Notes under the pieces: model-generated
What the model was told of the DNA's origin: nothing
The model's database searches: none
Seen by the model: only the letters and a program-made list of their open reading frames with translations
Shown here: piece after piece, positions 1 through 64,000 of the stretch
Layout of the letters: every line of letters starts with the position of its first letter
Numbering within the stretch: the first letter of the stretch is position 1
Virus record (IMG/VR): IMGVR_UViG_3300018427_001843
Strand: one strand, 5' to 3'
DNA length: 64,000 nucleotides
Source: an uncultured virus (IMG/VR IMGVR_UViG_3300018427_001843)
Taxonomy: Duplodnaviria > Heunggongvirae > Uroviricota > Caudoviricetes
Program-made: the position numbers and the translations under genes

Positions 1-1578
1 TCCTTTTATGATGTTTCATACGATGCGGGAAGAACTGAAGCGGGGACATACAAGGTTTATATAACCCTGAATGGGAACTATGCCGGAAATGGCGAAGCAT
101 CTTTCACTATAGAACAGACGCAGGGTGAAACCTCTGCCGACACAGAAAAGCCTGTCACAGACATTTCAGCCTGCCAGTTATCAGGTCCTGCTGATGCAGC
201 CTATACCGGCTCCGCTATTGAACCGGATATACATCTTATCCATGACGGGAAGCAGCTTGAACTGAACAAGGATTATACCGTCAGATATGAAAACAATACC
301 GATGCAGGCATTGCAAAAGCCATCATCGAAGGTAAGGGCGCATATTCAGGAACGCTTGAAAAGGAATTCCGCATTCTACCGAAGAAGATCTCGCCGGAGC
401 TTATCCTTTCCGAAACGAACTTTACTTATAACGGCAGCAAACAGGTCCCGTCCCTGGAGGTAAAGGCTGACGGCAAGGTCCTGGACAAGGCATCTTATGC
501 TGTTTCATCTCCGGACAAGAGCATCGATGCAGGAACATACAAAATCAAAGTAGTACTGAGCGGAAACTACGAGGGCTCGGAAAGCGCAGAATATACTATT
601 GCTCCGAAGCAGTCCAAGCCTTCACTTGTACTGTCATCTTCGTCTCTTGAATACACAGGCAGTGAAAGGGTACCGGATCTGTCCGTATATGACGGAAACT
701 ATAAGCTCAGCTCTTCAGACTATACCGTGATGTACGATTCGGGCAGGATCAACGTCGGAGAATATAAGGTATATGTCACACTGGAGGAAAATTATTCGGG
801 CAGCGCAGAAACAACATTTGCGATAACCCCGAAAAGCATAACCCCGAAAGTGATACTGTCGCTTTCTTCCGTTGACTATACGGGCAGCAGGATAACCCCT
901 GATGTTACAGTCAAAGACGGTGAAAAAGTCCTTGAAAAAGGAGATTACAATATCACGTATGATCCGGGAAGAATAAATGCTGGAACCTACAAAGTGTCCG
1001 TTGCAATGAAGGGGAACTATGAAGGAAGCGGAGAAAGCTCCTTTACGATAGCAAGGCGCCATCTTTCCCCGGAGCTAGTTCTTACCCCAAGCACCTACAC
1101 CTATGACGGGCAAAAGAAAACGCCTTCCGTCAGTGTATACTATGCCGGAAATAAAATAACCGACATCGATGTTGAGTACCCTGAAGGAAGAACAAATGCC
1201 GGAACATATACCGTAACGGCACGTCTTAACGGCAACTATACCGGCGAGGATAAGGCTACCTTTGCTATCTACAGTGCAAACAGTCCGCTGAAGGCAAAAG
1301 GAAAAACGGTCAAGATCAAATATAAAAAGCTCAGAAAGAGAAGCCAGACCATCCGATTGTCAAAGGCTATCCGTATCAGAGGTAAAGTAGGAACACTCAG
1401 ATTCAGCAAGCTTCAGGGCAACCAGAATATCAGAATCAATAAAAAAACAGGAAAAATTACAGTTCAGAAAAAACTGAAAAAGGGCACATATAAAGTTCGC
1501 ATCCTTATTCAGGAAAAAGGCAATAAAAATTACAAAATGACTTCAAGGATCGCAATCGTAAAAATCAAAGTACGCTAA
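1..1578 (+). CDS. Cell-surface repeat protein, 5'-truncated (MBG/Ig-like repeats, basic C-terminal domain)
   Basis: Frame 1 is open from base 1 into ORF 727..1578; ~77-aa repeats 'Y..GRxxAGTYxV...L.GNY.G'; Lys-rich C-terminal domain. Confidence 0.75.
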   Translation, partial: SFYDVSYDAGRTEAGTYKVYITLNGNYAGNGEASFTIEQTQGETSADTEKPVTDISACQLSGPADAAYTGSAIEPDIHLIHDGKQLELNKDYTVRYENNTDAGIAKAIIEGKGAYSGTLEKEFRILPKKISPELILSETNFTYNGSKQVPSLEVKADGKVLDKASYAVSSPDKSIDAGTYKIKVVLSGNYEGSESAEYTIAPKQSKPSLVLSSSSLEYTGSERVPDLSVYDGNYKLSSSDYTVMYDSGRINVGEYKVYVTLEENYSGSAETTFAITPKSITPKVILSLSSVDYTGSRITPDVTVKDGEKVLEKGDYNITYDPGRINAGTYKVSVAMKGNYEGSGESSFTIARRHLSPELVLTPSTYTYDGQKKTPSVSVYYAGNKITDIDVEYPEGRTNAGTYTVTARLNGNYTGEDKATFAIYSANSPLKAKGKTVKIKYKKLRKRSQTIRLSKAIRIRGKVGTLRFSKLQGNQNIRINKKTGKITVQKKLKKGTYKVRILIQEKGNKNYKMTSRIAIVKIKVR

Positions 1579-1597
1579 AAACAACATATTGAAAAGA

Positions 1598-1630
1598 GCC
1601 CACCCGGAGAGGCCAAATATCTCCGGGCCA
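1598..1630 (+). ncRNA. Pseudoknot element, A-type copy 1
   Basis: GCC-CA-CCCGGAGA-GGC-CAAATA-TCTCCGGG; homologous to the copies at 3574 and 15052. Confidence 0.55.
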
Positions 1631-1898
1631 TTGATATTGCCGAGCCTGTTCCCGGCAGCAAAAGCCAACAACCCAACATTCCCGAACGAGAACCCCGAAA
1701 GGAGCGGTCCCCAAAACGGGAGCCAAAGAAAGATGATGAAAAGAAAAACCCCTACCTTTTCGCTGCCTTTGGCAGCCATTCTTAAGCTTGCACCTCCCTT
1801 GTGAGCAAAAATGAACCTGCATAAATCGACAAAGATACGGCAGGCTCTTCTGTCACAGCACATTCAAAGTGCCTTTTGCGCTCGAATTAGTATTCCCT

Positions 1899-1945
1899 GT
1901 GAGCTACCCAAGGCTAAAGCACTTGGGGTTTCTCGCGCCAATTCT
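1899..1945. mobile_element. IS200/IS605-type palindromic remnant (PATE-like)
   Basis: GTGAGCTACCCAAGGCTAAAGCACTTGGGGTTTCTCGCGCC resembles IS605-family end hairpins. Confidence 0.5.
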
Positions 1946-2014
1946 CTAATTTCAGAAACAAAAACTAAATGCAGCGAAGACGGCTTTGCCCGATTCTCAT
2001 GTCATATATCTCCC

Positions 2015-2039
2015 CGCAGGATTCGGTCCTGCGTTTTTT
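2015..2039 (+). terminator. Intrinsic terminator
   Basis: CGCAGGA-ttcgg-TCCTGCG followed by T6. Confidence 0.65.
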
Positions 2040-2141
2040 AATGGTTTCACTTTCGTCAGTCAGACGAATTTGAGATATACAGTGTACACTTTTAAGTTAT
2101 TTTCAATTCATTAATGAAGAACAAAAGAAAGGAATTCCAAA

Positions 2142-3386
2142 ATGAGAAGAGCAAGAAAACTGATTTCTGTGCTCGCAATGATGACGCTGGTCGCAGGCTT
2201 TGCGGTAACATCATCATTTGCGGCGCCGATCGGTCCCGGCGTAGCAACGTCGACCGACACACAGATCACGGTCCCAAAGGGCGTGACCTTCATCAACGAT
2301 GATGCCGTTACATCATACGGCCCTGGCATCACCTACACTTATACAGTTGCTCCGGCGACAGTAACAGAGGGTGCCATGACAGTCAAGGATGCAGACGGCA
2401 ACAGCACAACAGTGCATGCGGGTCCGGCAGGCGGGCTCACACTTGCTTCCGGCAGTCTTGCATTCCCGTCGAGTGAAACATTCACAACGACAGCAGCAGG
2501 GCAGGAGCACACAAAGAACATTGTGATGAACGTAGATCTCACAAGATTCGCAAGAGCAGGCGTATATCGCTACGTTCTTACAGACACGACACCGAAAGCC
2601 GACCTCTTCGCAGCAGGCATCACCCGCGACGACAACTATGACGTCACAAGGTTTATCGATGTCTTCGTCAGAAGAAACGCATCCGGCAACATGGAAGTCT
2701 ACGGCTATGCCCTTAAGACTGACAACAGCAGCACAGACGGAACAGCCACACCGCCTACAGCAAAAGACCCGGGCTATGTAGCCGCTTCGGACGCTGAAGA
2801 CGGAACTCCGGCTGCAACTGACCGCTACAAGACATACAACGTGACTCTGACAAAGAACGTTTCCGGTACACTGGGCGACTTTGAGCACGAGTTCCCGTTC
2901 GCTCTCACAGTAGCAAATGATGGCAAGAATTACTATGCCGCAAAGGGCGACATCAATGCCGCCAAAGCTGCTACAGCTGATGCGCAGACATCCAAGAGCA
3001 CGACTCTTAAGCACACAGAGGTCTACACACTCGCAGGACTTTCCCCACACGCTACAGTAGCGTATCAGGAAACAAACGATACTACCGACCTCTATGCAGT
3101 AACAGCAGCCGGCTCATCCGCAGCCATCACGGTTGCCGATGACGGAAGCAAGCACTACTCGGTAGCTGCCGGAGCAGTATCCACCTATGATACAGCCAAC
3201 TCCACAACATCAGTAGCGGCTGTAGGCGCAGCGACAAACTACAGCGCTGTAACTTACACCAACACACTGGACGAAGTATCGCCTACAGGCTTCGTACAGC
3301 ACTTCGGAATGCTCATGCTGATCATGGTCGCAGCATTCGCTCTCCTGCTTGCAGGAATGAAGACAACAGAGGACGAGGAGCTTTAA
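2142..3386 (+). CDS. Backbone pilin (Spy0128/FctA-like), class B sortase substrate
   Basis: Signal peptide; 'FARAGVYRYVLT' and 'TLTKNVSG' motifs; C-terminal 'TNTLDEVSPTG' + TM; adjacent lepA and sortase. Confidence 0.8.
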   Translation: MRRARKLISVLAMMTLVAGFAVTSSFAAPIGPGVATSTDTQITVPKGVTFINDDAVTSYGPGITYTYTVAPATVTEGAMTVKDADGNSTTVHAGPAGGLTLASGSLAFPSSETFTTTAAGQEHTKNIVMNVDLTRFARAGVYRYVLTDTTPKADLFAAGITRDDNYDVTRFIDVFVRRNASGNMEVYGYALKTDNSSTDGTATPPTAKDPGYVAASDAEDGTPAATDRYKTYNVTLTKNVSGTLGDFEHEFPFALTVANDGKNYYAAKGDINAAKAATADAQTSKSTTLKHTEVYTLAGLSPHATVAYQETNDTTDLYAVTAAGSSAAITVADDGSKHYSVAAGAVSTYDTANSTTSVAAVGAATNYSAVTYTNTLDEVSPTGFVQHFGMLMLIMVAAFALLLAGMKTTEDEEL

Positions 3387-3457
3387 AAAGCCCCTCCTTT
3401 ATATTGTCTTTGTAAAGACGTCCCGCCTATGGCCCTTTCGGCTGCAGGCGGGCATAT

Positions 3458-3497
3458 GCCGGGAAGGATTATTGCGGTTCGATTCCGCAGCCCGGCA
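3458..3497 (+). ncRNA. tRNA-like minihelix, copy 1
   Basis: GCCGGG-AAGGATTA-TTGCGG-TTCGATT-CCGCAG-CCCGGC-A. Confidence 0.65.
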
Positions 3498-3573
3498 GCG
3501 TTTCATATAGCGTTGCTGCCTGCCGAAAATCCCCTCAGCCTTTCGGCATGTACAGCAGCATATTAACCTTTCT

Positions 3574-3671
3574 GCCCACCCGGGGAGGCTTTATATCCTC
3601 GGGCCATCAGGCGCGAAACGTCTGATTTTCATCAACTTTCTTGCCCCTGCGGGGAGGGCTAATTCCCCGCG
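3574..3671 (+). ncRNA. Composite element: pseudoknot A + hairpin + pseudoknot B, copy 1
   Basis: Same architecture as 15052-15142, with compensatory changes. Confidence 0.55.
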
Positions 3672-3742
3672 TTGGCGTAAATTTTCTGTCCTGACCGAAG
3701 GCGGCAGGGCATAGCTATAACAGTCACTGCAAAGGAGCAGTC

Positions 3743-4354
3743 ATGAAGATCAAGGAAATCAACAGGATACTCAGCGAGGACCGCGAAAAACTGGAAGCGG
3801 CCTCTGTATCCGAAGAAGACATCGAAAAAATAGAAAAAGAGGATAAGCGTGTCCTGAGAAAGGAAAGAAAACTCAGAAACTTCCAGCGCCTTGTCCTGTA
3901 TATCTTCATAATCTTTTTCATTATCTGGCTGTTGTTCCGTTTCGGGATCGGCATCGTATCCGCACCGAACGACGACATGCGCCCGGCATTCCACAGCGGG
4001 GACATGATCATATTTGACAAACTGACAAAACAGCCGGGCATCGATGACATAATCGCCTTTGAAAAAGGCGGGACAATGTACATTGGAAGAGTCGTAGCAA
4101 AAGGCGGCGATACGGTCGAGATCCTCGAAACAGGGGGAGTAAAGATCAATAATGCCGCATACACGGAAAACTACATCTACGAAGGGACTCTTCCGCTGAC
4201 AACAATCGAATATCCGCTGACGCTTAAAGATAATGAATACTTCGTACTGGTCGATTCAAGAGAACACGGCGAAGACTCCCGTTATTTTGGTCCTGTAAAG
4301 AAAAGCGAGATAGCAGGACGCGTGGCGGGTCTTTTCAGGCGCTCAGGCTTCTAG
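3743..4354 (+). CDS. SipA/LepA-like signal peptidase homologue (pilus chaperone, catalytically inactive)
   Basis: S26-fold motifs, but 'NDDMRP' lacks the catalytic Ser and 'YIGRV' lacks the Lys; 'DSRYFGPV'. Confidence 0.85.
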   Translation: MKIKEINRILSEDREKLEAASVSEEDIEKIEKEDKRVLRKERKLRNFQRLVLYIFIIFFIIWLLFRFGIGIVSAPNDDMRPAFHSGDMIIFDKLTKQPGIDDIIAFEKGGTMYIGRVVAKGGDTVEILETGGVKINNAAYTENYIYEGTLPLTTIEYPLTLKDNEYFVLVDSREHGEDSRYFGPVKKSEIAGRVAGLFRRSGF

Positions 4355-4369
4355 GAAAGGAGGACAGGC

Positions 4370-5635
4370 ATGAATCTGCTTGATACAGCATCAATACTCG
4401 GCCTGAAGATCCTGAAGTTCGCAACCGTGTCACTTGCATCGGTAATGGTCGTGGGAAGCTCCTATATGGCCTGGGACATGCATCATGCTGAAAAAGCAGC
4501 CTTTTCATCGTATGACCTGTCGCAGTACAGACCGCAGGTAGAAAACGGTGAGCCAGCTACTCTTGAGGATGTAGAGGAGATAAATCCCGACTCACGAGCA
4601 TGGATCACGATATACGGGACGCATATCGACTATCCCGTAACACAGGGACGCGACGACCTCGAGTACGTAAATAAGGATATTTACGGCAAGACATCGCCAA
4701 CAGGCTCGATATACCTGACATCTCAGAACAACAGTGACTTTTCCGACCCGTACAACCTTATGTACGGGCATCACATGGATAACGGCGCTATGTTCGGAGA
4801 TGTCGACGCATTTCAGAATGCGGGCTTTTTCAATTCGCATACAAAAGGCATTCTGGTCACAAAAGACCAGGTATACGACCTTGAACTGTTCGGCGCAGTA
4901 GAGGACTACGCCTATAACAAGACTATCTATAACCCGAAGCGTACCGGTCTTGCCATAACGGACTTCGTTGCGGCAAACGCCGTGCAGAAAAGAAATGTCG
5001 GGAATATCAGCAAGGTACTGGCTCTTTCCACCTGCGACTACGGCAGGACCAACGGAAGAGACCTGGCCTTCTTTAAGGTCACTCCGCACGAGGGTGATTA
5101 CCATACATACATTCCGGATGAAAGGCCGCCTCTGGTCGGGCACGGCGACGACTACTGGGCGCTTCTTAATCTGCTGTGCATGATAGTAACATGCTACAGC
5201 TTCCTGCCTCTTCATGCGCTATTTTCCAAATACAGAAGAAAGCCTGCCATGAAGGCCAGAAAATCCGTTCTGGAGGGCGAAACAGGCAAAGAGAGGCCGA
5301 TCACCCTCGGAGACAAAATGTCCGCCTGGATCAAAGATAACGGCCTTGACGACCCGCTCGGAAGAAAGGACGAGGATCCAAAACTGCCGTTTGACACAAA
5401 GCGCTTCGGCAGAAAAACATCCTTTGGAACCCTCGCAGAGCTTCTTATAGCGCTCGGCTCGGTAATAGCCTTTATCCTGACGGAAAACATGAGGCTGCCG
5501 ATTCGGATCATAGACGAATGGACGCCTCTTATGCTGCTTCTTTTGTTCCTCGCCTGGCTCGCAGATGTCAGGCTGCTTCGTCTGTCAGCAGATGAAGAGG
5601 AGGGCGAAGAAGAGCAGAATCCGCTGATTGAGTAA
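4370..5635 (+). CDS. srtB: Class B sortase with C-terminal multi-TM extension
   Basis: 'IDYPVTQG', 'YGHHMDNGAMFG', 'LSTCD..R'; about 3 C-terminal hydrophobic helices. Confidence 0.85.
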   Translation: MNLLDTASILGLKILKFATVSLASVMVVGSSYMAWDMHHAEKAAFSSYDLSQYRPQVENGEPATLEDVEEINPDSRAWITIYGTHIDYPVTQGRDDLEYVNKDIYGKTSPTGSIYLTSQNNSDFSDPYNLMYGHHMDNGAMFGDVDAFQNAGFFNSHTKGILVTKDQVYDLELFGAVEDYAYNKTIYNPKRTGLAITDFVAANAVQKRNVGNISKVLALSTCDYGRTNGRDLAFFKVTPHEGDYHTYIPDERPPLVGHGDDYWALLNLLCMIVTCYSFLPLHALFSKYRRKPAMKARKSVLEGETGKERPITLGDKMSAWIKDNGLDDPLGRKDEDPKLPFDTKRFGRKTSFGTLAELLIALGSVIAFILTENMRLPIRIIDEWTPLMLLLLFLAWLADVRLLRLSADEEEGEEEQNPLIE

Positions 5636-5724
5636 ACACGCTATATCTCAGGAAAAATCAGAAACCGCAACTACGATACTTCAAGATAAGCCGTAACAAA
5701 GTCAAAAACTTAATCGGAAAAGCA

Positions 5725-6246
5725 GTGCTTGCGCTTTGTCTTATAGCGGTTGCTTTTATTTGCGGACGAGGCTCCGTACTGTTCAAGGAAACAAAAACGG
5801 ACTCATACGCCGACACTATGCCGGTCGAGGAGAATGCGAATGTTGAAGAGGCTACAGAAGTAGCAAAGCGCTATCTGGAGGCTGCGCCGTATTCCAAAGA
5901 TGGCCTGCTCGAAACCCTACAGGAGAACGAGTATTTTTCGGAAAGCGCCGCCAGCGAAGCCGTAAACAATCTGGATACAGACTGGCAGAAGCAGGCGGAG
6001 CTATCAATAGAAAGACACCTGAATGCAGACGGGATATCCGAGAAAAAGCTGCGCGAATATATGGAGGAAGAGAAGTTTACTCCCGAGCAGATAGATTCCG
6101 CCATAGAAGCGGTCTCTCCCGACTGGCAGCAACAGGCGCAAATGAAAAAAGAGGCTCTCAGCGCGGCAGGGGTTGAGAGCGTCAACATACCTGCAACCCT
6201 GCTTTCTCTCGGCTTTAGGCCGCAGGACGTGAAGGATCTGTACTGA
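5725..6246 (+). CDS. Ltp-family (host-surface lipoprotein repeat) membrane-anchored protein; start uncertain
   Basis: 'AKRYL...YSKDGL..L...EYFS..AA..AV..L..DW..QA' repeated 2-3 times; N-terminal hydrophobic segment. Confidence 0.65.
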   Translation: MLALCLIAVAFICGRGSVLFKETKTDSYADTMPVEENANVEEATEVAKRYLEAAPYSKDGLLETLQENEYFSESAASEAVNNLDTDWQKQAELSIERHLNADGISEKKLREYMEEEKFTPEQIDSAIEAVSPDWQQQAQMKKEALSAAGVESVNIPATLLSLGFRPQDVKDLY

Positions 6247-6249
6247 AAA

Positions 6250-6972
6250 ATGACCCCGAAGAAGAGAAGAGCGCCAGTTCGCGCGCTGAGCCTGCTTTTT
6301 CTGGCAGGCGTTATTTATTTTATGCTGTCCGGCTATATGGACGTAAGGATCACAAATGCCGAAGACCCGCCCGGCAATGTTGTAGCAATAGACAGGGCAT
6401 ACGAACTGAATGAACGGGCTCTTGAGCTGTCTCTGTCTGAGAATGAATCAGGCAGGATCGACCTGGAATCAATGCTTCCGACAGATGAGGCACGCATATT
6501 CCGGTATGAATTCTATGCAAAGAACCCTGCAGTATCCTTATGCTATTCGCCGAGATTCACAATGCTCGGCTATGCCCCGGATGCTTCTTACTGTACGGGG
6601 TACAGAGTATCGTTTCTATCAGAAGACGGAGGAAAGACCAGATATGAAGAGGTGCGGGCCGTTACAGACTCGTTTATAGAAGAATTAAGCAGACGCACAG
6701 ACAGAGAAAAGATAAAGGAAGCTGCGAGCTGGATAAAAGACAGATGCAGGTATGCAAAAAATCCGCAGGACCTGTGGAGCGAAAGCATGTACGGATGTCT
6801 TGTAAAAGGGGAGGCGACATGTCTCGGCTATTCTGAAGCCTTCCTGTATCTTATGGACCGACTGGATGTCCCTTGCTACATAGAGTGCAACAAATACCAT
6901 GCGTGGAATACCGTGTATGACGGGACGAAATGGATCAGCGTTGATCTGACGAAAGCTCAGCCTGTTGACTGA
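6250..6972 (+). CDS. Transglutaminase-like domain protein
   Basis: 'ATCLGYSEAF', 'HAWNTV', 'VDLT' give a Cys-His-Asp triad; N-terminal TM. Confidence 0.8.
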   Translation: MTPKKRRAPVRALSLLFLAGVIYFMLSGYMDVRITNAEDPPGNVVAIDRAYELNERALELSLSENESGRIDLESMLPTDEARIFRYEFYAKNPAVSLCYSPRFTMLGYAPDASYCTGYRVSFLSEDGGKTRYEEVRAVTDSFIEELSRRTDREKIKEAASWIKDRCRYAKNPQDLWSESMYGCLVKGEATCLGYSEAFLYLMDRLDVPCYIECNKYHAWNTVYDGTKWISVDLTKAQPVD

Positions 6973-7068
6973 GAAAAATGCCAACATATCCGCTGCCGGA
7001 TGGAAAAGCAGCGGATCATAACACCCCTGACTAGAAGGGCCCGAGCCGGGCCCGGGGAGGAAAGAAAG

Positions 7069-10000
7069 ATGATGAGAAAAACAGTAGTAATAATGGTATC
7101 GATTTTCCTGATACTTCAGGCATCGATACCTGTATGGGCCGAAGACGATGTAAGCTTCGACCCCATGTCCGCTGAAGCGGCAAGCGAAGAAGTTATGGAA
7201 TCTTCCACCGAAGCAGAAGAGGCTCCGATAAATGTGGAGGAGAAAGAAACGGCTGAGACAGCTGAAACGGCCGAGACAGCCGAAGAATCTACGGCCCCGG
7301 AAAAGACCGAAGAAGAAGTCACAACAACGGACGATGCCGTTGCAGTAGAGGAAATAGAAGAAGCTCCTGCCTATGTTCCGGAGCTGACCTATAAAAGCAA
7401 AGACTTTACAATAACAGCGAATGGTCAGTTTGAAGAGGGGACCGAGCTTGTTGCTGAGCCTCTCGACCCGGAAAAGGACGATCTTGAGCAGTATGAGAAA
7501 GACACGGCAGAGAAGGTAAAAGAAGACCTTGACGAGACCGTAAAAAACATTGATCTGTATGACATCTACCTTCTGCACGGCAGCGACAGATTTGAACCGT
7601 CTGAAGAAGTGACCATAACGATCACATACAAGAAGAAAATGGACGCGCCTGATCGTATGCGCATTGTGCATTTCAAGGAGGAAGAAGACAAAGAAGAACC
7701 TATCATCCTCGAAACCGAAACATCGGACAAGGAGATAACATTTGCTACTGACAGCTTCTCCATATATGCAGTAGTAGAAATAGAAGAGCCGGCACCCCCT
7801 GAATATACTCCTGCAGAAGCTGTCACGGAACTTGACGGAAACGACTACATCCTTTCGGTAACAAAAAATAATACGTCAAGAACTTACTACTTCCAAGACA
7901 CCATAGCCGAAGGAAACAAGATCGCAAAGACCAACGCGAACGACATACGTTCAGCCGCCGCGTGGTCCTTCGAAAAGGTCAGCGGATCAGAGAACAAATA
8001 CGTGATCTTTCTCAAGGGAGAGGGCGGAGCCCGCACCTATATGTGCATGAACGATTCGGGCAACATGTCCCTGTCGCAGAACGCGGGAACCGAATTCACC
8101 ATTGAGCTCTACAACAATCAGAGCGGCAAGTTCTACATCTATAAGGCCGTCGGGACAAGCAAATACGGCCTTAACATGTTCGGCGGTGAAAGCGGGAAAG
8201 GATTCGCAGGCTGGAGCGGCAAGGACGACGGAAGCGCGATAATGATGGCAGAGGTCCCGGAAGAACCCGAACAGCTCGAAGAGCCTGCTAAGGAAGATAA
8301 AGCGCTGACAAAAGATCTTGAGTATAAAGATGATAAATGCAGTGCCCGGCTCGAAAGCAGCGAAGGCTTTGAGGAGGGCACGTCTCTTTGCGTGAAAGAA
8401 ATCGATAAAACATCAGATAAGTATGGAGACTATCTGATGCAGAGTACAGATGTGACCGGCCTTTCTGCCGGGCTGACGTTCTGCAGGATATTTGATATAT
8501 CCCTTATAAAGGACGGAAAAGAAACGGAACCGGACTCAACAGTCACCGTAACGATAAAGCTGAACGAAAGACTGGACTCTCCGCAGGTCGTCCACTTTGA
8601 AGGAGACAACGAGGAGCCTACAGTCCTGGAAGCCGAAGTAAGCGGAAAGAAGATCACATTTGAAACAGACAGCTTTTCCGCATATTCAATTGTTGAAGGC
8701 CCTGATCCGGCGAATCTCGGCCTTGAAAAGGTCATGGATATCGATGACCTGACAACGACATCTTTCTACATGAGCCATTCAGCTGGTTATTTCTTCACGA
8801 ACCAGCCGTTCAATATCAACAACTCGCGTAAGGGCGTGAAAAAGACTCAGCTGACCGAGAATCCACTGGAGGCTGCAAGCAAATATACATTCGAGGATGC
8901 CGGAAACGGCAAATACTACATCTATTGCATCGGAACATCCGGCAACAGGCAATATCTCAGAAATAACAGTAATAACAGCCTGCTTTTTTCTGATACGCCT
9001 GTCACGGCTTTCACCGTGGAACTGAAAGAGCCGGGCATAATCCTGATACATAACGGTAACTGGTATGTAAATATGCAGGGAGGCGTAAACGGAAAAGCAT
9101 TTGCCTGCTACGGCACGAATGCCGCGTCCGACGTCAACAGTCAGCTCTGCCTCTGGACAAAGGAAGATATTACATCAGATCCGTATGGCCTTTCAGGCAT
9201 GACCTACGGTCTTATGCGTTATACCGGCGGCTCGCTCGGAAAAGCCATGATGGGCAATTCCGACGGAACGAGTCTTGACGCAGAGATCCTTCAGGTGATG
9301 TCAAAAGAGTCAGACAGAAACGACCACATTTACGTACCTCAGGACAGCGACATTTCGATGTGGACGTTCGAATGGGCGGACAACGACAACTACTATCTAA
9401 CATCGGAAGGCAAATACCTCTGCATCGATGACGGAAAAGTCACGATGTCGGATGATCCGGTAGCGGTCACCGTCATCCCTGGAAATGGAGACTACAGCGG
9501 CAGGATCCGCATTTCTTCCGGAGACGAAAGCATAAAATACGGAGGAAGCCTCGATGCGGGATTCATCGCAGCTTCGGACATAAGCAGTGATTCCTGGCTG
9601 TATCTTGTAGAAGAAACGCCGCTTACTCCTGAATACAAGATGACATATACCGCCAACAAGGTAAGCGTCTCGGATACCGTGAATGTAGCCAACGGCAAGC
9701 AGGTAGTCATCTATACAAGAGAGTGGAACAGAAGGCTCAAGAAATACGAGTTCTACGCCATCGACCATGACGGCACTCTCGTCCCTTGCACAGACACAGG
9801 CGACACGATCCAGTGGATCGGAAACGCCATGAATACACTGCTCTGGGATTTCACTGAATACTATTACGAAGACACTACGACGCCGAACCACTATTACGAT
9901 CTTCGCAACGCATATTCCGGCAAATACCTTGCGCCGCAGGTTGAGGGAGGGCAGATACTGTCCGACTCGCCTATAGGCGTAAACATGTCCGGAAGACGTT

Positions 10001-13000
10001 ACAACGATTATTACACGCCGATTATTGCATGGGATGACCCGCATTATGCGTATGCCGCTCTTTCGGTCAATGATGGGGAGCTTGTTTCGTCACAACTGGC
10101 AAACATGAGCGACTTTTATTTTGCGGTCATGAAAACAGACGAAGACGATGACGAACTTACAACGGTAAATACGGTAGACAGTGCCAAATACGGCATCACG
10201 ATGAAGCTGATAAACTTCGATGACAATACAGGCCAGAACGAACTTCTCGGAAGCTCTGCAGGAGGAGCGAACGTTCCTCCGACGCAGGGACTGCTCTCCA
10301 CGAATCTTGATGCCAACGGCTATCCTAAGGCGACCTTGACCGGCCGCTCCATGCAGGAGCTGTTCAGCGGCGCAACGGATGTCAATCATCTGTTCCTCGA
10401 GAGCACATACAGCTCTACAGGTTACTACGAATTTGACAGTACACAGAACTTTGCGAGCATCCAGCCGGACAACAACTTCAAGGTCTATAAGGCGCTGGGA
10501 ACAACAGATAGCTCGAGCAAGCCGTCCCTTAAGCATGGACAGTTTTTCCCTTATAACGACATCACCGCAGGCCACTTTGCCTCAGTGAACGGAGAGAACC
10601 TGTATGATGCAGTACTGCACAAGCTTCCGGATTCAGACCCGAGGAAATACGAAAGGCTGCATAAAGTAGACACCCCTGACTATTATTTCGGAATGGAACT
10701 TGGAGCAAGCTTCGTACAGACCCCGAGCGGGCTCGACTCATGGGGCCACGACATCATCTACGAGTTCACGGGAGACGATGACTTCTGGCTGTACGTGGAC
10801 GGAGAGCTCATTATCGATCTCGGCGGCATACACAGCGCACTTCCGGGCAGTGTAAACTATAGTACTGGTGAAGTTAATATCAATGGAACGCAGACCACGA
10901 TATATAACATATTCAAGCAGAATTATGAACAGCGAAATCCGGGCGCGTCAGAGAGTGAAGTAACGGCGTACTTGAATGATATCTTCGAGCAGAATGAGCA
11001 CGGGCAGTACTTATTCAAGGATTACACGACACATACCATGAAGATATTCTTTATGGAAAGGGGCGCTGGTGCTTCGAATATCCATATGAAGTTCAATCTG
11101 TCCTCCATCAAGCCGGGGCAGGTGATCCTCAACAAGCAGATCTCAGGAACCGAGAATGATGACTACAGACTCTCGGAATACGGTTATCAGATATATTACC
11201 AGACCGAGGAGAACGGACCATTCGAACTTCTTTCGGATACTGATGCGCGCGGACAGAAGACTGTCACATACCAGAACACAGATACACCGGTAAAGTACAA
11301 GCGGACCTATACACCTGCAGGAAGCACAACTACATATAACAATGTGTTCTTCCTTACTCCGAAGCAGAACGTGACCATAACCGTTCCGGATGAGACCATT
11401 TTCTACAAGATCGTAGAAGTCGGAGTAAATACACAGGTCTACGATGAGGTAAAGATAAATGAGACAGTCACGGAGGGCATTGATGCCGGAACTAACCGCA
11501 AGGATTACGCTACTCCGCCTGCGCGTGTAAATGAAAGGCAAAGGGTAGTCTTTGATAACCACGTCAGCCCGATCGCTGAGAGGACTCTTACGATAACCAA
11601 GAAGCTTTATGATGCTGACGGTACTCCGGTTCACGACGATCCGACGGGCTTCAGCCTAAGACTCTATCTCGGCACGGAAAACGACGATGATCCGCCTGCA
11701 GCCAATTCACATGATTATCATGTCAAGGACCCGGACGGCAATTACTGCCGCTGGGATGTTGCTTCGGGCTTTGTATCGATCGGCAAGTCTGACTACGGTC
11801 TTCTGACCGATGCGGAGAAAAATCAGGTGACCTTCATGACATCTCCTAACGGTGCCATATCCAAGATACCTGCGGACTACAAGGTCGAGGTAAGGGGCCT
11901 GCTGGTCGGAACTACGTTCAAGGTAGAAGAACGCGAGTCGGAAGTCCCTGTGGGCTATTCCTTCATAGACTATGAAAGGGAAGGCTCGTCCTACATTCTT
12001 CATGGTGAAGAGGTCAACTCCGGAACCATAAGAGATAACGAATCACCTGCGATCCTTGTCAACAACAGAAGAGGCATTGGCTTCTCTGTAAAGAAAGACT
12101 GGTCCGATTCGGGCTTCGTAAAAAAGCACGACAGAACATTCTTCGGAGTGTATGCAAACGGCAGTCTCCTCCCGGGCTCGGTAAAATGCCTTCCTGCAGG
12201 AAAGAGCAGGCTGAACTGGTATTTCGACACGATCGGAGCCGGTATCAGCATCAACGACTGCAGGGTAATGGAGGTCACTCTTACCGGAGCATATACAGTT
12301 AACGGAGAAAATGTTATCGGAGTTTATGCCGCACACCCTCTTGACAACGGAGACACCGTTGAAATAGGTGCGACCGGCATGGCAGACGAAAGTCTGAGTT
12401 ACATCTATACGGTTACATATGCTGAGGGCGTCTATTCTGGCCCGGCAAACAACATAAGATCCGATTCGGTCACCAACTCAAGACACGGCATCAGACTCGT
12501 CAAGACCGACATGGACGATGAGCCTCTTGAGGGAGCCGAATTCACGCTCGTAAACAGCAGCGGATCCGCAGTCGGTTCGGGAACATATACCTCAGGCGCT
12601 GACGGACTTATCACGACGGCCTATGTGAATGTAGGCACCGGATATACTCTGCAAGAAAACAGCACAGCCCGGGGATATCAGCCTGTAGCAGACAGCATCA
12701 GTTTCATACAGAACGCGGACGGTACCGTTTCGGTAACGGACGGAAATGCCGCCTGCACGGTCATACAGGGCGAAAACGGAAGCATGCCGGAGATCCGCAT
12801 CAAGAACAGACCGTTCACCCTTAAGGCAGTCAAGCTTAGCGATACGGGCACGCCGCTCGGCAATGCGCATTTCGCACTGCATAAGGAGGTCACAATCGGA
12901 GGGTCTCCGACGATGTCGTTCGATCCGATGCCGGGCTATGAGGATCTGATCTCCTCTTCATCTGACGGAGTCATCCCTAAGATAACGGAAGCACTTCCGC

Positions 13001-13326
13001 CGGGAACATATTACATCAAGGAAACCGGTGCGCCGGATTCATACGACGTCCTTGAAAACCCTGTCAAGCTGACAATAAGCGAAAAGGGAATCGTCACCCT
13101 GCAGACATCTGACGGAGCCCGTCTCCAGTCACAGACAGCTGCATCGGGAACGATGGAATATACGCTGAGCATAGACAACAAACTGTCCGTCATAGTCCCA
13201 TCGGGCTTTGAGCAGGACAAGGGCCCGTACATCATGCTCCTTGCCGCAGCCGCAGTTGTCCTTCTGATTTCAGCTGCGTTTGCTTTGTTTGCTGATCGAA
13301 GAAAAGATGTTGACGATGTCAAATAA
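7069..13326 (+). CDS. Large sortase-anchored adhesin with fibro-slime/PA14 and SpaA/CnaB domains
   Basis: Signal peptide; 'FTGDDDFWLYVDGELIIDLGGIH'; 'LEGAEFTL' and 'GTYYIKETGAP'; VPSG + TM + RRK. Confidence 0.8.
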   Translation: MMRKTVVIMVSIFLILQASIPVWAEDDVSFDPMSAEAASEEVMESSTEAEEAPINVEEKETAETAETAETAEESTAPEKTEEEVTTTDDAVAVEEIEEAPAYVPELTYKSKDFTITANGQFEEGTELVAEPLDPEKDDLEQYEKDTAEKVKEDLDETVKNIDLYDIYLLHGSDRFEPSEEVTITITYKKKMDAPDRMRIVHFKEEEDKEEPIILETETSDKEITFATDSFSIYAVVEIEEPAPPEYTPAEAVTELDGNDYILSVTKNNTSRTYYFQDTIAEGNKIAKTNANDIRSAAAWSFEKVSGSENKYVIFLKGEGGARTYMCMNDSGNMSLSQNAGTEFTIELYNNQSGKFYIYKAVGTSKYGLNMFGGESGKGFAGWSGKDDGSAIMMAEVPEEPEQLEEPAKEDKALTKDLEYKDDKCSARLESSEGFEEGTSLCVKEIDKTSDKYGDYLMQSTDVTGLSAGLTFCRIFDISLIKDGKETEPDSTVTVTIKLNERLDSPQVVHFEGDNEEPTVLEAEVSGKKITFETDSFSAYSIVEGPDPANLGLEKVMDIDDLTTTSFYMSHSAGYFFTNQPFNINNSRKGVKKTQLTENPLEAASKYTFEDAGNGKYYIYCIGTSGNRQYLRNNSNNSLLFSDTPVTAFTVELKEPGIILIHNGNWYVNMQGGVNGKAFACYGTNAASDVNSQLCLWTKEDITSDPYGLSGMTYGLMRYTGGSLGKAMMGNSDGTSLDAEILQVMSKESDRNDHIYVPQDSDISMWTFEWADNDNYYLTSEGKYLCIDDGKVTMSDDPVAVTVIPGNGDYSGRIRISSGDESIKYGGSLDAGFIAASDISSDSWLYLVEETPLTPEYKMTYTANKVSVSDTVNVANGKQVVIYTREWNRRLKKYEFYAIDHDGTLVPCTDTGDTIQWIGNAMNTLLWDFTEYYYEDTTTPNHYYDLRNAYSGKYLAPQVEGGQILSDSPIGVNMSGRRYNDYYTPIIAWDDPHYAYAALSVNDGELVSSQLANMSDFYFAVMKTDEDDDELTTVNTVDSAKYGITMKLINFDDNTGQNELLGSSAGGANVPPTQGLLSTNLDANGYPKATLTGRSMQELFSGATDVNHLFLESTYSSTGYYEFDSTQNFASIQPDNNFKVYKALGTTDSSSKPSLKHGQFFPYNDITAGHFASVNGENLYDAVLHKLPDSDPRKYERLHKVDTPDYYFGMELGASFVQTPSGLDSWGHDIIYEFTGDDDFWLYVDGELIIDLGGIHSALPGSVNYSTGEVNINGTQTTIYNIFKQNYEQRNPGASESEVTAYLNDIFEQNEHGQYLFKDYTTHTMKIFFMERGAGASNIHMKFNLSSIKPGQVILNKQISGTENDDYRLSEYGYQIYYQTEENGPFELLSDTDARGQKTVTYQNTDTPVKYKRTYTPAGSTTTYNNVFFLTPKQNVTITVPDETIFYKIVEVGVNTQVYDEVKINETVTEGIDAGTNRKDYATPPARVNERQRVVFDNHVSPIAERTLTITKKLYDADGTPVHDDPTGFSLRLYLGTENDDDPPAANSHDYHVKDPDGNYCRWDVASGFVSIGKSDYGLLTDAEKNQVTFMTSPNGAISKIPADYKVEVRGLLVGTTFKVEERESEVPVGYSFIDYEREGSSYILHGEEVNSGTIRDNESPAILVNNRRGIGFSVKKDWSDSGFVKKHDRTFFGVYANGSLLPGSVKCLPAGKSRLNWYFDTIGAGISINDCRVMEVTLTGAYTVNGENVIGVYAAHPLDNGDTVEIGATGMADESLSYIYTVTYAEGVYSGPANNIRSDSVTNSRHGIRLVKTDMDDEPLEGAEFTLVNSSGSAVGSGTYTSGADGLITTAYVNVGTGYTLQENSTARGYQPVADSISFIQNADGTVSVTDGNAACTVIQGENGSMPEIRIKNRPFTLKAVKLSDTGTPLGNAHFALHKEVTIGGSPTMSFDPMPGYEDLISSSSDGVIPKITEALPPGTYYIKETGAPDSYDVLENPVKLTISEKGIVTLQTSDGARLQSQTAASGTMEYTLSIDNKLSVIVPSGFEQDKGPYIMLLAAAAVVLLISAAFALFADRRKDVDDVK

Positions 13327-13540
13327 CAGAAAAACTAGGCGCACCTTTTCAAACGGGAGAGGGCGCCCAATCATTTCTTAGGAGAAACCAATGGAAGCCG
13401 CTCTATAGTAAGCATCCTCGCTTGTAGCCCGGAACAGGGCAGTGAGTGCTACAGAGAAAAGAATTTTTCCAAGACAGACAGTGATATATTTAACAAGTCT
13501 TTCTTTCACGGAATTATATCAAATTGGTATAAATATTCAC

Positions 13541-13568
13541 TTGCAATACGCGGTAAACAATATATAAT
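13541..13568 (+). promoter_or_regulatory. SigA-type promoter
   Basis: TTGCAA-16 nt-TATAAT in an AT-rich region. Confidence 0.5.
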
Positions 13569-13594
13569 AATAGTGTGTTGGAATGGATATATTC

Positions 13595-13642
13595 GCAGGA
13601 ATACCTGCTTTTTAAGCTGCTCAGAGAAGCAGCTTTTTTGTT
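13595..13642 (+). terminator. Two tandem terminator-like hairpins
   Basis: GCAGG-aata-CCTGC-T5 and AAGCTGCT-cagaga-AGCAGCTT-TTTT. Confidence 0.55.
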
Positions 13643-13652
13643 TATACGGAAT

Positions 13653-13925
13653 ATGGCGAAATATATAGTCGACACAGAGAAAGTTGAACGCCTGATGCTG
13701 AACCGCGACATGACTGTAAAAGCACTGCTTTCTGCTGCAGAAATGTCCCCGATGACATGGTGGAGAGTCATGCGCGACCAGCAACCGACAGGCCTCTGCA
13801 ACGTAGCCGTTCTGGCTTATGCTTTGGGTGTAAATCCCAAAGAACTGATGCTCAAAAAAATCGAAGAACCAAAAAAAGAGAAAACCAAGAAGAAAGCCGA
13901 AAAAGATCATGATAAAGTTCAGTAA
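13653..13925 (+). CDS. XRE/Cro-like HTH regulator
   Basis: 'MTVKALLSAAEMSPMTWWRV...LAYALGVNPKEL'. Confidence 0.7.
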   Translation: MAKYIVDTEKVERLMLNRDMTVKALLSAAEMSPMTWWRVMRDQQPTGLCNVAVLAYALGVNPKELMLKKIEEPKKEKTKKKAEKDHDKVQ

Positions 13926-14487
13926 ATACAGAAACGTAAAGGATTTTCACCTAACTGACGAAGTATACGCAAGGACACTGAGGGCCTTCCGCAGACTGGA
14001 GATCCTGAAGATGGAGCTCGACAGAAAGCAGGAGGAGCAGAGACTGAAATACGGCGACGGAGTCCCGTACAGAAGCTCGTCTCTGTTTGAAAACGATGTG
14101 CGCTCTTTCGGGGGCTCACAGATGTCTCCGCAGGAGAGGGTGACCATTCAGTTTGATGAAGATGAAAGTGCGCTCCTAAGACTCAGCATAAGAGTATCTG
14201 AACTGGAAACGGCTTTGCAGTCCGCTCTGGATGCGGCGATCGCACAGGCAAGCATCAGCATAAGACCGAGAGTCAAGAAAGGCCTTGAAAGAAATCTGGT
14301 CGAGGGTATCCCTGCAAGCATGATAAAAGGAATCTCCGGACATACTCTTGCAAAATACCGCAGGATCGCCATCATAAACGCAGCAATAAATCTCGAGTAC
14401 ATTCAGTATGATGAAACCGAATTCTTCGGAAGCAGCGTATCTGCTGATTATGCTCTTCCAAGGCTGAGCGCCTCTACAGGCCAGTGA
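13909..14487 (+). CDS. Putative ArpU/RinA-like transcriptional activator
   Basis: Coiled N-terminus, 'GGSQMSPQERV', C-terminal 'GISGHTLAKYRRIAI' HTH-like pattern; overlaps the XRE gene. Confidence 0.4.
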   Translation: MIKFSKYRNVKDFHLTDEVYARTLRAFRRLEILKMELDRKQEEQRLKYGDGVPYRSSSLFENDVRSFGGSQMSPQERVTIQFDEDESALLRLSIRVSELETALQSALDAAIAQASISIRPRVKKGLERNLVEGIPASMIKGISGHTLAKYRRIAIINAAINLEYIQYDETEFFGSSVSADYALPRLSASTGQ

Positions 14488-14512
14488 AATCCCCAAATTA
14501 ATACGGAAAAAT

Positions 14513-14550
14513 AAGCCCGCTGGAAAGCCATGCGCTTTAGGCGGGCTTTT
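14513..14550 (+). terminator. Terminator-like hairpin
   Basis: AAGCCCGC...GCGGGCTTTT. Confidence 0.55.
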
Positions 14551-14552
14551 GT

Positions 14553-14594
14553 GTCGGTAAAGGTTTTTCTGCGGTTCGATTCCGCAGGCCGTCA
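14553..14594 (+). ncRNA. tRNA-like minihelix, copy 2
   Basis: GTCGGT-AAAGGTTTTT-CTGCGG-TTCGATT-CCGCAG-GCCGTC-A. Confidence 0.6.
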
Positions 14595-14625
14595 GAAAAT
14601 ACAGAAAAGAAAGAGGTAATTAAAG

Positions 14626-15045
14626 ATGGAAAATAACGAAATCAAAGAAAAGGCAGCAGTTGCAGCCGATGCGGCAAAGGACGCAGCAAAAGAAGCCGCC
14701 AATGCGGTAGCCGATGCGGCAAAGGACGCCGGCGAAAGAATCACGGACGCTGTAGATAAGGCGGATGATGTTATCTCTCCTTCGATGGAAGCAACACCTG
14801 AGGGAAAGATTGTCAAGATGAACAAGCACGTCTTCGTATGGGTGTTCACATGGCTCCTCGGAGCTGCCGGCATCGACAGATTCATCAGAGGCCAGATCGG
14901 ACTCGGAATCCTCAAGCTCCTGACAGGCGGCGGCCTCGGAGTCTGGGCCCTCGTGGATTGGATCATCGGCCTTGTCAAGGTATACGGCAGCTCGTACGGA
15001 CAGGATGAAGAGGTAGTCTTCATTGACGGCAAATACGCAAAATAG
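14626..15045 (+). CDS. TM2-domain membrane protein
   Basis: '[35 protein letters not shown]'. Confidence 0.85.
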
Positions 15046-15051
15046 CAAAAG

Positions 15052-15142
15052 GCCCACCCGGGGAGGCGCAAATCCCCGGGCCACAGGTCAAAGACCTGAC
15101 CTCGTCAATTATGCCCCCTGCGGGGAGGGCAATATCCCCGCA
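15052..15142 (+). ncRNA. Composite element: pseudoknot A + hairpin + pseudoknot B, copy 2
   Basis: GCCCACCCGGGGAGGCGCAAATCCCCGGG ... GCCCCCTGCGGGGAGGGCAATATCCCCGCA. Confidence 0.55.
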
Positions 15143-15184
15143 ATCTCGCTTATGAAAAAGGGACAGAAAAAGGAAGGTTCAACC

Positions 15185-15820
15185 ATGATTAGAAAGCTTG
15201 CTGCAGTGACATTTTCACTGCTTTTGGTTTGCATAAGTTTCGCTCCTGCATTTGCAGCAAGCGAAAAGGACTCCTTTTCTCCGGTATCTTTAAATATCGA
15301 GGGAAGGCACATAGTAGAAAACAACGAGACTCTCAAAGACGGTAGGCACACCTTCGTTCTGACTGCAAAAGACGGCGCCCCGATGCCTGAGGGTTCAGAA
15401 AAGGGAGTAAAAAAGGTAACGATAAACTCAAACGAGGCCTTTGATTTCGGAGAAATGACCTTTAACAGGCAGGGAATCTACGAGTATTCGGTCACCAGAG
15501 AGATAATCGAAAGCGATACCCTGAAAATGGATGACTCTGAATACACATGCAACATAGCCGTATTTGCTGACGGCACCTATGCAATGGTCTTCGGAGAAAA
15601 GGGCGTTGAAGGAAAGCCAAACAAAATAGAATACACCGACACATACCACGAACCGGAACCTATACCTGAGCCGGAAGATGAAGAGTCAACTCCTGTAAAG
15701 AAGGTGGTGAAGAAAATCCAGACAGGTGAAAACATGTCGGTCATCATCTATGCCTGCGCCGGTGCGGCAGCAGCCCTCGCAGCAGTCTTCCTGCTTAGAA
15801 AGAAGAAAAAAGACGAATAA
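15185..15820 (+). CDS. Minor/basal pilin (FctB-like, single Spy0128-type domain)
   Basis: Signal peptide, 'FDFGEMTFNRQGIYEYSV', Pro-rich linker, IQTG + TM + KKKK. Confidence 0.7.
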   Translation: MIRKLAAVTFSLLLVCISFAPAFAASEKDSFSPVSLNIEGRHIVENNETLKDGRHTFVLTAKDGAPMPEGSEKGVKKVTINSNEAFDFGEMTFNRQGIYEYSVTREIIESDTLKMDDSEYTCNIAVFADGTYAMVFGEKGVEGKPNKIEYTDTYHEPEPIPEPEDEESTPVKKVVKKIQTGENMSVIIYACAGAAAALAAVFLLRKKKKDE

Positions 15821-16010
15821 TCTGAGTCAGAAACGAAGGCCCGCAGGGGCCTTCTTTCTTTATAGCGCCTTGCGCCGCTGCATGTATTGGGACAGGGCGC
15901 CAAGCAAGGGAGCGCTTTTTATGCCCCCCAACCCTCACAGTATTTCTGCGACACTCCACCAGCCGCAGAAAACAAAAGTCATCTTATTAATAAGAAAGGA
16001 ACAAACTACT

Positions 16011-17123
16011 ATGAGAAAGTTATTTACAGTTGCACTCTCTCTGGCGATGGTACTTTCGATGTCGGCAGCAGTTTTCGCTGCAGGATCATCGAATCCGGCT
16101 AATCCGGCAACAGGCAACCAGATCGTAATTGAGAAAAACCTGAAGGTTTCAAATCCAAACCTTACATCAGTTGACGGCCCAGGCCTCACAATGAACTACG
16201 CTATCGCTCCTGTAGCTCCTGCAGCTAACAACGGCGGTACAACTATCACAGACGCTCAGAGCCACACAGGTGCAGTTCATCAGGGTCCTGCAGACGGTGT
16301 TACTCTTTCCGCAAGCTCCATTTCGTGGCCTATCGGAACAGCAGTAGACGCTTCCGCAGCTGGTGCTGACAACGTAAAGAGCATCACAGCTAACGTTGAC
16401 CTGACAAAGTTCTCCGTTCCTGGCATCTACAGATATGAGCTGACAGAGACAGTCGGAACAGACACATCTGCAACAGGCGCTGCAGGCGAGACAAGATATA
16501 TCGATGTATATATCGCTAACGCTGCAAGCGGCACAGGTCTCGAGGTAAAGGGCGTTGTAATGCACAACGGCGAAACAGCTGAAGGCAAGCCATCCCAAAA
16601 GGCTACATTCGGAGATGAAACATTCGAAACAGTAAACATCACTCTCCAGAAGACTGTAAGCGGAAACATGGCTGACAAGAACAACCAGTTCCCATTCACA
16701 GCTACAACTTCTGATAACGGCAGATATCACTATGCTAAGAAGGCTGAAGCTCCTACAGCAGTAAACGACAATAAGAAGGCTGAAGGAACAGAGAGCACAA
16801 CTCTTGCTCACACTGAGATGTACTACATCAGCGGTCTTTCACACGAAGCAGCAGTAGCTTATGAGGAAACTAACAACACTCAGGACACATACCAGACAAG
16901 CATCACAGGCGGAACAGCTTCCGCAGCATCCGCTGTAGCAGCTGGCGCAACAAAGGCTATGGCTTCGACAGATGTTGACAATTCTGCAGAAGTAGTCTTC
17001 AACAACGCACTTGAGGAAGTATCCCCAACAGGCGTTATCATGAGATTCGGCCCTTACATCGGAATGATCGTTATTGCAGCGGCTCTCGTTCTGATGAACA
17101 GAAAGGCTAAGACGCAGAGATAG
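16011..17123 (+). CDS. Backbone pilin, paralogue of 2142..3386
   Basis: 'VDLTKFSVPGIYRY', 'TLQKTVSGN', 'LEEVSPTG' + TM; RBS AAAGGA. Confidence 0.8.
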   Translation: MRKLFTVALSLAMVLSMSAAVFAAGSSNPANPATGNQIVIEKNLKVSNPNLTSVDGPGLTMNYAIAPVAPAANNGGTTITDAQSHTGAVHQGPADGVTLSASSISWPIGTAVDASAAGADNVKSITANVDLTKFSVPGIYRYELTETVGTDTSATGAAGETRYIDVYIANAASGTGLEVKGVVMHNGETAEGKPSQKATFGDETFETVNITLQKTVSGNMADKNNQFPFTATTSDNGRYHYAKKAEAPTAVNDNKKAEGTESTTLAHTEMYYISGLSHEAAVAYEETNNTQDTYQTSITGGTASAASAVAAGATKAMASTDVDNSAEVVFNNALEEVSPTGVIMRFGPYIGMIVIAAALVLMNRKAKTQR

Positions 17124-17160
17124 TCTCCTGAGACTATTTAACATGCGCGGTGGCACCATC

Positions 17161-17206
17161 AAGCTCTTCTTCTGCATTTTTTAATGCAGGGGAAGAGCTT
17201 TCTTTT
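17161..17206 (+). terminator. Intrinsic terminator after the pilin gene
   Basis: AAGCTCTTCTTCTGCATT / AATGCAGGGGAAGAGCTT followed by a T-rich tail. Confidence 0.7.
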
Positions 17207-17225
17207 ACAAGGCGCATAAGGTGGA

Positions 17226-17545
17226 ATCAACCACCCACCGCTTAGGCTAACGCCTTGAAGCGGGGGCTTGTGAAAACACAAGTCAGTTGATTAGCCTAAG
17301 TGCTTCGAGCACTACGTTATCCGCGAATGGCTGCGACCAAATAGGTACGTCAGGATACTCCACAAGTTCTGACCTCTACGGATATGCGTTAAACATCGGT
17401 GAGGGTAGCCGAAGTGCGTATATCATCAAACCGCGGAATAACATTGGCGATGTGGACACCGCCCTACGGGGCGAGGATCCGCATACACGCCTCTACGGAA
17501 AAACGGTATGCGGAAGCCGTAAGGCAAAGTACGTTAGAGCAAAAG
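17226..17545 (+). ncRNA. omega-RNA (HEARO-type) scaffold of IscB; 3' end approximate
   Basis: ATCAACCACCC...GTTGATTAGCCTAAG...CTACGTT...AACATTGGCGATG hallmark segments directly upstream of iscB. Confidence 0.85.
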
Positions 17546-17567
17546 TAAGAAGAGAAAGGAGGAGCGT

Positions 17568-18917
17568 ATGACGACCTTTGTCATCTCGGCAGAGGGCGAA
17601 AAGCTGATGCCGACGACAAACATCAGGAAGATAAGAAAGCTCCTCCGCTCCGGAAGAGCAAAGATCGTGAAGAACGCGCCGTTCACCGTACAGCTTCTGT
17701 ACGAGAGCGGAAACGCTGTGCAGCCTATCGAATTTACAGAGGATACCGGCTATCAGTATATCGGAGCCTCTCTCAAGTCGGAGAAACACGAATACGTAAG
17801 CGCCGAGTATACGCTTCTTAAAAACGAGAAGCAGCATCACGATGACCAGCGCCGCGAGGTGAGACGTCCTCGGCGAAACAGAAAGCGCTATCGCAAGGCG
17901 CGCTTTGATAACAGGAGAAGACCTGAAAGCTGGCTCGCGCCGTCGCTCAGAAACAAGGCGGACCGCCACGTTGACATCTTCAGGATGTATTATGCGGTAT
18001 GCCCAATAATGAGCGTCTCGCTGGAGATGGGCCAGTTCGATCCGGCGGTCCTTGACGCTATCGAGCAGGGGAAGCCTGTACCTGAGGGAGCTGATTACCA
18101 GTATGGCCCTCGCTACGGCTATGACACACTGAGAGAAGCAGTCTTCACAAGAGACGGCTACAGATGCCTTTGCTGCGGTAAGTCGGCTATAGACGACGGA
18201 GTCATACTTCGCATACATCACGTAGGCTTCCGCACGGGCGACAGATCCAACAGGCTTAGCAATCTCGCATCAGTATGCGAGAAGTGCCACAGTCCGAAGA
18301 ACCATAAGCCGGGCGGAAAGCTCTGGGATCTGAAGCCGCCTAAAGGTACGGCATCCGCAGCGTATATGAACACCGTAAAGTGGCATATTCTCGAAGAGAT
18401 AAAGGCCTTCGGTATAGAGACCCATATCACCTACGGTGCCGTGACGAAGCGCACGAGACTTGATCTCAATATCGGAAAGTCTCACGCAAACGATGCCTAT
18501 TGTATCGGCAATATGAGACCGAAACACCGCACAAGGACGCAGTGCGTTGAGAAGCGCCGCCGCAACAACCGCATACTTGAGAAGTTCTACGATGCGAAGT
18601 ATGTGGATGTACGTGACGACAAAGCGAAGAAGGCGGCGGAGCTCGGATGTAACCGCACGTCGAGATCCATACCGCGAAACAACCCTCAGAACGAGCGCAC
18701 CTTCCGCGGGAAGAAGATATCCAAAGGCAGGCGCAGTATCCGCATGCAGAGATATTTGTATCAGCCAGGCGATATTGTCATCTTCGGTGGAGAGAAGCGC
18801 ATGGTCAAGGGCACTCACAACAAGGGTGCAAGCGTAAAGCTTATTGGAGGTGGCGATATTTCGCCGAGAAAGATAAAACTCCATCACCATGTTGGCGGCT
18901 GGAGACAAGCAGTTTAA
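17568..18917 (+). CDS. iscB: RNA-guided endonuclease IscB
   Basis: 'KLMP' N-terminus, RuvC-I 'EDTG', Arg-rich bridge helix, RuvC-II 'LEMGQFD', HNH 'CLCC..HH..N..N..CEKCH', RuvC-III 'SHANDA'. Confidence 0.92.
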   Translation: MTTFVISAEGEKLMPTTNIRKIRKLLRSGRAKIVKNAPFTVQLLYESGNAVQPIEFTEDTGYQYIGASLKSEKHEYVSAEYTLLKNEKQHHDDQRREVRRPRRNRKRYRKARFDNRRRPESWLAPSLRNKADRHVDIFRMYYAVCPIMSVSLEMGQFDPAVLDAIEQGKPVPEGADYQYGPRYGYDTLREAVFTRDGYRCLCCGKSAIDDGVILRIHHVGFRTGDRSNRLSNLASVCEKCHSPKNHKPGGKLWDLKPPKGTASAAYMNTVKWHILEEIKAFGIETHITYGAVTKRTRLDLNIGKSHANDAYCIGNMRPKHRTRTQCVEKRRRNNRILEKFYDAKYVDVRDDKAKKAAELGCNRTSRSIPRNNPQNERTFRGKKISKGRRSIRMQRYLYQPGDIVIFGGEKRMVKGTHNKGASVKLIGGGDISPRKIKLHHHVGGWRQAV

Positions 18918-18987
18918 TACCATGGGCGCATTCCTCCGCGGCTTACAGACGCCGCGGTCTCCTGCGCTGCACAACGAGAGAGGTTTT

Positions 18988-19311
18988 ATGATGAGAAAGA
19001 AGCTCAAAAGCGACTACGAAAGCGGACGCGCGAAATCGTTTTATGAAACTGCATCGGTAGGGAAGCCCGTAGGAGATATCAATAAGAGGAATGCGGAAAT
19101 AGAGCAAGCTTTAGAAGAGATCACCTCAGAGCCTCGCCATCTGGCAAAGGCGAAACCCGCTGAGATGCTTCAGGCGGAACCGGTTCAGACTCCCGGAAGC
19201 ATCCTCATAGGCCCGTTCGATCTGACACAGTGCTACAAACAGCGTGTTTCCTGCGTGATGATCCAGATACCACAAAATATCCCTCAGCTCCTGAACAATA
19301 AACGATCGTAA
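18988..19311 (+). CDS. Hypothetical protein, in frame with the downstream lepA
   Basis: GAGAGG RBS then ATGATG; separated from the ORF at 19402 by a single TAA. Confidence 0.45.
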   Translation: MMRKKLKSDYESGRAKSFYETASVGKPVGDINKRNAEIEQALEEITSEPRHLAKAKPAEMLQAEPVQTPGSILIGPFDLTQCYKQRVSCVMIQIPQNIPQLLNNKRS

Positions 19312-19401
19312 GGATACGCTATCACTAGAAAGCACCAACTGATAACTGTTTGCCCGGTTCAGATCTATGAGCCGGGCAGCAGTCTTATCAAAAAAAGAAA
19401 G

Positions 19402-19905
19402 ATGATGAAAAAAGAAGAAACAAAGGATTTTCTTGACATGCTCAAGAATGCACTGCTGCTGTTTCTGATACTATGGCTGACCTTTACGTTCTTTCTGGGC
19501 ATAAAAATGGCCCCGAACGACGACATGAAACCCCGTGTAAGCGCAGGAGACATCCTTGTGTATTACAGGATAGCAAAGGAACCCTCCATACAGGAGGTCG
19601 TTGTTCTCAAAAAGAATGACACCGATTACGTGGGAAGGGTAGTTGCTAAGGAAGGCGACACCGTAGAGATCACAAAAGAAGCAGTGCTTATCGTAAACGG
19701 GAACCAGGTAATAGAAGATAATATTTTCTATCCTACCTCGTATTACGAAGGTTTCGTGGATTATCCACTTACGCTGAAAGACAACGAGTTCTTCGTCCTT
19801 GCAGACAAGCGAGAGGGCGCTGAAGACTCAAGATATTACGGCCCCGTAACAAAATCGGAAATAAAGGGGACTGTCATAGGGCAGTTCAGAAGGTCGAACA
19901 TATGA
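19402..19905 (+). CDS. SipA/LepA-like pilus chaperone, copy 2
   Basis: 'APNDDMKP', 'YVGRVVA', 'DSRYYGPV'; catalytic Ser and Lys absent. Confidence 0.85.
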   Translation: MMKKEETKDFLDMLKNALLLFLILWLTFTFFLGIKMAPNDDMKPRVSAGDILVYYRIAKEPSIQEVVVLKKNDTDYVGRVVAKEGDTVEITKEAVLIVNGNQVIEDNIFYPTSYYEGFVDYPLTLKDNEFFVLADKREGAEDSRYYGPVTKSEIKGTVIGQFRRSNI

Positions 19906-21032
19906 AAAAGATAACAGCAATCGGCAATCGGCTGGTGCAGGTCATCACGGGTGTTCTTGCAGCTGTTTTTCTTATTTACGGCGTGCTGATGCTGTGGGAC
20001 ATGTACCGCACGGACATGAAAGCCTTTGCCACATACGATCTTCTGAAATACCGTCCGAACATAGAAGATGACGAGCCTCCGTATCTGGACGATCTGGTAG
20101 AGATCAACCCTGATACGGCAGCTTGGATCACACTATATGACACGAACATCGATTACCCGGTAATGCAGGGCAAAGATGATACGGAATACATAAACAAGGA
20201 CGCCTACGGAGAATACTCGATCTCCGGCTCCATCTTTATGGCGGCAAAGAACTCAAAGGACTTTTCCGACCCGTATACGCTTGTCTATGGACACCATATG
20301 GCAAACGGTTCGATGTTTGGAGACATTCTGAAATTTAAGAACAAAGGATTCTTCGACAGGAACGATACCGGAGTCCTGATAATGAGCACGAAGGTATACG
20401 ACCTGAAAGTTATGGCCTGCCTCGAGACCGATGCATACGACCACAACGTATACTGGTCCGATAAGGAAGAGACCGACAGCTTTATGTCATATCTGAAGTC
20501 TTCCGCAAAATACTACAGGGAAGAACCTTATGAAAGGCTGCTTGCTCTTTCTACCTGTGATGACGCAACTACTTCAGGCAGAACAGTTCTTGTATGCGCC
20601 ATGACAACGAGGAAAAAACCTCTTCCTGACAGGGAGTACGGAAAGCCGATACCGCACAGACAGGCGGTCGGACACCCGATGGCCGGAGCATACTGGGCTC
20701 TTCTGAACCTGCTGTGCCTCGTATTGACGATATATTGCGTTTTAAAGGCCAATATCAGGAAGTCAAGGTTTCTCCTGCTCAAACAGAAAAATAAGCGCAC
20801 GATCAGGATAATGGCGGCTGAGAGTATAGTCCTCGCCGCAGCAGTCATCCTCTTCATCGCAACTGAAAACATGCATAAACCGATACAGATCACAGACGTA
20901 TGGACCCTGCCTATGATCATATTACTTGGACTTGTGTGGCTGACAGAGCGCTGGGCATATTCCGCTGCGCAGACAAAGAGCAGCACACAGGCTGAAAGCA
21001 AAGATCAGGAAATTGACTCTGACAGATCCTAA
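19902..21032 (+). CDS. srtB: Class B sortase with C-terminal multi-TM extension, copy 2
   Basis: 'IDYPVMQG', 'YGHHMANGSMFG', 'LSTCD...GR'. Confidence 0.85.
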   Translation: MKKITAIGNRLVQVITGVLAAVFLIYGVLMLWDMYRTDMKAFATYDLLKYRPNIEDDEPPYLDDLVEINPDTAAWITLYDTNIDYPVMQGKDDTEYINKDAYGEYSISGSIFMAAKNSKDFSDPYTLVYGHHMANGSMFGDILKFKNKGFFDRNDTGVLIMSTKVYDLKVMACLETDAYDHNVYWSDKEETDSFMSYLKSSAKYYREEPYERLLALSTCDDATTSGRTVLVCAMTTRKKPLPDREYGKPIPHRQAVGHPMAGAYWALLNLLCLVLTIYCVLKANIRKSRFLLLKQKNKRTIRIMAAESIVLAAAVILFIATENMHKPIQITDVWTLPMIILLGLVWLTERWAYSAAQTKSSTQAESKDQEIDSDRS

Positions 21033-21059
21033 CAAAAGTAAACAAAAGGCGGTGCTTCA

Positions 21060-24000
21060 ATGAGAGGTAAACAAGTAATAGCAATTATTCTTTCTGTAAT
21101 AATGATGCTTCCATCATTTACCCCAATGGCAGCGTATGCAGAAGACCTTCCTGCAGGTAACAGGCTGGCCTTACTCAAAGTAGAGGCAGAGAAGGACCAC
21201 CCGTACGATGTTCTGGAGATAGCGGTCCCTTCGGAAGAAGAGCCGGAAGCTTACGTCTGGGGCTCCGGAATAAAGGAAGACAAGAAAGTTCTGGATAAGA
21301 TCGGTACGCCGGAAGATCTGACGGAAACGCTTGAAAATATCCGTGATGAAAAAGAGCCGGACAAACTGATTACGGACCTGACAAAAGAGTGGGCTGATTA
21401 TTTCGACAGAAGCAGCGCGCTGGAGCCGGTAAAGGAAAAGGAAGACAAATATGAATTATCGGAAGGTCTGTACCTTATATCCGATGAAGAGGGCTTCTAC
21501 ATACCGGAATTTCTTGAAGTAAAAGATAAGGATCTCAAGATAACGCTTGAGAAGCAGGAAAAGGCGGAAGATATCAAGTCTTCGGATGAACAGGCAGAGG
21601 AGCCCGATTCAACCGAAGAGCCTGCAGAAAAGGAAGATTCTGAGGCAAAAGATAACACGTCTGATTCAAAAGCCTCTGCTCCGGCTGTTAAGGAAAATGC
21701 GAAAGCCCCTTCACTCAAATCGGCAGATAACGAATGGATCGAGCGTTTTACCGCGACATTTATTCGCGGAGCTGAAGAAGAAAGCGGAAAACTCATCTGG
21801 ACTCCGACGAACGCGAATGCCGACCATCGTTTTGTTTACAGAGTCAATTATGCATTCTCCGGTGAGTTCGAATTGCCGGCAGGCGCTGTTGAGATAAGAG
21901 TCCCAAAGCAGATTCTGAAGAACCGAGACGGGGAATATGATGATTATTACGATATAGCCATTCCAAAAGAAGAAGAAGCCGACAGCGATACGAAGTTTAT
22001 TTATGAAGAGGACGGAAATGAACTCGTCATCAGAAACTACACTGAGGTATCAGCGGGCGAATCCGGCACAATCGAGGTGTCATATCTCACAAAGGATAAG
22101 ACTTTCTACTATATGGATATGGAGGCACATGATCCGTTCTACGCTGACATCGAAGTAGATAACTCAGGACAGAAGGTAACGGCTCACGCAGACGCCGCTC
22201 CGGTTCATATAAATACTAATTCCGTTATCGTTAGAACAGACAAGAGAGTCCCGACTCTTTACAGAAGATGGGATGCTTCATGGGGAGAGACTCCGGCAGA
22301 TGCAGATGACTATTATTTCATCAGATGGGAAGTCCGCACTGCTATTAAAAAAGAAAATACGCAGCCTTACGACTTTACTCTTGAAGATACATTCGATGAT
22401 GGTGAAGTCGTCGGATATAAGTTTGAAGGGCAAAACACATACACACAGAATAATACTGTCCCTAACGTATACCAGCGTTCCGATGAGCGCTATGACTATG
22501 TTTTGACAAAACATCTGAAGAGCGAATTCAAGGATCTTCAGAACTACACGGTATGGAACAACATTACCGCCACGGTACACCCGGTCGATCTTCTTGACCC
22601 TGACACACAGGCAACGGACAGAGAACCGTTCTATTATGAAAAGCCTGTCTATCGTTATCCTCCGGGAAGATTTTATGCGGATAAATTCGGTCAGTATACC
22701 GATACATATACTACAGGCTTCGAGCCATCGAATTACGGCATCGTGCAGGACTCTGAAGACATTTCGGATTATGGCCTGGATGAGTTCGTGTTAGGCGACT
22801 CCGATAAACTGAATGACGAACATCTTAAATACTATGCATATCTAAGGGGCTATCCGTATCCGTGGACTCTCCCAGACGGCGAAATCGGTGATGATCCGTA
22901 TCAGTATGGAAAAGAGCCTGTTAAATATGAGCTCTGGGATGAGACTATTAATATAGAAGACAACGAACCTCTCGTAGGTGGCGAGGATTATGAGTTCTCG
23001 CAGCTTCACTTCATCTTTAACTTCGAAAAGGCCGTATTCAACGAGGAGACGATGCAGTTTGACACTTCTGCAGCGACTGCCTCTGACTTCACCGAGGATA
23101 ATAATGTCATCTTCTACGCCAAGAAGGTAGGGGACGAAGAATACGTAAAAATCGGTGAATTCGCTCCGGGCACAAACACATGGAGCAACGTAAATTCATC
23201 TTACGTAAACAGGGTAGAACCTAATGACATTTACTTCAAAAGTGACGTCATCGGCTACAAGCTCGAGACTTCGAACGCTTTATGGTACACCTGCCTAAGG
23301 GTGTATCCGCATCTGACCCTCTTCAGAAATGAAAAGACTCTTTCCCAGATGGGCGATGCCACGACTGTAAGGATCGATAACACGGCATACATCCAGGTAA
23401 CAGACCATAACGGTAACGAACTCTTCCCAGGCGACGCCGAGAACTCAAAAGGCGAAGCATATCAGGAAGGCATGGTCAACTCAGATTATGTCAGAAAGGT
23501 CCTAAGACAATCCAATATTCAGAAATACGTCACAGGAACGAGAAACAATAAAGCCAAGAAGACATATACCGTCACATGGCGTATCAACATGGAGGAGTCA
23601 TACACGGACAACCTCGGACGCCATCAGATTGAACAGGGCGGAGGAACCTTTTTCGACCTTTGTCCTTTGGGATCTCACGCAGACAAAAAGTCTGTGATTG
23701 TTTATGACAACGGAACAAGGCTCAATTCATCTAATTACGACGTATCTATCGAGCCAAACTATAATGATACCGGTCGCGATCTCCTTGTTATAAAGATCAA
23801 GAAGCCGGGCAAAAAATACAGCTTCTATTACGACACTATCCATGAATGGGAAGATTTGTCGCAGGTAAACTTCAAGATATTCAACTCTGTTGCATACGAA
23901 ACAGAGAACTCCCGCATAGCAGAAGGTTATCCTGATGACGGTGGAGTCGGACGTGATAAAGCCTTACTCGCAGACCTTGACCCGGACAGCGATGCTTCCA

Positions 24001-27000
24001 GATTCATATATTCACAGGACTGGCATGATGTCGACCTCGTCGTATCGACCTCTACTGGCATAAATAAAAAGGTCCGCGCAGAAGAGGATGAAAAGTATTC
24101 ATACGACACGATGACTTATGTCAACGGGAACTACTCCTATAGATGGAGAGTAGCCAACGATGAGATTACCAAACTCAAGGATATGGTCCTCTTCGACAGC
24201 ATGGAGAATTTCACAAAGGAAAGTGAAAATATTGAGTCCGACTGGCACGGCTATGTGCAGTCCGTGGATACAGCTATGCTCCGTGAACAGGGGATATTCC
24301 CTGTTGTTTACTATTCTTCTCTTGAGAATATGGACATATATGAGCATCATAATCTCGATGAGATGATAGATGGAGAAAAGGTCTGGAAGACTAAAGCCGA
24401 ATTTGGCGACATTTCCAATGCGAAAGCTATTGCTATTGACTGCTCGAAGGCTCTCGATGGAACTGATTTTGTTCTCGGACAGGGCGAATCCATTGAGACA
24501 TTCGTCAATATGAAAGCTCCATCACAAGGCATGAACCTCGGCCGCATTCCGTATTCTTATAACAACATCTTCCTGAGTTCGACCAAGATAGATGACCTTG
24601 ATCAGGAACACCCGGATCTGATCCACCAGGATTACACTAAGATCGGCTATAAGGTCAAGGGAGATATAGACTTCTATAAGGTCGATAAGAAAGACCACGA
24701 GAACAGGATAAGCGGTATCGCTTTCATGCTCTATGGAAAATCCGACTACGGAACGGATGTGGAACTCGAAGCAGTTTCCGACTCAAATGGCTATGTCCGC
24801 TTCAACGATGTTGAGCAGGGTACATATCAGATCCGCGAGCTCGGAGGCTCCGCTGACTGGCAGGTAGACCGTGAACTCAAGACAGTGACTATTGATAAAG
24901 ATGGCGTCGCAACGATTGACGGTCTTTCAAAAGACGGTCTGGTCAATAGATATTACGTCTGGGAAAACGAAGCGCGTATCCACGCTGATATGGACTTCAT
25001 CAAGAAGAGTGCCAACAGGCCAAGTGAAGAACTGAGTGTGATATCTGCTATCCGGGGCGTACGCCCGGGAAGCACGGAAACCGTGACCATAGATGGTAAT
25101 GAGTACTACGTTTTAGCATCAGACAACGATGAAGCACTTCTCATGGCTAAAGATGCTGAGACATCACTTTCTTCATTTACGGGTTGGAATGATTCCGCAA
25201 TAAGAACATATCTCAATGGAGATTATTTCAACGACAAGCCGATCCTGTCCGCGCTTAATGTCAAGCATGCCGTCAAGACACGCAGGCCGGAATCCTTCGA
25301 GAACTATACCTCAACGGATGAGAAGGCATTTATTCTAACACAGGCTGACATTTCCGGATTCACAGGTGATGAGGATGCTTCGATAGATGACTATTCGGCA
25401 AAGCAGACGATACTGCCGAACTCGATCCTGAGGTCTCTGTCCGGCACCTTTGTCCTGCGTAATCCATATTCAGAAGGGGAGGCCGCAGTTTGCAATGCTT
25501 CTACAGGCGAGATATCTGCAGAAAGCAGCGTCCTGATGCCGAAATTCTACCCGGTCATCAAGGTCGATATCGGTGACAGGATAAACGTCACTATCCCGGA
25601 CACTGAGTTTACCGTCTCAGGGACATCCGACTATGGCAATGAAGTATACGAAACTGCCGTCACCAATAATTCAGGAAAACTTGTCATCAGAAATCTTGAG
25701 CAGGGAACATACCAGCTCATAGAAACAAGAGCAAACGAAGACTATGTGCCAAACAGCACAGAATACACGGTCATCGTTGACAAAAACGGACTTGTTTCGA
25801 TATTTAACGGCAACGAGCCGGTCGAGACCAATGGCTCATCCTATATAATTAGGAACTACCCGAAGTATCACTCGTTCTCCATTCTTAAGACAGATAAAGA
25901 GAACGGCCAATGGCTCCAGGGCGCGACATTCCACCTTTATGGGACTTCTGATATAGGAACTCCGGTGGATATCACAGGGACAACGGGCACAAACGGTCGA
26001 GTGGAGTTCGCAAATCTTGAGGCCGGAACCTACCTTATCAAAGAGACCGCAGCTCCTGACAAGCATATGATCGATCCGGTATCTCATGTTCTGACGATCC
26101 AGGATAACGGCATGATCTCCATAAGCGGGATCAATAAAGAAAACGGCACCTTTGACTGGAGAAATGAAAGAGCCTACGACGGAAAGATCGTAATAACAAA
26201 GATTTGGAAGGATAACAAGGAGGATAACGAAAGACCGACACCAAAAGTAACCATAAAAACTGAAAAACCTGCATCGGCACTTCAGGCGTATGCTGTTTTT
26301 GACTCATCCACCGGCACCCTTACTTTTTTCCGTGATGAGCCGGGAAAGTATACCGGAATCAAAACATTTGGCACAAAGACCGTATATGCAACAGATTTTG
26401 AAACAGCTGCTCCATCTGGTCCTTACAGCCTACCTTGGGATTCTAAACGAGATAGAATAAACTCTGTTGTTGTAGAAGATCCTATCATGCCGCTCAGCAC
26501 TGCTCATTGGTTTGAGTATTGTTCAAACCTTACGTCTGCAGATTTGGCTTTACTTGATACGAGCAATGTCACGACTATGAGCAGCATGTTCCGGGGCTGC
26601 AGCAATCTGACAAGCTTTGACGGATCAGGCTGGGATACGAGTAAAGTAACTGACATGTATTATATGTTTTCAGAGTGCTATAGGTTGTCAGATTTAAGCA
26701 TTAATGACTGGGATGTAGGAAATGTTACAAACATGAACTACATGTTCAATTACTGCGGCCGAAGCGCATCCGTGCCCGGCGCCTTAGACCTCTCCAACTG
26801 GGATCCGAAAAAATTAACGAACATGGATCGCATGTTCTACACCTGCGGTTTCGCCAGTGTAGATATGTCGGGATGGGAATTGGACAGTCTGACTTCTATT
26901 GATGACCTGTTCGTATACAGCGAGAAACTTCAAACAGCGAATCTGTCCGGTTGGACTGCAAATAATCTCACATCTTTGAATGATCTTTTTTATTACTGCT

Positions 27001-30000
27001 ACGCATTGAGGTCGGTCGACGCCTCAAATTGGGAGATGCATAACTTAACGAATGTGTCCAGGTTGATCACCTCCTGCTATGCGTTTACAAGTCTGGACGT
27101 TTCCGGCTGGGATGCAGGAAACATCACTAATATGCAGCAGATGTTCCAGTACTGCAGCGGCCTCACAAGCCTGGATCTATCCGGCATCGACACCTCGAAC
27201 GTCACGAACATGAGCAGCATGTTCAGTCAATGCACCAAACTGGCAAGTCTCGATTTGTCCGGATGGGATACGAGTAAAGTAACAAACATGTCTTCTATGT
27301 TCAGTGAGTGCTACGCTCTCGAAGATTTCGATGTTAGCGGTTTGGACACCTCGAACGTCACGGACATGAGCTACATGTTCCATGTCTGCGATGCTCTGAC
27401 AAGTCTGGATCTGTCCGGATGGGATACTAGCAGTGTGACGAACATGCGCGGCATGTTCTACGGCTGCAGCTCGCTGAAAAACATCTATGTTTCAGAGCTG
27501 TGGGATACATTAGCCGTTACAAATTCAAGCAACATGTTCAGTAGCTGCAGTGAGCTCCCGAACTTCAACAGTTCTGTCATCGACAAAACCAACGCCCACT
27601 ATAACGAGGGCGGCTACCTGACATACAAGGCAGCGCCTTCGGGCAGCAGCGGAGCGAACATGATCCCGATGATGCTTCTGATGAAGAAGCTGGGCGTGAC
27701 GGGCCTCATAGAGAAAGCGCTTGTAAAGCTCGGGATCCTTCAGGAAGCATACGCTGCTGAAGATACAGCTGTTCTCACCTTTGAATCAGGAACAGACGGG
27801 ACCTTTGAAGACGGAAGCACTACCAATGTAGTAGAGTATGAACTTTTATATCCGACTCTAATTAAATATTCCCATACACCTAATATGGGAGATGACGGAG
27901 TTGCTACAAGACTGATTACCTCATCAGAGGGTAATACCACAGACACTGTTATTATTCCTGGCGCTGCGAAAATCGAGATAGATGTATGGTACTCGACCTA
28001 CAGCACCAGCTATTCATGGCTTGCCATATACGGAAAAAATCAGACTCCGTCTACAATCAACTACGCTTCTGCAGCAATATCAAAAGGAAAACTAGGTGGA
28101 GGCGGTTCATATAACAGCTATGCAAAGCCGACAAGCTCGTCATACCATAAGACCTATACCGTCAATGACGACACGGTAAAATTCTACTTCAGAAGGGGCG
28201 GCACAACCATTTCCTATCTTTCCGGCTACGGCTATTATGCTGTTGTGACCGGTTATGATTCTGATGGAAATCCAATAAGGGAAACTTCCGGGGAAAAGAT
28301 CCTGGGCAACATCATATCTGGCGAATATAAAGAGCCTGTTGCAAGGGATCCAGAATATAGATTTGATGATTGGACACCTAGTCTCTCAAGCATAACATCA
28401 GATGCTACGATTACAGCAACATATGAAGAAGATCTTTTGTCTGACCAGACAAAAGGGGTTTATGATGGTGTTGATTGGAAAATCAAGGGAGACGGTACTC
28501 TTGTAATCGGGAAAGCAGGGGAAACACAGTCCTTTGCGAATAACCCTGATCGCACATATTCAAGCTGGCCATGGTATCAATATCGTTCTCAGATAAAAAA
28601 CGTTGAGTTTGCCGGACCTGTAAACGGCAACGGTTCTCACAACGGTATGTTCTATAACTGCAGCCAGCTTATAGACTTTGATACGACCAATTTCAATACA
28701 TCAAATGTTACGAACATGAGCTACATGTTCCAGGGCTGCAGCAAACTGACAAGCCTTGACGTATCCGGATGGGATACAGGCAGTGTCACTAACATGAGCT
28801 ACATGTTCAATTACTGCAACAAACTGACGAGTCTTGGCGTATCCGGATGGGATACAGGCAGCGTCACGAACATGAGCAACATGTTCGGTAACTGCAGTGG
28901 TCTGACGAGTCTTGATTTATCTGATTGGGATACAGGCAGCGTCACGGACATGAGCAACATGTTCGGTAACTGCAGTGGTCTGACGAGTCTTGACCTCTCA
29001 AGATGGGATACAGGTAATGTCACGAACATGCAGAGCATGTTCAACAGCTGCAGAGGTCTGACGAGCCTCGACCTCTCAAGCTGGGATACAGGCAGTGTCA
29101 CGAACATGAGCTACATGTTCCAGTATTGCAGTGGTCTGACGAGTCTTGATTTATCTGATTGGGATACAGGCAGCGTCACGAACATGAGCAACATGTTCGG
29201 TAACTGCAGTAGTCTGACGAGTCTTGACGTATCTGAATGGGATACAGGTAATGTCACGAACATGAGCAACATGTTCCAAAGCTGTAGCGCTCTCGAAGAT
29301 TTCGACGTTAGCTGTTTTGACACCTCGAAAGTCACGGACATGGGCTACATGTTCCAAAACTGCAGCGGTCTGACGAGCCTCAACGTATCAAATTTCGACA
29401 CCTCAAACGTACAGAGCATGAGCAACATGTTCTCTGGCTGCAGCGGTCTGACAAGCCTCGATTTTAGCAGCTTTGATACATCGAACGTCACAAATATGCA
29501 AAACATGTTCGCTGGCTGCAGCGGTCTCACAAGCCTCGATCTTAGCAGCTTTGATACATCAAAGGTCACGAACATGAGCAGCATGTTCTATAACTGCAGC
29601 CGCCTGACAAGACTTGACGTGAGCGGCTGGGATACCAGCAAGGTCACGACTTTTTACGGCATGTTCCAAAACTGCAACGCCCTGACGAGCCTTGACGTGA
29701 GCGACTGGGATACCAGCAATGTCACGACTATGAGCAGCATGTTCCAAAACTGCAGCGCATTGACAAGCCTTGACGTATCCGGATTCGACACATCGAGAGT
29801 CTATGGTATGAACAGCATGTTCCAAAACTGCAGCGGCCTGACGAGTCTCGACGTCAGCGGATTCGACACATCAAAAGTAGAAGGCATGGGTTCTATGTTC
29901 TCCGGCTGCACAAGCCTGAGAAGCGTAGATATATCAGGGTTCACTACGAATACACTGTTCTCGGTGGACCATCTGTTTGAAAACTGCAGCAGCTTAACAA

Positions 30001-32438
30001 GCTTAGACCTTTCACATTTTGACCTGTTAAACAATACAAATGTAACATCTATGCTTAAAGGCTGTGATTCATTGGAAAAGATAGTCCTCGGTCCGGGTCT
30101 CAATACCGCAAGCGGTAGAGGTAATACCCAGGTTGAACTTCCGGGCAACTGGCAGAGAGTAGCCAATCTGAACGGAAGGAAACTCTCCGAACCTGGTCCG
30201 CTGCTGACATCAGAAGAACTCTTTTCAACATATGACGGGTTCGATGATAATGGAATCTACCTGAAGGAAGGTGTCGACGATCAACAGTATGACATCAAAG
30301 ACAATGAGGCTTATACCTCAGTCGATGAGAATTGGGTCAAGAACGGTGATGGAACGTGGACATATACCTTCAACGTCTATGATGACGAAGCAGAGTTCTA
30401 CGGTTTCGAGGATCTCATGAACGGATATGACGTCGAGTATGACGAGAACAACCAGTTCATAATCAACGAGGACGGTTCCGTGACAAAGAGCATTACGATC
30501 ACTAACACCTCAACGGACACAGCATCGCTGAGTGTGACGAAGACCGTGAACGGCAACAACCTCAAGCCGACAGACACGAGCAGGGAATTCGAGTTCAAAA
30601 TAACTCTCACTAACGAGAACGCATCTCTGTTCGCGGGCGTCAAAGAATACGGCGGAGTAGTGTATAAGGACGGCGTGGCAGTCTTCAAGTTGAAGCACGG
30701 CGACACCATGAACTTCACCAAACTGCCGCTGGATACCTCATACGTCATAGAGGAAACACCTGTAGACGGTTTCAACAGCACCATCACGAACAGTGAAGGC
30801 TTGCTTGAGAACACCGACGTGGTGAACGTGCAGGCGGTGAACACTAAGACAGACGTAGAGCTCCGCAATATCACGATCGCCAAGACCATAGAAGGCGCTA
30901 TCTCAGAGAACGAAGAGTTCTCATACAGAGTTGTCCTAAAGGGGCTTGAAGCGAAGAGCGAGTACACGATGTACAACTCGGCAACAGGTGAGACGGAGAC
31001 GATCACATCTGACGCACTCGGAGCAGCGACTGCAGAGTTCACTCTGAAGGGCGGCAAGAACGCAGTATTCAGCAACCTGCCTGTAGGCGCGACATATACC
31101 GTGACCGAAAACGGCGGAAACTATGTTCCTTCATATACCGTAGCCGATGCTAACGAGCAGGGAACTATCGCTAAGGCGTCCGACAGCGAGACCGAAGGCC
31201 AGAGCCTTGCTACAGCTAAGGAAACGGTCAACACGGGCGAGGATGTCACAGTGACATTCACCAACAAGAGGACCGTGACTCAAGATGATACTATCGACAT
31301 AACCCTCCTGAAGAAAGCACAGGGCTCTGATGAAGTTCTCGGCGGAGCGACCTTCAACCTGTCCGGTACATCCGAGAACCAGGAGGATATAGATATCACG
31401 ACGGTATCGGATTCCGACGGAAAGCTGACGTTCAGAAAGATAGAAAACGGCACATATCAGCTGAAGGAGACAAAGGCTCCTGCAGGCTACAGTCTTGATC
31501 AGACGGTCTATACAGTGACCGTACAGAATGGGACAGCGGAGATCACAGGCCTCACAAGAGTAGACGGCAACTTCGTCGTATACAACACGCCTGTGCCTAC
31601 CGCAGACTTCAGCTTCAGGAAGACCGACTCAGCGAGCGGGACACCACTCAGCGGAGCAAGGTTCTCGATATCTGACGGCAGCACTGTCGTTGGCAGGAAG
31701 GCTTCAGATGATAACGGCATCGTTTCATTCGAAGGTCTTGAGTTCAAGACATATACCCTCCGTGAGATAGAAGCTCCGGAAGGCTACGAGCTGTCAGACG
31801 AGGAATACACCGTCACTCTTACTTCGGGAAGCCCTGCAACAGTCGAGATTACAGACAGCAGTGGTGATCCTGTCCAAAAGGACGGTGATACCTACGTGAT
31901 AAGCAACACAAGGAAGACTGTGGTTTTCACTCTCAAAAAGAATGTCGCAGGCGGAATGGGCGATCATGTCAATCCATTCGTCTTCAGCTACATCCTTACG
32001 GATGCAGCGGCAAATGCGACGTATACGGCCACAAACGGTGCTGAGACGATAGAAATAGCAACAGACTCAACAGGGTCTGCTACCGGCACTCTCCATCTCT
32101 CAGACGGCGGGAATTTCCATATTGAAGGACTTCCGAGCGGCGCAAAGATTATCACTACCGAAACAGCGAACGACCACACAGCAAGCTACTCGGCTGCGGT
32201 CGGAAGATACTCGATGGAAGGGCAGAACGAGACGTTCAATACGGCGCTGTCCACAGAAGAGCTGAGCTTGACAGACTCTGCTACGGTTACCTTCACAAAT
32301 GTAAGGACAGCCCTTACGCCTACAGGAATAAAGAAGGTAAGTGAACACCTTATGCTGGCTGTCTTCGCACTGGCAGGTGCATTGTATGCACTTTTAAGGG
32401 CCAGAAGAACCCGCAAAGCTTCAGATATGAAGGAATAG
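21060..32438 (+). CDS. Giant 3792-aa sortase-anchored adhesin with CnaB/SpaA domains and DUF285/BspA-type 26-aa repeats
   Basis: Signal peptide; multiple 'GTYxLxETxAP' domains; 'WDTSxVTNMSxMF' repeats; TPTG + TM + basic tail. Confidence 0.85.
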   Translation: MRGKQVIAIILSVIMMLPSFTPMAAYAEDLPAGNRLALLKVEAEKDHPYDVLEIAVPSEEEPEAYVWGSGIKEDKKVLDKIGTPEDLTETLENIRDEKEPDKLITDLTKEWADYFDRSSALEPVKEKEDKYELSEGLYLISDEEGFYIPEFLEVKDKDLKITLEKQEKAEDIKSSDEQAEEPDSTEEPAEKEDSEAKDNTSDSKASAPAVKENAKAPSLKSADNEWIERFTATFIRGAEEESGKLIWTPTNANADHRFVYRVNYAFSGEFELPAGAVEIRVPKQILKNRDGEYDDYYDIAIPKEEEADSDTKFIYEEDGNELVIRNYTEVSAGESGTIEVSYLTKDKTFYYMDMEAHDPFYADIEVDNSGQKVTAHADAAPVHINTNSVIVRTDKRVPTLYRRWDASWGETPADADDYYFIRWEVRTAIKKENTQPYDFTLEDTFDDGEVVGYKFEGQNTYTQNNTVPNVYQRSDERYDYVLTKHLKSEFKDLQNYTVWNNITATVHPVDLLDPDTQATDREPFYYEKPVYRYPPGRFYADKFGQYTDTYTTGFEPSNYGIVQDSEDISDYGLDEFVLGDSDKLNDEHLKYYAYLRGYPYPWTLPDGEIGDDPYQYGKEPVKYELWDETINIEDNEPLVGGEDYEFSQLHFIFNFEKAVFNEETMQFDTSAATASDFTEDNNVIFYAKKVGDEEYVKIGEFAPGTNTWSNVNSSYVNRVEPNDIYFKSDVIGYKLETSNALWYTCLRVYPHLTLFRNEKTLSQMGDATTVRIDNTAYIQVTDHNGNELFPGDAENSKGEAYQEGMVNSDYVRKVLRQSNIQKYVTGTRNNKAKKTYTVTWRINMEESYTDNLGRHQIEQGGGTFFDLCPLGSHADKKSVIVYDNGTRLNSSNYDVSIEPNYNDTGRDLLVIKIKKPGKKYSFYYDTIHEWEDLSQVNFKIFNSVAYETENSRIAEGYPDDGGVGRDKALLADLDPDSDASRFIYSQDWHDVDLVVSTSTGINKKVRAEEDEKYSYDTMTYVNGNYSYRWRVANDEITKLKDMVLFDSMENFTKESENIESDWHGYVQSVDTAMLREQGIFPVVYYSSLENMDIYEHHNLDEMIDGEKVWKTKAEFGDISNAKAIAIDCSKALDGTDFVLGQGESIETFVNMKAPSQGMNLGRIPYSYNNIFLSSTKIDDLDQEHPDLIHQDYTKIGYKVKGDIDFYKVDKKDHENRISGIAFMLYGKSDYGTDVELEAVSDSNGYVRFNDVEQGTYQIRELGGSADWQVDRELKTVTIDKDGVATIDGLSKDGLVNRYYVWENEARIHADMDFIKKSANRPSEELSVISAIRGVRPGSTETVTIDGNEYYVLASDNDEALLMAKDAETSLSSFTGWNDSAIRTYLNGDYFNDKPILSALNVKHAVKTRRPESFENYTSTDEKAFILTQADISGFTGDEDASIDDYSAKQTILPNSILRSLSGTFVLRNPYSEGEAAVCNASTGEISAESSVLMPKFYPVIKVDIGDRINVTIPDTEFTVSGTSDYGNEVYETAVTNNSGKLVIRNLEQGTYQLIETRANEDYVPNSTEYTVIVDKNGLVSIFNGNEPVETNGSSYIIRNYPKYHSFSILKTDKENGQWLQGATFHLYGTSDIGTPVDITGTTGTNGRVEFANLEAGTYLIKETAAPDKHMIDPVSHVLTIQDNGMISISGINKENGTFDWRNERAYDGKIVITKIWKDNKEDNERPTPKVTIKTEKPASALQAYAVFDSSTGTLTFFRDEPGKYTGIKTFGTKTVYATDFETAAPSGPYSLPWDSKRDRINSVVVEDPIMPLSTAHWFEYCSNLTSADLALLDTSNVTTMSSMFRGCSNLTSFDGSGWDTSKVTDMYYMFSECYRLSDLSINDWDVGNVTNMNYMFNYCGRSASVPGALDLSNWDPKKLTNMDRMFYTCGFASVDMSGWELDSLTSIDDLFVYSEKLQTANLSGWTANNLTSLNDLFYYCYALRSVDASNWEMHNLTNVSRLITSCYAFTSLDVSGWDAGNITNMQQMFQYCSGLTSLDLSGIDTSNVTNMSSMFSQCTKLASLDLSGWDTSKVTNMSSMFSECYALEDFDVSGLDTSNVTDMSYMFHVCDALTSLDLSGWDTSSVTNMRGMFYGCSSLKNIYVSELWDTLAVTNSSNMFSSCSELPNFNSSVIDKTNAHYNEGGYLTYKAAPSGSSGANMIPMMLLMKKLGVTGLIEKALVKLGILQEAYAAEDTAVLTFESGTDGTFEDGSTTNVVEYELLYPTLIKYSHTPNMGDDGVATRLITSSEGNTTDTVIIPGAAKIEIDVWYSTYSTSYSWLAIYGKNQTPSTINYASAAISKGKLGGGGSYNSYAKPTSSSYHKTYTVNDDTVKFYFRRGGTTISYLSGYGYYAVVTGYDSDGNPIRETSGEKILGNIISGEYKEPVARDPEYRFDDWTPSLSSITSDATITATYEEDLLSDQTKGVYDGVDWKIKGDGTLVIGKAGETQSFANNPDRTYSSWPWYQYRSQIKNVEFAGPVNGNGSHNGMFYNCSQLIDFDTTNFNTSNVTNMSYMFQGCSKLTSLDVSGWDTGSVTNMSYMFNYCNKLTSLGVSGWDTGSVTNMSNMFGNCSGLTSLDLSDWDTGSVTDMSNMFGNCSGLTSLDLSRWDTGNVTNMQSMFNSCRGLTSLDLSSWDTGSVTNMSYMFQYCSGLTSLDLSDWDTGSVTNMSNMFGNCSSLTSLDVSEWDTGNVTNMSNMFQSCSALEDFDVSCFDTSKVTDMGYMFQNCSGLTSLNVSNFDTSNVQSMSNMFSGCSGLTSLDFSSFDTSNVTNMQNMFAGCSGLTSLDLSSFDTSKVTNMSSMFYNCSRLTRLDVSGWDTSKVTTFYGMFQNCNALTSLDVSDWDTSNVTTMSSMFQNCSALTSLDVSGFDTSRVYGMNSMFQNCSGLTSLDVSGFDTSKVEGMGSMFSGCTSLRSVDISGFTTNTLFSVDHLFENCSSLTSLDLSHFDLLNNTNVTSMLKGCDSLEKIVLGPGLNTASGRGNTQVELPGNWQRVANLNGRKLSEPGPLLTSEELFSTYDGFDDNGIYLKEGVDDQQYDIKDNEAYTSVDENWVKNGDGTWTYTFNVYDDEAEFYGFEDLMNGYDVEYDENNQFIINEDGSVTKSITITNTSTDTASLSVTKTVNGNNLKPTDTSREFEFKITLTNENASLFAGVKEYGGVVYKDGVAVFKLKHGDTMNFTKLPLDTSYVIEETPVDGFNSTITNSEGLLENTDVVNVQAVNTKTDVELRNITIAKTIEGAISENEEFSYRVVLKGLEAKSEYTMYNSATGETETITSDALGAATAEFTLKGGKNAVFSNLPVGATYTVTENGGNYVPSYTVADANEQGTIAKASDSETEGQSLATAKETVNTGEDVTVTFTNKRTVTQDDTIDITLLKKAQGSDEVLGGATFNLSGTSENQEDIDITTVSDSDGKLTFRKIENGTYQLKETKAPAGYSLDQTVYTVTVQNGTAEITGLTRVDGNFVVYNTPVPTADFSFRKTDSASGTPLSGARFSISDGSTVVGRKASDDNGIVSFEGLEFKTYTLREIEAPEGYELSDEEYTVTLTSGSPATVEITDSSGDPVQKDGDTYVISNTRKTVVFTLKKNVAGGMGDHVNPFVFSYILTDAAANATYTATNGAETIEIATDSTGSATGTLHLSDGGNFHIEGLPSGAKIITTETANDHTASYSAAVGRYSMEGQNETFNTALSTEELSLTDSATVTFTNVRTALTPTGIKKVSEHLMLAVFALAGALYALLRARRTRKASDMKE
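26520..27560 (+). repeat. 26-aa (78-bp) leucine-rich repeat block 1 (coding)
   Basis: Tandem 'LDLSGWDTSKVTNMSSMF' units. Confidence 0.8.
28650..30080 (+). repeat. 26-aa (78-bp) leucine-rich repeat block 2 (coding), near-identical at DNA level
   Basis: Repeated GGGATACAGGCAGYGTCACGAACATGAGC units with a 78-bp period. Confidence 0.85.
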
Positions 32439-32483
32439 GCGCCCTGAATGCGCCTGCTATGGCAGGACAGATTTAGTTACTTT

Positions 32484-32509
32484 GCGAGGGAGAATATCCC
32501 TCGCTTTTT
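32484..32509 (+). terminator. Terminator-like hairpin
   Basis: GCGAGGGA-gaata-TCCCTCGC followed by T5. Confidence 0.65.
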
Positions 32510-32551
32510 GATGGCAACGGTATAGCTGCGGTTCGACTCCGCAGGCCGTCC
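32510..32551 (+). ncRNA. tRNA-like minihelix, copy 3
   Basis: GATGGC-AACGGTATAG-CTGCGG-TTCGACT-CCGCAG-GCCGTC-C. Confidence 0.65.
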
Positions 32552-32594
32552 TAAAGGGAAAACTTATATCTTGGCAAAAGAAGGAAAAACACTG

Positions 32595-35500
32595 ATGAAA
32601 AAGGAAAGATTGCTGATTCTATTACTGAGTATTGCGCTGCTGGCGGCACCCCAAATGCCGATGACAGCTTATGCAGAGGGCACAGAACCTCCGGGGACGA
32701 TTACTGAAACACCAGAGACAGAACCTTCCGGACAAGAAGGCACTGAAACGCCGGGAACAGAGACTCCCGGACAGGGCGGCACGGAAACCCCTGGCGGCGA
32801 GCAGCAGCCCCCTGCAGATACTCCGCCGGAAGGCGGCGGACAGGAAGACCCGGCTCCGGAAGTATATATGCTTTCTGCCGAAGTATACAGATATTCGTAC
32901 GGAAAGAGCGAAAGCTCCGGAGAGCCTGCCCCGAATATGCAGATCACTGTGAAGCTCAAAGACGGCTCCGAGGAACTGACGTCTGATGAGGACGGCAGAA
33001 TATCTTTTGATCTGACAGAAGAGCAGCGTACAGAAAGCGGCGAATATGAATGGGAAATAGCTGCTGATTCGGAGCACCATGAAGCTTCCGGCAAGATCAA
33101 AGAAGTAAAAAAAGAATCCGAAGACGACATCCCGAAAGCGGAAAATCTTTATGTAGAAGATCGTTATGAGCCGGAAGGTTCCGAGTACGAATTCGAAAAA
33201 TCAGATTCACTTACGGAGGTAGGAAGTGAAATCTGGGCAAAGGCTCCGGGCAAATACGTGATCAAGGGAACAGGCTCAAGAAAGCTCGCCACAGAGCTTG
33301 ATGGAGAAGCAGCTGAGTCCCTGGAAGTATCCGTCTCGGAAGATGGCCTTATAGATGACTTCTATATATATAACGGAGATGACTGCTCGAAGGTGCTTAA
33401 GGATCAGAAAATCAATATCGATTCCGGGGCACCGGCTATAAGCAATGTATCTACAGAATCTGCCGGCCCTGCAACATTTGTAAAAACTCACGGAATCTAC
33501 GCAAGAGAAAAAGCCGAGCTGGTCCTTACAGCAGAAATTGAAGAGGATACCCAGATCAGCAACATATATCTTATCTGCAGATCAACTGATGCGGATGGTA
33601 ATCCCGTCGAGACCAGATACGACTGCATAAAGAAAGAATCTACGGACGAGGGCTACAATGTCGTTATTGCTCTGCCGGATGAGACGACACTTCTTGACGC
33701 GGCAAAGGTAAGGCTCGTTGCAGAAGATGTATTCGGCAATAAGTCGAATGAAGTTTTGCTGACCAAATCAGAAGACGGCTCCAATGTAACGATCGAGCTG
33801 ATCCCGCCGGTAATCGAAAAGAAGGCAAATGGTACATTAAGCAGCTTCGGCTGGTACAATGCGATGCCTGAGCTGTCTGTAACGGCAAAAGACAGCCTTT
33901 CGGGCCTTGAATTGGTGTCAATTAAAAATAAGGATTCCGTTATAGCCGAAGCATTATTTGAGAGCAAGGAAACGGAAGAAAAGACCATCAAGGGAAAGGC
34001 AAAAGAAGACGCCTCTTCATCGGATGGAAATTACACCTTTGATATCGAAGCTAAGGATAATGCCGGAAATACGGCAAAAGACGTTTTCGAGATAAAAGTC
34101 GACACCGAAAAGCCTGTTCTTGAAATATCGGGCATTACGCAAGGCGAATATCGAAAGGAAGCCCCTTCAGTGGTCATCAGTGAAAAGGAAGACCACCCGA
34201 AAGAGGAGGGTAACCGTATAACCGTAAAGCTTGCACTTGACGGAAAAACTGTACACGAGAGCACATACACAAAAACAGACCGCATAGAGCTTCCTCTGAA
34301 TCTGTTTGAAAAAGACGGACTCTACTCTCTGAGCGTATCAGCAAAAGACGCAGCAGACAATGGTTCTGATGAAGCAACTGTAAGCTTCACAAAGGACTCT
34401 GACGGGCCGGGCATAAAATTTGATGAGCCTAAAGGCACGAAGAGCAAATACGGCTGGTACAGCAAACTTCCGACTCTCTCCGCAATGGCACAGGATCCGA
34501 CTTCAGGCCTCGCAGCCCTGGAGATTAATGGTGATGTCGGGCTTATCAAAAGGGAAGCCATCAGCGAAGGCGGAACGAAAGAACTTACAAGCATTTCCGC
34601 AGACGCAAAGATAGGTGAGCCAAGTGAAAGCGGCGCATATAAATTCACCGCAGAGGCGGAAGACCTTACCGGAAACAGGAGCGCTGATACCTGCACACTG
34701 AAGATAGACCTTGTCGCACCGGAACTTGTTCTGAACGGAGCAGCAGACGGCGGCATCTACAGCAGCGCTCCGACTATCACAGTAATCGAAAATGAAAAGT
34801 ACCATGCGGAAGAAGGAAACCGCATATCTCTTAAAATAACCCGTGACGGAAAGGAGACCCTGAACAAAGCATACAGCAAGACAAGTCAGATAACACTTCC
34901 GGCAGATCTGTTTGAAACTGACGGCCTTTATGTTCTGACAGCGAACGCACAGGACGCAGCGGACAATGAAGCGAAAGAAGTAAGCTTAAGCTTCACAAAG
35001 GATGAGGCAGGCCCTTCAGTGGAATTTACCAATCCTGACGGCAAGATGAGCAAATATGGCTGGTACGGCGAACTTCCCGTCCTGAACGCAAAGTCACAGG
35101 ATCTGGTGGCAGGCCTTGCGTCCCTTGAGCTGAAGGGCCCATCGGGCCTTATCAGCAGCGCAGATCTCAGCGAACGCGGTACAAAGGATTCCCAGAAGAT
35201 CTCTGCCAAAGCCGTGATCGGTTCTGCCAGCGCAGACGGAAGCTACGACTTTACAGCGGAGGCCAAGGATCTTGCCGGCAATCCGGGCACGGACAAATGC
35301 ACAATGAAGATAGACCTTGTTGCACCGGTTCTTAAATCGTCCGGTGCAGAGGACGGCGGAATATATATAGATCCGCCTAGCATCACGATCAATGAAGAAG
35401 AGAAATATTCTTCAGAGGAAGGCAACCGTATCTTTGTTGAGATCAAAAGAGACGGCAAATCGATCCTTAACGAGACATACACGAAAAAGAACTCCGTTTC

Positions 35501-37553
35501 CATCAGCAGAGACACAATCAAAGAAGACGGCATCTACACACTGGAGGCCGCCGCAAAGGATGCAGCTGATCACGAATCAAACAAGATCCGTTTCAGCTTC
35601 ACCAAAGACTCTACAGCTCCTGACGTAGCCTTCGGAAACATCAAGGGCACAAAGAGCAGCTTCGGCTGGTACAATGCTATTCCTGAGCTTTCCGCTACAG
35701 CTTCGGACGGGCTCTCCGGCCTGAGATCGCTTTCGATCACTGGCAGCGGAGTAACAGTCGCATCCGAAAGATACAGCGATGCATCACAATCAGGAAAAAC
35801 CGTAAATGGCAAGGCCAAATTCGAAAAAGTATCTTCAGACGGAAAATATACATTCAAGGCAAAAGCCAGAGACGTCTCCGGCAACACTGCAGAGGATACA
35901 GTCACCGTCAAAATAGACCTCGAAAAGCCATCGGTCGATATCGACGGCATCAAGTCAGGGGAGCACTACAAGAGCAATCCTGAAGTAACGATAACAGAGG
36001 ATGAAAGATACCCTGGAGCCAAAGGTAACCGTATCTTCGTAACCGTCACAAGAAACGGAAAGGAGACGACCTACAGCAATACCTTCGAAAAACTCAAGAA
36101 GGTATCAGTCCCGAAAAGTGCTTTTGCTAAGGACGGAGAATACAAGATAAAAACTTATGCTATTGATGCTGCGGACAACAAGTCTGAAACAGTAAGCCGC
36201 AGCTTTGTAAAAGACGCGACATCCCCTGTACTTACTATAGACGGAGTGAAGGAGGGCAAGTTCTACAACAAGCCTCAGACTGTTTCCGTTCATGTAAAGG
36301 AGCATAACTTCAAGACAAACAAAGTCAATACGTCAGCAGTCAGAAAGCTTGGAAACAGTACGACAAACGTAGGCTTCCCGTGGTCAAACAAAGCAGAGAA
36401 CACAACAAATTCAAAACGCTTCAGCGAGACCGGAACATATACAGTCTCTGCTTCTGCAAAAGATAAGGCGGGAAATAAGAGTGCAGCGAAGAAGGTCAGC
36501 TTTACAGTAGATACAAAGGTGCCTGAGATAAAGATCACCGGAGTTTCAGATAATGGGATCTACACCTACGGCGAGTCTGTATCGCCTAAGGTTTCCTTCA
36601 CGGACGATTATCTTGACTCTAAGAGCGTTTCTTACACAAAGGCGGGAGAAACTATTACGAACCCGAATTTCGACGCTCTGAAGGAAAATGACGGCTACTA
36701 CACGCTTACCGCAACAGCTACGGACAAAGCGAACAACACAACAAGAAAGCAGCTTTCTTTCATAGTCAACCGCTTCGGTTCGTACTTCGTATATCCGGAA
36801 GAGACCCAGTCCGTCATGGGCAAGGCTCTTAAGAATATAGACAACGATATTTCTATCGTAGAGCACAATGTTTCAACGCTGAAATCCTCAAAGGATATCC
36901 TTTACCGAGACGGAAAGAAGATCGATGCAGAATCAAAGATCGACGAGAAGCTCGGTGCTGCTGAGAACGTCTACACGCATATCTTCAAAGAAGAGAACTT
37001 CGCAGAAGAAGGCAAATATGAGCTGAATGTTGTTTCGGTGGATGACGCAGGAAACGAGATGGACTCAAAGGATGAGACAGGCCCGATAGTCTTCTACGTA
37101 GACAGAACCGAGCCAAGCATCAACGTAAGCGGCATCGAAGAAAAGGGTAATAAGGGCAGCTCAGTCGATCTTACCGTAAAGGCAACTGACCTTCTGACCG
37201 GTGTAGACGAGATCAAAGCTACAGTAAACGGTGAAGAGGTCGCTCTGGCTGAAACTGAAGAGAAGGGCGTCTGGACGCTGACTCTTAAAGAAGGCATGAG
37301 ACAGCCGATAAAAATAACGGCAAAGGATAAGGCCGGCAACGAAGCCGTATATGAAGATGAGGCATCTGTCTCCGAAAGCGCATTCAAGCTGTGGTTTGAC
37401 AGATTCGGAAAGTTCATCTTCGGAGGCGCAGGCGCGCTTGCAGCCCTCGGCGGAGGCGGAGCTATCCTGCTTGGGAAAAAGAAAAAAGACGATGATGAGG
37501 AAGAGGAGGCAGGCGATACGCCAGAGAGCGATGACGCCGCTCCTCAGGAGTAA
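32595..37553 (+). CDS. Large Ig-like repeat surface protein with C-terminal TM anchor
   Basis: Signal peptide; repeated 'GWY..P.L.A.A.D..SGL' and 'A.D.AGN' Big-like domains; no LPXTG-type motif seen. Confidence 0.8.
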   Translation: MKKERLLILLLSIALLAAPQMPMTAYAEGTEPPGTITETPETEPSGQEGTETPGTETPGQGGTETPGGEQQPPADTPPEGGGQEDPAPEVYMLSAEVYRYSYGKSESSGEPAPNMQITVKLKDGSEELTSDEDGRISFDLTEEQRTESGEYEWEIAADSEHHEASGKIKEVKKESEDDIPKAENLYVEDRYEPEGSEYEFEKSDSLTEVGSEIWAKAPGKYVIKGTGSRKLATELDGEAAESLEVSVSEDGLIDDFYIYNGDDCSKVLKDQKINIDSGAPAISNVSTESAGPATFVKTHGIYAREKAELVLTAEIEEDTQISNIYLICRSTDADGNPVETRYDCIKKESTDEGYNVVIALPDETTLLDAAKVRLVAEDVFGNKSNEVLLTKSEDGSNVTIELIPPVIEKKANGTLSSFGWYNAMPELSVTAKDSLSGLELVSIKNKDSVIAEALFESKETEEKTIKGKAKEDASSSDGNYTFDIEAKDNAGNTAKDVFEIKVDTEKPVLEISGITQGEYRKEAPSVVISEKEDHPKEEGNRITVKLALDGKTVHESTYTKTDRIELPLNLFEKDGLYSLSVSAKDAADNGSDEATVSFTKDSDGPGIKFDEPKGTKSKYGWYSKLPTLSAMAQDPTSGLAALEINGDVGLIKREAISEGGTKELTSISADAKIGEPSESGAYKFTAEAEDLTGNRSADTCTLKIDLVAPELVLNGAADGGIYSSAPTITVIENEKYHAEEGNRISLKITRDGKETLNKAYSKTSQITLPADLFETDGLYVLTANAQDAADNEAKEVSLSFTKDEAGPSVEFTNPDGKMSKYGWYGELPVLNAKSQDLVAGLASLELKGPSGLISSADLSERGTKDSQKISAKAVIGSASADGSYDFTAEAKDLAGNPGTDKCTMKIDLVAPVLKSSGAEDGGIYIDPPSITINEEEKYSSEEGNRIFVEIKRDGKSILNETYTKKNSVSISRDTIKEDGIYTLEAAAKDAADHESNKIRFSFTKDSTAPDVAFGNIKGTKSSFGWYNAIPELSATASDGLSGLRSLSITGSGVTVASERYSDASQSGKTVNGKAKFEKVSSDGKYTFKAKARDVSGNTAEDTVTVKIDLEKPSVDIDGIKSGEHYKSNPEVTITEDERYPGAKGNRIFVTVTRNGKETTYSNTFEKLKKVSVPKSAFAKDGEYKIKTYAIDAADNKSETVSRSFVKDATSPVLTIDGVKEGKFYNKPQTVSVHVKEHNFKTNKVNTSAVRKLGNSTTNVGFPWSNKAENTTNSKRFSETGTYTVSASAKDKAGNKSAAKKVSFTVDTKVPEIKITGVSDNGIYTYGESVSPKVSFTDDYLDSKSVSYTKAGETITNPNFDALKENDGYYTLTATATDKANNTTRKQLSFIVNRFGSYFVYPEETQSVMGKALKNIDNDISIVEHNVSTLKSSKDILYRDGKKIDAESKIDEKLGAAENVYTHIFKEENFAEEGKYELNVVSVDDAGNEMDSKDETGPIVFYVDRTEPSINVSGIEEKGNKGSSVDLTVKATDLLTGVDEIKATVNGEEVALAETEEKGVWTLTLKEGMRQPIKITAKDKAGNEAVYEDEASVSESAFKLWFDRFGKFIFGGAGALAALGGGGAILLGKKKKDDDEEEEAGDTPESDDAAPQE

Positions 37554-37752
37554 ACCACACGGTCTGCAGGCTCTGAAACTACGGGGCCTGCAGATTCCTG
37601 CTGACAGGCGAAAGGTAGAGGACTACGCCATTCTTCTCGCAAAATCGGCCGGGAGCAATGACCATTGACGTGAATAACTATCGGGACGGTTTTTCCCGAT
37701 AACATGAAAAAGGGAAAAGGCACATCTTCGTTCATTTACGGAGGAGAAAGAG

Positions 37753-40700
37753 ATGAAAAACAGATTAACAAGAATCGCAGTATTGCTGCTCTGCCTTTCT
37801 ATGGTGCTGACTAGCCAGACAGGCTTCTTTGCGTATGCTGCAGAAGAAGTTGCAACGCATGAGGCAGCCGAATCGACAGCTGAAGAGGAGCCAAAAGGAG
37901 AAACATCGCCGGAAAAGGGCAAAGAAAGCAATCAGAAAGATGCTGCAACACCAGCCACGGAAAAACCACAGCCGATTAAGTCTCTTCAGGCGGACAATGC
38001 CGACAGGAAAGACAAGGATGCCCCGGCTGTCAGCGTAGCTATCGAAAATAAAGATGGCTTTCCGGACGATTCGCAGGCTGAAATCACTCTTGTTGAGAAA
38101 GAAAGCGATATTTCAGCCCTTACAAGCGCCATACAGAAGGAGACAAAAACAAAGTCGGATCTGAAATCTTTGCTTGCTATTGAGATCAGCATCAAGCAGG
38201 GCAAAAACGAGATCGAAACGGGAACAACATCCAAAGTGACGCTTACGGCTACGGGCGCAGAAGATCTTTCTGAGTCGGTTTTATATCACCAGAAAAAGGA
38301 CGGCTCGTTTGAAGAACTGAAATTCGAGCACAAAGCAGACAAAGACGTTCAGACTGTCGAATTCGAAACTTCTGCATTTTCACCATTTATCTTTGTTACT
38401 GAAGAGAAAAAGGAAACTTCGGAAGAAACAACCATACTTGATCCAGAAGAGCCCCTGCTTAAGGCTCCTTTGCTGAAAGCCGCAGGGACAAAGACACTTT
38501 ATGTTCATTCAACAGATTATAACGGATCCACTCTCACTCCGACTGAAATAGGAAGTGGTTATGATCTGTACTTCTATGAGCTTCCTGCAAGTGCTCTTTC
38601 GCTTTCTGCAGAAAATCTTTCGACTCTTGATCCTGCTACTCTGGCTAACATGATAAAGGGCAACACGACCGATTTCTCGGAATATCGCCAGCATATAAGC
38701 ATAAACTCGCAGGATAAAGCTCTGACGCTGACTCTTGAAGCAGACGCATCCGCCGAAAATCCATATGTACTGGTGTTTATGGGCGACGAAGCTTCCAGTG
38801 CTCGTTTAAACAATACCGGCGGGTATCCGGCTTCTGTTATAAGAGGGGAGTGGTTTTCTACTGCCGCCTTTTATTACGATGCTGAAAACGTTAATATCAT
38901 CGGAAATTCAGCAACGGATAACGATGGGACATATACATTCAATGTAAAGCACGATACCTCCGTAGTACGCCCGAAAATCACAGTAAATATTGACACTTCT
39001 GCATATACCCCTGAAGCAGGGGAAACGATCTTCCCGCAGACACTGTTTCCGAGCAGCCTTTGCACAAACAGCACTGTTACAAAAGACGGTGAGTATACGT
39101 TTGAATTCAACTATTCGATCAGCAGAAATGCAATAAATGAAGGGCTTTCTGACGGAGAACCGCTAATTATGGGTGGTTGTCCGGTCATTCTGTCGGGTTC
39201 AAACTGGGTCGCCTCAACAAATGATGATGTTTCAAATTCCTTGATGAGCAGAAGTCATCATTTCCTGCTTACAAGTGTAGATGAAAACGGAAATATACTT
39301 GGCCTTATGGACCCGGACGGTTCCGGTAGCTCTGAGTTATCGAACGAGAAACTCATCATATCGCTTACGAAGAAAAACATAGGTCAGAAACCGAAAGTCA
39401 AATACCATCTGGAGGCAGACGAATCTGTTTTTGATGATACAGATCTGCCTTTATATCTTCGCATTGAGGTCATAGACTGCTCCCATACTGACTGGACAGA
39501 TTCTAAGGTTATCGAAATCACCAAACAGGATCTTAACAAAGATAAAATATGCACATTCGACAGGTTCGATCCATATCTTGAGGAAGGAAGCGGTTACAGC
39601 GGAAATCCCCTGAATTTCGTGTTCTCTGTATACAAAGACGCGGAATGCACTGAACTTGACACTGATTGGGGCAACGGCGGGTCGATGACCTATAGCTGGA
39701 TATATGAATCTGATGGCGATGGTTTATGGGCAGGCCGCGGGTGGTACTATGATGAAACAACGGGTGAAGAGATATATCGCTATGATGTCCCGCTGTCCAT
39801 CAACTACTCCCTTATAAAGCCTTCTATTCCGTATACAGCATTTACAAACAATTCGTCTCAGATGTATCCGGCATACATGAAGGTTTCCGGATTTGATCAG
39901 GAAAAAATCGTAGAATTAACCGGAAACGGAGAGGGCTCCGTCGAATTTGACAAGATTTCTCTTCGCGATGCATATGGCAGTCCTATTACTTGGTCAGTCT
40001 ACTCTGATCCGGAATGTTCTACTTTGCATGATGGGTGGAAAGTAAACAACGAAGATATTACTGTTTACTGGGATACATCATCTAAAAAGCTGTTCAACAC
40101 AAATAACGGACAGCCCGCTGTTATCAGCCTTGAGAGGACACAGACTCAGCGCATCGTCATCCCTCTTGATACAGTTATCGGAGACCTTGATGAGAATGAG
40201 CTGTTCCCGGCATACATAACTGTTATCTTGGCAGATCGCAACGATAATTTTACGCCGGTTGTGGTTAAAAAAGAGCTGAACTCTCTTCAGGATGCAAACG
40301 GGGACCTTGTTTTCGAAGCAGCAGAAGGCGAAGCCTTCACTACAGTGTCAGAATATACTGTAAGTGCTGTTGTAAGCGAGAGCCGTGAAGACAACATGAC
40401 CCTCAAGCCGACCTGGTTGAGAGGTACGCTTGATGCTACGCTGCAAGCAGACGGAAAACTGCATCAGGGTTTAAGCGAACTGCGACTTTCCTTCAGGCCT
40501 GTTTCAGTAAACGTCAGACCTGATCTTTTCAAGATGATTCCTGATGATACCACTCATGTATATTTGAAGACATGGGCCGGAGCCTACCCGGTTAAGACTG
40601 ATTTCAGGGAGATATCAGACAGAAGCGAACTCAAGGTAGATTTTCCGTTCCTGGCTTTAGTTAACACTTCGGTGAATGCTCAGAGCATGCTCACGGAAGA

Positions 40701-43700
40701 CCCGGATGAGGACGCTCTTACACAGTCGCAGACTGAACTGGCAACATCAAAGGGCACATATTTTTATTCATCAGCAGGTCAGGCGCGGGTCTCTCCATCC
40801 GGCTCTTTGGTCTCGGGAACACAGGACTTCGTACTGACTCCTTATGAAACAAATAAAGCGTTCGAAACATTTGATGTTCCGGTAAAAATAAATATCCCTG
40901 AAAACGGCGTATATACGTTTAGTAATGGCAATTACTCAGCAGCGTATCTGAATCTCTTTTCGGTCGATCCCGAAACGGGAGAGATGCACAGCGAAGTTGC
41001 TTACGACGATTACTACTACGGAGACCGATATACTACAGCTTTTGTAGACGTATACTCAATTACTCCGTCCTATGAGGGAAGCATCAATGTCAGGCCAAAC
41101 AGAAGCCTGAAGCCGGGAACATACTATATGAACTATGGTATCTCCAGCAGAAGCGGCTCCAGCGTTTATGATTATGACAGCAACATTGATTTCGCATGGA
41201 CTCACGAGAGAAATGTGAAAGTTATTCTGACGCAGGACGGACAGCTTACATGGGAGAACGGTGATCCTGTAGTCCTGAATTTCGATTACGCAAAATGCGT
41301 ACTTCCGAACCTTGATGTACACACTGAGCTTCCGGATGGTTCTGCAGCATATGATGGAAATTCTTATCAAAAAAATCTGTCAAGAACCGGCGAAAACAGC
41401 TACACACCGACTTACTTCCAGTACACTCTTCGTCCTTTCAAGAATGTCGGCGATTATTATTCAGGAAACGTCTACTTCCGAACAGGTGCTTTATCCAGCA
41501 CTGATATGGTCCAGAATATCCCTGAAGGAGACAGTGTAATCGGAAGTCCGCTCAGGCGCTTCAACTACTTACAGGATCTGTACTATCGCTATATAAATCC
41601 TGACGCAAAGCCAAGCGACTTTACGTATGATGATGTCCCGGTGATTGCTTCTTCATACAGGCGGATAGTAAGCGGAAGTTCTTATGGGGAATCCGCAACT
41701 GTCGGATATGAATCTCAGCGTAATTATGCCGATGAAGAGGTTGAGGGATATCCGGTAGGCGACTACTATCTGACATATACAACAGGGAAAAACTCCGATA
41801 TACGAAAAAAATGGTACAGCGAAACGTCTCTTCACGTACATTATGCGGAAGACGGCAAGTTTTACCGTATCAAAGAAGACGGCACGTATGAAGATGAGCC
41901 GTATGTCATGCAGATCAGATACATCGGCAATGAGGCTGAAGTAGTCGATTCTCTGAAAATAAAGGTCAACACTATAGTAAAAGACGGTGTTTCAAACAGT
42001 AAAGCCTTTACTGCCGGAGATACATTTGTAGTAATGGTATCCGAGTTCAGAAACGGCAACGATAATGAGCGTATTGACTATTACGCTGTCGGAACAGCCG
42101 AGATAACAGAAGCCGGCCTTACCGAGGTTGAGCTGCACTCTCCGGGCGGAGGCGGCATTGCGCTTCATAAAAATTCCCAGTATATGCTATCATATGGAAC
42201 CTTCCATGAATGGACAGGGAACTTTGACACATCTACTGTAAACCGATCCTGGCCAATTTATAACAATCTGAACGTGACCTTTAATAACGGGATGTACATC
42301 CACTACTCTACCAATCATCCGTCAACCTGGTATCCGGTATACTTTACTCCGAACAATGTTGATGAAGATGGATATATAAAAGGTTTCACCTATAATGAAG
42401 CAGCCCAAAACGCGGATGTATACATAAATAGAACCGACGATACAGAAGGTGATGTCGCCACATTCAACAACTACAATCTGATAGTTCCGTGGGAAAAATC
42501 GGATCCGGGCAAGATAGGGCAGGCAAGCGGAGAAGAAACGACCGTATACAGACCGCTTTCAGAGCTGTCGTCTATAAGAGAAAAAGGCAACTATATCATT
42601 GCTGTTCAAAACAAGCTTAATAATAAATGGTACGCCCTGTATTACGATGAGAACGGCGGTCATTCAATCGAACTTGAAGACGTTCATTCCTTTGAGGATC
42701 TTCAGGCCGGTTATGAAATCAATGTTGATACAAAGTATAACAAGCTTGTATTTCAGGCTACTAAGGTAACCCAGGGAAGCGACTCGGTTTCGCTGCAGCT
42801 GAAGACTCTGCACAAGAATGCTGCCGGTAAGTATATGGCTCTTAAGATGGGCCAGAGCAGCGACGTGACAGCGCCTCTCATTTCCGCCTCTGCAGGAACG
42901 GTCATCATCAGAAAGAGCAATGCTGATAACAAGTTCACAGTCTCAAAGGGTAACTACTCCGACCTGTTCTATTTGGACGAATTGTATGGCTATAGCGGAT
43001 TTAAGACCGTAAGTAATAAGTTCGGGCCATATTTTGGAGAGAAGTATACCGATTATGTGCTGTTCGGGACTATCCCTTATCACTATGACTCGATAGATGA
43101 TTATTTCTATCGCGAAACAACCACGAGCCTCTCATATGGCGGTAAATATTATAACGGTGATGCGGCAATATATGCCGGAGTGAACGATAATCACCCGGCT
43201 ATCAATGCTTTCATGGCTGATGTTGATCAGGAATATCTGAATGATCAGTACATTAACACTCTTCGCACTACAAACAATAGCTACCCGGGCATTGGAACGT
43301 TTGACTTCTATATTCTTTCCGATGATATAGAAGAAGCTCCTCCTGTAGAACAGACGAATAAGTACACCCGCGTTAAGACATATGGTGACTTTGTTCAGAC
43401 GTACGTTACCGAATCGTCTAAACAGTCCGCATCAATGCTTCTTGTCTATACAGATAATGAAGGCAAAGAATATGCGATGGAAGCGGAAAAGCTTTTCCGT
43501 GTTGAGTCAAAAGCGGGAGGCTCCGGCTACAGCACCATCACGACAGTAGCCGACCACATTCTTATTCCGAACAACAACAGCGGTACAAGCCAGAACTTCT
43601 CAATAGATTCTGTCGAAGTAAAAGAAGACGGGACTTTTGTATTTGCTACGCCATATGCTTTCAGGCGAAGCAGACAGAATAATACTGATGATAAAAACTA

Positions 43701-46194
43701 TATGACCCTGAACGGGGAAGAGGGCGGAAGCGCCTGGACAAAGAACGACGATGCGTCTCACGGCGAGAGCCTTGTCTATGTCCTGCACCCAACATCAGAA
43801 GTCCACAGTCAGGCTGATTGGGATGCTGCGCAGTCATATAAGTTATCTGTCGTCAGAAACGGCGTAACAAAGTGGCTCGGTGTTACCGAAGCAGACGGGA
43901 TAAAGCAGATGTCCATTGTCGATTCTGAAAGTGACGCAGTAGAATTCAAGGTCTATACTGATCAGCTTTCAAGATATTACTCAAGCGCTTACGGAACAGA
44001 TCTTTATAGGTATTACAAGGTCAATAAACTCACCGACATCAATGCTGGTGACGAGATTCTGATCGTATATAATGACGAAGGGACCAAGAAGCTCGTCAGT
44101 TTGCCGTTTGTAGATAACGGTAAATATGAAGATGTATCTTCTTCTTCCTATTCCATCAGACGCAATACGCTTGCTCCGGCAATTCATGTATTGCCGGAAT
44201 ACAGCAACGTTGATACGAGAGATTCAGATACCATAACGTCGGAGTCGAAGTACCGCTATCGTATGGGCACAAGCGAATACTTGAAGAAGCCTTACGCATA
44301 TATCGATCCGGAAAATGATGAGATTATCTGGGCTCAGGGTGTTTCTGCGAATGCGATCGGTACAGCAAAGAGCGAATCCAATAAGCAGCGTAAATACGCA
44401 AGCGTCACGCCGCTCGGCAACACGACAAGGAACCTGTACATTAAAACCGGATATGATATCTATAGGGATGTAGCGGCAGAAACTAACTTCTTCCCTGGTC
44501 CGAACGAAGGCGAGTTCTATATTCGTGGTGGTAAGTCGGACGCATGGCTTGGCCTTGATTATTATCAGCGTTACCTTCTGTCCATAGAAACAGGTAATTA
44601 CGAATATGTCGGGCATTACCTTACCTTCGGAACCGTAGGTACGGATGATCGCGTCGCGGTCGAGGTATACAGACGGCCATCCACGGACGAAATGTTCCAG
44701 ATACGATACTATTCGCCGGAGGATGAACTTGACCATACCGAAACCAAGCCACAGGAGACCTTCTCGCTTACTCAGAAACAGGATATCGAAAAAGACGGCG
44801 TAAAATACATCTTTGTCGGGTATACCGCTAACAAAGCAAAGGGCGGATACCTTTCTCTTGCTGATTCTGCAAATCTGTATGATTACGATGACATAGCAAA
44901 GGTTGCATCAGTCAAGGATCAGGTAAGAACGCAGTACGAACTGCTTGGTGACTGTAATCCGGAAGGCGATAATCTTATCGACTATGAGACGGTTGAAGAT
45001 AAGGTGCAGACTGTAGAAGAAAGCGGAGTAACAACAACGGTTCTGAATGTCTATCCTGTGTATGCAGTAAAAGGCTATTCAGCCGCAGTTGCGGCAAATG
45101 ACGGTGACACAATGATCATCGGTGCTTCCGACTTCAAAGATATCCAGGGCGGAGCAACAGGAACGACGAACGATAAGGAACGCTGGCTGGGAAGCATCAA
45201 TATCGAAGTCTACAAAGACGGAGTGCTGTGGGTGCCTGGTGCAGGTGGAAGCACGACGGGAAGGAAGAAACTGTTTGGTGCTGGCAGAAATACTTCCAGC
45301 GCAACCTTGTACTTCGCTTATCATAATGATAACGCTGCTGACCTGAATATCAAGTTCATCGCAGACGGTATCACTGCAGAGACTCTTTACGAATATATGT
45401 CCAGCAGCGAATTCAATACCACAGAACCTTCAGAGAACTATACCATCGATGCGGTATGGGCAGAGCAGGGTGGTTCTGAAGACGGTCTTAAGTATCGTTA
45501 TAACTGGATGTCTTCCAGCTATGGCGGACAGCTTGATAACGTCAAGGGCGGAAGTACTGTCAAGATATACGTCACCACAAAGTACCAAGTAAAATACTAT
45601 TTCGACGATGGAAGCGGTTCAGGCTATCAGCAGCTGACTGATGCCCCGTGGAATAATAACGGACTCTATGTAACACCTGGCACAAGGCTTGCTGTAGAGG
45701 ATCTGCTTGAAAATTCCACATCTTATCTGGTAAAGGCCGGAAATGAATACGACAGCCTGATCTCGCCGACACCAACATCCGGAAATACATTCAAAGACAG
45801 CAGGATAATAAGAGGAGAGTACTCTCAGTTCCTGTATGAATTTGAAGAGTATGATGAGGAATTCGATATCCCGGTACTGCCTGAAGCGCCAGCCGGAAAG
45901 CATCTCACTAAAGACAAGTGGGAGCTGAAAAATGCTGACATGGCAACGCTTTTGAATGTTAATCCTGAATCAGTATGGCAGATGCAGGGAACATCGTACG
46001 GCACAGGTAATACGATCTATGCATACAAGGGTGCATCCGATCAGGAGAACACATACCACCTGTATGCAGCGGTAGAACAGCCTCTGCCGGTCCCAACAGG
46101 AGTAGGCAAGACATCTTGTGCCGCTCTGATACTGATGGCTGTAGCAGGAGTCCTGCTTGTAGTAAACAAAAAACAGCGTGCAGCCGAAAAATAG
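37753..46194 (+). CDS. Giant 2813-aa sortase-anchored surface protein
   Basis: GGAGG RBS, signal peptide, VPTG + TM + KKQR. Confidence 0.8.
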   Translation: MKNRLTRIAVLLLCLSMVLTSQTGFFAYAAEEVATHEAAESTAEEEPKGETSPEKGKESNQKDAATPATEKPQPIKSLQADNADRKDKDAPAVSVAIENKDGFPDDSQAEITLVEKESDISALTSAIQKETKTKSDLKSLLAIEISIKQGKNEIETGTTSKVTLTATGAEDLSESVLYHQKKDGSFEELKFEHKADKDVQTVEFETSAFSPFIFVTEEKKETSEETTILDPEEPLLKAPLLKAAGTKTLYVHSTDYNGSTLTPTEIGSGYDLYFYELPASALSLSAENLSTLDPATLANMIKGNTTDFSEYRQHISINSQDKALTLTLEADASAENPYVLVFMGDEASSARLNNTGGYPASVIRGEWFSTAAFYYDAENVNIIGNSATDNDGTYTFNVKHDTSVVRPKITVNIDTSAYTPEAGETIFPQTLFPSSLCTNSTVTKDGEYTFEFNYSISRNAINEGLSDGEPLIMGGCPVILSGSNWVASTNDDVSNSLMSRSHHFLLTSVDENGNILGLMDPDGSGSSELSNEKLIISLTKKNIGQKPKVKYHLEADESVFDDTDLPLYLRIEVIDCSHTDWTDSKVIEITKQDLNKDKICTFDRFDPYLEEGSGYSGNPLNFVFSVYKDAECTELDTDWGNGGSMTYSWIYESDGDGLWAGRGWYYDETTGEEIYRYDVPLSINYSLIKPSIPYTAFTNNSSQMYPAYMKVSGFDQEKIVELTGNGEGSVEFDKISLRDAYGSPITWSVYSDPECSTLHDGWKVNNEDITVYWDTSSKKLFNTNNGQPAVISLERTQTQRIVIPLDTVIGDLDENELFPAYITVILADRNDNFTPVVVKKELNSLQDANGDLVFEAAEGEAFTTVSEYTVSAVVSESREDNMTLKPTWLRGTLDATLQADGKLHQGLSELRLSFRPVSVNVRPDLFKMIPDDTTHVYLKTWAGAYPVKTDFREISDRSELKVDFPFLALVNTSVNAQSMLTEDPDEDALTQSQTELATSKGTYFYSSAGQARVSPSGSLVSGTQDFVLTPYETNKAFETFDVPVKINIPENGVYTFSNGNYSAAYLNLFSVDPETGEMHSEVAYDDYYYGDRYTTAFVDVYSITPSYEGSINVRPNRSLKPGTYYMNYGISSRSGSSVYDYDSNIDFAWTHERNVKVILTQDGQLTWENGDPVVLNFDYAKCVLPNLDVHTELPDGSAAYDGNSYQKNLSRTGENSYTPTYFQYTLRPFKNVGDYYSGNVYFRTGALSSTDMVQNIPEGDSVIGSPLRRFNYLQDLYYRYINPDAKPSDFTYDDVPVIASSYRRIVSGSSYGESATVGYESQRNYADEEVEGYPVGDYYLTYTTGKNSDIRKKWYSETSLHVHYAEDGKFYRIKEDGTYEDEPYVMQIRYIGNEAEVVDSLKIKVNTIVKDGVSNSKAFTAGDTFVVMVSEFRNGNDNERIDYYAVGTAEITEAGLTEVELHSPGGGGIALHKNSQYMLSYGTFHEWTGNFDTSTVNRSWPIYNNLNVTFNNGMYIHYSTNHPSTWYPVYFTPNNVDEDGYIKGFTYNEAAQNADVYINRTDDTEGDVATFNNYNLIVPWEKSDPGKIGQASGEETTVYRPLSELSSIREKGNYIIAVQNKLNNKWYALYYDENGGHSIELEDVHSFEDLQAGYEINVDTKYNKLVFQATKVTQGSDSVSLQLKTLHKNAAGKYMALKMGQSSDVTAPLISASAGTVIIRKSNADNKFTVSKGNYSDLFYLDELYGYSGFKTVSNKFGPYFGEKYTDYVLFGTIPYHYDSIDDYFYRETTTSLSYGGKYYNGDAAIYAGVNDNHPAINAFMADVDQEYLNDQYINTLRTTNNSYPGIGTFDFYILSDDIEEAPPVEQTNKYTRVKTYGDFVQTYVTESSKQSASMLLVYTDNEGKEYAMEAEKLFRVESKAGGSGYSTITTVADHILIPNNNSGTSQNFSIDSVEVKEDGTFVFATPYAFRRSRQNNTDDKNYMTLNGEEGGSAWTKNDDASHGESLVYVLHPTSEVHSQADWDAAQSYKLSVVRNGVTKWLGVTEADGIKQMSIVDSESDAVEFKVYTDQLSRYYSSAYGTDLYRYYKVNKLTDINAGDEILIVYNDEGTKKLVSLPFVDNGKYEDVSSSSYSIRRNTLAPAIHVLPEYSNVDTRDSDTITSESKYRYRMGTSEYLKKPYAYIDPENDEIIWAQGVSANAIGTAKSESNKQRKYASVTPLGNTTRNLYIKTGYDIYRDVAAETNFFPGPNEGEFYIRGGKSDAWLGLDYYQRYLLSIETGNYEYVGHYLTFGTVGTDDRVAVEVYRRPSTDEMFQIRYYSPEDELDHTETKPQETFSLTQKQDIEKDGVKYIFVGYTANKAKGGYLSLADSANLYDYDDIAKVASVKDQVRTQYELLGDCNPEGDNLIDYETVEDKVQTVEESGVTTTVLNVYPVYAVKGYSAAVAANDGDTMIIGASDFKDIQGGATGTTNDKERWLGSINIEVYKDGVLWVPGAGGSTTGRKKLFGAGRNTSSATLYFAYHNDNAADLNIKFIADGITAETLYEYMSSSEFNTTEPSENYTIDAVWAEQGGSEDGLKYRYNWMSSSYGGQLDNVKGGSTVKIYVTTKYQVKYYFDDGSGSGYQQLTDAPWNNNGLYVTPGTRLAVEDLLENSTSYLVKAGNEYDSLISPTPTSGNTFKDSRIIRGEYSQFLYEFEEYDEEFDIPVLPEAPAGKHLTKDKWELKNADMATLLNVNPESVWQMQGTSYGTGNTIYAYKGASDQENTYHLYAAVEQPLPVPTGVGKTSCAALILMAVAGVLLVVNKKQRAAEK

Positions 46195-46219
46195 CACTAT
46201 AAGGAAGGGGCTGTCACAT

Positions 46220-46558
46220 TTGAGAAGATGTGGCGGCCCAAAAGAACTGACAAGCATAAACCGTGCGAAGATCGAAAGGCTCTGGGGACAGACCAGATAC
46301 GAAACCTCTGTAGCCGTAGCAAAGAAGTTCTTCTCGAAGACAAAGACAGTTCTTCTGGCATATGCGCAGAACTTCCCTGACGGACTTTCGGGCGGACCGC
46401 TGGCGCTTATAAAGAACGCGCCTATCATTCTGACCGATTCAAAGACGATCTCTCCGGCAAGAGAGTACGTAAAGAGCGCTGGAGCAGTCAGAAGCATTAC
46501 TCTTGGCGGGCCGACGCTGATTTCGGATATCGCTGTAAGAGCAATTATGGGAAGATAA
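46220..46558 (+). pseudogene. Solitary cell-wall-binding repeat 2 (CWB2) domain, likely a remnant
   Basis: 'RLWGQTRYETSVAVA...NFPDGLSGGPLA...PIILT'; only one repeat and no signal peptide. Confidence 0.6.
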
Positions 46559-46585
46559 CCAAGAAAAATTATCCGTAAATAGAAG

Positions 46586-46623
46586 AGGGCAGGGCCACTT
46601 TCGTGGTACCTGCCCGTTTTTTT
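46586..46623. terminator. Terminator between convergent gene blocks
   Basis: GGGCAGGGCCAC/GTGGTACCTGCCC followed by a T-run. Confidence 0.6.
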
Positions 46624-46648
46624 ATGCTTTTTTATTGATCGTCAGAAG

Positions 46649-47170
46649 CTAAGCCTCTTCTGTTACAAAGCTCATGCCGTAGTATTCAGGGATGTAATAT
46701 ACATCTCTGACCAGTGATGCTTCAACACCGCCCGGAACACACAGCTCAATGACCTGGCCCGGGGTAGGGGCAACGTCTGCGCCGGACATGGAGATGTGAC
46801 ACATCTTCCCGGCATACGGGCCATCGACAGCGCTTGCAAAGAAGCCGGTAGGCTTTATATTGAAAGGAGTCAGCTTTGTAAGTTCAACCACCTCGAACCT
46901 CCAGTGCTCAAACCCGGCAGCAGAAATCTTTTTCTTCATTGCAAAGCCGAGAAGGAAGATAGCGAGGGAAACGAACAGCCCCAGTCCGACGCCGTATATT
47001 GACTTTGTTGCAACCCATGAAAATGCGCCGAGCATTGCGAAAAGAAGCGCTGCTGTATTGTATCCTTTAAGTCTTCTTTCGATAAGAAACGGATATTTGT
47101 CAGGGCCCGGATCAATGTGTTCCGTAATGCGTTTGTTGTTATTATCAGTCTCCGTAATCTTAAGCCTCAT
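46649..47170 (-). CDS. Hypothetical membrane protein (2 TM)
   Basis: GAGGAGG RBS; two hydrophobic helices. Confidence 0.65.
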   Translation of the reverse strand: MRLKITETDNNNKRITEHIDPGPDKYPFLIERRLKGYNTAALLFAMLGAFSWVATKSIYGVGLGLFVSLAIFLLGFAMKKKISAAGFEHWRFEVVELTKLTPFNIKPTGFFASAVDGPYAGKMCHISMSGADVAPTPGQVIELCVPGGVEASLVRDVYYIPEYYGMSFVTEEA

Positions 47171-47183
47171 TACGCTTTCCTCC

Positions 47184-47729
47184 TCAGAAAACAAAATTCA
47201 TGACTACCCATGCTCCGCCGCCAAGAAGCAGGGCGAGGATGCCCGAATATATAGCAATTTCCTTGATCGGAACGCTGCTTCCCATAGCAATATCCTCGTC
47301 ATAATCGACAGGCAGTATCTCATCATAAAAGCCATCGTCATTCAGGACATCATACGCCTCGTCCTCAAGTTCTCCCTGTCTGACCGCAGTATCGTCATAT
47401 ACGATCTCCTCGATCCTCTTCATGACCCTGAACCTGCGCTTCGGAGCACGCTCCTTTTTCTCTTCCGGCTGTTCCGAGACGTCTTCGTAGGAATCCGATC
47501 TCTGTTCGAACATATCAGAAGCAAAGTTCTCTTCGTATTGAGGCTTCTGCTCCGAAAGGAGTCCCGACGCCAGTTTATCTCTTCTCTGAAGCTCGTCCAT
47601 CAAAAGCCCCGAGCCCTGACCTGACGAAATAAACACCTTTTTTCTTACGCTGCTCATTTTGTATCTGTGTTTCCTGAGCGGCGGACTCCAGAAATCTATT
47701 GTTTGGATTACTTCCTTTACTACAGACAT
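47184..47729 (-). CDS. Hypothetical protein with C-terminal TM
   Basis: TAATG coupling with the upstream gene; acidic region followed by a TM helix. Confidence 0.6.
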   Translation of the reverse strand: MSVVKEVIQTIDFWSPPLRKHRYKMSSVRKKVFISSGQGSGLLMDELQRRDKLASGLLSEQKPQYEENFASDMFEQRSDSYEDVSEQPEEKKERAPKRRFRVMKRIEEIVYDDTAVRQGELEDEAYDVLNDDGFYDEILPVDYDEDIAMGSSVPIKEIAIYSGILALLLGGGAWVVMNFVF

Positions 47730-48955
47730 TAATTGATCCTCAGTTTTCTCAGTGCTGTTTCTCCTACTTTCTTCGCGATCTTCTCCTGTCCCTGCTGATA
47801 AAGCATGGCGACCAGATAAGCGGCATCTCCATCTTCTTTCACGTAATAATCTGCCTTATAAAGTGAATACGGCCCGAAGACGCTTCCTGCTATACTGGCT
47901 GCATCGGCGCCCGTTGAGTTGATGCTTATCTCCCCAGTAAAATCAGGGCCTTCGCTTGATGCATATGCCTTTGCGGCATACTGTGCCGGGACCCCATATC
48001 CGTCGTACGCATAGGTAGCTATGGTCTCTCCGTAATACCTGGCGATGTTTTCTTCGGTTATTGTTTCCTTGTCGTCGATCCTGAATACGCCTAAAGCCAT
48101 TCCGGCAGTTTCCCTGTTCTGATCAAGAGGGGAGGCGAATATGTTCTCGGCTCCGGTCACGGGCATAAAGTGAGTCGGCACGCTGGTGAAAATATCCCCG
48201 TAGGACACTTCGCCGAATTCAAGATTATCGCTTTTTACATATGAGATGCTTGAAGCAATATACTCGAGCATCTTCTCCGCTCCTTCAGCTGACTCTTTCG
48301 GAACGATCATGGAAAAGCAGAAAGGGCGGTGATCCCACTTTACATAAGTACAAAGCAGGCTGTATCCGGAATAATAATGCGTCGCCTTATCGACCAGCAC
48401 GACATCGTCCGCGATAAGTGTTGCGGCGTCCTCGACATGGTCCTCGTCGACGAACGGAAGCCCGTTTACGATATGATCTTCCGTAACGTACTCTCTGAGC
48501 CTGCAGATGTGACCCTCGACAGTATACTGAAGGCCTTCAAGCTCATAACTGAAGAAGTCCGAAAACTTATATGCGTGATTATTCAGCGTATACTCGGACA
48601 TCTCGTTTTCATCGACGTCCTCGCCATATCCGCAAAGGATATTTATCGTGCACCCCGGGAAGAGATCGTCCGTCGGAGGGATCTCCAGCCTTGCGTATCT
48701 TGAATTGATAAGCTTGCTGTCCCATGACTTCGGAACGTCGAACTTCATATGCGCCTTCTTTATGGAAAAGGACTCATATTCATAGTCATAAGGGCTTTCC
48801 ATCTTGGTGAAAGATCCTGTTTCCGGAACCTCTTCATCGGGCGATTCGATCTCGACTTCCTTGATCTGTCCTTCGTCTGCGCCCGGACGGCACGACGTAA
48901 AGCAGAAGGAAAATGCGAGCGCCACCAGCAATATTGAAATAATACGTTTATACAC
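47729..48955 (-). CDS. Putative lipoprotein
   Basis: Signal peptide ending 'FTSC'; GGAGG RBS. Confidence 0.65.
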   Translation of the reverse strand: MYKRIISILLVALAFSFCFTSCRPGADEGQIKEVEIESPDEEVPETGSFTKMESPYDYEYESFSIKKAHMKFDVPKSWDSKLINSRYARLEIPPTDDLFPGCTINILCGYGEDVDENEMSEYTLNNHAYKFSDFFSYELEGLQYTVEGHICRLREYVTEDHIVNGLPFVDEDHVEDAATLIADDVVLVDKATHYYSGYSLLCTYVKWDHRPFCFSMIVPKESAEGAEKMLEYIASSISYVKSDNLEFGEVSYGDIFTSVPTHFMPVTGAENIFASPLDQNRETAGMALGVFRIDDKETITEENIARYYGETIATYAYDGYGVPAQYAAKAYASSEGPDFTGEISINSTGADAASIAGSVFGPYSLYKADYYVKEDGDAAYLVAMLYQQGQEKIAKKVGETALRKLRIN

Positions 48956-49672
48956 CTATCTGACCTCCGGTTTTACGGTAACCACGAGCACCCCCTTGAA
49001 GATATCGTCGTCCGTTCTGGCCTTATTTCCGTTCGGGAAATAGACATATCTGCCATCTGAAGAAACGAGGCAGTACGCGCCGTCCTTTCTTCTGATAGCA
49101 TCCTCTATGTCGGAGACCCCGTGTATATCCTTGTCCGCTATGACATAGGCCGCTTCGCCTGCGCTGATATGCCTGAACGGGTTTTCCTGCTTTGCGCAAA
49201 GATCCCAGTTCTCGTACTGCGTATATCCGAGTATGTAGTCGAGCGAAAGCCCGACGACCTCAGAAAGCTTTATCATGCTTCTCACACGTTCATATGGAAG
49301 ACGTTCCCTGTAGAGGTACAGCTTTTTATAGTTTCTGTTGAGTGCCTTAACGAATTCCGTCTCACTCATTTCTGCAATCTCAAGGATCCGGTCAAGAGTC
49401 ATCTCATGCGTCGGCCTGTCATAATCCAGGGGCTGCTTCACATCGGTAAGGCCCAGAATGTATGACATGTTTGTATCAAGGGCCTTTGCCATTCCCGCAA
49501 GAACATCCAGCGGAGGAAGGGAAGTGCCTTTTTTCCACCTGCCGATGATCGAAGCCGGATACTTGACTCCGCGTCCCTCCTCGGATGTGTAGTAATTGCG
49601 AAGAAACTCTTTTACGCGCCTGTCCTCAAGGCATCTTTTGAGTCTCGTTTTCTGTTTTTCGTTATCTGACAT
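48956..49672 (-). CDS. Tandem double XRE-HTH regulator
   Basis: Two units ending 'ALDTNMSYILG' and 'VVGLSLDYILG'. Confidence 0.7.
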   Translation of the reverse strand: MSDNEKQKTRLKRCLEDRRVKEFLRNYYTSEEGRGVKYPASIIGRWKKGTSLPPLDVLAGMAKALDTNMSYILGLTDVKQPLDYDRPTHEMTLDRILEIAEMSETEFVKALNRNYKKLYLYRERLPYERVRSMIKLSEVVGLSLDYILGYTQYENWDLCAKQENPFRHISAGEAAYVIADKDIHGVSDIEDAIRRKDGAYCLVSSDGRYVYFPNGNKARTDDDIFKGVLVVTVKPEVR

Positions 49673-49833
49673 TTTACTTACCTATTTTTATAGACTAAAT
49701 TTACCACAAAAAGTCTGAAAAAGCATATAAAAAACGCTCATTTACTTTTTTTATCCATTAATATGTGTTAATATCATAGCATAGACAGAAATTACAACAA
49801 AATACTATCATTTGTGTCTATTATGAGGAGCGA
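49673..49833. promoter_or_regulatory. AT-rich divergent promoter region
   Basis: AT-rich gap between divergent genes. Confidence 0.5.
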
Positions 49834-50796
49834 ATGAGCGCAGACAGAGAAAAGATAGCTAAAAGAAGAAAGAGGCGAAGAAGAAGGCGCTTCAAGACAT
49901 CATTCAAGATGTTTCTTGGCGTCTTATCTTTATTTGTTCTGGGCGGCAGCTACGCAGGCTTTATGTATTATCACAACCTGCATGCTCCTGATCCGAACGG
50001 AAAGCTACAGGACATACAGGCACCCGAAACGAATAATTTCGATCTCAGCGACGAAGTCATGCCGAATGCGAGTTACTGGGTTCTCGATGTGGGAAAAGGC
50101 GAGGCGATCTACATAAAGTCGGGAGAAACGGACATTCTCCTCGATGCGGGTCCTGAAGAAGATGCTATGGCAATCACCAACGCCATCAGCAAGAACATAA
50201 CCGGCACGCTTGATTACTTTTTCATAACAAGCGACACGCAGGGCCGTACAAGAGGCTTCAAGACCATCTGTAAGGAACTGAAGCCGGACAAGATCATCAC
50301 ATGTCCGCTCGGAGAAAACGCCGCCAAATATAAGAAAGCAGCGGGAGACATCCCTATTGAAGAGGGAACAGACACAACGATATCTCTCGGGGAAAACAGT
50401 TCGCTGACCGTATTCAGACCCGAAGTCTCTTCGAAAGACCCGCGCGATCAGTCTCTGATGACGCTCTTCAAGTACGGGACAACGTCCTTCTTCGCAGAAT
50501 CAGACGCAGGCGAGGAGGAAGAGGCCAGAGTTATGGAAAGCGTTGCCGGCTGCAACGCGCTGGTACTTGCCCGCTCGGGCTCAGACAGCGCCAACCAGCA
50601 CATAGAAGAGATAAAGGCAAGGACCCTTGTCGTGTCGGACGCCAAAGGCGGCGGCCCGGACGAATCGATCCTTGAAAAAACAAAGGCAAAAATATATACG
50701 ACCTACAATTCAGGAACAATAAAGTTCACTACCGACGGAAAAGAAGTGACATCAAACCTTAAACCGGAAGATGCCGTCGGTGGAATGGGCTTTTAG
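49834..50796 (+). CDS. ComEC/Rec2-like metallo-beta-lactamase-fold protein, degenerate active site
   Basis: 'VLDVGKGEAIYI...LLDAG' and 'YTTYNSGTIKF'; no HxHxDH. Confidence 0.7.
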   Translation: MSADREKIAKRRKRRRRRRFKTSFKMFLGVLSLFVLGGSYAGFMYYHNLHAPDPNGKLQDIQAPETNNFDLSDEVMPNASYWVLDVGKGEAIYIKSGETDILLDAGPEEDAMAITNAISKNITGTLDYFFITSDTQGRTRGFKTICKELKPDKIITCPLGENAAKYKKAAGDIPIEEGTDTTISLGENSSLTVFRPEVSSKDPRDQSLMTLFKYGTTSFFAESDAGEEEEARVMESVAGCNALVLARSGSDSANQHIEEIKARTLVVSDAKGGGPDESILEKTKAKIYTTYNSGTIKFTTDGKEVTSNLKPEDAVGGMGF

Positions 50797-50806
50797 GAGT
50801 ACGAAT

Positions 50807-51097
50807 ATGAGTTACTACGATCCAACTGTCTACAATTATCTTAATCTCACAGACGAGGAGCGCAGCTATGTCGATGTATACGGCGCGGCTATCGAGGATG
50901 CGGGAAACAAGGCGTTCATAATAGAAGATCTTATGGGTCTCCGTGATGAAGAGGAAGACACTGATTTAATCACAAAAATGCAGTATCAGATCGCAGAGAA
51001 AACGATCGATGCCGTTCTTGAGTACATGGCGCTCCAGAGACAGGAAATGATTGTTGCCATGATCGATGCAAGACCGGAAGAGGAATCGGAAGAATAA
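50807..51097 (+). CDS. Small acidic hypothetical protein
   Basis: AGGAG RBS; ORF. Confidence 0.6.
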   Translation: MSYYDPTVYNYLNLTDEERSYVDVYGAAIEDAGNKAFIIEDLMGLRDEEEDTDLITKMQYQIAEKTIDAVLEYMALQRQEMIVAMIDARPEEESEE

Positions 51098-51120
51098 TCA
51101 AGCTGCAGAAAGGGACCTAA

Positions 51121-51489
51121 ATGACAGCAGAAGAAAAACATAAGAAAATAACTCAGAAAGGCAGACGCTGGCTCTCTGAATTTATCTGTGAGACCGCAGA
51201 AGGCTGCATCTCGACAAAAGAATCCAGAACGATGGTCTCAAGAACCATATGCGCTGAGTTCAGAAACCGCATGGATCATGACAAGGCATTCTATAGTGCC
51301 GTTGAATCCTTTTGCGACGGAGCACCGAGGAGAACGCACGCAGAAAAGCAGATCTTCTGCAGCCATCTTCTGACAGAGATGATCGCAGGAGGTAATATTC
51401 ACAGAAAACTTGCAGCAAAGTATCCGGATAAGTACACCCTTCCAAAGCAGTACAGCCCTGCATCCGAACTGAAAAGGAGTGCGTCATGA
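51121..51489 (+). CDS. Hypothetical protein
   Basis: ORF; overlaps the next gene at ATGA. Confidence 0.55.
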   Translation: MTAEEKHKKITQKGRRWLSEFICETAEGCISTKESRTMVSRTICAEFRNRMDHDKAFYSAVESFCDGAPRRTHAEKQIFCSHLLTEMIAGGNIHRKLAAKYPDKYTLPKQYSPASELKRSAS

Positions 51490-51794
51490 CCAAGAGATGC
51501 ATGATATGCGGGAAAGACTTTGAGACGAATCGCAGGGACAGAAAAACATGCGGCGCACCCGAGTGCATGCGTCAGCGCCAGCTTGCATACATGAAAGAAT
51601 ACGCATCTCAAAACAAAGAGCTGAGAAGGGCCGGCAAGAACGAATACAACCGTCAGTATGCGGCAAAGCGAAGGGCTAAGGCTAAATCGGGGAAGACCAA
51701 AAGGCCCGTCCGTGAATTCGAGGCCGAAGGATACGCAGAGCGTCAGATCAGAAAGTCTCTCGAACTGGCTGGAAGTATCTGCCTGGAGCTGTGA
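51486..51794 (+). CDS. Small Zn-finger basic protein
   Basis: 'CMICGKDF...TCGAPEC'; AGGAG RBS. Confidence 0.6.
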   Translation: MTKRCMICGKDFETNRRDRKTCGAPECMRQRQLAYMKEYASQNKELRRAGKNEYNRQYAAKRRAKAKSGKTKRPVREFEAEGYAERQIRKSLELAGSICLEL

Positions 51795-51871
51795 TTAACT
51801 GAAAGAAAGTGCAGGGCACAGGGCCAAAGCACTTAAGAAATATATTTTTACCCAAAACAGGAGGATGTTTT

Positions 51872-52132
51872 ATGACAAAGGTAGAGTTTGTAGCAAAGTA
51901 TGCTGAAAAGACAGGTATGTCCCAGAAGGCGGCAGGAGAAGCCGTAGATGCTTTTTTCGAAACAGTATCTGACGTTCTTAAGTCCGGAGAGAAGATCGTT
52001 ATACCAGGCAAGGTCAAGATCGAGAAGAGTATCAGAGCAGCAAGGACCGGAAAGAACCCGCAGACAGGTGAGCCGGTAGAGATTCCTGAAAAGACCGTGA
52101 TCAAGGCTAAATTCTCTGATAAGCTTCTGTGA
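51872..52132 (+). CDS. hup: HU family DNA-binding protein
   Basis: 'MTKVEFV..A...G.S' and 'RAARTGKNPQTGEPVEIP'. Confidence 0.92.
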   Translation: MTKVEFVAKYAEKTGMSQKAAGEAVDAFFETVSDVLKSGEKIVIPGKVKIEKSIRAARTGKNPQTGEPVEIPEKTVIKAKFSDKLL

Positions 52133-52148
52133 TTTTAAGGCTTTATTG

Positions 52149-52580
52149 ATGAAGGTATATGCTTCAGAAAAAACACTTAAGCTGATCGGTGCATTCTGTG
52201 CGGTTCTTTTGGTGGTCGTACTTATGATTGCAGGTACCGAGCTGATTTCGGAAAGGTCTTTTGTCAGGACGAAAGGAACAGTCATTGCCACAAACCGCGT
52301 GGTGGACCTTGGAATCAATAATGGCACCAGAACCACGGTTATGAAGACCTATACATGCGAATATCAGTCGGACGGGGTCAAACACGAATGCACATTCCGC
52401 ACATTATTGCCGGTCCTGCATAGAAAAGGGTCAAGTACAGTGATTGCTTATGACCCGGTACAACCGTCGATAGTGAGAGATAAGTTCAAAATGGAATGCT
52501 GTGTACTCATAGGGGCCTTTTTCTGTATTTTCCAAATATTTATTATTAAGGCTATAGGAGTCGTCCGTCAGGAACAGTGA
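52149..52580 (+). CDS. Membrane protein (DUF3592-like)
   Basis: TM - 'TKGTVI' beta region - 'IAYDP..P' - TM. Confidence 0.55.
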   Translation: MKVYASEKTLKLIGAFCAVLLVVVLMIAGTELISERSFVRTKGTVIATNRVVDLGINNGTRTTVMKTYTCEYQSDGVKHECTFRTLLPVLHRKGSSTVIAYDPVQPSIVRDKFKMECCVLIGAFFCIFQIFIIKAIGVVRQEQ

Positions 52581-52803
52581 GATTTCAACGCAAAATTCAA
52601 GCAAACTTGCTTTGCTGGTCTTGCAGGGGACACAAATTGAAGTTATAATAAACATACATTATTAATGCTTGAATAATAAGAGTCTCGGGAAAATCTGCGG
52701 CTCTTATTATTTTTGTTTTGAAAAAATGAAAGTTAATTGAAGGAGGCGTACTGCAGTATTGCGGTGCGCCTTTTTCTTTGTCTTAAGGAAGGGAGGTATC
52801 AAA

Positions 52804-53181
52804 ATGAAAAAGATCCTTAAGAAGTCTGTTATGGCAATAGATGATTTTTGCCGCTATTTGTTTCTGCCAACGATAATGACCTTTGCATTTTTCCTGTGCT
52901 CGGATGCGCACATGTTCGGTCTCTCAACAGGCTGGACTGCATATATCCTCTCGGGGATCGTGCTTCTGGCAGCGCTTTACAGATGGGATCTGCTTACGCA
53001 GACAAAGGTTAGAGCAGTTCTTGCACAGAAAAACGCCCTCATCGAACTGCGGGCAGAGGAACTTCTCGAAGAAGGCAGAAAAGCCATCTCTGAGGAAGAG
53101 GGCCTGGTCTGGTGGGACGATCACTTTGACGAGGTCATATCATGGAGCGGTGAGATCACCGGCTGCGGAAAGGAGGCATAA
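52804..53181 (+). CDS. Hypothetical membrane protein
   Basis: GGAGG RBS; 2 TM. Confidence 0.6.
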   Translation: MKKILKKSVMAIDDFCRYLFLPTIMTFAFFLCSDAHMFGLSTGWTAYILSGIVLLAALYRWDLLTQTKVRAVLAQKNALIELRAEELLEEGRKAISEEEGLVWWDDHFDEVISWSGEITGCGKEA

Positions 53182-53183
53182 AC

Positions 53184-53816
53184 ATGCTGTTTTCCTTTTT
53201 TAGAAGAAAAACAGAGCCTGTCACAGAAGAGCCAGAGCACGATGAGGAACAGGAAATGCAGCTTTTTCGACAGAAAATTGAAGAAGAGGCGCTTCACCGC
53301 CGCGAGCAGCACCTGTTGTTTGAAGCACTGGCTCCGGATATCACAAGGATGTTCGAAGAATATCCGAAAGTGAAGGACTGGTATGGTGACAGCTTTGACT
53401 TCATCGTTGTTACCGTGCCTCTGTCAGACGGGTTTCCGAGATCCCATGCCGGCCGTATTGTCCTTGATGACAATGGCGATATCGATCGATGGGAGGAATA
53501 CTCGCCGGGGCACATGGTCTTCAAGCGTGTCACTCCGACTCTAAGCGAGGAAAAGCGTGTATCACAGCTAACCGCAATGCTTGCTGATTCGGACAGCCTG
53601 TCCCGCTACTGCGAACAGGTCGCAGCCACGCTGCTTGAAGAGGGCTCCTGTGTATTCAACGCACCTTTCAGTCTCAATGTAAAGGATGCGGAATACAACA
53701 AAAGGTATGGGTCTCCTGAATGGGAGGCTGCCTGGATATCGGCTCTCAAATCAGAATTTCAGGCAAGTGAAGTTATTGCAAAAGGAAACGGCTGCTTCCA
53801 GATGACAGCCATGTAA
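53184..53816 (+). CDS. Hypothetical protein
   Basis: AGGAGG RBS. Confidence 0.65.
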   Translation: MLFSFFRRKTEPVTEEPEHDEEQEMQLFRQKIEEEALHRREQHLLFEALAPDITRMFEEYPKVKDWYGDSFDFIVVTVPLSDGFPRSHAGRIVLDDNGDIDRWEEYSPGHMVFKRVTPTLSEEKRVSQLTAMLADSDSLSRYCEQVAATLLEEGSCVFNAPFSLNVKDAEYNKRYGSPEWEAAWISALKSEFQASEVIAKGNGCFQMTAM

Positions 53817-53831
53817 AGAAAGGAGGTAGAA

Positions 53832-54269
53832 ATGAGCGTAATTCTTTACGCAGGCGTAAGGTTCGACAGAGCCATCAGAAAGGAGACCGATATTGTGTCG
53901 CCTGGCGGCTATGAGATCGGGTTCAGGCCTGAGAGGGGCCGAGAAGTCCCATCCATTCGCTTCGATTTCTGCGATACTATAATGCGGATCGATGGAGATG
54001 ACCCTTGTCTTCTCTGGTATCAGCAGAAGACACTGGATGAAGTGTCATTCCCGGAATCAGACCGCCTTAACAGGTCCGCATTGATCGATGCGGATTCTGT
54101 TATTGAGTGGTATATCGAAACCGATACGAATGACGGATCTGAGCCGCTTCATCCGAAGAAGCTCATACATGCCGAATTTAACGCCGGCGCCGGCAGGAAT
54201 GTGGAGTTTGGTGAAAAGCTGCTTAAAGAAGCATCTGCATCTATGGATGGAGGTGGTCTTTATGCTTAG
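53832..54269 (+). CDS. Hypothetical protein
   Basis: AGGAGG RBS. Confidence 0.65.
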   Translation: MSVILYAGVRFDRAIRKETDIVSPGGYEIGFRPERGREVPSIRFDFCDTIMRIDGDDPCLLWYQQKTLDEVSFPESDRLNRSALIDADSVIEWYIETDTNDGSEPLHPKKLIHAEFNAGAGRNVEFGEKLLKEASASMDGGGLYA

Positions 54270-54642
54270 GGATATCAAAGAACCAGAAAGACGCCGAAAG
54301 GAATATTATCGCCGCGATTTTCAGGTGATAGGAGAGCCTAAGGGCTGCGGTTTTTCGTTTGACTGCGACAGTGAAGGAACTCTGACCAGTCGGAACGAAG
54401 GGCAGAAAGAAAACTTCGCATTTGCGATCGCCCACCCGGAGAAATTCGTTGATCTTGGCGTTGTAAAGCATGTCAGCGAATATCTTGTTCCGGGAAGCGG
54501 GCTTTGCCACTGCGGAGAGCGCGTGTCGCTGATCGAACAGTATATGGGCGCCTGCGAGTGCCCTCGCTGCGGCCAGTGGTACAACATATTCGGGCAGGAA
54601 CTTCTTCCTCCGGATATGTGGGGTGATGGAAAACTCTTTTGA
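54262..54642 (+). CDS. Cys-rich hypothetical protein (Zn-ribbon-like)
   Basis: 'CHCG...CECPRCGQWYN'; GGAGG RBS. Confidence 0.6.
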   Translation: MLRDIKEPERRRKEYYRRDFQVIGEPKGCGFSFDCDSEGTLTSRNEGQKENFAFAIAHPEKFVDLGVVKHVSEYLVPGSGLCHCGERVSLIEQYMGACECPRCGQWYNIFGQELLPPDMWGDGKLF

Positions 54643-54660
54643 GAAGGGAAGGAGGACATT

Positions 54661-54975
54661 ATGAATATTCACAAGGAAACAGCGGCTGCACTTCTGGAGG
54701 CCGTAGGTCTTACAGACGAAGAGCGGAAAGCATATATGTTTGAGATGTGCTGTCTGCCGCCGGATGAGCTCAGAGAGCCGAGATACTGCTGCATCTGCGG
54801 GAAAAGAATAGAAGGTTACGGTAACGAGCCGTGGCCTATCGTTCTTGAACCGGGAGAACGATGCTGCGATCTTTGCAATCTGACTGAAGTCGTACCGGCT
54901 AGAATGAGGCAGCTCAAGGAACGAAAGCGAATGCCTGTTATGGACTGCTTCAGTATGCCGCCAATCGATGATTGA
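54661..54975 (+). CDS. Cys-rich hypothetical protein
   Basis: 'CCICGK...GN.PWP...CCDLCN'; AGGAGG RBS. Confidence 0.65.
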   Translation: MNIHKETAAALLEAVGLTDEERKAYMFEMCCLPPDELREPRYCCICGKRIEGYGNEPWPIVLEPGERCCDLCNLTEVVPARMRQLKERKRMPVMDCFSMPPIDD

Positions 54976-54986
54976 TTTTCATATAA

Positions 54987-55082
54987 GGGGCTGCCGCATT
55001 TTGTGGCGGCCTTTTTTTGTTGTTTGGATACCTTATAAGAAGGTAACAGTCTCCCCCCGTATTACAGGGGAGGCTGTTTTTT
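54987..55082 (+). terminator. Two tandem intrinsic terminators
   Basis: GGCTGCCGC/GTGGCGGCC-T7 and AACAGTCTCCCC/GGGGAGGCTGTT-T-run. Confidence 0.6.
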
Positions 55083-55219
55083 ATTTGTCCGAAAATCGAC
55101 AATTTTTGACCTTTTTTCAACAATAAAAGCACTATTTTTTTCGGGCTATTGAATGTCAACGCAGGCAGTAACTATAGTGGCCTTAGACGCCGTTATTTCC
55201 GTTTGTAAGGAGAGAAAAC

Positions 55220-55429
55220 ATGCTTGACGATGTATTTATCAAAAGAATTACAGATCTGGCTATGGCAAAATATGCGTCCTGGCATAAAGGGCGGCCCGGC
55301 ATCTCAAAAGCCGATGTCATAGAGGCAGTCATGTACTACGGCGGCGACATGGATGATGTGCGGGCGGTAATGACGGAGGGGGCGAAAAGAATCCTGCCGG
55401 AAAGTGTGATAAGGCACATAGAGTTCTGA
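55220..55429 (+). CDS. Small hypothetical protein
   Basis: AGGAG RBS. Confidence 0.55.
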   Translation: MLDDVFIKRITDLAMAKYASWHKGRPGISKADVIEAVMYYGGDMDDVRAVMTEGAKRILPESVIRHIEF

Positions 55430-55608
55430 CAAAAAGTCTCATTTTCTGTACTCTTTCCCTGATATACTGCATATAGGCAGGCGTGGATTTGTAAAAAGGT
55501 GAGGGAAGATTTCCGTTGCATGGTCATATTAACTGACACATGATTTGCCTTTTTAATGTATAACTGGTCTGTAACCTTAGTATAAATGATAAATTGGAGG
55601 TAGCAGAA

Positions 55609-56421
55609 ATGAGTGAAGGTGAAAATAAAATCGAGAATCTCAAATTTGTCGTGTTTGATGAATGGTCGTATGCCCCTCCTGCAGGAAGAAACGTAAACTA
55701 TTATACTGCTTGCAATGAGTCGTTCGAGGTTATTGCAGAGATCACGGATGAAATCATCAGTCATTTAGAAGAAATCGTCGATGAAGATGACGATGAGATT
55801 CCCGTACTTACAGACATGGATGAATTCAATGCCGAAGCCATTCAGGAGTGGAGCTGGGATAATGGCGGAGCTGGGTGCAGCTGTGTGGCCTATGCCGAAG
55901 GTAAAGACATCGCTGCGGCTGCCGCTGAATTCTACGAGGAACATCTCAGAGATGAACTCGAGGAATCTGATTATGATATCCATAGCGAGGAAATGACAGA
56001 CGTGGAATTCACTGTCAAGATCCTGGTAAACAAATGGGAAGGTGATGAAGTAAGCGTAACAGTGCCTGCTTCGGCAGAAGAGCTGAAGCTGATTGGCTTC
56101 TGTGCCATAGAAGATGAAGACATTAACACTTATGAAGGGTTAGAAGGTCTGGTAAAGAGGGTTTCGACGGCTGCGTTAGGAGAAGCTGATGACAGTTGGG
56201 AAAGAACAGATGAGGATGAAGAATTTGATAACATAGATACTTCTATGTGCAGTCTGTGGAATCCTATCGATACTCCTTATGATATCGATGAATACGATAT
56301 GTATATAGGAGACTGTATTGTCGAGTACGCAAAAGAGTATAATGAATATGATGTAGCTATTGAGAAGCTTACAGACATGGTGGATATGCTTGTCGAAGCA
56401 TATAACAGTTCCATGTGGTAG
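55609..56421 (+). CDS. Highly acidic hypothetical protein
   Basis: GGAGG RBS; about 28% D+E by manual count. Confidence 0.7.
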   Translation: MSEGENKIENLKFVVFDEWSYAPPAGRNVNYYTACNESFEVIAEITDEIISHLEEIVDEDDDEIPVLTDMDEFNAEAIQEWSWDNGGAGCSCVAYAEGKDIAAAAAEFYEEHLRDELEESDYDIHSEEMTDVEFTVKILVNKWEGDEVSVTVPASAEELKLIGFCAIEDEDINTYEGLEGLVKRVSTAALGEADDSWERTDEDEEFDNIDTSMCSLWNPIDTPYDIDEYDMYIGDCIVEYAKEYNEYDVAIEKLTDMVDMLVEAYNSSMW

Positions 56422-56441
56422 ATTGAATGGAGGAAACAATA

Positions 56442-57017
56442 ATGGGATTTTTCGATTTTCTCAAAGGAAGCAGCAATGCTAACGATAACCCTGCAAATAT
56501 TGATATTGCTTCTTTCAAGAAAGACCTGATTCAAGAAGTAGCAGTATACATGTATAAGACGGGAATCACGGATGCACCGGGGCTCAAGTTTTTCAATAAT
56601 GATAATGGATTGTTTGAAGCGCACTTCATGTCAACTGTAAATGATCCAGGTGTAAGGCAAATAAAGAAAGCTATGCCTCAGATGTACCTTACGGTACTTG
56701 GAACTCACGCTTTGGGAACAGCAGTGCATATTGCAACTTGTCAGAGCAAGTTCGATATGCCTGTAGAAGAATTTGGAGCGGCTGAGGTTCAGAAGCTTGC
56801 AAATGACTTTGCACAGACCGATGCATATGAACTCGCGTTGAAAGACCTGGGAATAGGCCTCAACTCAAATAACAAGAAAGTTGTTGACGGCATTGTTATG
56901 ACAGCTCAGGGTGCAGCATCGCTTTCGGCAGGAGGCGATATCTCGAACAATATGAATCTGCTGAAGGCATACTGCGAGGTTCTGTATAACGCTGGCGTTA
57001 CACTTGCTTATAAGTAA
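56442..57017 (+). CDS. Hypothetical protein
   Basis: GGAGG RBS; 'MGFFDFLKG' start. Confidence 0.7.
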   Translation: MGFFDFLKGSSNANDNPANIDIASFKKDLIQEVAVYMYKTGITDAPGLKFFNNDNGLFEAHFMSTVNDPGVRQIKKAMPQMYLTVLGTHALGTAVHIATCQSKFDMPVEEFGAAEVQKLANDFAQTDAYELALKDLGIGLNSNNKKVVDGIVMTAQGAASLSAGGDISNNMNLLKAYCEVLYNAGVTLAYK

Positions 57018-57237
57018 TATCCATTCTGAATCAATGCATTAGTCCTGCTCGATATATTTGTTATAGCAAGCGAAGTGCGAGTGATCGTGGCCCAGCGCCG
57101 CGGTTACTCGCATTTGTTTATCAAGATGTTTTGACATTCGAGATCTCATAGAATAGATAAAGGCACTACATATCAGCATAATAGTATGGTATAATATAGA
57201 CAAAACAATCCTAAACTATAAATTGCAAGGAGAAATA

Positions 57238-59343
57238 ATGGTAGATATAAAGAATATGCTCTGGGAAGAGACTCCTGTCGATGTAACAGCGGAAGCGAAC
57301 TTTATCTGGAGTATCGCAAACAAACTAAGGGGCTCATATATGCCTGATAAGTATGGTGATGTCATCATCCCTATGGTTATCATCCGTAGGTTTGAATGCA
57401 CGCTTGCTCCAACAAAACAGGCTGTTGTTGATAAATTCAAAGAGACGCCGCTGTATCCATACAAGGCTATGTGTAGGATTTCCGGATATCAGTTCTACAA
57501 CACGAGCGAGTTCGATCTGAAAGAGCTGTGCAACGACGCAGACCATATAGCAGCGAACTTCAAGGCATACATTGCAGGCTTCTCAAACAATGTTCAGGAC
57601 ATCCTCAATGAGCTTGAGATGGGCAAACATATCGAGAAGATGGACAAGGACGGATGCCTCTACTCCGTAGTTAAGGCGTTTTCAGAGCTTGACCTCGATC
57701 CTTCAACATACGACAGCATCAAGATGGGCTACATCTTCGAGAATCTGATCGGTAGATTTTACCAGAACGTAGACGCCGGTCAGTTTTATACTGGCCGAGA
57801 CATCATCAAACTGTGCGTATCCCTTCTTATAGCCGAAGGCTGCGAGGACATCTTCGACAACAAGAAGATCCTTACGGTGTGTGACCAGGCGTGCGGGACC
57901 GGCGGAATGCTTTCCACCGCATATACGTATCTGAAGCACTACAATCCTTCAGCTGACGTAAGACTTTTCGGCCAAGAGTATATGGGTCCTTCCTACGCTG
58001 TAGGCCTTGCCGAGATGCTTATCAAGGGACAGAATGCCGAAAACTTCAGGCATACAGACACTTTCAAGGAAGACTGCTTCGCTGGAACCAAGATGCGTTT
58101 TCTCTTGGAAAACCCGCCTTTCGGAACTCCGTGGAGCGGAGAGAATGCCAAACTCGGACAGGAAGAAGCCGTTAGAACCGAATATGCGAAAGGCATGAAT
58201 GGCAGATGGGGAGCAGGGCTCCCTGCCGGAAGCGACTCGCAGCTTCTCTTCATGCAGTCCGCTTTAGCCAAGATGGACGATGAACACGGCAGAGCCGCTA
58301 TCATTTCGAACGGCTCACCACTCTTCACAGGCGGCGTTTCGTCCGGAGAGTCGCAGATCAGACGGTACTTGCTTGAGAACGACCTTATAGAAGCCATAGT
58401 TCAGCTTCCTACAGACCTGTTCTACAACACAGGCATAGCAACTTATATCTGGGTTCTTTCCAAGAATAAGCGTGCAGAACGTAAAGGCAAGATACAGCTC
58501 ATTGATGCCTCGAACATTTATCACAAACTTAGAAAACCGCTTGGCATGAAGAAGAATGAATTCTCTGTCGAAGACCGTGCTGCTATTACCGAAATGTATG
58601 GCAACTTCAGCGAGACTGAGAACGTCAAGATATTCGACAACACTGAGTTCATATACCGCGAGTACACGGTTATGCAGCCACTGCAGAGAAGCTATTCGAT
58701 AACAGAGGACAGCATCCAGGCGATGCTTCAAGCGGGTGCTCTTTCGGGTCTGTATGACGAGGCAAAGGTTGCAGAGCTTGAAGAGAAAGGCGTTGCTATC
58801 TCCGGCAAGGAGCAGTCGAAACTCGATAAGTACATCGAAAATAAGCCGATTTACGAGGCTGTAATCGAGGCTCTGACAAACTCTATCTCTGACAGGAAAT
58901 ACCTCTCTGTAGGCGAATTTAAACCTGTTCTGGAGGATGTTCTGTCAGGTATAGACGGCATCGACAAGTACGTTGCCAAGATCATCGATGGGCTTTCAGT
59001 CATGGATAAAACTGCTGAGATCCAGAGAGAGGTCAAAGGCAAGAATAAAGGCGAGATTATCTACGATAAGACCACTAAGGATACCGAAATCGTGAGATAC
59101 GACGAAGACATAGAAGACTACATGGATCGTGAGGTACTTCCTCATGTGCCTGATGCTATGTGGTTCTGGGAAGAGAATCTTGGGGCAAAGAAGCCGGTTA
59201 TTAAAACAGGGGCAGAGATTATGTTTACAAAATACTTTTACAAATATCATGAGCCGGAAACAAGCGAAGCCCTTGCAAAGCGGTTCGCAGAACTTGAGGT
59301 GAAAGTTGATGATCGCATAAATAAATTATTTGGAAAGGCTTAA
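57238..59343 (+). CDS. hsdM: Type I R-M methyltransferase subunit (m6A)
   Basis: 'AGQFYT', 'DQACGTGGM', 'NPPF'; extended -10 TGGTATAAT at about 57187. Confidence 0.93.
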   Translation: MVDIKNMLWEETPVDVTAEANFIWSIANKLRGSYMPDKYGDVIIPMVIIRRFECTLAPTKQAVVDKFKETPLYPYKAMCRISGYQFYNTSEFDLKELCNDADHIAANFKAYIAGFSNNVQDILNELEMGKHIEKMDKDGCLYSVVKAFSELDLDPSTYDSIKMGYIFENLIGRFYQNVDAGQFYTGRDIIKLCVSLLIAEGCEDIFDNKKILTVCDQACGTGGMLSTAYTYLKHYNPSADVRLFGQEYMGPSYAVGLAEMLIKGQNAENFRHTDTFKEDCFAGTKMRFLLENPPFGTPWSGENAKLGQEEAVRTEYAKGMNGRWGAGLPAGSDSQLLFMQSALAKMDDEHGRAAIISNGSPLFTGGVSSGESQIRRYLLENDLIEAIVQLPTDLFYNTGIATYIWVLSKNKRAERKGKIQLIDASNIYHKLRKPLGMKKNEFSVEDRAAITEMYGNFSETENVKIFDNTEFIYREYTVMQPLQRSYSITEDSIQAMLQAGALSGLYDEAKVAELEEKGVAISGKEQSKLDKYIENKPIYEAVIEALTNSISDRKYLSVGEFKPVLEDVLSGIDGIDKYVAKIIDGLSVMDKTAEIQREVKGKNKGEIIYDKTTKDTEIVRYDEDIEDYMDREVLPHVPDAMWFWEENLGAKKPVIKTGAEIMFTKYFYKYHEPETSEALAKRFAELEVKVDDRINKLFGKA

Positions 59344-59345
59344 TT

Positions 59346-60593
59346 ATGAGAGAGATGAAGGATAGCGGTCATGCATGGATGGGAGATATTCCTGCTGACT
59401 GGGACACTAAAAGACTTCAATTCTGCTTAGAAGAGATAAAGGTTAAAAACAACCCGATACAGACAACGCAAGTCCTTTCACTAATGAAGGATGTAGGGGT
59501 TTTGCCATATGAAGAAAAAGGTGATGTTGGCAACAAATCCAAAGAAGATGTAAGTGAATATCATCTCGCATATCCTAATACGATCGTTCTTAATTGCATG
59601 AACATCCTTATCGGTTCGGTAGGAATATCGAAATATTTTGGGTGCGTAAGTCCTGTCTACTATGTTTTTAAAGAAACTGATGAATGTGATTTGCGATTTA
59701 TCAATTACATATTCAATACGAGAGCGTTTCAGAAAGAACTTCGTAAATATGCAAAGGGAATTCTTGAAATTAGATTAAGGGTTTCGGCAGATGATATTTT
59801 CAAAAGACGAATCCCTTTTCCTGATAAGCAAACGCAAATATTGATTGCAAACCACCTCGATGCTAAATGCGCCGAAATCGACGCGCTTACAACCGATATC
59901 CAGTCACAGATAGATACCCTTGAGCAGTATAAACGCTCAGTAATCACAGAAGCTGTGACAAAGGGCCTTAATCCTGATGCCGAAATAAAGGATAGCGAAA
60001 TCTTCTATATGGCACCATATAATACTTCGTGGCGATTATCGAAAATCGGTTATGAATGCACCAAGCTAAGTAGACCATTCAACTCGGAAGACACGCCTCT
60101 TCTTTGCACGAATAAGGGCAAGGTTTCAATCCGTCCAGAGGAAATGGCAGGGAAAATGGTAAGTGAAGATAATGCTATGCAAGGCATACAAAAGGGTGAC
60201 ATTGCCATTCACGGAATGGATACCTGGCATGGAGCAATTGCTCTTTCAGAACATAACGGAAAGATAACACGTGTCGTACATGTTTGTGACAGCCCAAATG
60301 ATAAGCGGTTCATTGTTTATTATTTACAACAGCTTGCATTTAATGGCGTATATAAATTAATTTCAAACGGCGTAAGAGGAAACACAAGTGATTTTCGTAG
60401 TTGGGATAAAGTCGCAGGCATATACATCGCATTACCCGATCGTGATGAACAAAAGAGGATAGCTGATTACCTCGATGCCATGAGTAAAGAGGTGGAAGAT
60501 ATTATTTTTGAAAAGAAGAACCAGCTTGAGGTTCTTGATGAATATAAGAAGTCACTGATATACGAGTACGTAACCGGTAAGAAGGAGTTATAA
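59346..60593 (+). CDS. hsdS: Type I R-M specificity subunit
   Basis: 'MKDSG..W.G.IP.DW', central 'VITEAVTKGL', terminal 'SLIYEYVTGK'; two TRDs. Confidence 0.92.
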   Translation: MREMKDSGHAWMGDIPADWDTKRLQFCLEEIKVKNNPIQTTQVLSLMKDVGVLPYEEKGDVGNKSKEDVSEYHLAYPNTIVLNCMNILIGSVGISKYFGCVSPVYYVFKETDECDLRFINYIFNTRAFQKELRKYAKGILEIRLRVSADDIFKRRIPFPDKQTQILIANHLDAKCAEIDALTTDIQSQIDTLEQYKRSVITEAVTKGLNPDAEIKDSEIFYMAPYNTSWRLSKIGYECTKLSRPFNSEDTPLLCTNKGKVSIRPEEMAGKMVSEDNAMQGIQKGDIAIHGMDTWHGAIALSEHNGKITRVVHVCDSPNDKRFIVYYLQQLAFNGVYKLISNGVRGNTSDFRSWDKVAGIYIALPDRDEQKRIADYLDAMSKEVEDIIFEKKNQLEVLDEYKKSLIYEYVTGKKEL

Positions 60594-63569
60594 ATGGTAT
60601 TCACAAATGAAGTATTATCCGAAAAGGACTATCAGAAGTTCATTCTCGATAGGCTCAAAGACAACGGATATGAGATATGGCCTGCAAAGGACCATTATGA
60701 CAGACTCTATGCCATAGATAGACCAGAACTGTTCAGATTTCTGAACTCCACGCAGCCAGACAAGATGGTTGCACTGAATAAGGTTTACAAGGCCGATACA
60801 GAGAATGTCATTGCGGCCGCTATCAATGCCGAGGAGACAAAGGCTCGCGGAAGCAGGCTCGAAGTTCTGAAGCACGGCATAGATATCTCGAATATCCATC
60901 TGGATCTGCTGTACACGAAACCTGCAGTTCCATTTAATAAAGAGCTCACCGCTCTGTATGAGAAGAATATCTTCTCTGCTTCCGAGGAAGTATGGGCATC
61001 CGATGACGAGAGAATAGACATCGTCATCTACCTCAACGGACTGGCGATCATGGCATTCGAGCTTAAGGCTAATACAGCCGGACAGAACTATCACGATGCC
61101 ATAGAGCAGTTCCGCACCAAGAGAAACCCCAAGACAAGACTCTTCAGGTTTAAGGCAGGAGCTTTAGTATGCTTCGCTATGGACCTTGAAGAAGTATACA
61201 TGACCACCAAGATTGACGAAGGAGCCACGAACTTCCTGCCTTTCAATATGGGCAACGGCGAGGGCATCAACGCAGGTGCCGGCAATCCTATATTCAAGGA
61301 TAAGTACAGTGTGTCATATATGTGGGAGAACATCCTTCAGAAAGACTCTATTCTTGAGATCATAACGAAGTTCATGTTCATCCAGGTCAAGGAAAAGGAT
61401 AACGCCAAGACAGGAAAGAAGAAGACAGAAGAAAACGTCATCTTCCCTCGTTATCATCAGCTTGATGTGCTTCGTAAGATCCTTGAAGATGTTGAATTTA
61501 ATAAGTCTTCGCAGAACTATCTTCTGCAGCACTCTGCTGGCTCCGGAAAGACGAACGAGATCGCATGGCTATCATACAGACTTGCTTCTCTTCATGATGC
61601 CGATAACAAGGTCATATTCGACAATATCGTTATCTGCACTGACAGGGTCGTTGTAGATAGACAGCTCCAGCAGGCTGTTCTCTCTCTGGATTACAAGTCA
61701 GGCTTCATCAGAGTCATGGACGACAAGTGCAATTCCAATGACCTTGCGAAGGCTCTCACCGGTAATACGAAGATCATCGTTACAACGATCCAGAAGTTCC
61801 CGTATATTGTTGGTAACGTCAAGAATATGCAGGACAAGCACTTCGCTGTCATCATAGATGAGGCGCACTCCTCTACAGCCGGTAAGAACATGGCCTCCGT
61901 TACGTATGTTCTCAGCGATAATAATGTCGAAATGCGTAACGCAGATATGGAAGATGTCATCGTGAATGAGATCGCCCGCAGCGGTAAGCAGGAAAACGTA
62001 TCGATGTTCGCATTCACTGCAACACCAAAGCCGACTACGCTTCAGCTTTTCGGCAAAACAAATGCTAAAGGACAGAAAGAAGCTTTCCACATCTACTCAA
62101 TGAAGCAGGCTATAGAAGAGGGCTTCATACTTGATGTGCTTCAGAACTACACGACATACGACACATTCTTTAGGCTAAATAAGGAAATTGAAGAAGACCC
62201 CGAGTATAAAACGAATGCAGCTAAGAAGGCTATTGCTCGCTTCGTAGAACTCCACGAAGTCAACATCGGACAGAGGATAGAGATTATCGTTGAGCATTTC
62301 AGGACTACTGTTATGAAAGAGCTTGGCGGGCAGGCCAAAGCTATGGTCATCACACCTTCGAGAGAAGCTGCTGTCAAGTACAGACAGGCATTCGAGGACT
62401 ATGTTAAGAGAAAAGGCTACTCTGACATACACGCACTTGTAGCATTCTCCGGCAAGGTCTCTATTGACGGCGTTGAATATACCGAACCGGGCATGAATGG
62501 CTTCTCCGAGAAGGCTCTGCCTGCAGAGTTCGACAAGGACGAATATCAGGTTCTTCTTGTAGCCGATAAGTATCAGACCGGCTTCGACCAGAAGAAGCTT
62601 TGCGCTATGTATGTACTCAAGTCACTTCACGGGGTATCGACAGTTCAGACTCTCTCAAGGCTGAACAGGATATGCCCGCCTTACGACAAGCACACATTCG
62701 TGCTCGACTTCGTGAACGACTATGACAGCATCATAAGAGATTTCTCGAAGTACTACACAACAACGCTGCTTTCGAACTCTGTATCGCCATCATCTGTTTA
62801 CGATATCGAGGCGAAACTTGACGGTTACTACGTCATCGATCCTTCAGACATCGATGACTTCAATGATATCCTGTATAGCGAAAACATCGACGCAAAAGCA
62901 AGGAAGAAGATGGAGTATATGCTCCAGAAGACGAAGAAGACCATAGAAGACTACAGAAGCCCGGAAGAAGCGAATGAGATAGTTCTTACGATCAGGCACT
63001 TCATCAGATGCTACGAGTTCCTTATCCAGGCAACCTGCTTCGAGGACAAAGAGCTCCACAAGAAGTACAACTTCGTCAGCTACCTTCAGTCATACCTGAA
63101 GCTCAACTCTTCTGGTGGAGGCTTTGACCTTAAAGGAAAGATCGAAGCATCGAACTTCACTCAGAAAAAAGAAGCAGAACACAAGAAAGCTAAGGTCAAT
63201 CCGAACCCAATCACCAAGCTTCCGACAGCTGAGCAAATCGTCCTTACGCCTCCTAAGAAAGAGCGCCTTTCAAGGATCATCGCAGAGATTAACAGCAGGA
63301 CTGGAAAGACTTACGATGACGATGTCGCAGTCAAAGCTATGCTTCAGATTAGAGATATCATGATGAAGTCGGACGAACTCAAGGCAAGTGCCAGAAACAA
63401 CACGGAGAAGGATTTCGAGTTCGCATATTTTGATAATATCGACGATGCGCTCATTGAAGGTCTCAACCAGAATCAGGATTTCTTCACTCTTTTGCTTCAG
63501 AATGAGGAGATCAAGAAGGAAGTACTAGGCATCTTTACTGAGGAAATATACAAGAGCTTAAGGGAGTAG
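60594..63569 (+). CDS. hsdR: Type I R-M restriction subunit
   Basis: 'DIVIYLNGL...ELK', 'HSAGSGKT', 'DEAH', 'TATP', 'QTLSRLNR'. Confidence 0.93.
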   Translation: MVFTNEVLSEKDYQKFILDRLKDNGYEIWPAKDHYDRLYAIDRPELFRFLNSTQPDKMVALNKVYKADTENVIAAAINAEETKARGSRLEVLKHGIDISNIHLDLLYTKPAVPFNKELTALYEKNIFSASEEVWASDDERIDIVIYLNGLAIMAFELKANTAGQNYHDAIEQFRTKRNPKTRLFRFKAGALVCFAMDLEEVYMTTKIDEGATNFLPFNMGNGEGINAGAGNPIFKDKYSVSYMWENILQKDSILEIITKFMFIQVKEKDNAKTGKKKTEENVIFPRYHQLDVLRKILEDVEFNKSSQNYLLQHSAGSGKTNEIAWLSYRLASLHDADNKVIFDNIVICTDRVVVDRQLQQAVLSLDYKSGFIRVMDDKCNSNDLAKALTGNTKIIVTTIQKFPYIVGNVKNMQDKHFAVIIDEAHSSTAGKNMASVTYVLSDNNVEMRNADMEDVIVNEIARSGKQENVSMFAFTATPKPTTLQLFGKTNAKGQKEAFHIYSMKQAIEEGFILDVLQNYTTYDTFFRLNKEIEEDPEYKTNAAKKAIARFVELHEVNIGQRIEIIVEHFRTTVMKELGGQAKAMVITPSREAAVKYRQAFEDYVKRKGYSDIHALVAFSGKVSIDGVEYTEPGMNGFSEKALPAEFDKDEYQVLLVADKYQTGFDQKKLCAMYVLKSLHGVSTVQTLSRLNRICPPYDKHTFVLDFVNDYDSIIRDFSKYYTTTLLSNSVSPSSVYDIEAKLDGYYVIDPSDIDDFNDILYSENIDAKARKKMEYMLQKTKKTIEDYRSPEEANEIVLTIRHFIRCYEFLIQATCFEDKELHKKYNFVSYLQSYLKLNSSGGGFDLKGKIEASNFTQKKEAEHKKAKVNPNPITKLPTAEQIVLTPPKKERLSRIIAEINSRTGKTYDDDVAVKAMLQIRDIMMKSDELKASARNNTEKDFEFAYFDNIDDALIEGLNQNQDFFTLLLQNEEIKKEVLGIFTEEIYKSLRE

Positions 63570-63579
63570 GAGGTGTAAC

Positions 63580-63744
63580 ATGCCAAGACCAAAGAAAGAT
63601 AGTGTGAAGGTTAGCTACACCTTAGAGCGGGAAGTTGTTGATCTTCTCGACACCTTCTGTGAGAAAACTGGAAGAACTAAGACTAAAGTCGTTGAGATGG
63701 CAATAAAAGCATTTATCAAAGAACATCAAGAAAAGGATGGATAA
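63580..63744 (+). CDS. Small ribbon-helix-helix protein (54 aa, absent from the ORF track)
   Basis: AGGAGG RBS; MPRPKKDSVKVSYTLEREVVDLLDTFCEKTGRTKTKVVEMAIKAFI... Confidence 0.7.
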   Translation: MPRPKKDSVKVSYTLEREVVDLLDTFCEKTGRTKTKVVEMAIKAFIKEHQEKDG

Positions 63745-64000
63745 ACAGACGCGTCAGAAGAAGTGAGAAGACTGGATGAAATCTATGATGCTCAGGGAAA
63801 CCACTTAAATAAAGTAATGTGAGATACTGGAAAGAGCAAATATAAGAACCATTCTGAATCCATTAAGAGAAATTCGGATTAAGGTACAGATTCTTGAGCG
63901 AGTATATAGCCATCCTTGCCATCGAGTGAGGGTGGCTCTTCTTGTGCTTTTTCCCTTCCGTCGGCGGACAGCATCTTCCTCTGAGCCTACTCTTTTATTT

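Follow-up and report, generated by a model that had tools for sequence, protein, structure and literature searches.

Short strand-specific elements with a covarying stem, probably acting on messenger RNA, between genes of two sortase-pilus clusters

Introduction

Sortase-assembled pili require pilin in far greater amounts than sortase or signal peptidase, and to our knowledge the route by which gut Firmicutes obtain this excess from one operon has been little studied. Several classes of structured sequence in untranslated stretches are relevant to this question. In enterobacteria, REP sequences are imperfect palindromes, rich in G+C and about 30-35 nt long, that lie in operon spacers close behind genes; they occur in hundreds of copies and in both orientations, are linked to RAYT transposases, combine as at least two unit types into composite modules (BIMEs), and stabilise the upstream mRNA against 3' exonucleases. 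Classical H-type pseudoknots are found in the phage T2/T4 gene 32 leader, the 3' end of TYMV and the preQ1-I aptamer, and the flavivirus xrRNA, a three-way junction of about 70 nt with a ring-like fold, stops 5'-to-3' exonuclease. In bacteria, protective structures are an established means by which the parts of an operon mRNA decay at different rates, and blocks to RNase J1 are likewise established (PMC5927463, PMC4113751); among the 5' mRNA stabilisers of Firmicutes are the cry3A STAB-SD and stem-loops at the 5' end that arrest RNase J1 (PMC4113751). Furthermore, Gram-positive pilus loci use attenuation: in Streptococcus gallolyticus pil1 a leader peptide with repeats and a canonical terminator lie at the 5' end of the operon (PMC3894217).

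Here we describe five short elements in a 64-kb stretch of DNA (the window, analysed over its full 64,000 nt). They are located between genes of two paralogous sortase-pilus clusters in an uncultured Gram-positive bacterium from the animal gut.

Results

Five co-oriented elements of two types

The elements fall into two types, A and B. All five are on the coding strand, in the spacers of same-strand gene runs whose members encode an adhesin, a DUF7601 pilin-like protein, an S26 signal peptidase, a sortase, a TM2 protein and an FctA pilin. The initial annotation had their sequences and coordinates right, and it correctly called all five intergenic, the spacers holding no credible ORF:

A1, 1598-1630, + strand: GCC-CA-CCCGGAGA-GGC-CAAATA-TCTCCGGG-CCA; 8-bp stem CCCGGAGA/TCTCCGGG, loop GGCCAAATA, 5' GCC-CA and 3' CCA; 19 nt 3' of the stop of a giant adhesin gene (1576-1578), solitary, without a B partner
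A2, 3574-3606, + strand: GCC-CA-CCCGGGGA-GGC-TTTATA-TCCTCGGG-CCA, with one wobble (G3583.U3599); 188 nt 3' of the stop of the DUF7601 pilin-like gene (2142-3386)
A3, 15052-15083, + strand: GCC-CA-CCCGGGGA-GGC-GCAAA-TCCCCGGG-CCA; 6 nt 3' of the stop of a TM2-domain gene (15043-15045)
B1, 3643-3670 (3671 with the end pair), + strand: GCCC-CT-GCGGGGA-GGGC-TAAT-TCCCCGC; stem GCGGGGA/TCCCCGC with optional U3648.G3671, loop GGGCTAAT, 5' GCCC; 72 nt 5' of the ATG of the signal-peptidase gene (3743)
B2, 15113-15142, + strand: GCCC-CC-TGCGGGGA-GGGC-AATA-TCCCCGCA; stem TGCGGGGA/TCCCCGCA, loop GGGCAATA; 42 nt 5' of the ATG of the FctA-type pilin gene (15185)

A covariance model built from the five elements matches those five on the + strand of the 64-kb window with E-values of 1e-10 to 7e-10, its next-best match there being the reverse strand of B1 (E 0.36), and it finds no copy in the window's other gene spacers. 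The count for the window is thus five copies in 64 kb, on the + strand only and in the pilus region only. A scan for exact pairing recovered four of them, A2 being absent only because of its G.U pair.

The long stem, of 7-8 bp, was said to covary, and this holds: its eight pairs are formed in 40 of 40 cells across the copies, with three pairs altered on both sides and one on one side, counts that are few and non-independent since the copies are paralogues from one lineage. Its covariation score was reached by only 1 of 500 shuffles, and pairing falls to 24-60% when the alignment is slid. The bare hairpins are stable, at -13 to -17.5 kcal/mol, and three wobbles (G3583.U3599, U3648.G3671 and, in a neighbouring hairpin described below, G3611.U3621) become C.A mismatches if the other strand is read. 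Pairing and covariation of the long stem (stem 2) are therefore well supported, and the data support a genuine strand-specific family.

Sequence constraint and genomic setting

Between the two clusters the A cores are identical at 16 of 16 nt and the B cores likewise at 16 of 16; the adjacent paralogous proteins are 50%, 37% and 32% identical, and the loops differ between clusters in their 3' halves, as does the middle hairpin. This comparison shows strong constraint, apparently by selection, on the element sequence. The SD-like run reported earlier is present in every element as GGAGAGG or GGGGAGG, with five of its seven bases inside the predicted stem. None of the 12 sigma-70-like sites in positions 1-20000 falls in an element spacer, so the elements should be transcribed from upstream, in operons that hold very long genes (2108, 3792 and 2813 aa). 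The same spacers also contain minihelices resembling the acceptor/T-arm of tRNA (3455-3497, 14569-14587 and 32526-32545).

Relatives that are about 93% identical retain the elements at a few loci, with further A and B copies on other contigs; the related runs add only a handful of pieces, about four A and three B in X15. In one relative a variant A again follows ...AAAATAG, and beyond the whole module come 17 letters holding TTGACA and then a stretch like the promoter region at 13555-13607 of the window, a setting in which the module closes a unit at its 3' end. One module occurs twice, its copies separated by 607 letters.

A tripartite module

At two sites in the window, A, a covarying middle hairpin, the linker TCRTCAA and B follow one another in a module of about 95 nt. 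This arrangement is new here, and the initial annotation overlooked A and B as parts of one unit. Its remaining parts are:

Module 1 middle hairpin, 3606-3630, + strand: ATCAGGCG/CGTCTGAT with G3611.U3621, then TTTT
Module 1 linker, 3629-3635, + strand: TCATCAA
Module 2 middle hairpin, 15084-15098, + strand: CAGGTC/GACCTG, loop AAA, without a U-run
Module 2 linker, 15102-15108, + strand: TCGTCAA

Two pairs of the middle hairpin are altered on both sides in module 2 relative to module 1, and one G.U has become G-C. The middle hairpin of module 1 is the only module part with TTTT and, judged by its sequence, looks like an intrinsic terminator.

Tests against known classes

When the whole window was searched with Rfam 15 at the gathering threshold, the only match was HEARO at 17226-17462; permissive scans of 1400-3900 and 14900-15300 returned chance-level matches only (E > 2), none on the elements, so that no known RNA family matches A or B. 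Other classes of element were rejected. A and B are not intrinsic (Rho-independent) terminators, as no U-run follows the hairpin: the five tails read CCATTGAT, CCATCAGG, CCACAGG, GTTGGCG and ATCTCGC, and canonical hairpin-plus-U terminators occur elsewhere in the window (2015, 13614, 15835, 17161 and 32483). A programmed recoding signal, which would lie 5-9 nt after its site in every copy and lead into an open frame to yield a fusion, does not fit stop spacings of 6 (A3), 19 (A1) and 188 nt (A2), nor the B elements, which are distant from stops. Integron attC sites were dismissed as well, the RYYYAAC / GTTRRRY cores being missing at the element ends and no integrase being found among the 36 ORFs scanned.

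Pairing between the loop and the 5' flank

The initial annotation described the elements as pseudoknots with compensatory changes. Its observation that the 5' GCC/GCCC always complements the loop GGC/GGGC is true of all five copies, yet these blocks are invariant, and hence the putative pseudoknot stem has no compensatory change; every such change belongs to the ordinary hairpin. In the putative pseudoknot stem two of the three pairs are constant, and the apparent change in the third is a register artefact of aligning the 3-bp stem of A against the 4-bp stem of B. The linker, described as fixed at 2 nt, has this length in A; for B one obtains 1-3 nt, according to whether an end pair (U.G or U-A) is included, and relatives with one C fewer at 15114 show that the B linker differs between strains. 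By itself a pseudoknot-compatible topology is not rare: such a triplet occurs at 10 of 96 hairpin loci in the window in any of six registers and at 3 of 96 in the strict register, and in shuffled controls (n=30) in 4.6 and 0.9 of 45.2 hairpins, respectively.

Discussion

Most likely the elements act on messenger RNA. The structure is of RNA type on the + strand, the stems covary and all copies are co-oriented with the genes. What, then, would they do there? Our preferred reading, held tentatively and with somewhat less than even confidence, is that they are intercistronic RNA elements that set the processing and stability of pilus-operon mRNA. On the polycistronic transcript of each cluster, the module would determine where the RNA is cut and how long each piece lives: A, directly 3' of a stop codon, would block 3'-to-5' exonucleases and guard the upstream cistron; the middle hairpin would be a leaky terminator or a cleavage site; and B would form a cap that keeps 5'-to-3' decay of the RNase J type from entering the downstream cistron at its 5' end. 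Unequal amounts of pilin, signal peptidase and sortase could thereby come from a single transcript. Transcription through the spacers, cleavage, end protection and a role for the GCC/GGC loop pairing are what we infer from the arrangement. Because A usually follows a stop codon directly, a position that the initial annotation overlooked, 3'-end protection is at least as likely as a 5' block. Against the preferred reading, A2 does not adjoin the preceding stop, and loops of 8-10 nt exceed what a purely protective hairpin would lead one to expect. Moreover, a simple hairpin can protect an end whatever its sequence, so the constancy of GCCC, GGRGAGG(G)C and CCA suggests a specific partner, be it a protein, the ribosome or a tertiary fold.

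One such fold is the compact H-type pseudoknot. Its stem 1 (GCC/GGC in A, GCCC/GGGC in B) would stack on stem 2, of 7-8 bp, and the loops would measure 2 nt (loop 1) and 4-6 nt (loop 3, rich in A/U). The fold is possible as a model; that each element is such a knot and works through it, say as a physical obstacle to RNase J or as a place where a specific partner docks, was the main idea of the initial annotation, and we consider it unlikely. In all five copies no unpaired part is better conserved than the two complementary blocks, which keep a fixed spacing, while the remainder of the loop varies (CAAATA, TTTATA, GCAAA, TAAT, AATA). The extra loop G of B extends the complementarity to 4 bp, a GCT that replaces GCC in a relative's variant copy can still pair by G.U on the + strand only, and the size of the loops is otherwise hard to account for. 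Rough energetics also permit the knot: stacking in stem 1 contributes about -6.5 kcal/mol in A and -9.8 kcal/mol in B, in place of a hairpin-loop term of +4.3 to +5.2, which after a pseudoknot penalty of about 10 kcal/mol (the Dirks-Pierce value) leaves a net of about -1 (A) and -4 (B), and the loop lengths sterically fit classical H-type knots by the rules of Pleij. However, stem 1 lacks covariation, the strain difference in the B linker counts against it, and a matching triplet arises by chance in about 10% of hairpins in any of six registers (about 2% in the strict one). As A and B are probably of single origin, its complementarity counts as one event. Competing pairings exist too, for A a GGCCC/GGGCC plus GGGGA/UCCCC fold with a 4-nt bulge, which is the minimum-energy fold of the whole of module 2, and for B1 a hairpin lengthened by GCC...GGC from the 3' flank. 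A broader proposal joins the knots, as a new bacterial class of about 30 nt dedicated to sortase-pilus operons, with the tRNA-like minihelices in a 'punctuation' system. Enzymes of tRNA processing would cleave the operon transcript, after which the knots, as caps, would hold off RNase J and 3' exonucleases and so fix the proportions of the pilus parts; this we regard as very unlikely.

Conservation of sequence beyond structure would also suit a regulatory operator in RNA, bound by a pilus-specific RNA-binding protein, by the ribosome through GGRGAGG or by RNA polymerase, and acting by attenuation or processive antitermination on read-through of the middle hairpin or on downstream translation. 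In module 1 two similar hairpins do stand on either side of a hairpin that has a U-run and resembles a terminator, antitermination would be useful for genes as long as these, and attenuation has a precedent in Gram-positive pilus loci (PMC3894217). Yet A1 is solitary, the SD-like bases are mostly paired, none of the 36 ORFs scanned against Pfam encodes a recognisable RNA-binding regulator, and ANTAR, EAR, put and the other Rfam families gave no match; the middle hairpin of module 2 lacks a U-run, so there is nothing to antiterminate there, and we judge this reading unlikely. The same grade fits a repeat acting at the DNA level, namely a small family of the REP/BIME or MITE kind, or sites at which recombination or gene conversion shuffles pilus gene cassettes, any RNA effect being secondary. 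Dispersed, near-identical palindromic units of two types form mosaics in gene-end spacers, comparable with those of BIMEs; their identity far exceeds that of the flanking genes, as recent spread or conversion predicts; and in relatives the units flank other segments, with the duplicated module as a further case. But all five copies share one orientation, they number only five in 64 kb with none in the window's other spacers, the related runs add only a handful of pieces, and the G.U pairs are strand-specific. Differences between copies lie mostly in loops or are compensated in stems, which looks like purifying selection and not recent copying. No Y1/RAYT domain occurs in the 36 ORFs scanned against Pfam, no transposase of this or another type adjoins the elements, no flanking direct repeats or target-site duplications were seen beside them, and the IscB/HEARO unit at 17226-18917 is unrelated in sequence. 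Finally, the arms form an 8-N8/9-8 inverted repeat and a small gene for an XRE-type HTH protein (~13655-13925) heads the unit ending in module 2, so the elements might be roadblock or repressor sites of a pilus regulon for such a dimeric factor. This is highly improbable: no promoter-like site overlaps the elements, the conserved parts of the flank (GCCC) and the loop (GGGC) lack the symmetry of a dimer site, and arm changes are compensatory instead of converging on one half-site consensus.

At present A and B are a narrow, lineage-restricted candidate motif. A short sequence-constrained module that returns at cistron boundaries in paralogous pilus clusters offers a concrete handle for tests of differential mRNA decay in such operons and could serve as a portable stabiliser or insulator part; were the loop-5' pairing real, few bacterial pseudoknots that act in mRNA decay would be smaller.

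Among described systems, REP/BIME sequences share with A and B the G+C-rich spacer palindromes and the joining of unit types into modules, whereas A and B number five in 64 kb, are co-oriented, keep to pilus loci and have no RAYT in view. Nothing of the xrRNA architecture is found in the elements; common to both is the idea of a compact knotted fold that mechanically blocks a 5'-to-3' exonuclease. Classical H-type knots have the same order of parts (S1-5', short L1, S2-5', S1-3' without a gap, A-rich L3, S2-3'), a similar total of about 30 nt and two stems that could stack coaxially, but in A and B stem 1 has only 3-4 bp and no covariation behind it, and the elements come without an Rfam pseudoknot match, ligand, frameshift site or autoregulated gene. 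STAB-SD is an accessible single strand that binds 30S, unlike the largely paired run in A and B; both place an SD-like purine run in an untranslated stretch of Gram-positive mRNA, and for both a halt to 5'-to-3' decay that protects the downstream cistron is proposed. In comparison with pil1 (PMC3894217), A and B lack a U-run and an overlying leader ORF and lie between cistrons; what they would share with it, as proposed here, is control of a sortase-pilus operon at the RNA level by an untranslated stem-loop.

Gene setting and position of the elements

The window (47% G+C) devotes its first 47 kb to a run of + strand genes encoding Gram-positive surface structures. Five stem-loop elements, three of A type (A1-A3) and two of B type (B1, B2), occupy three gene spacers, exactly at the positions given in the initial annotation.

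Features of the window
1-1578, 7000-13326, 21060-32438, 32571-37553 and 37753-46194, +, giant adhesin genes
1598-1630, +, A1, beginning 19 nt past the stop of the first adhesin
1733-1804, 23-codon signal-peptide-like ORF
1811-2041, 76-codon ORF
2015 (2015-2033, in the stretch 1733-2141), 13614, 15835, 17161 and 32483, canonical terminators
2142-3386 and 15726-17123, +, two DUF7601 pilin-like genes
3574-3606 and 3643-3671, +, A2 and B1, in the spacer separating the DUF7601 and signal peptidase genes
3743 and 19402, +, two S26 signal peptidase genes
4370 and 19902, +, two sortase genes
14626-15045, +, TM2-domain gene
15052-15083 and 15113-15142, +, A3 and B2, in the spacer separating the TM2 and pilin genes
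15185-15820, +, FctA-type LPXTG pilin gene
17226-17462, HEARO (omega) RNA (129.6 bits)
17568-18917, IscB-type gene (RRXRR + HNH), 3' of the HEARO RNA

Several other features accompany these genes. The HEARO and IscB unit (17226-18917) interrupts the second pilus cluster, separating its DUF7601 gene from the signal-peptidase/sortase pair. At 57223-63569 there is a complete type I restriction-modification operon (HsdM, HsdS, HsdR), and about 14 ORFs in the block 46860-57017 have no Pfam match. The terminator at 15835-15854, directly past the FctA pilin stop (15820), falls within the listed ORF 15726-17123, whose true start is probably near 16000, to judge by where the paralogue alignment places the signal peptide; this is the classic arrangement of a major pilin followed by a partial terminator. 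The long untranslated stretch 1733-2141 ahead of the DUF7601 gene may serve as a leader/attenuator or be the remnant of a gene, and a decayed pilin gene in 1579-2141 was rejected on the basis of no tblastn match to FctA pilin.

The elements form a family, four of them in two modules

The element family exceeds chance. The A cores at 3574 and 15052 are the same at 16 of 16 nt, as are the B cores at 3644 and 15115, and a covariance model built from the five elements and searched against the whole window with filters off recovers all five, always on the + strand, with E values of 1e-10 to 7e-10. No additional diverged copy in the window scores better than E 0.36, a match that is the reverse strand of B1. 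Spacer alignment reveals a unit of ~95 nt that is present twice, as A2...B1 (module 1) and A3...B2 (module 2), in the order A, CCA, middle hairpin, TCRTCAA, B; A1 is solitary and outside any module. In one copy the middle hairpin reads ATCAGGCG/CGTCTGAT with TTTT after it, and in the other it reads CAGGTC/GACCTG and lacks the U-run; two pairs are altered on both sides and one G.U becomes G-C. All wobble pairs are functional on the + strand only, and the spacer 3387-3742 (356 nt) is unusually structured on either strand (z = -4.1).

The five elements are neither terminators nor promoters. A U-run follows none of them (0/5), and the three element spacers contain no sigma-70-like site, the nearest being at 13541, ahead of a small HTH gene, the first in the unit terminating in module 2. 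Contigs of one run, taken by guess to be RNA, end at 15038 and resume at 15168, a gap that is uninformative on RNA ends because repeats break assemblies.

The window also carries a tRNA-like 'top half' in three + strand copies (3455-3497, 14543-14593 and 32510-32548), with one more in a related run. Each has a 5-bp stem TGCGG/CCGCA and a T-loop-like TTCGAYT within a 6-bp acceptor-like stem preceded by the connector AA.GG.T; this outer stem covaries (GCCGGG/CCCGGC vs GATGGC/GCCGTC, two pairs differing in both partners). Two of the three stand 3' of a canonical terminator, ~25-40 nt ahead of the next start codon, and neither ARAGORN nor Rfam calls a tRNA at these copies. Potential SD-type pairings occur as well: CCTTTCT and CTTTCTT, 5' of A2 and B1, are able to pair with GGGGAGG of A2 and B1, and the hairpin GGCGC...GCGCC at 13341-13368, directly past the stop of the 2108-aa adhesin, encloses a mutually pairable anti-SD-like CCTTTTC and SD-like GGAGAGG.

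Compensatory changes are confined to the hairpin

The initial annotation described pseudoknots with compensatory changes, which is correct for the ordinary hairpin but not for the additional stem. The long stem (the hairpin stem, stem 2 of a pseudoknot) is real: over 8 pairs in five elements, 40 of 40 cells are paired, and slid controls drop the paired fraction to 24-60%. Both partners are changed in three pairs (two between A and B, C-G to G-C and C-G to U-A, and one in A1, G-C to A-U), and a single partner in one more (the G.U of A2). Stem 1, formed by the 5' GCC/GCCC with the loop GGC/GGGC, is complementary in 5/5 copies. Since its pairs are invariant, and its lone apparent double change is an artefact of aligning a 3-bp with a 4-bp stem, compensation is confined to the hairpin.

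We regard folding as a true H-type pseudoknot as unlikely. In its favour, the two blocks of stem 1 are the best-conserved unpaired bases while the other loop positions are unconstrained and A/U-rich, B acquires a fourth stem-1 pair, and the GCT that replaces GCC in a relative retains pairing via G.U. Rough energies are permissive, stem-1 stacking of about -6.5 or -9.8 kcal/mol displacing a loop term of +4.3 to +5.2, with the pseudoknot penalty taken as about 10. However, A has an alternative fold (GGCCC/GGGCC plus GGGGA/UCCCC, 4-nt bulge) that is also the minimum-energy structure for module 2, and the B1 hairpin is extendable by flanking GCC/GGC. Pseudoknot-compatible topology by itself is not rare. 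Among 96 hairpin loci in the window (at least 7 exact pairs, loop of 6-12 nt), 10 have a triplet in the loop that complements the 5' flank in one of six registers, and 3 have one in strict register; the values in 30 dinucleotide shuffles are 4.6/45.2 and 0.9/45.2, respectively. Unrelated sequences, 44175-44203 (- strand) among them, also fit the scheme.

Relatives and distribution

This stretch is present in public runs from animal faeces and gut metagenomes. In three runs, A3 and B2 are retained on contigs with ~93% identity to the window, B2 having one C fewer and a loop T changed to A, and other contigs of the same runs carry more copies. At one related locus the module is duplicated with 607 letters between the copies; at another it is followed by 17 letters (with TTGACA) and then by a stretch resembling the window's promoter region. 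The extra pieces in X15, a public run with related contigs, amount to about four A and three B, a count that short or more diverged copies could escape.

The A pattern GCCCNCCCGGRGAGGC-N3-8-TCYYCGGG matched 10 loci in GTDB representative genomes and 14 in JGI metagenomes, in DNA of 59-76% G+C from Streptomyces, Nonomuraea, Myxococcota, Acidobacteriota, a Spirochaetota MAG and others. None of the 24 is a relative: each is either a simple long hairpin or coding sequence, none has the module, and they were rejected as homologues as chance hairpins in high-G+C DNA. Two of these loci, L001 and L011 (1501-1528 and 2501-2528; a Spirochaetota MAG and a metagenome contig), share one 28-nt hairpin that is identical to the A1 core over its first 16 nt; given its 59-60% G+C context and lack of the module, it too was judged a chance pattern match. 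Viral contigs yielded no locus for either the A or the B pattern, and plasmids no megablast match to window 1-20000. No Rfam family matches the elements, the published literature searched contains no description of such a motif, and the searched supplements of PMC8040213 contain none of three core strings. As far as could be seen, the elements are confined to one gut lineage. Other identities were also discarded: a recoding signal (inconsistent distance from the stop among elements), an attC site (core sites absent), and, for A, a tRNA gene or att remnant (0 tRNAs by ARAGORN).

Proposed role

The paralogous neighbour proteins share only 50% (signal peptidase), 37% (sortase) and 32% (DUF7601) identity, and despite this divergence the element cores are identical, differences falling in loops, linkers and compensated stem positions. 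This pattern is that of purifying selection acting on particular bases, or alternatively of concerted evolution of short repeats. REP-like DNA is an improbable identity for the elements, and the handful of extra copies in relatives speaks against a high-copy repeat. Conservation of sequence is suggestive of a specific partner or a tertiary fold, and rival readings are therefore retained. Among them, an operator for a protein, the ribosome or antitermination, partly anticipated in the initial annotation, seems improbable as well, and a DNA operator is very improbable.

These observations agree with a cis-acting RNA module placed where cistrons of pilus operons meet. Our tentative preference is for a function in transcript processing and differential stability. 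In this model A would protect the 3' end of the upstream cistron and B would cap the 5' end of the downstream one; between them, the middle hairpin would be a leaky terminator or a cut site. We class the elements with intercistronic hairpin elements acting on mRNA. Consistent with the proposed role, operon reshaping by decay is known (PMC5927463), as are RNase J1 blocks in Firmicutes (PMC4113751).
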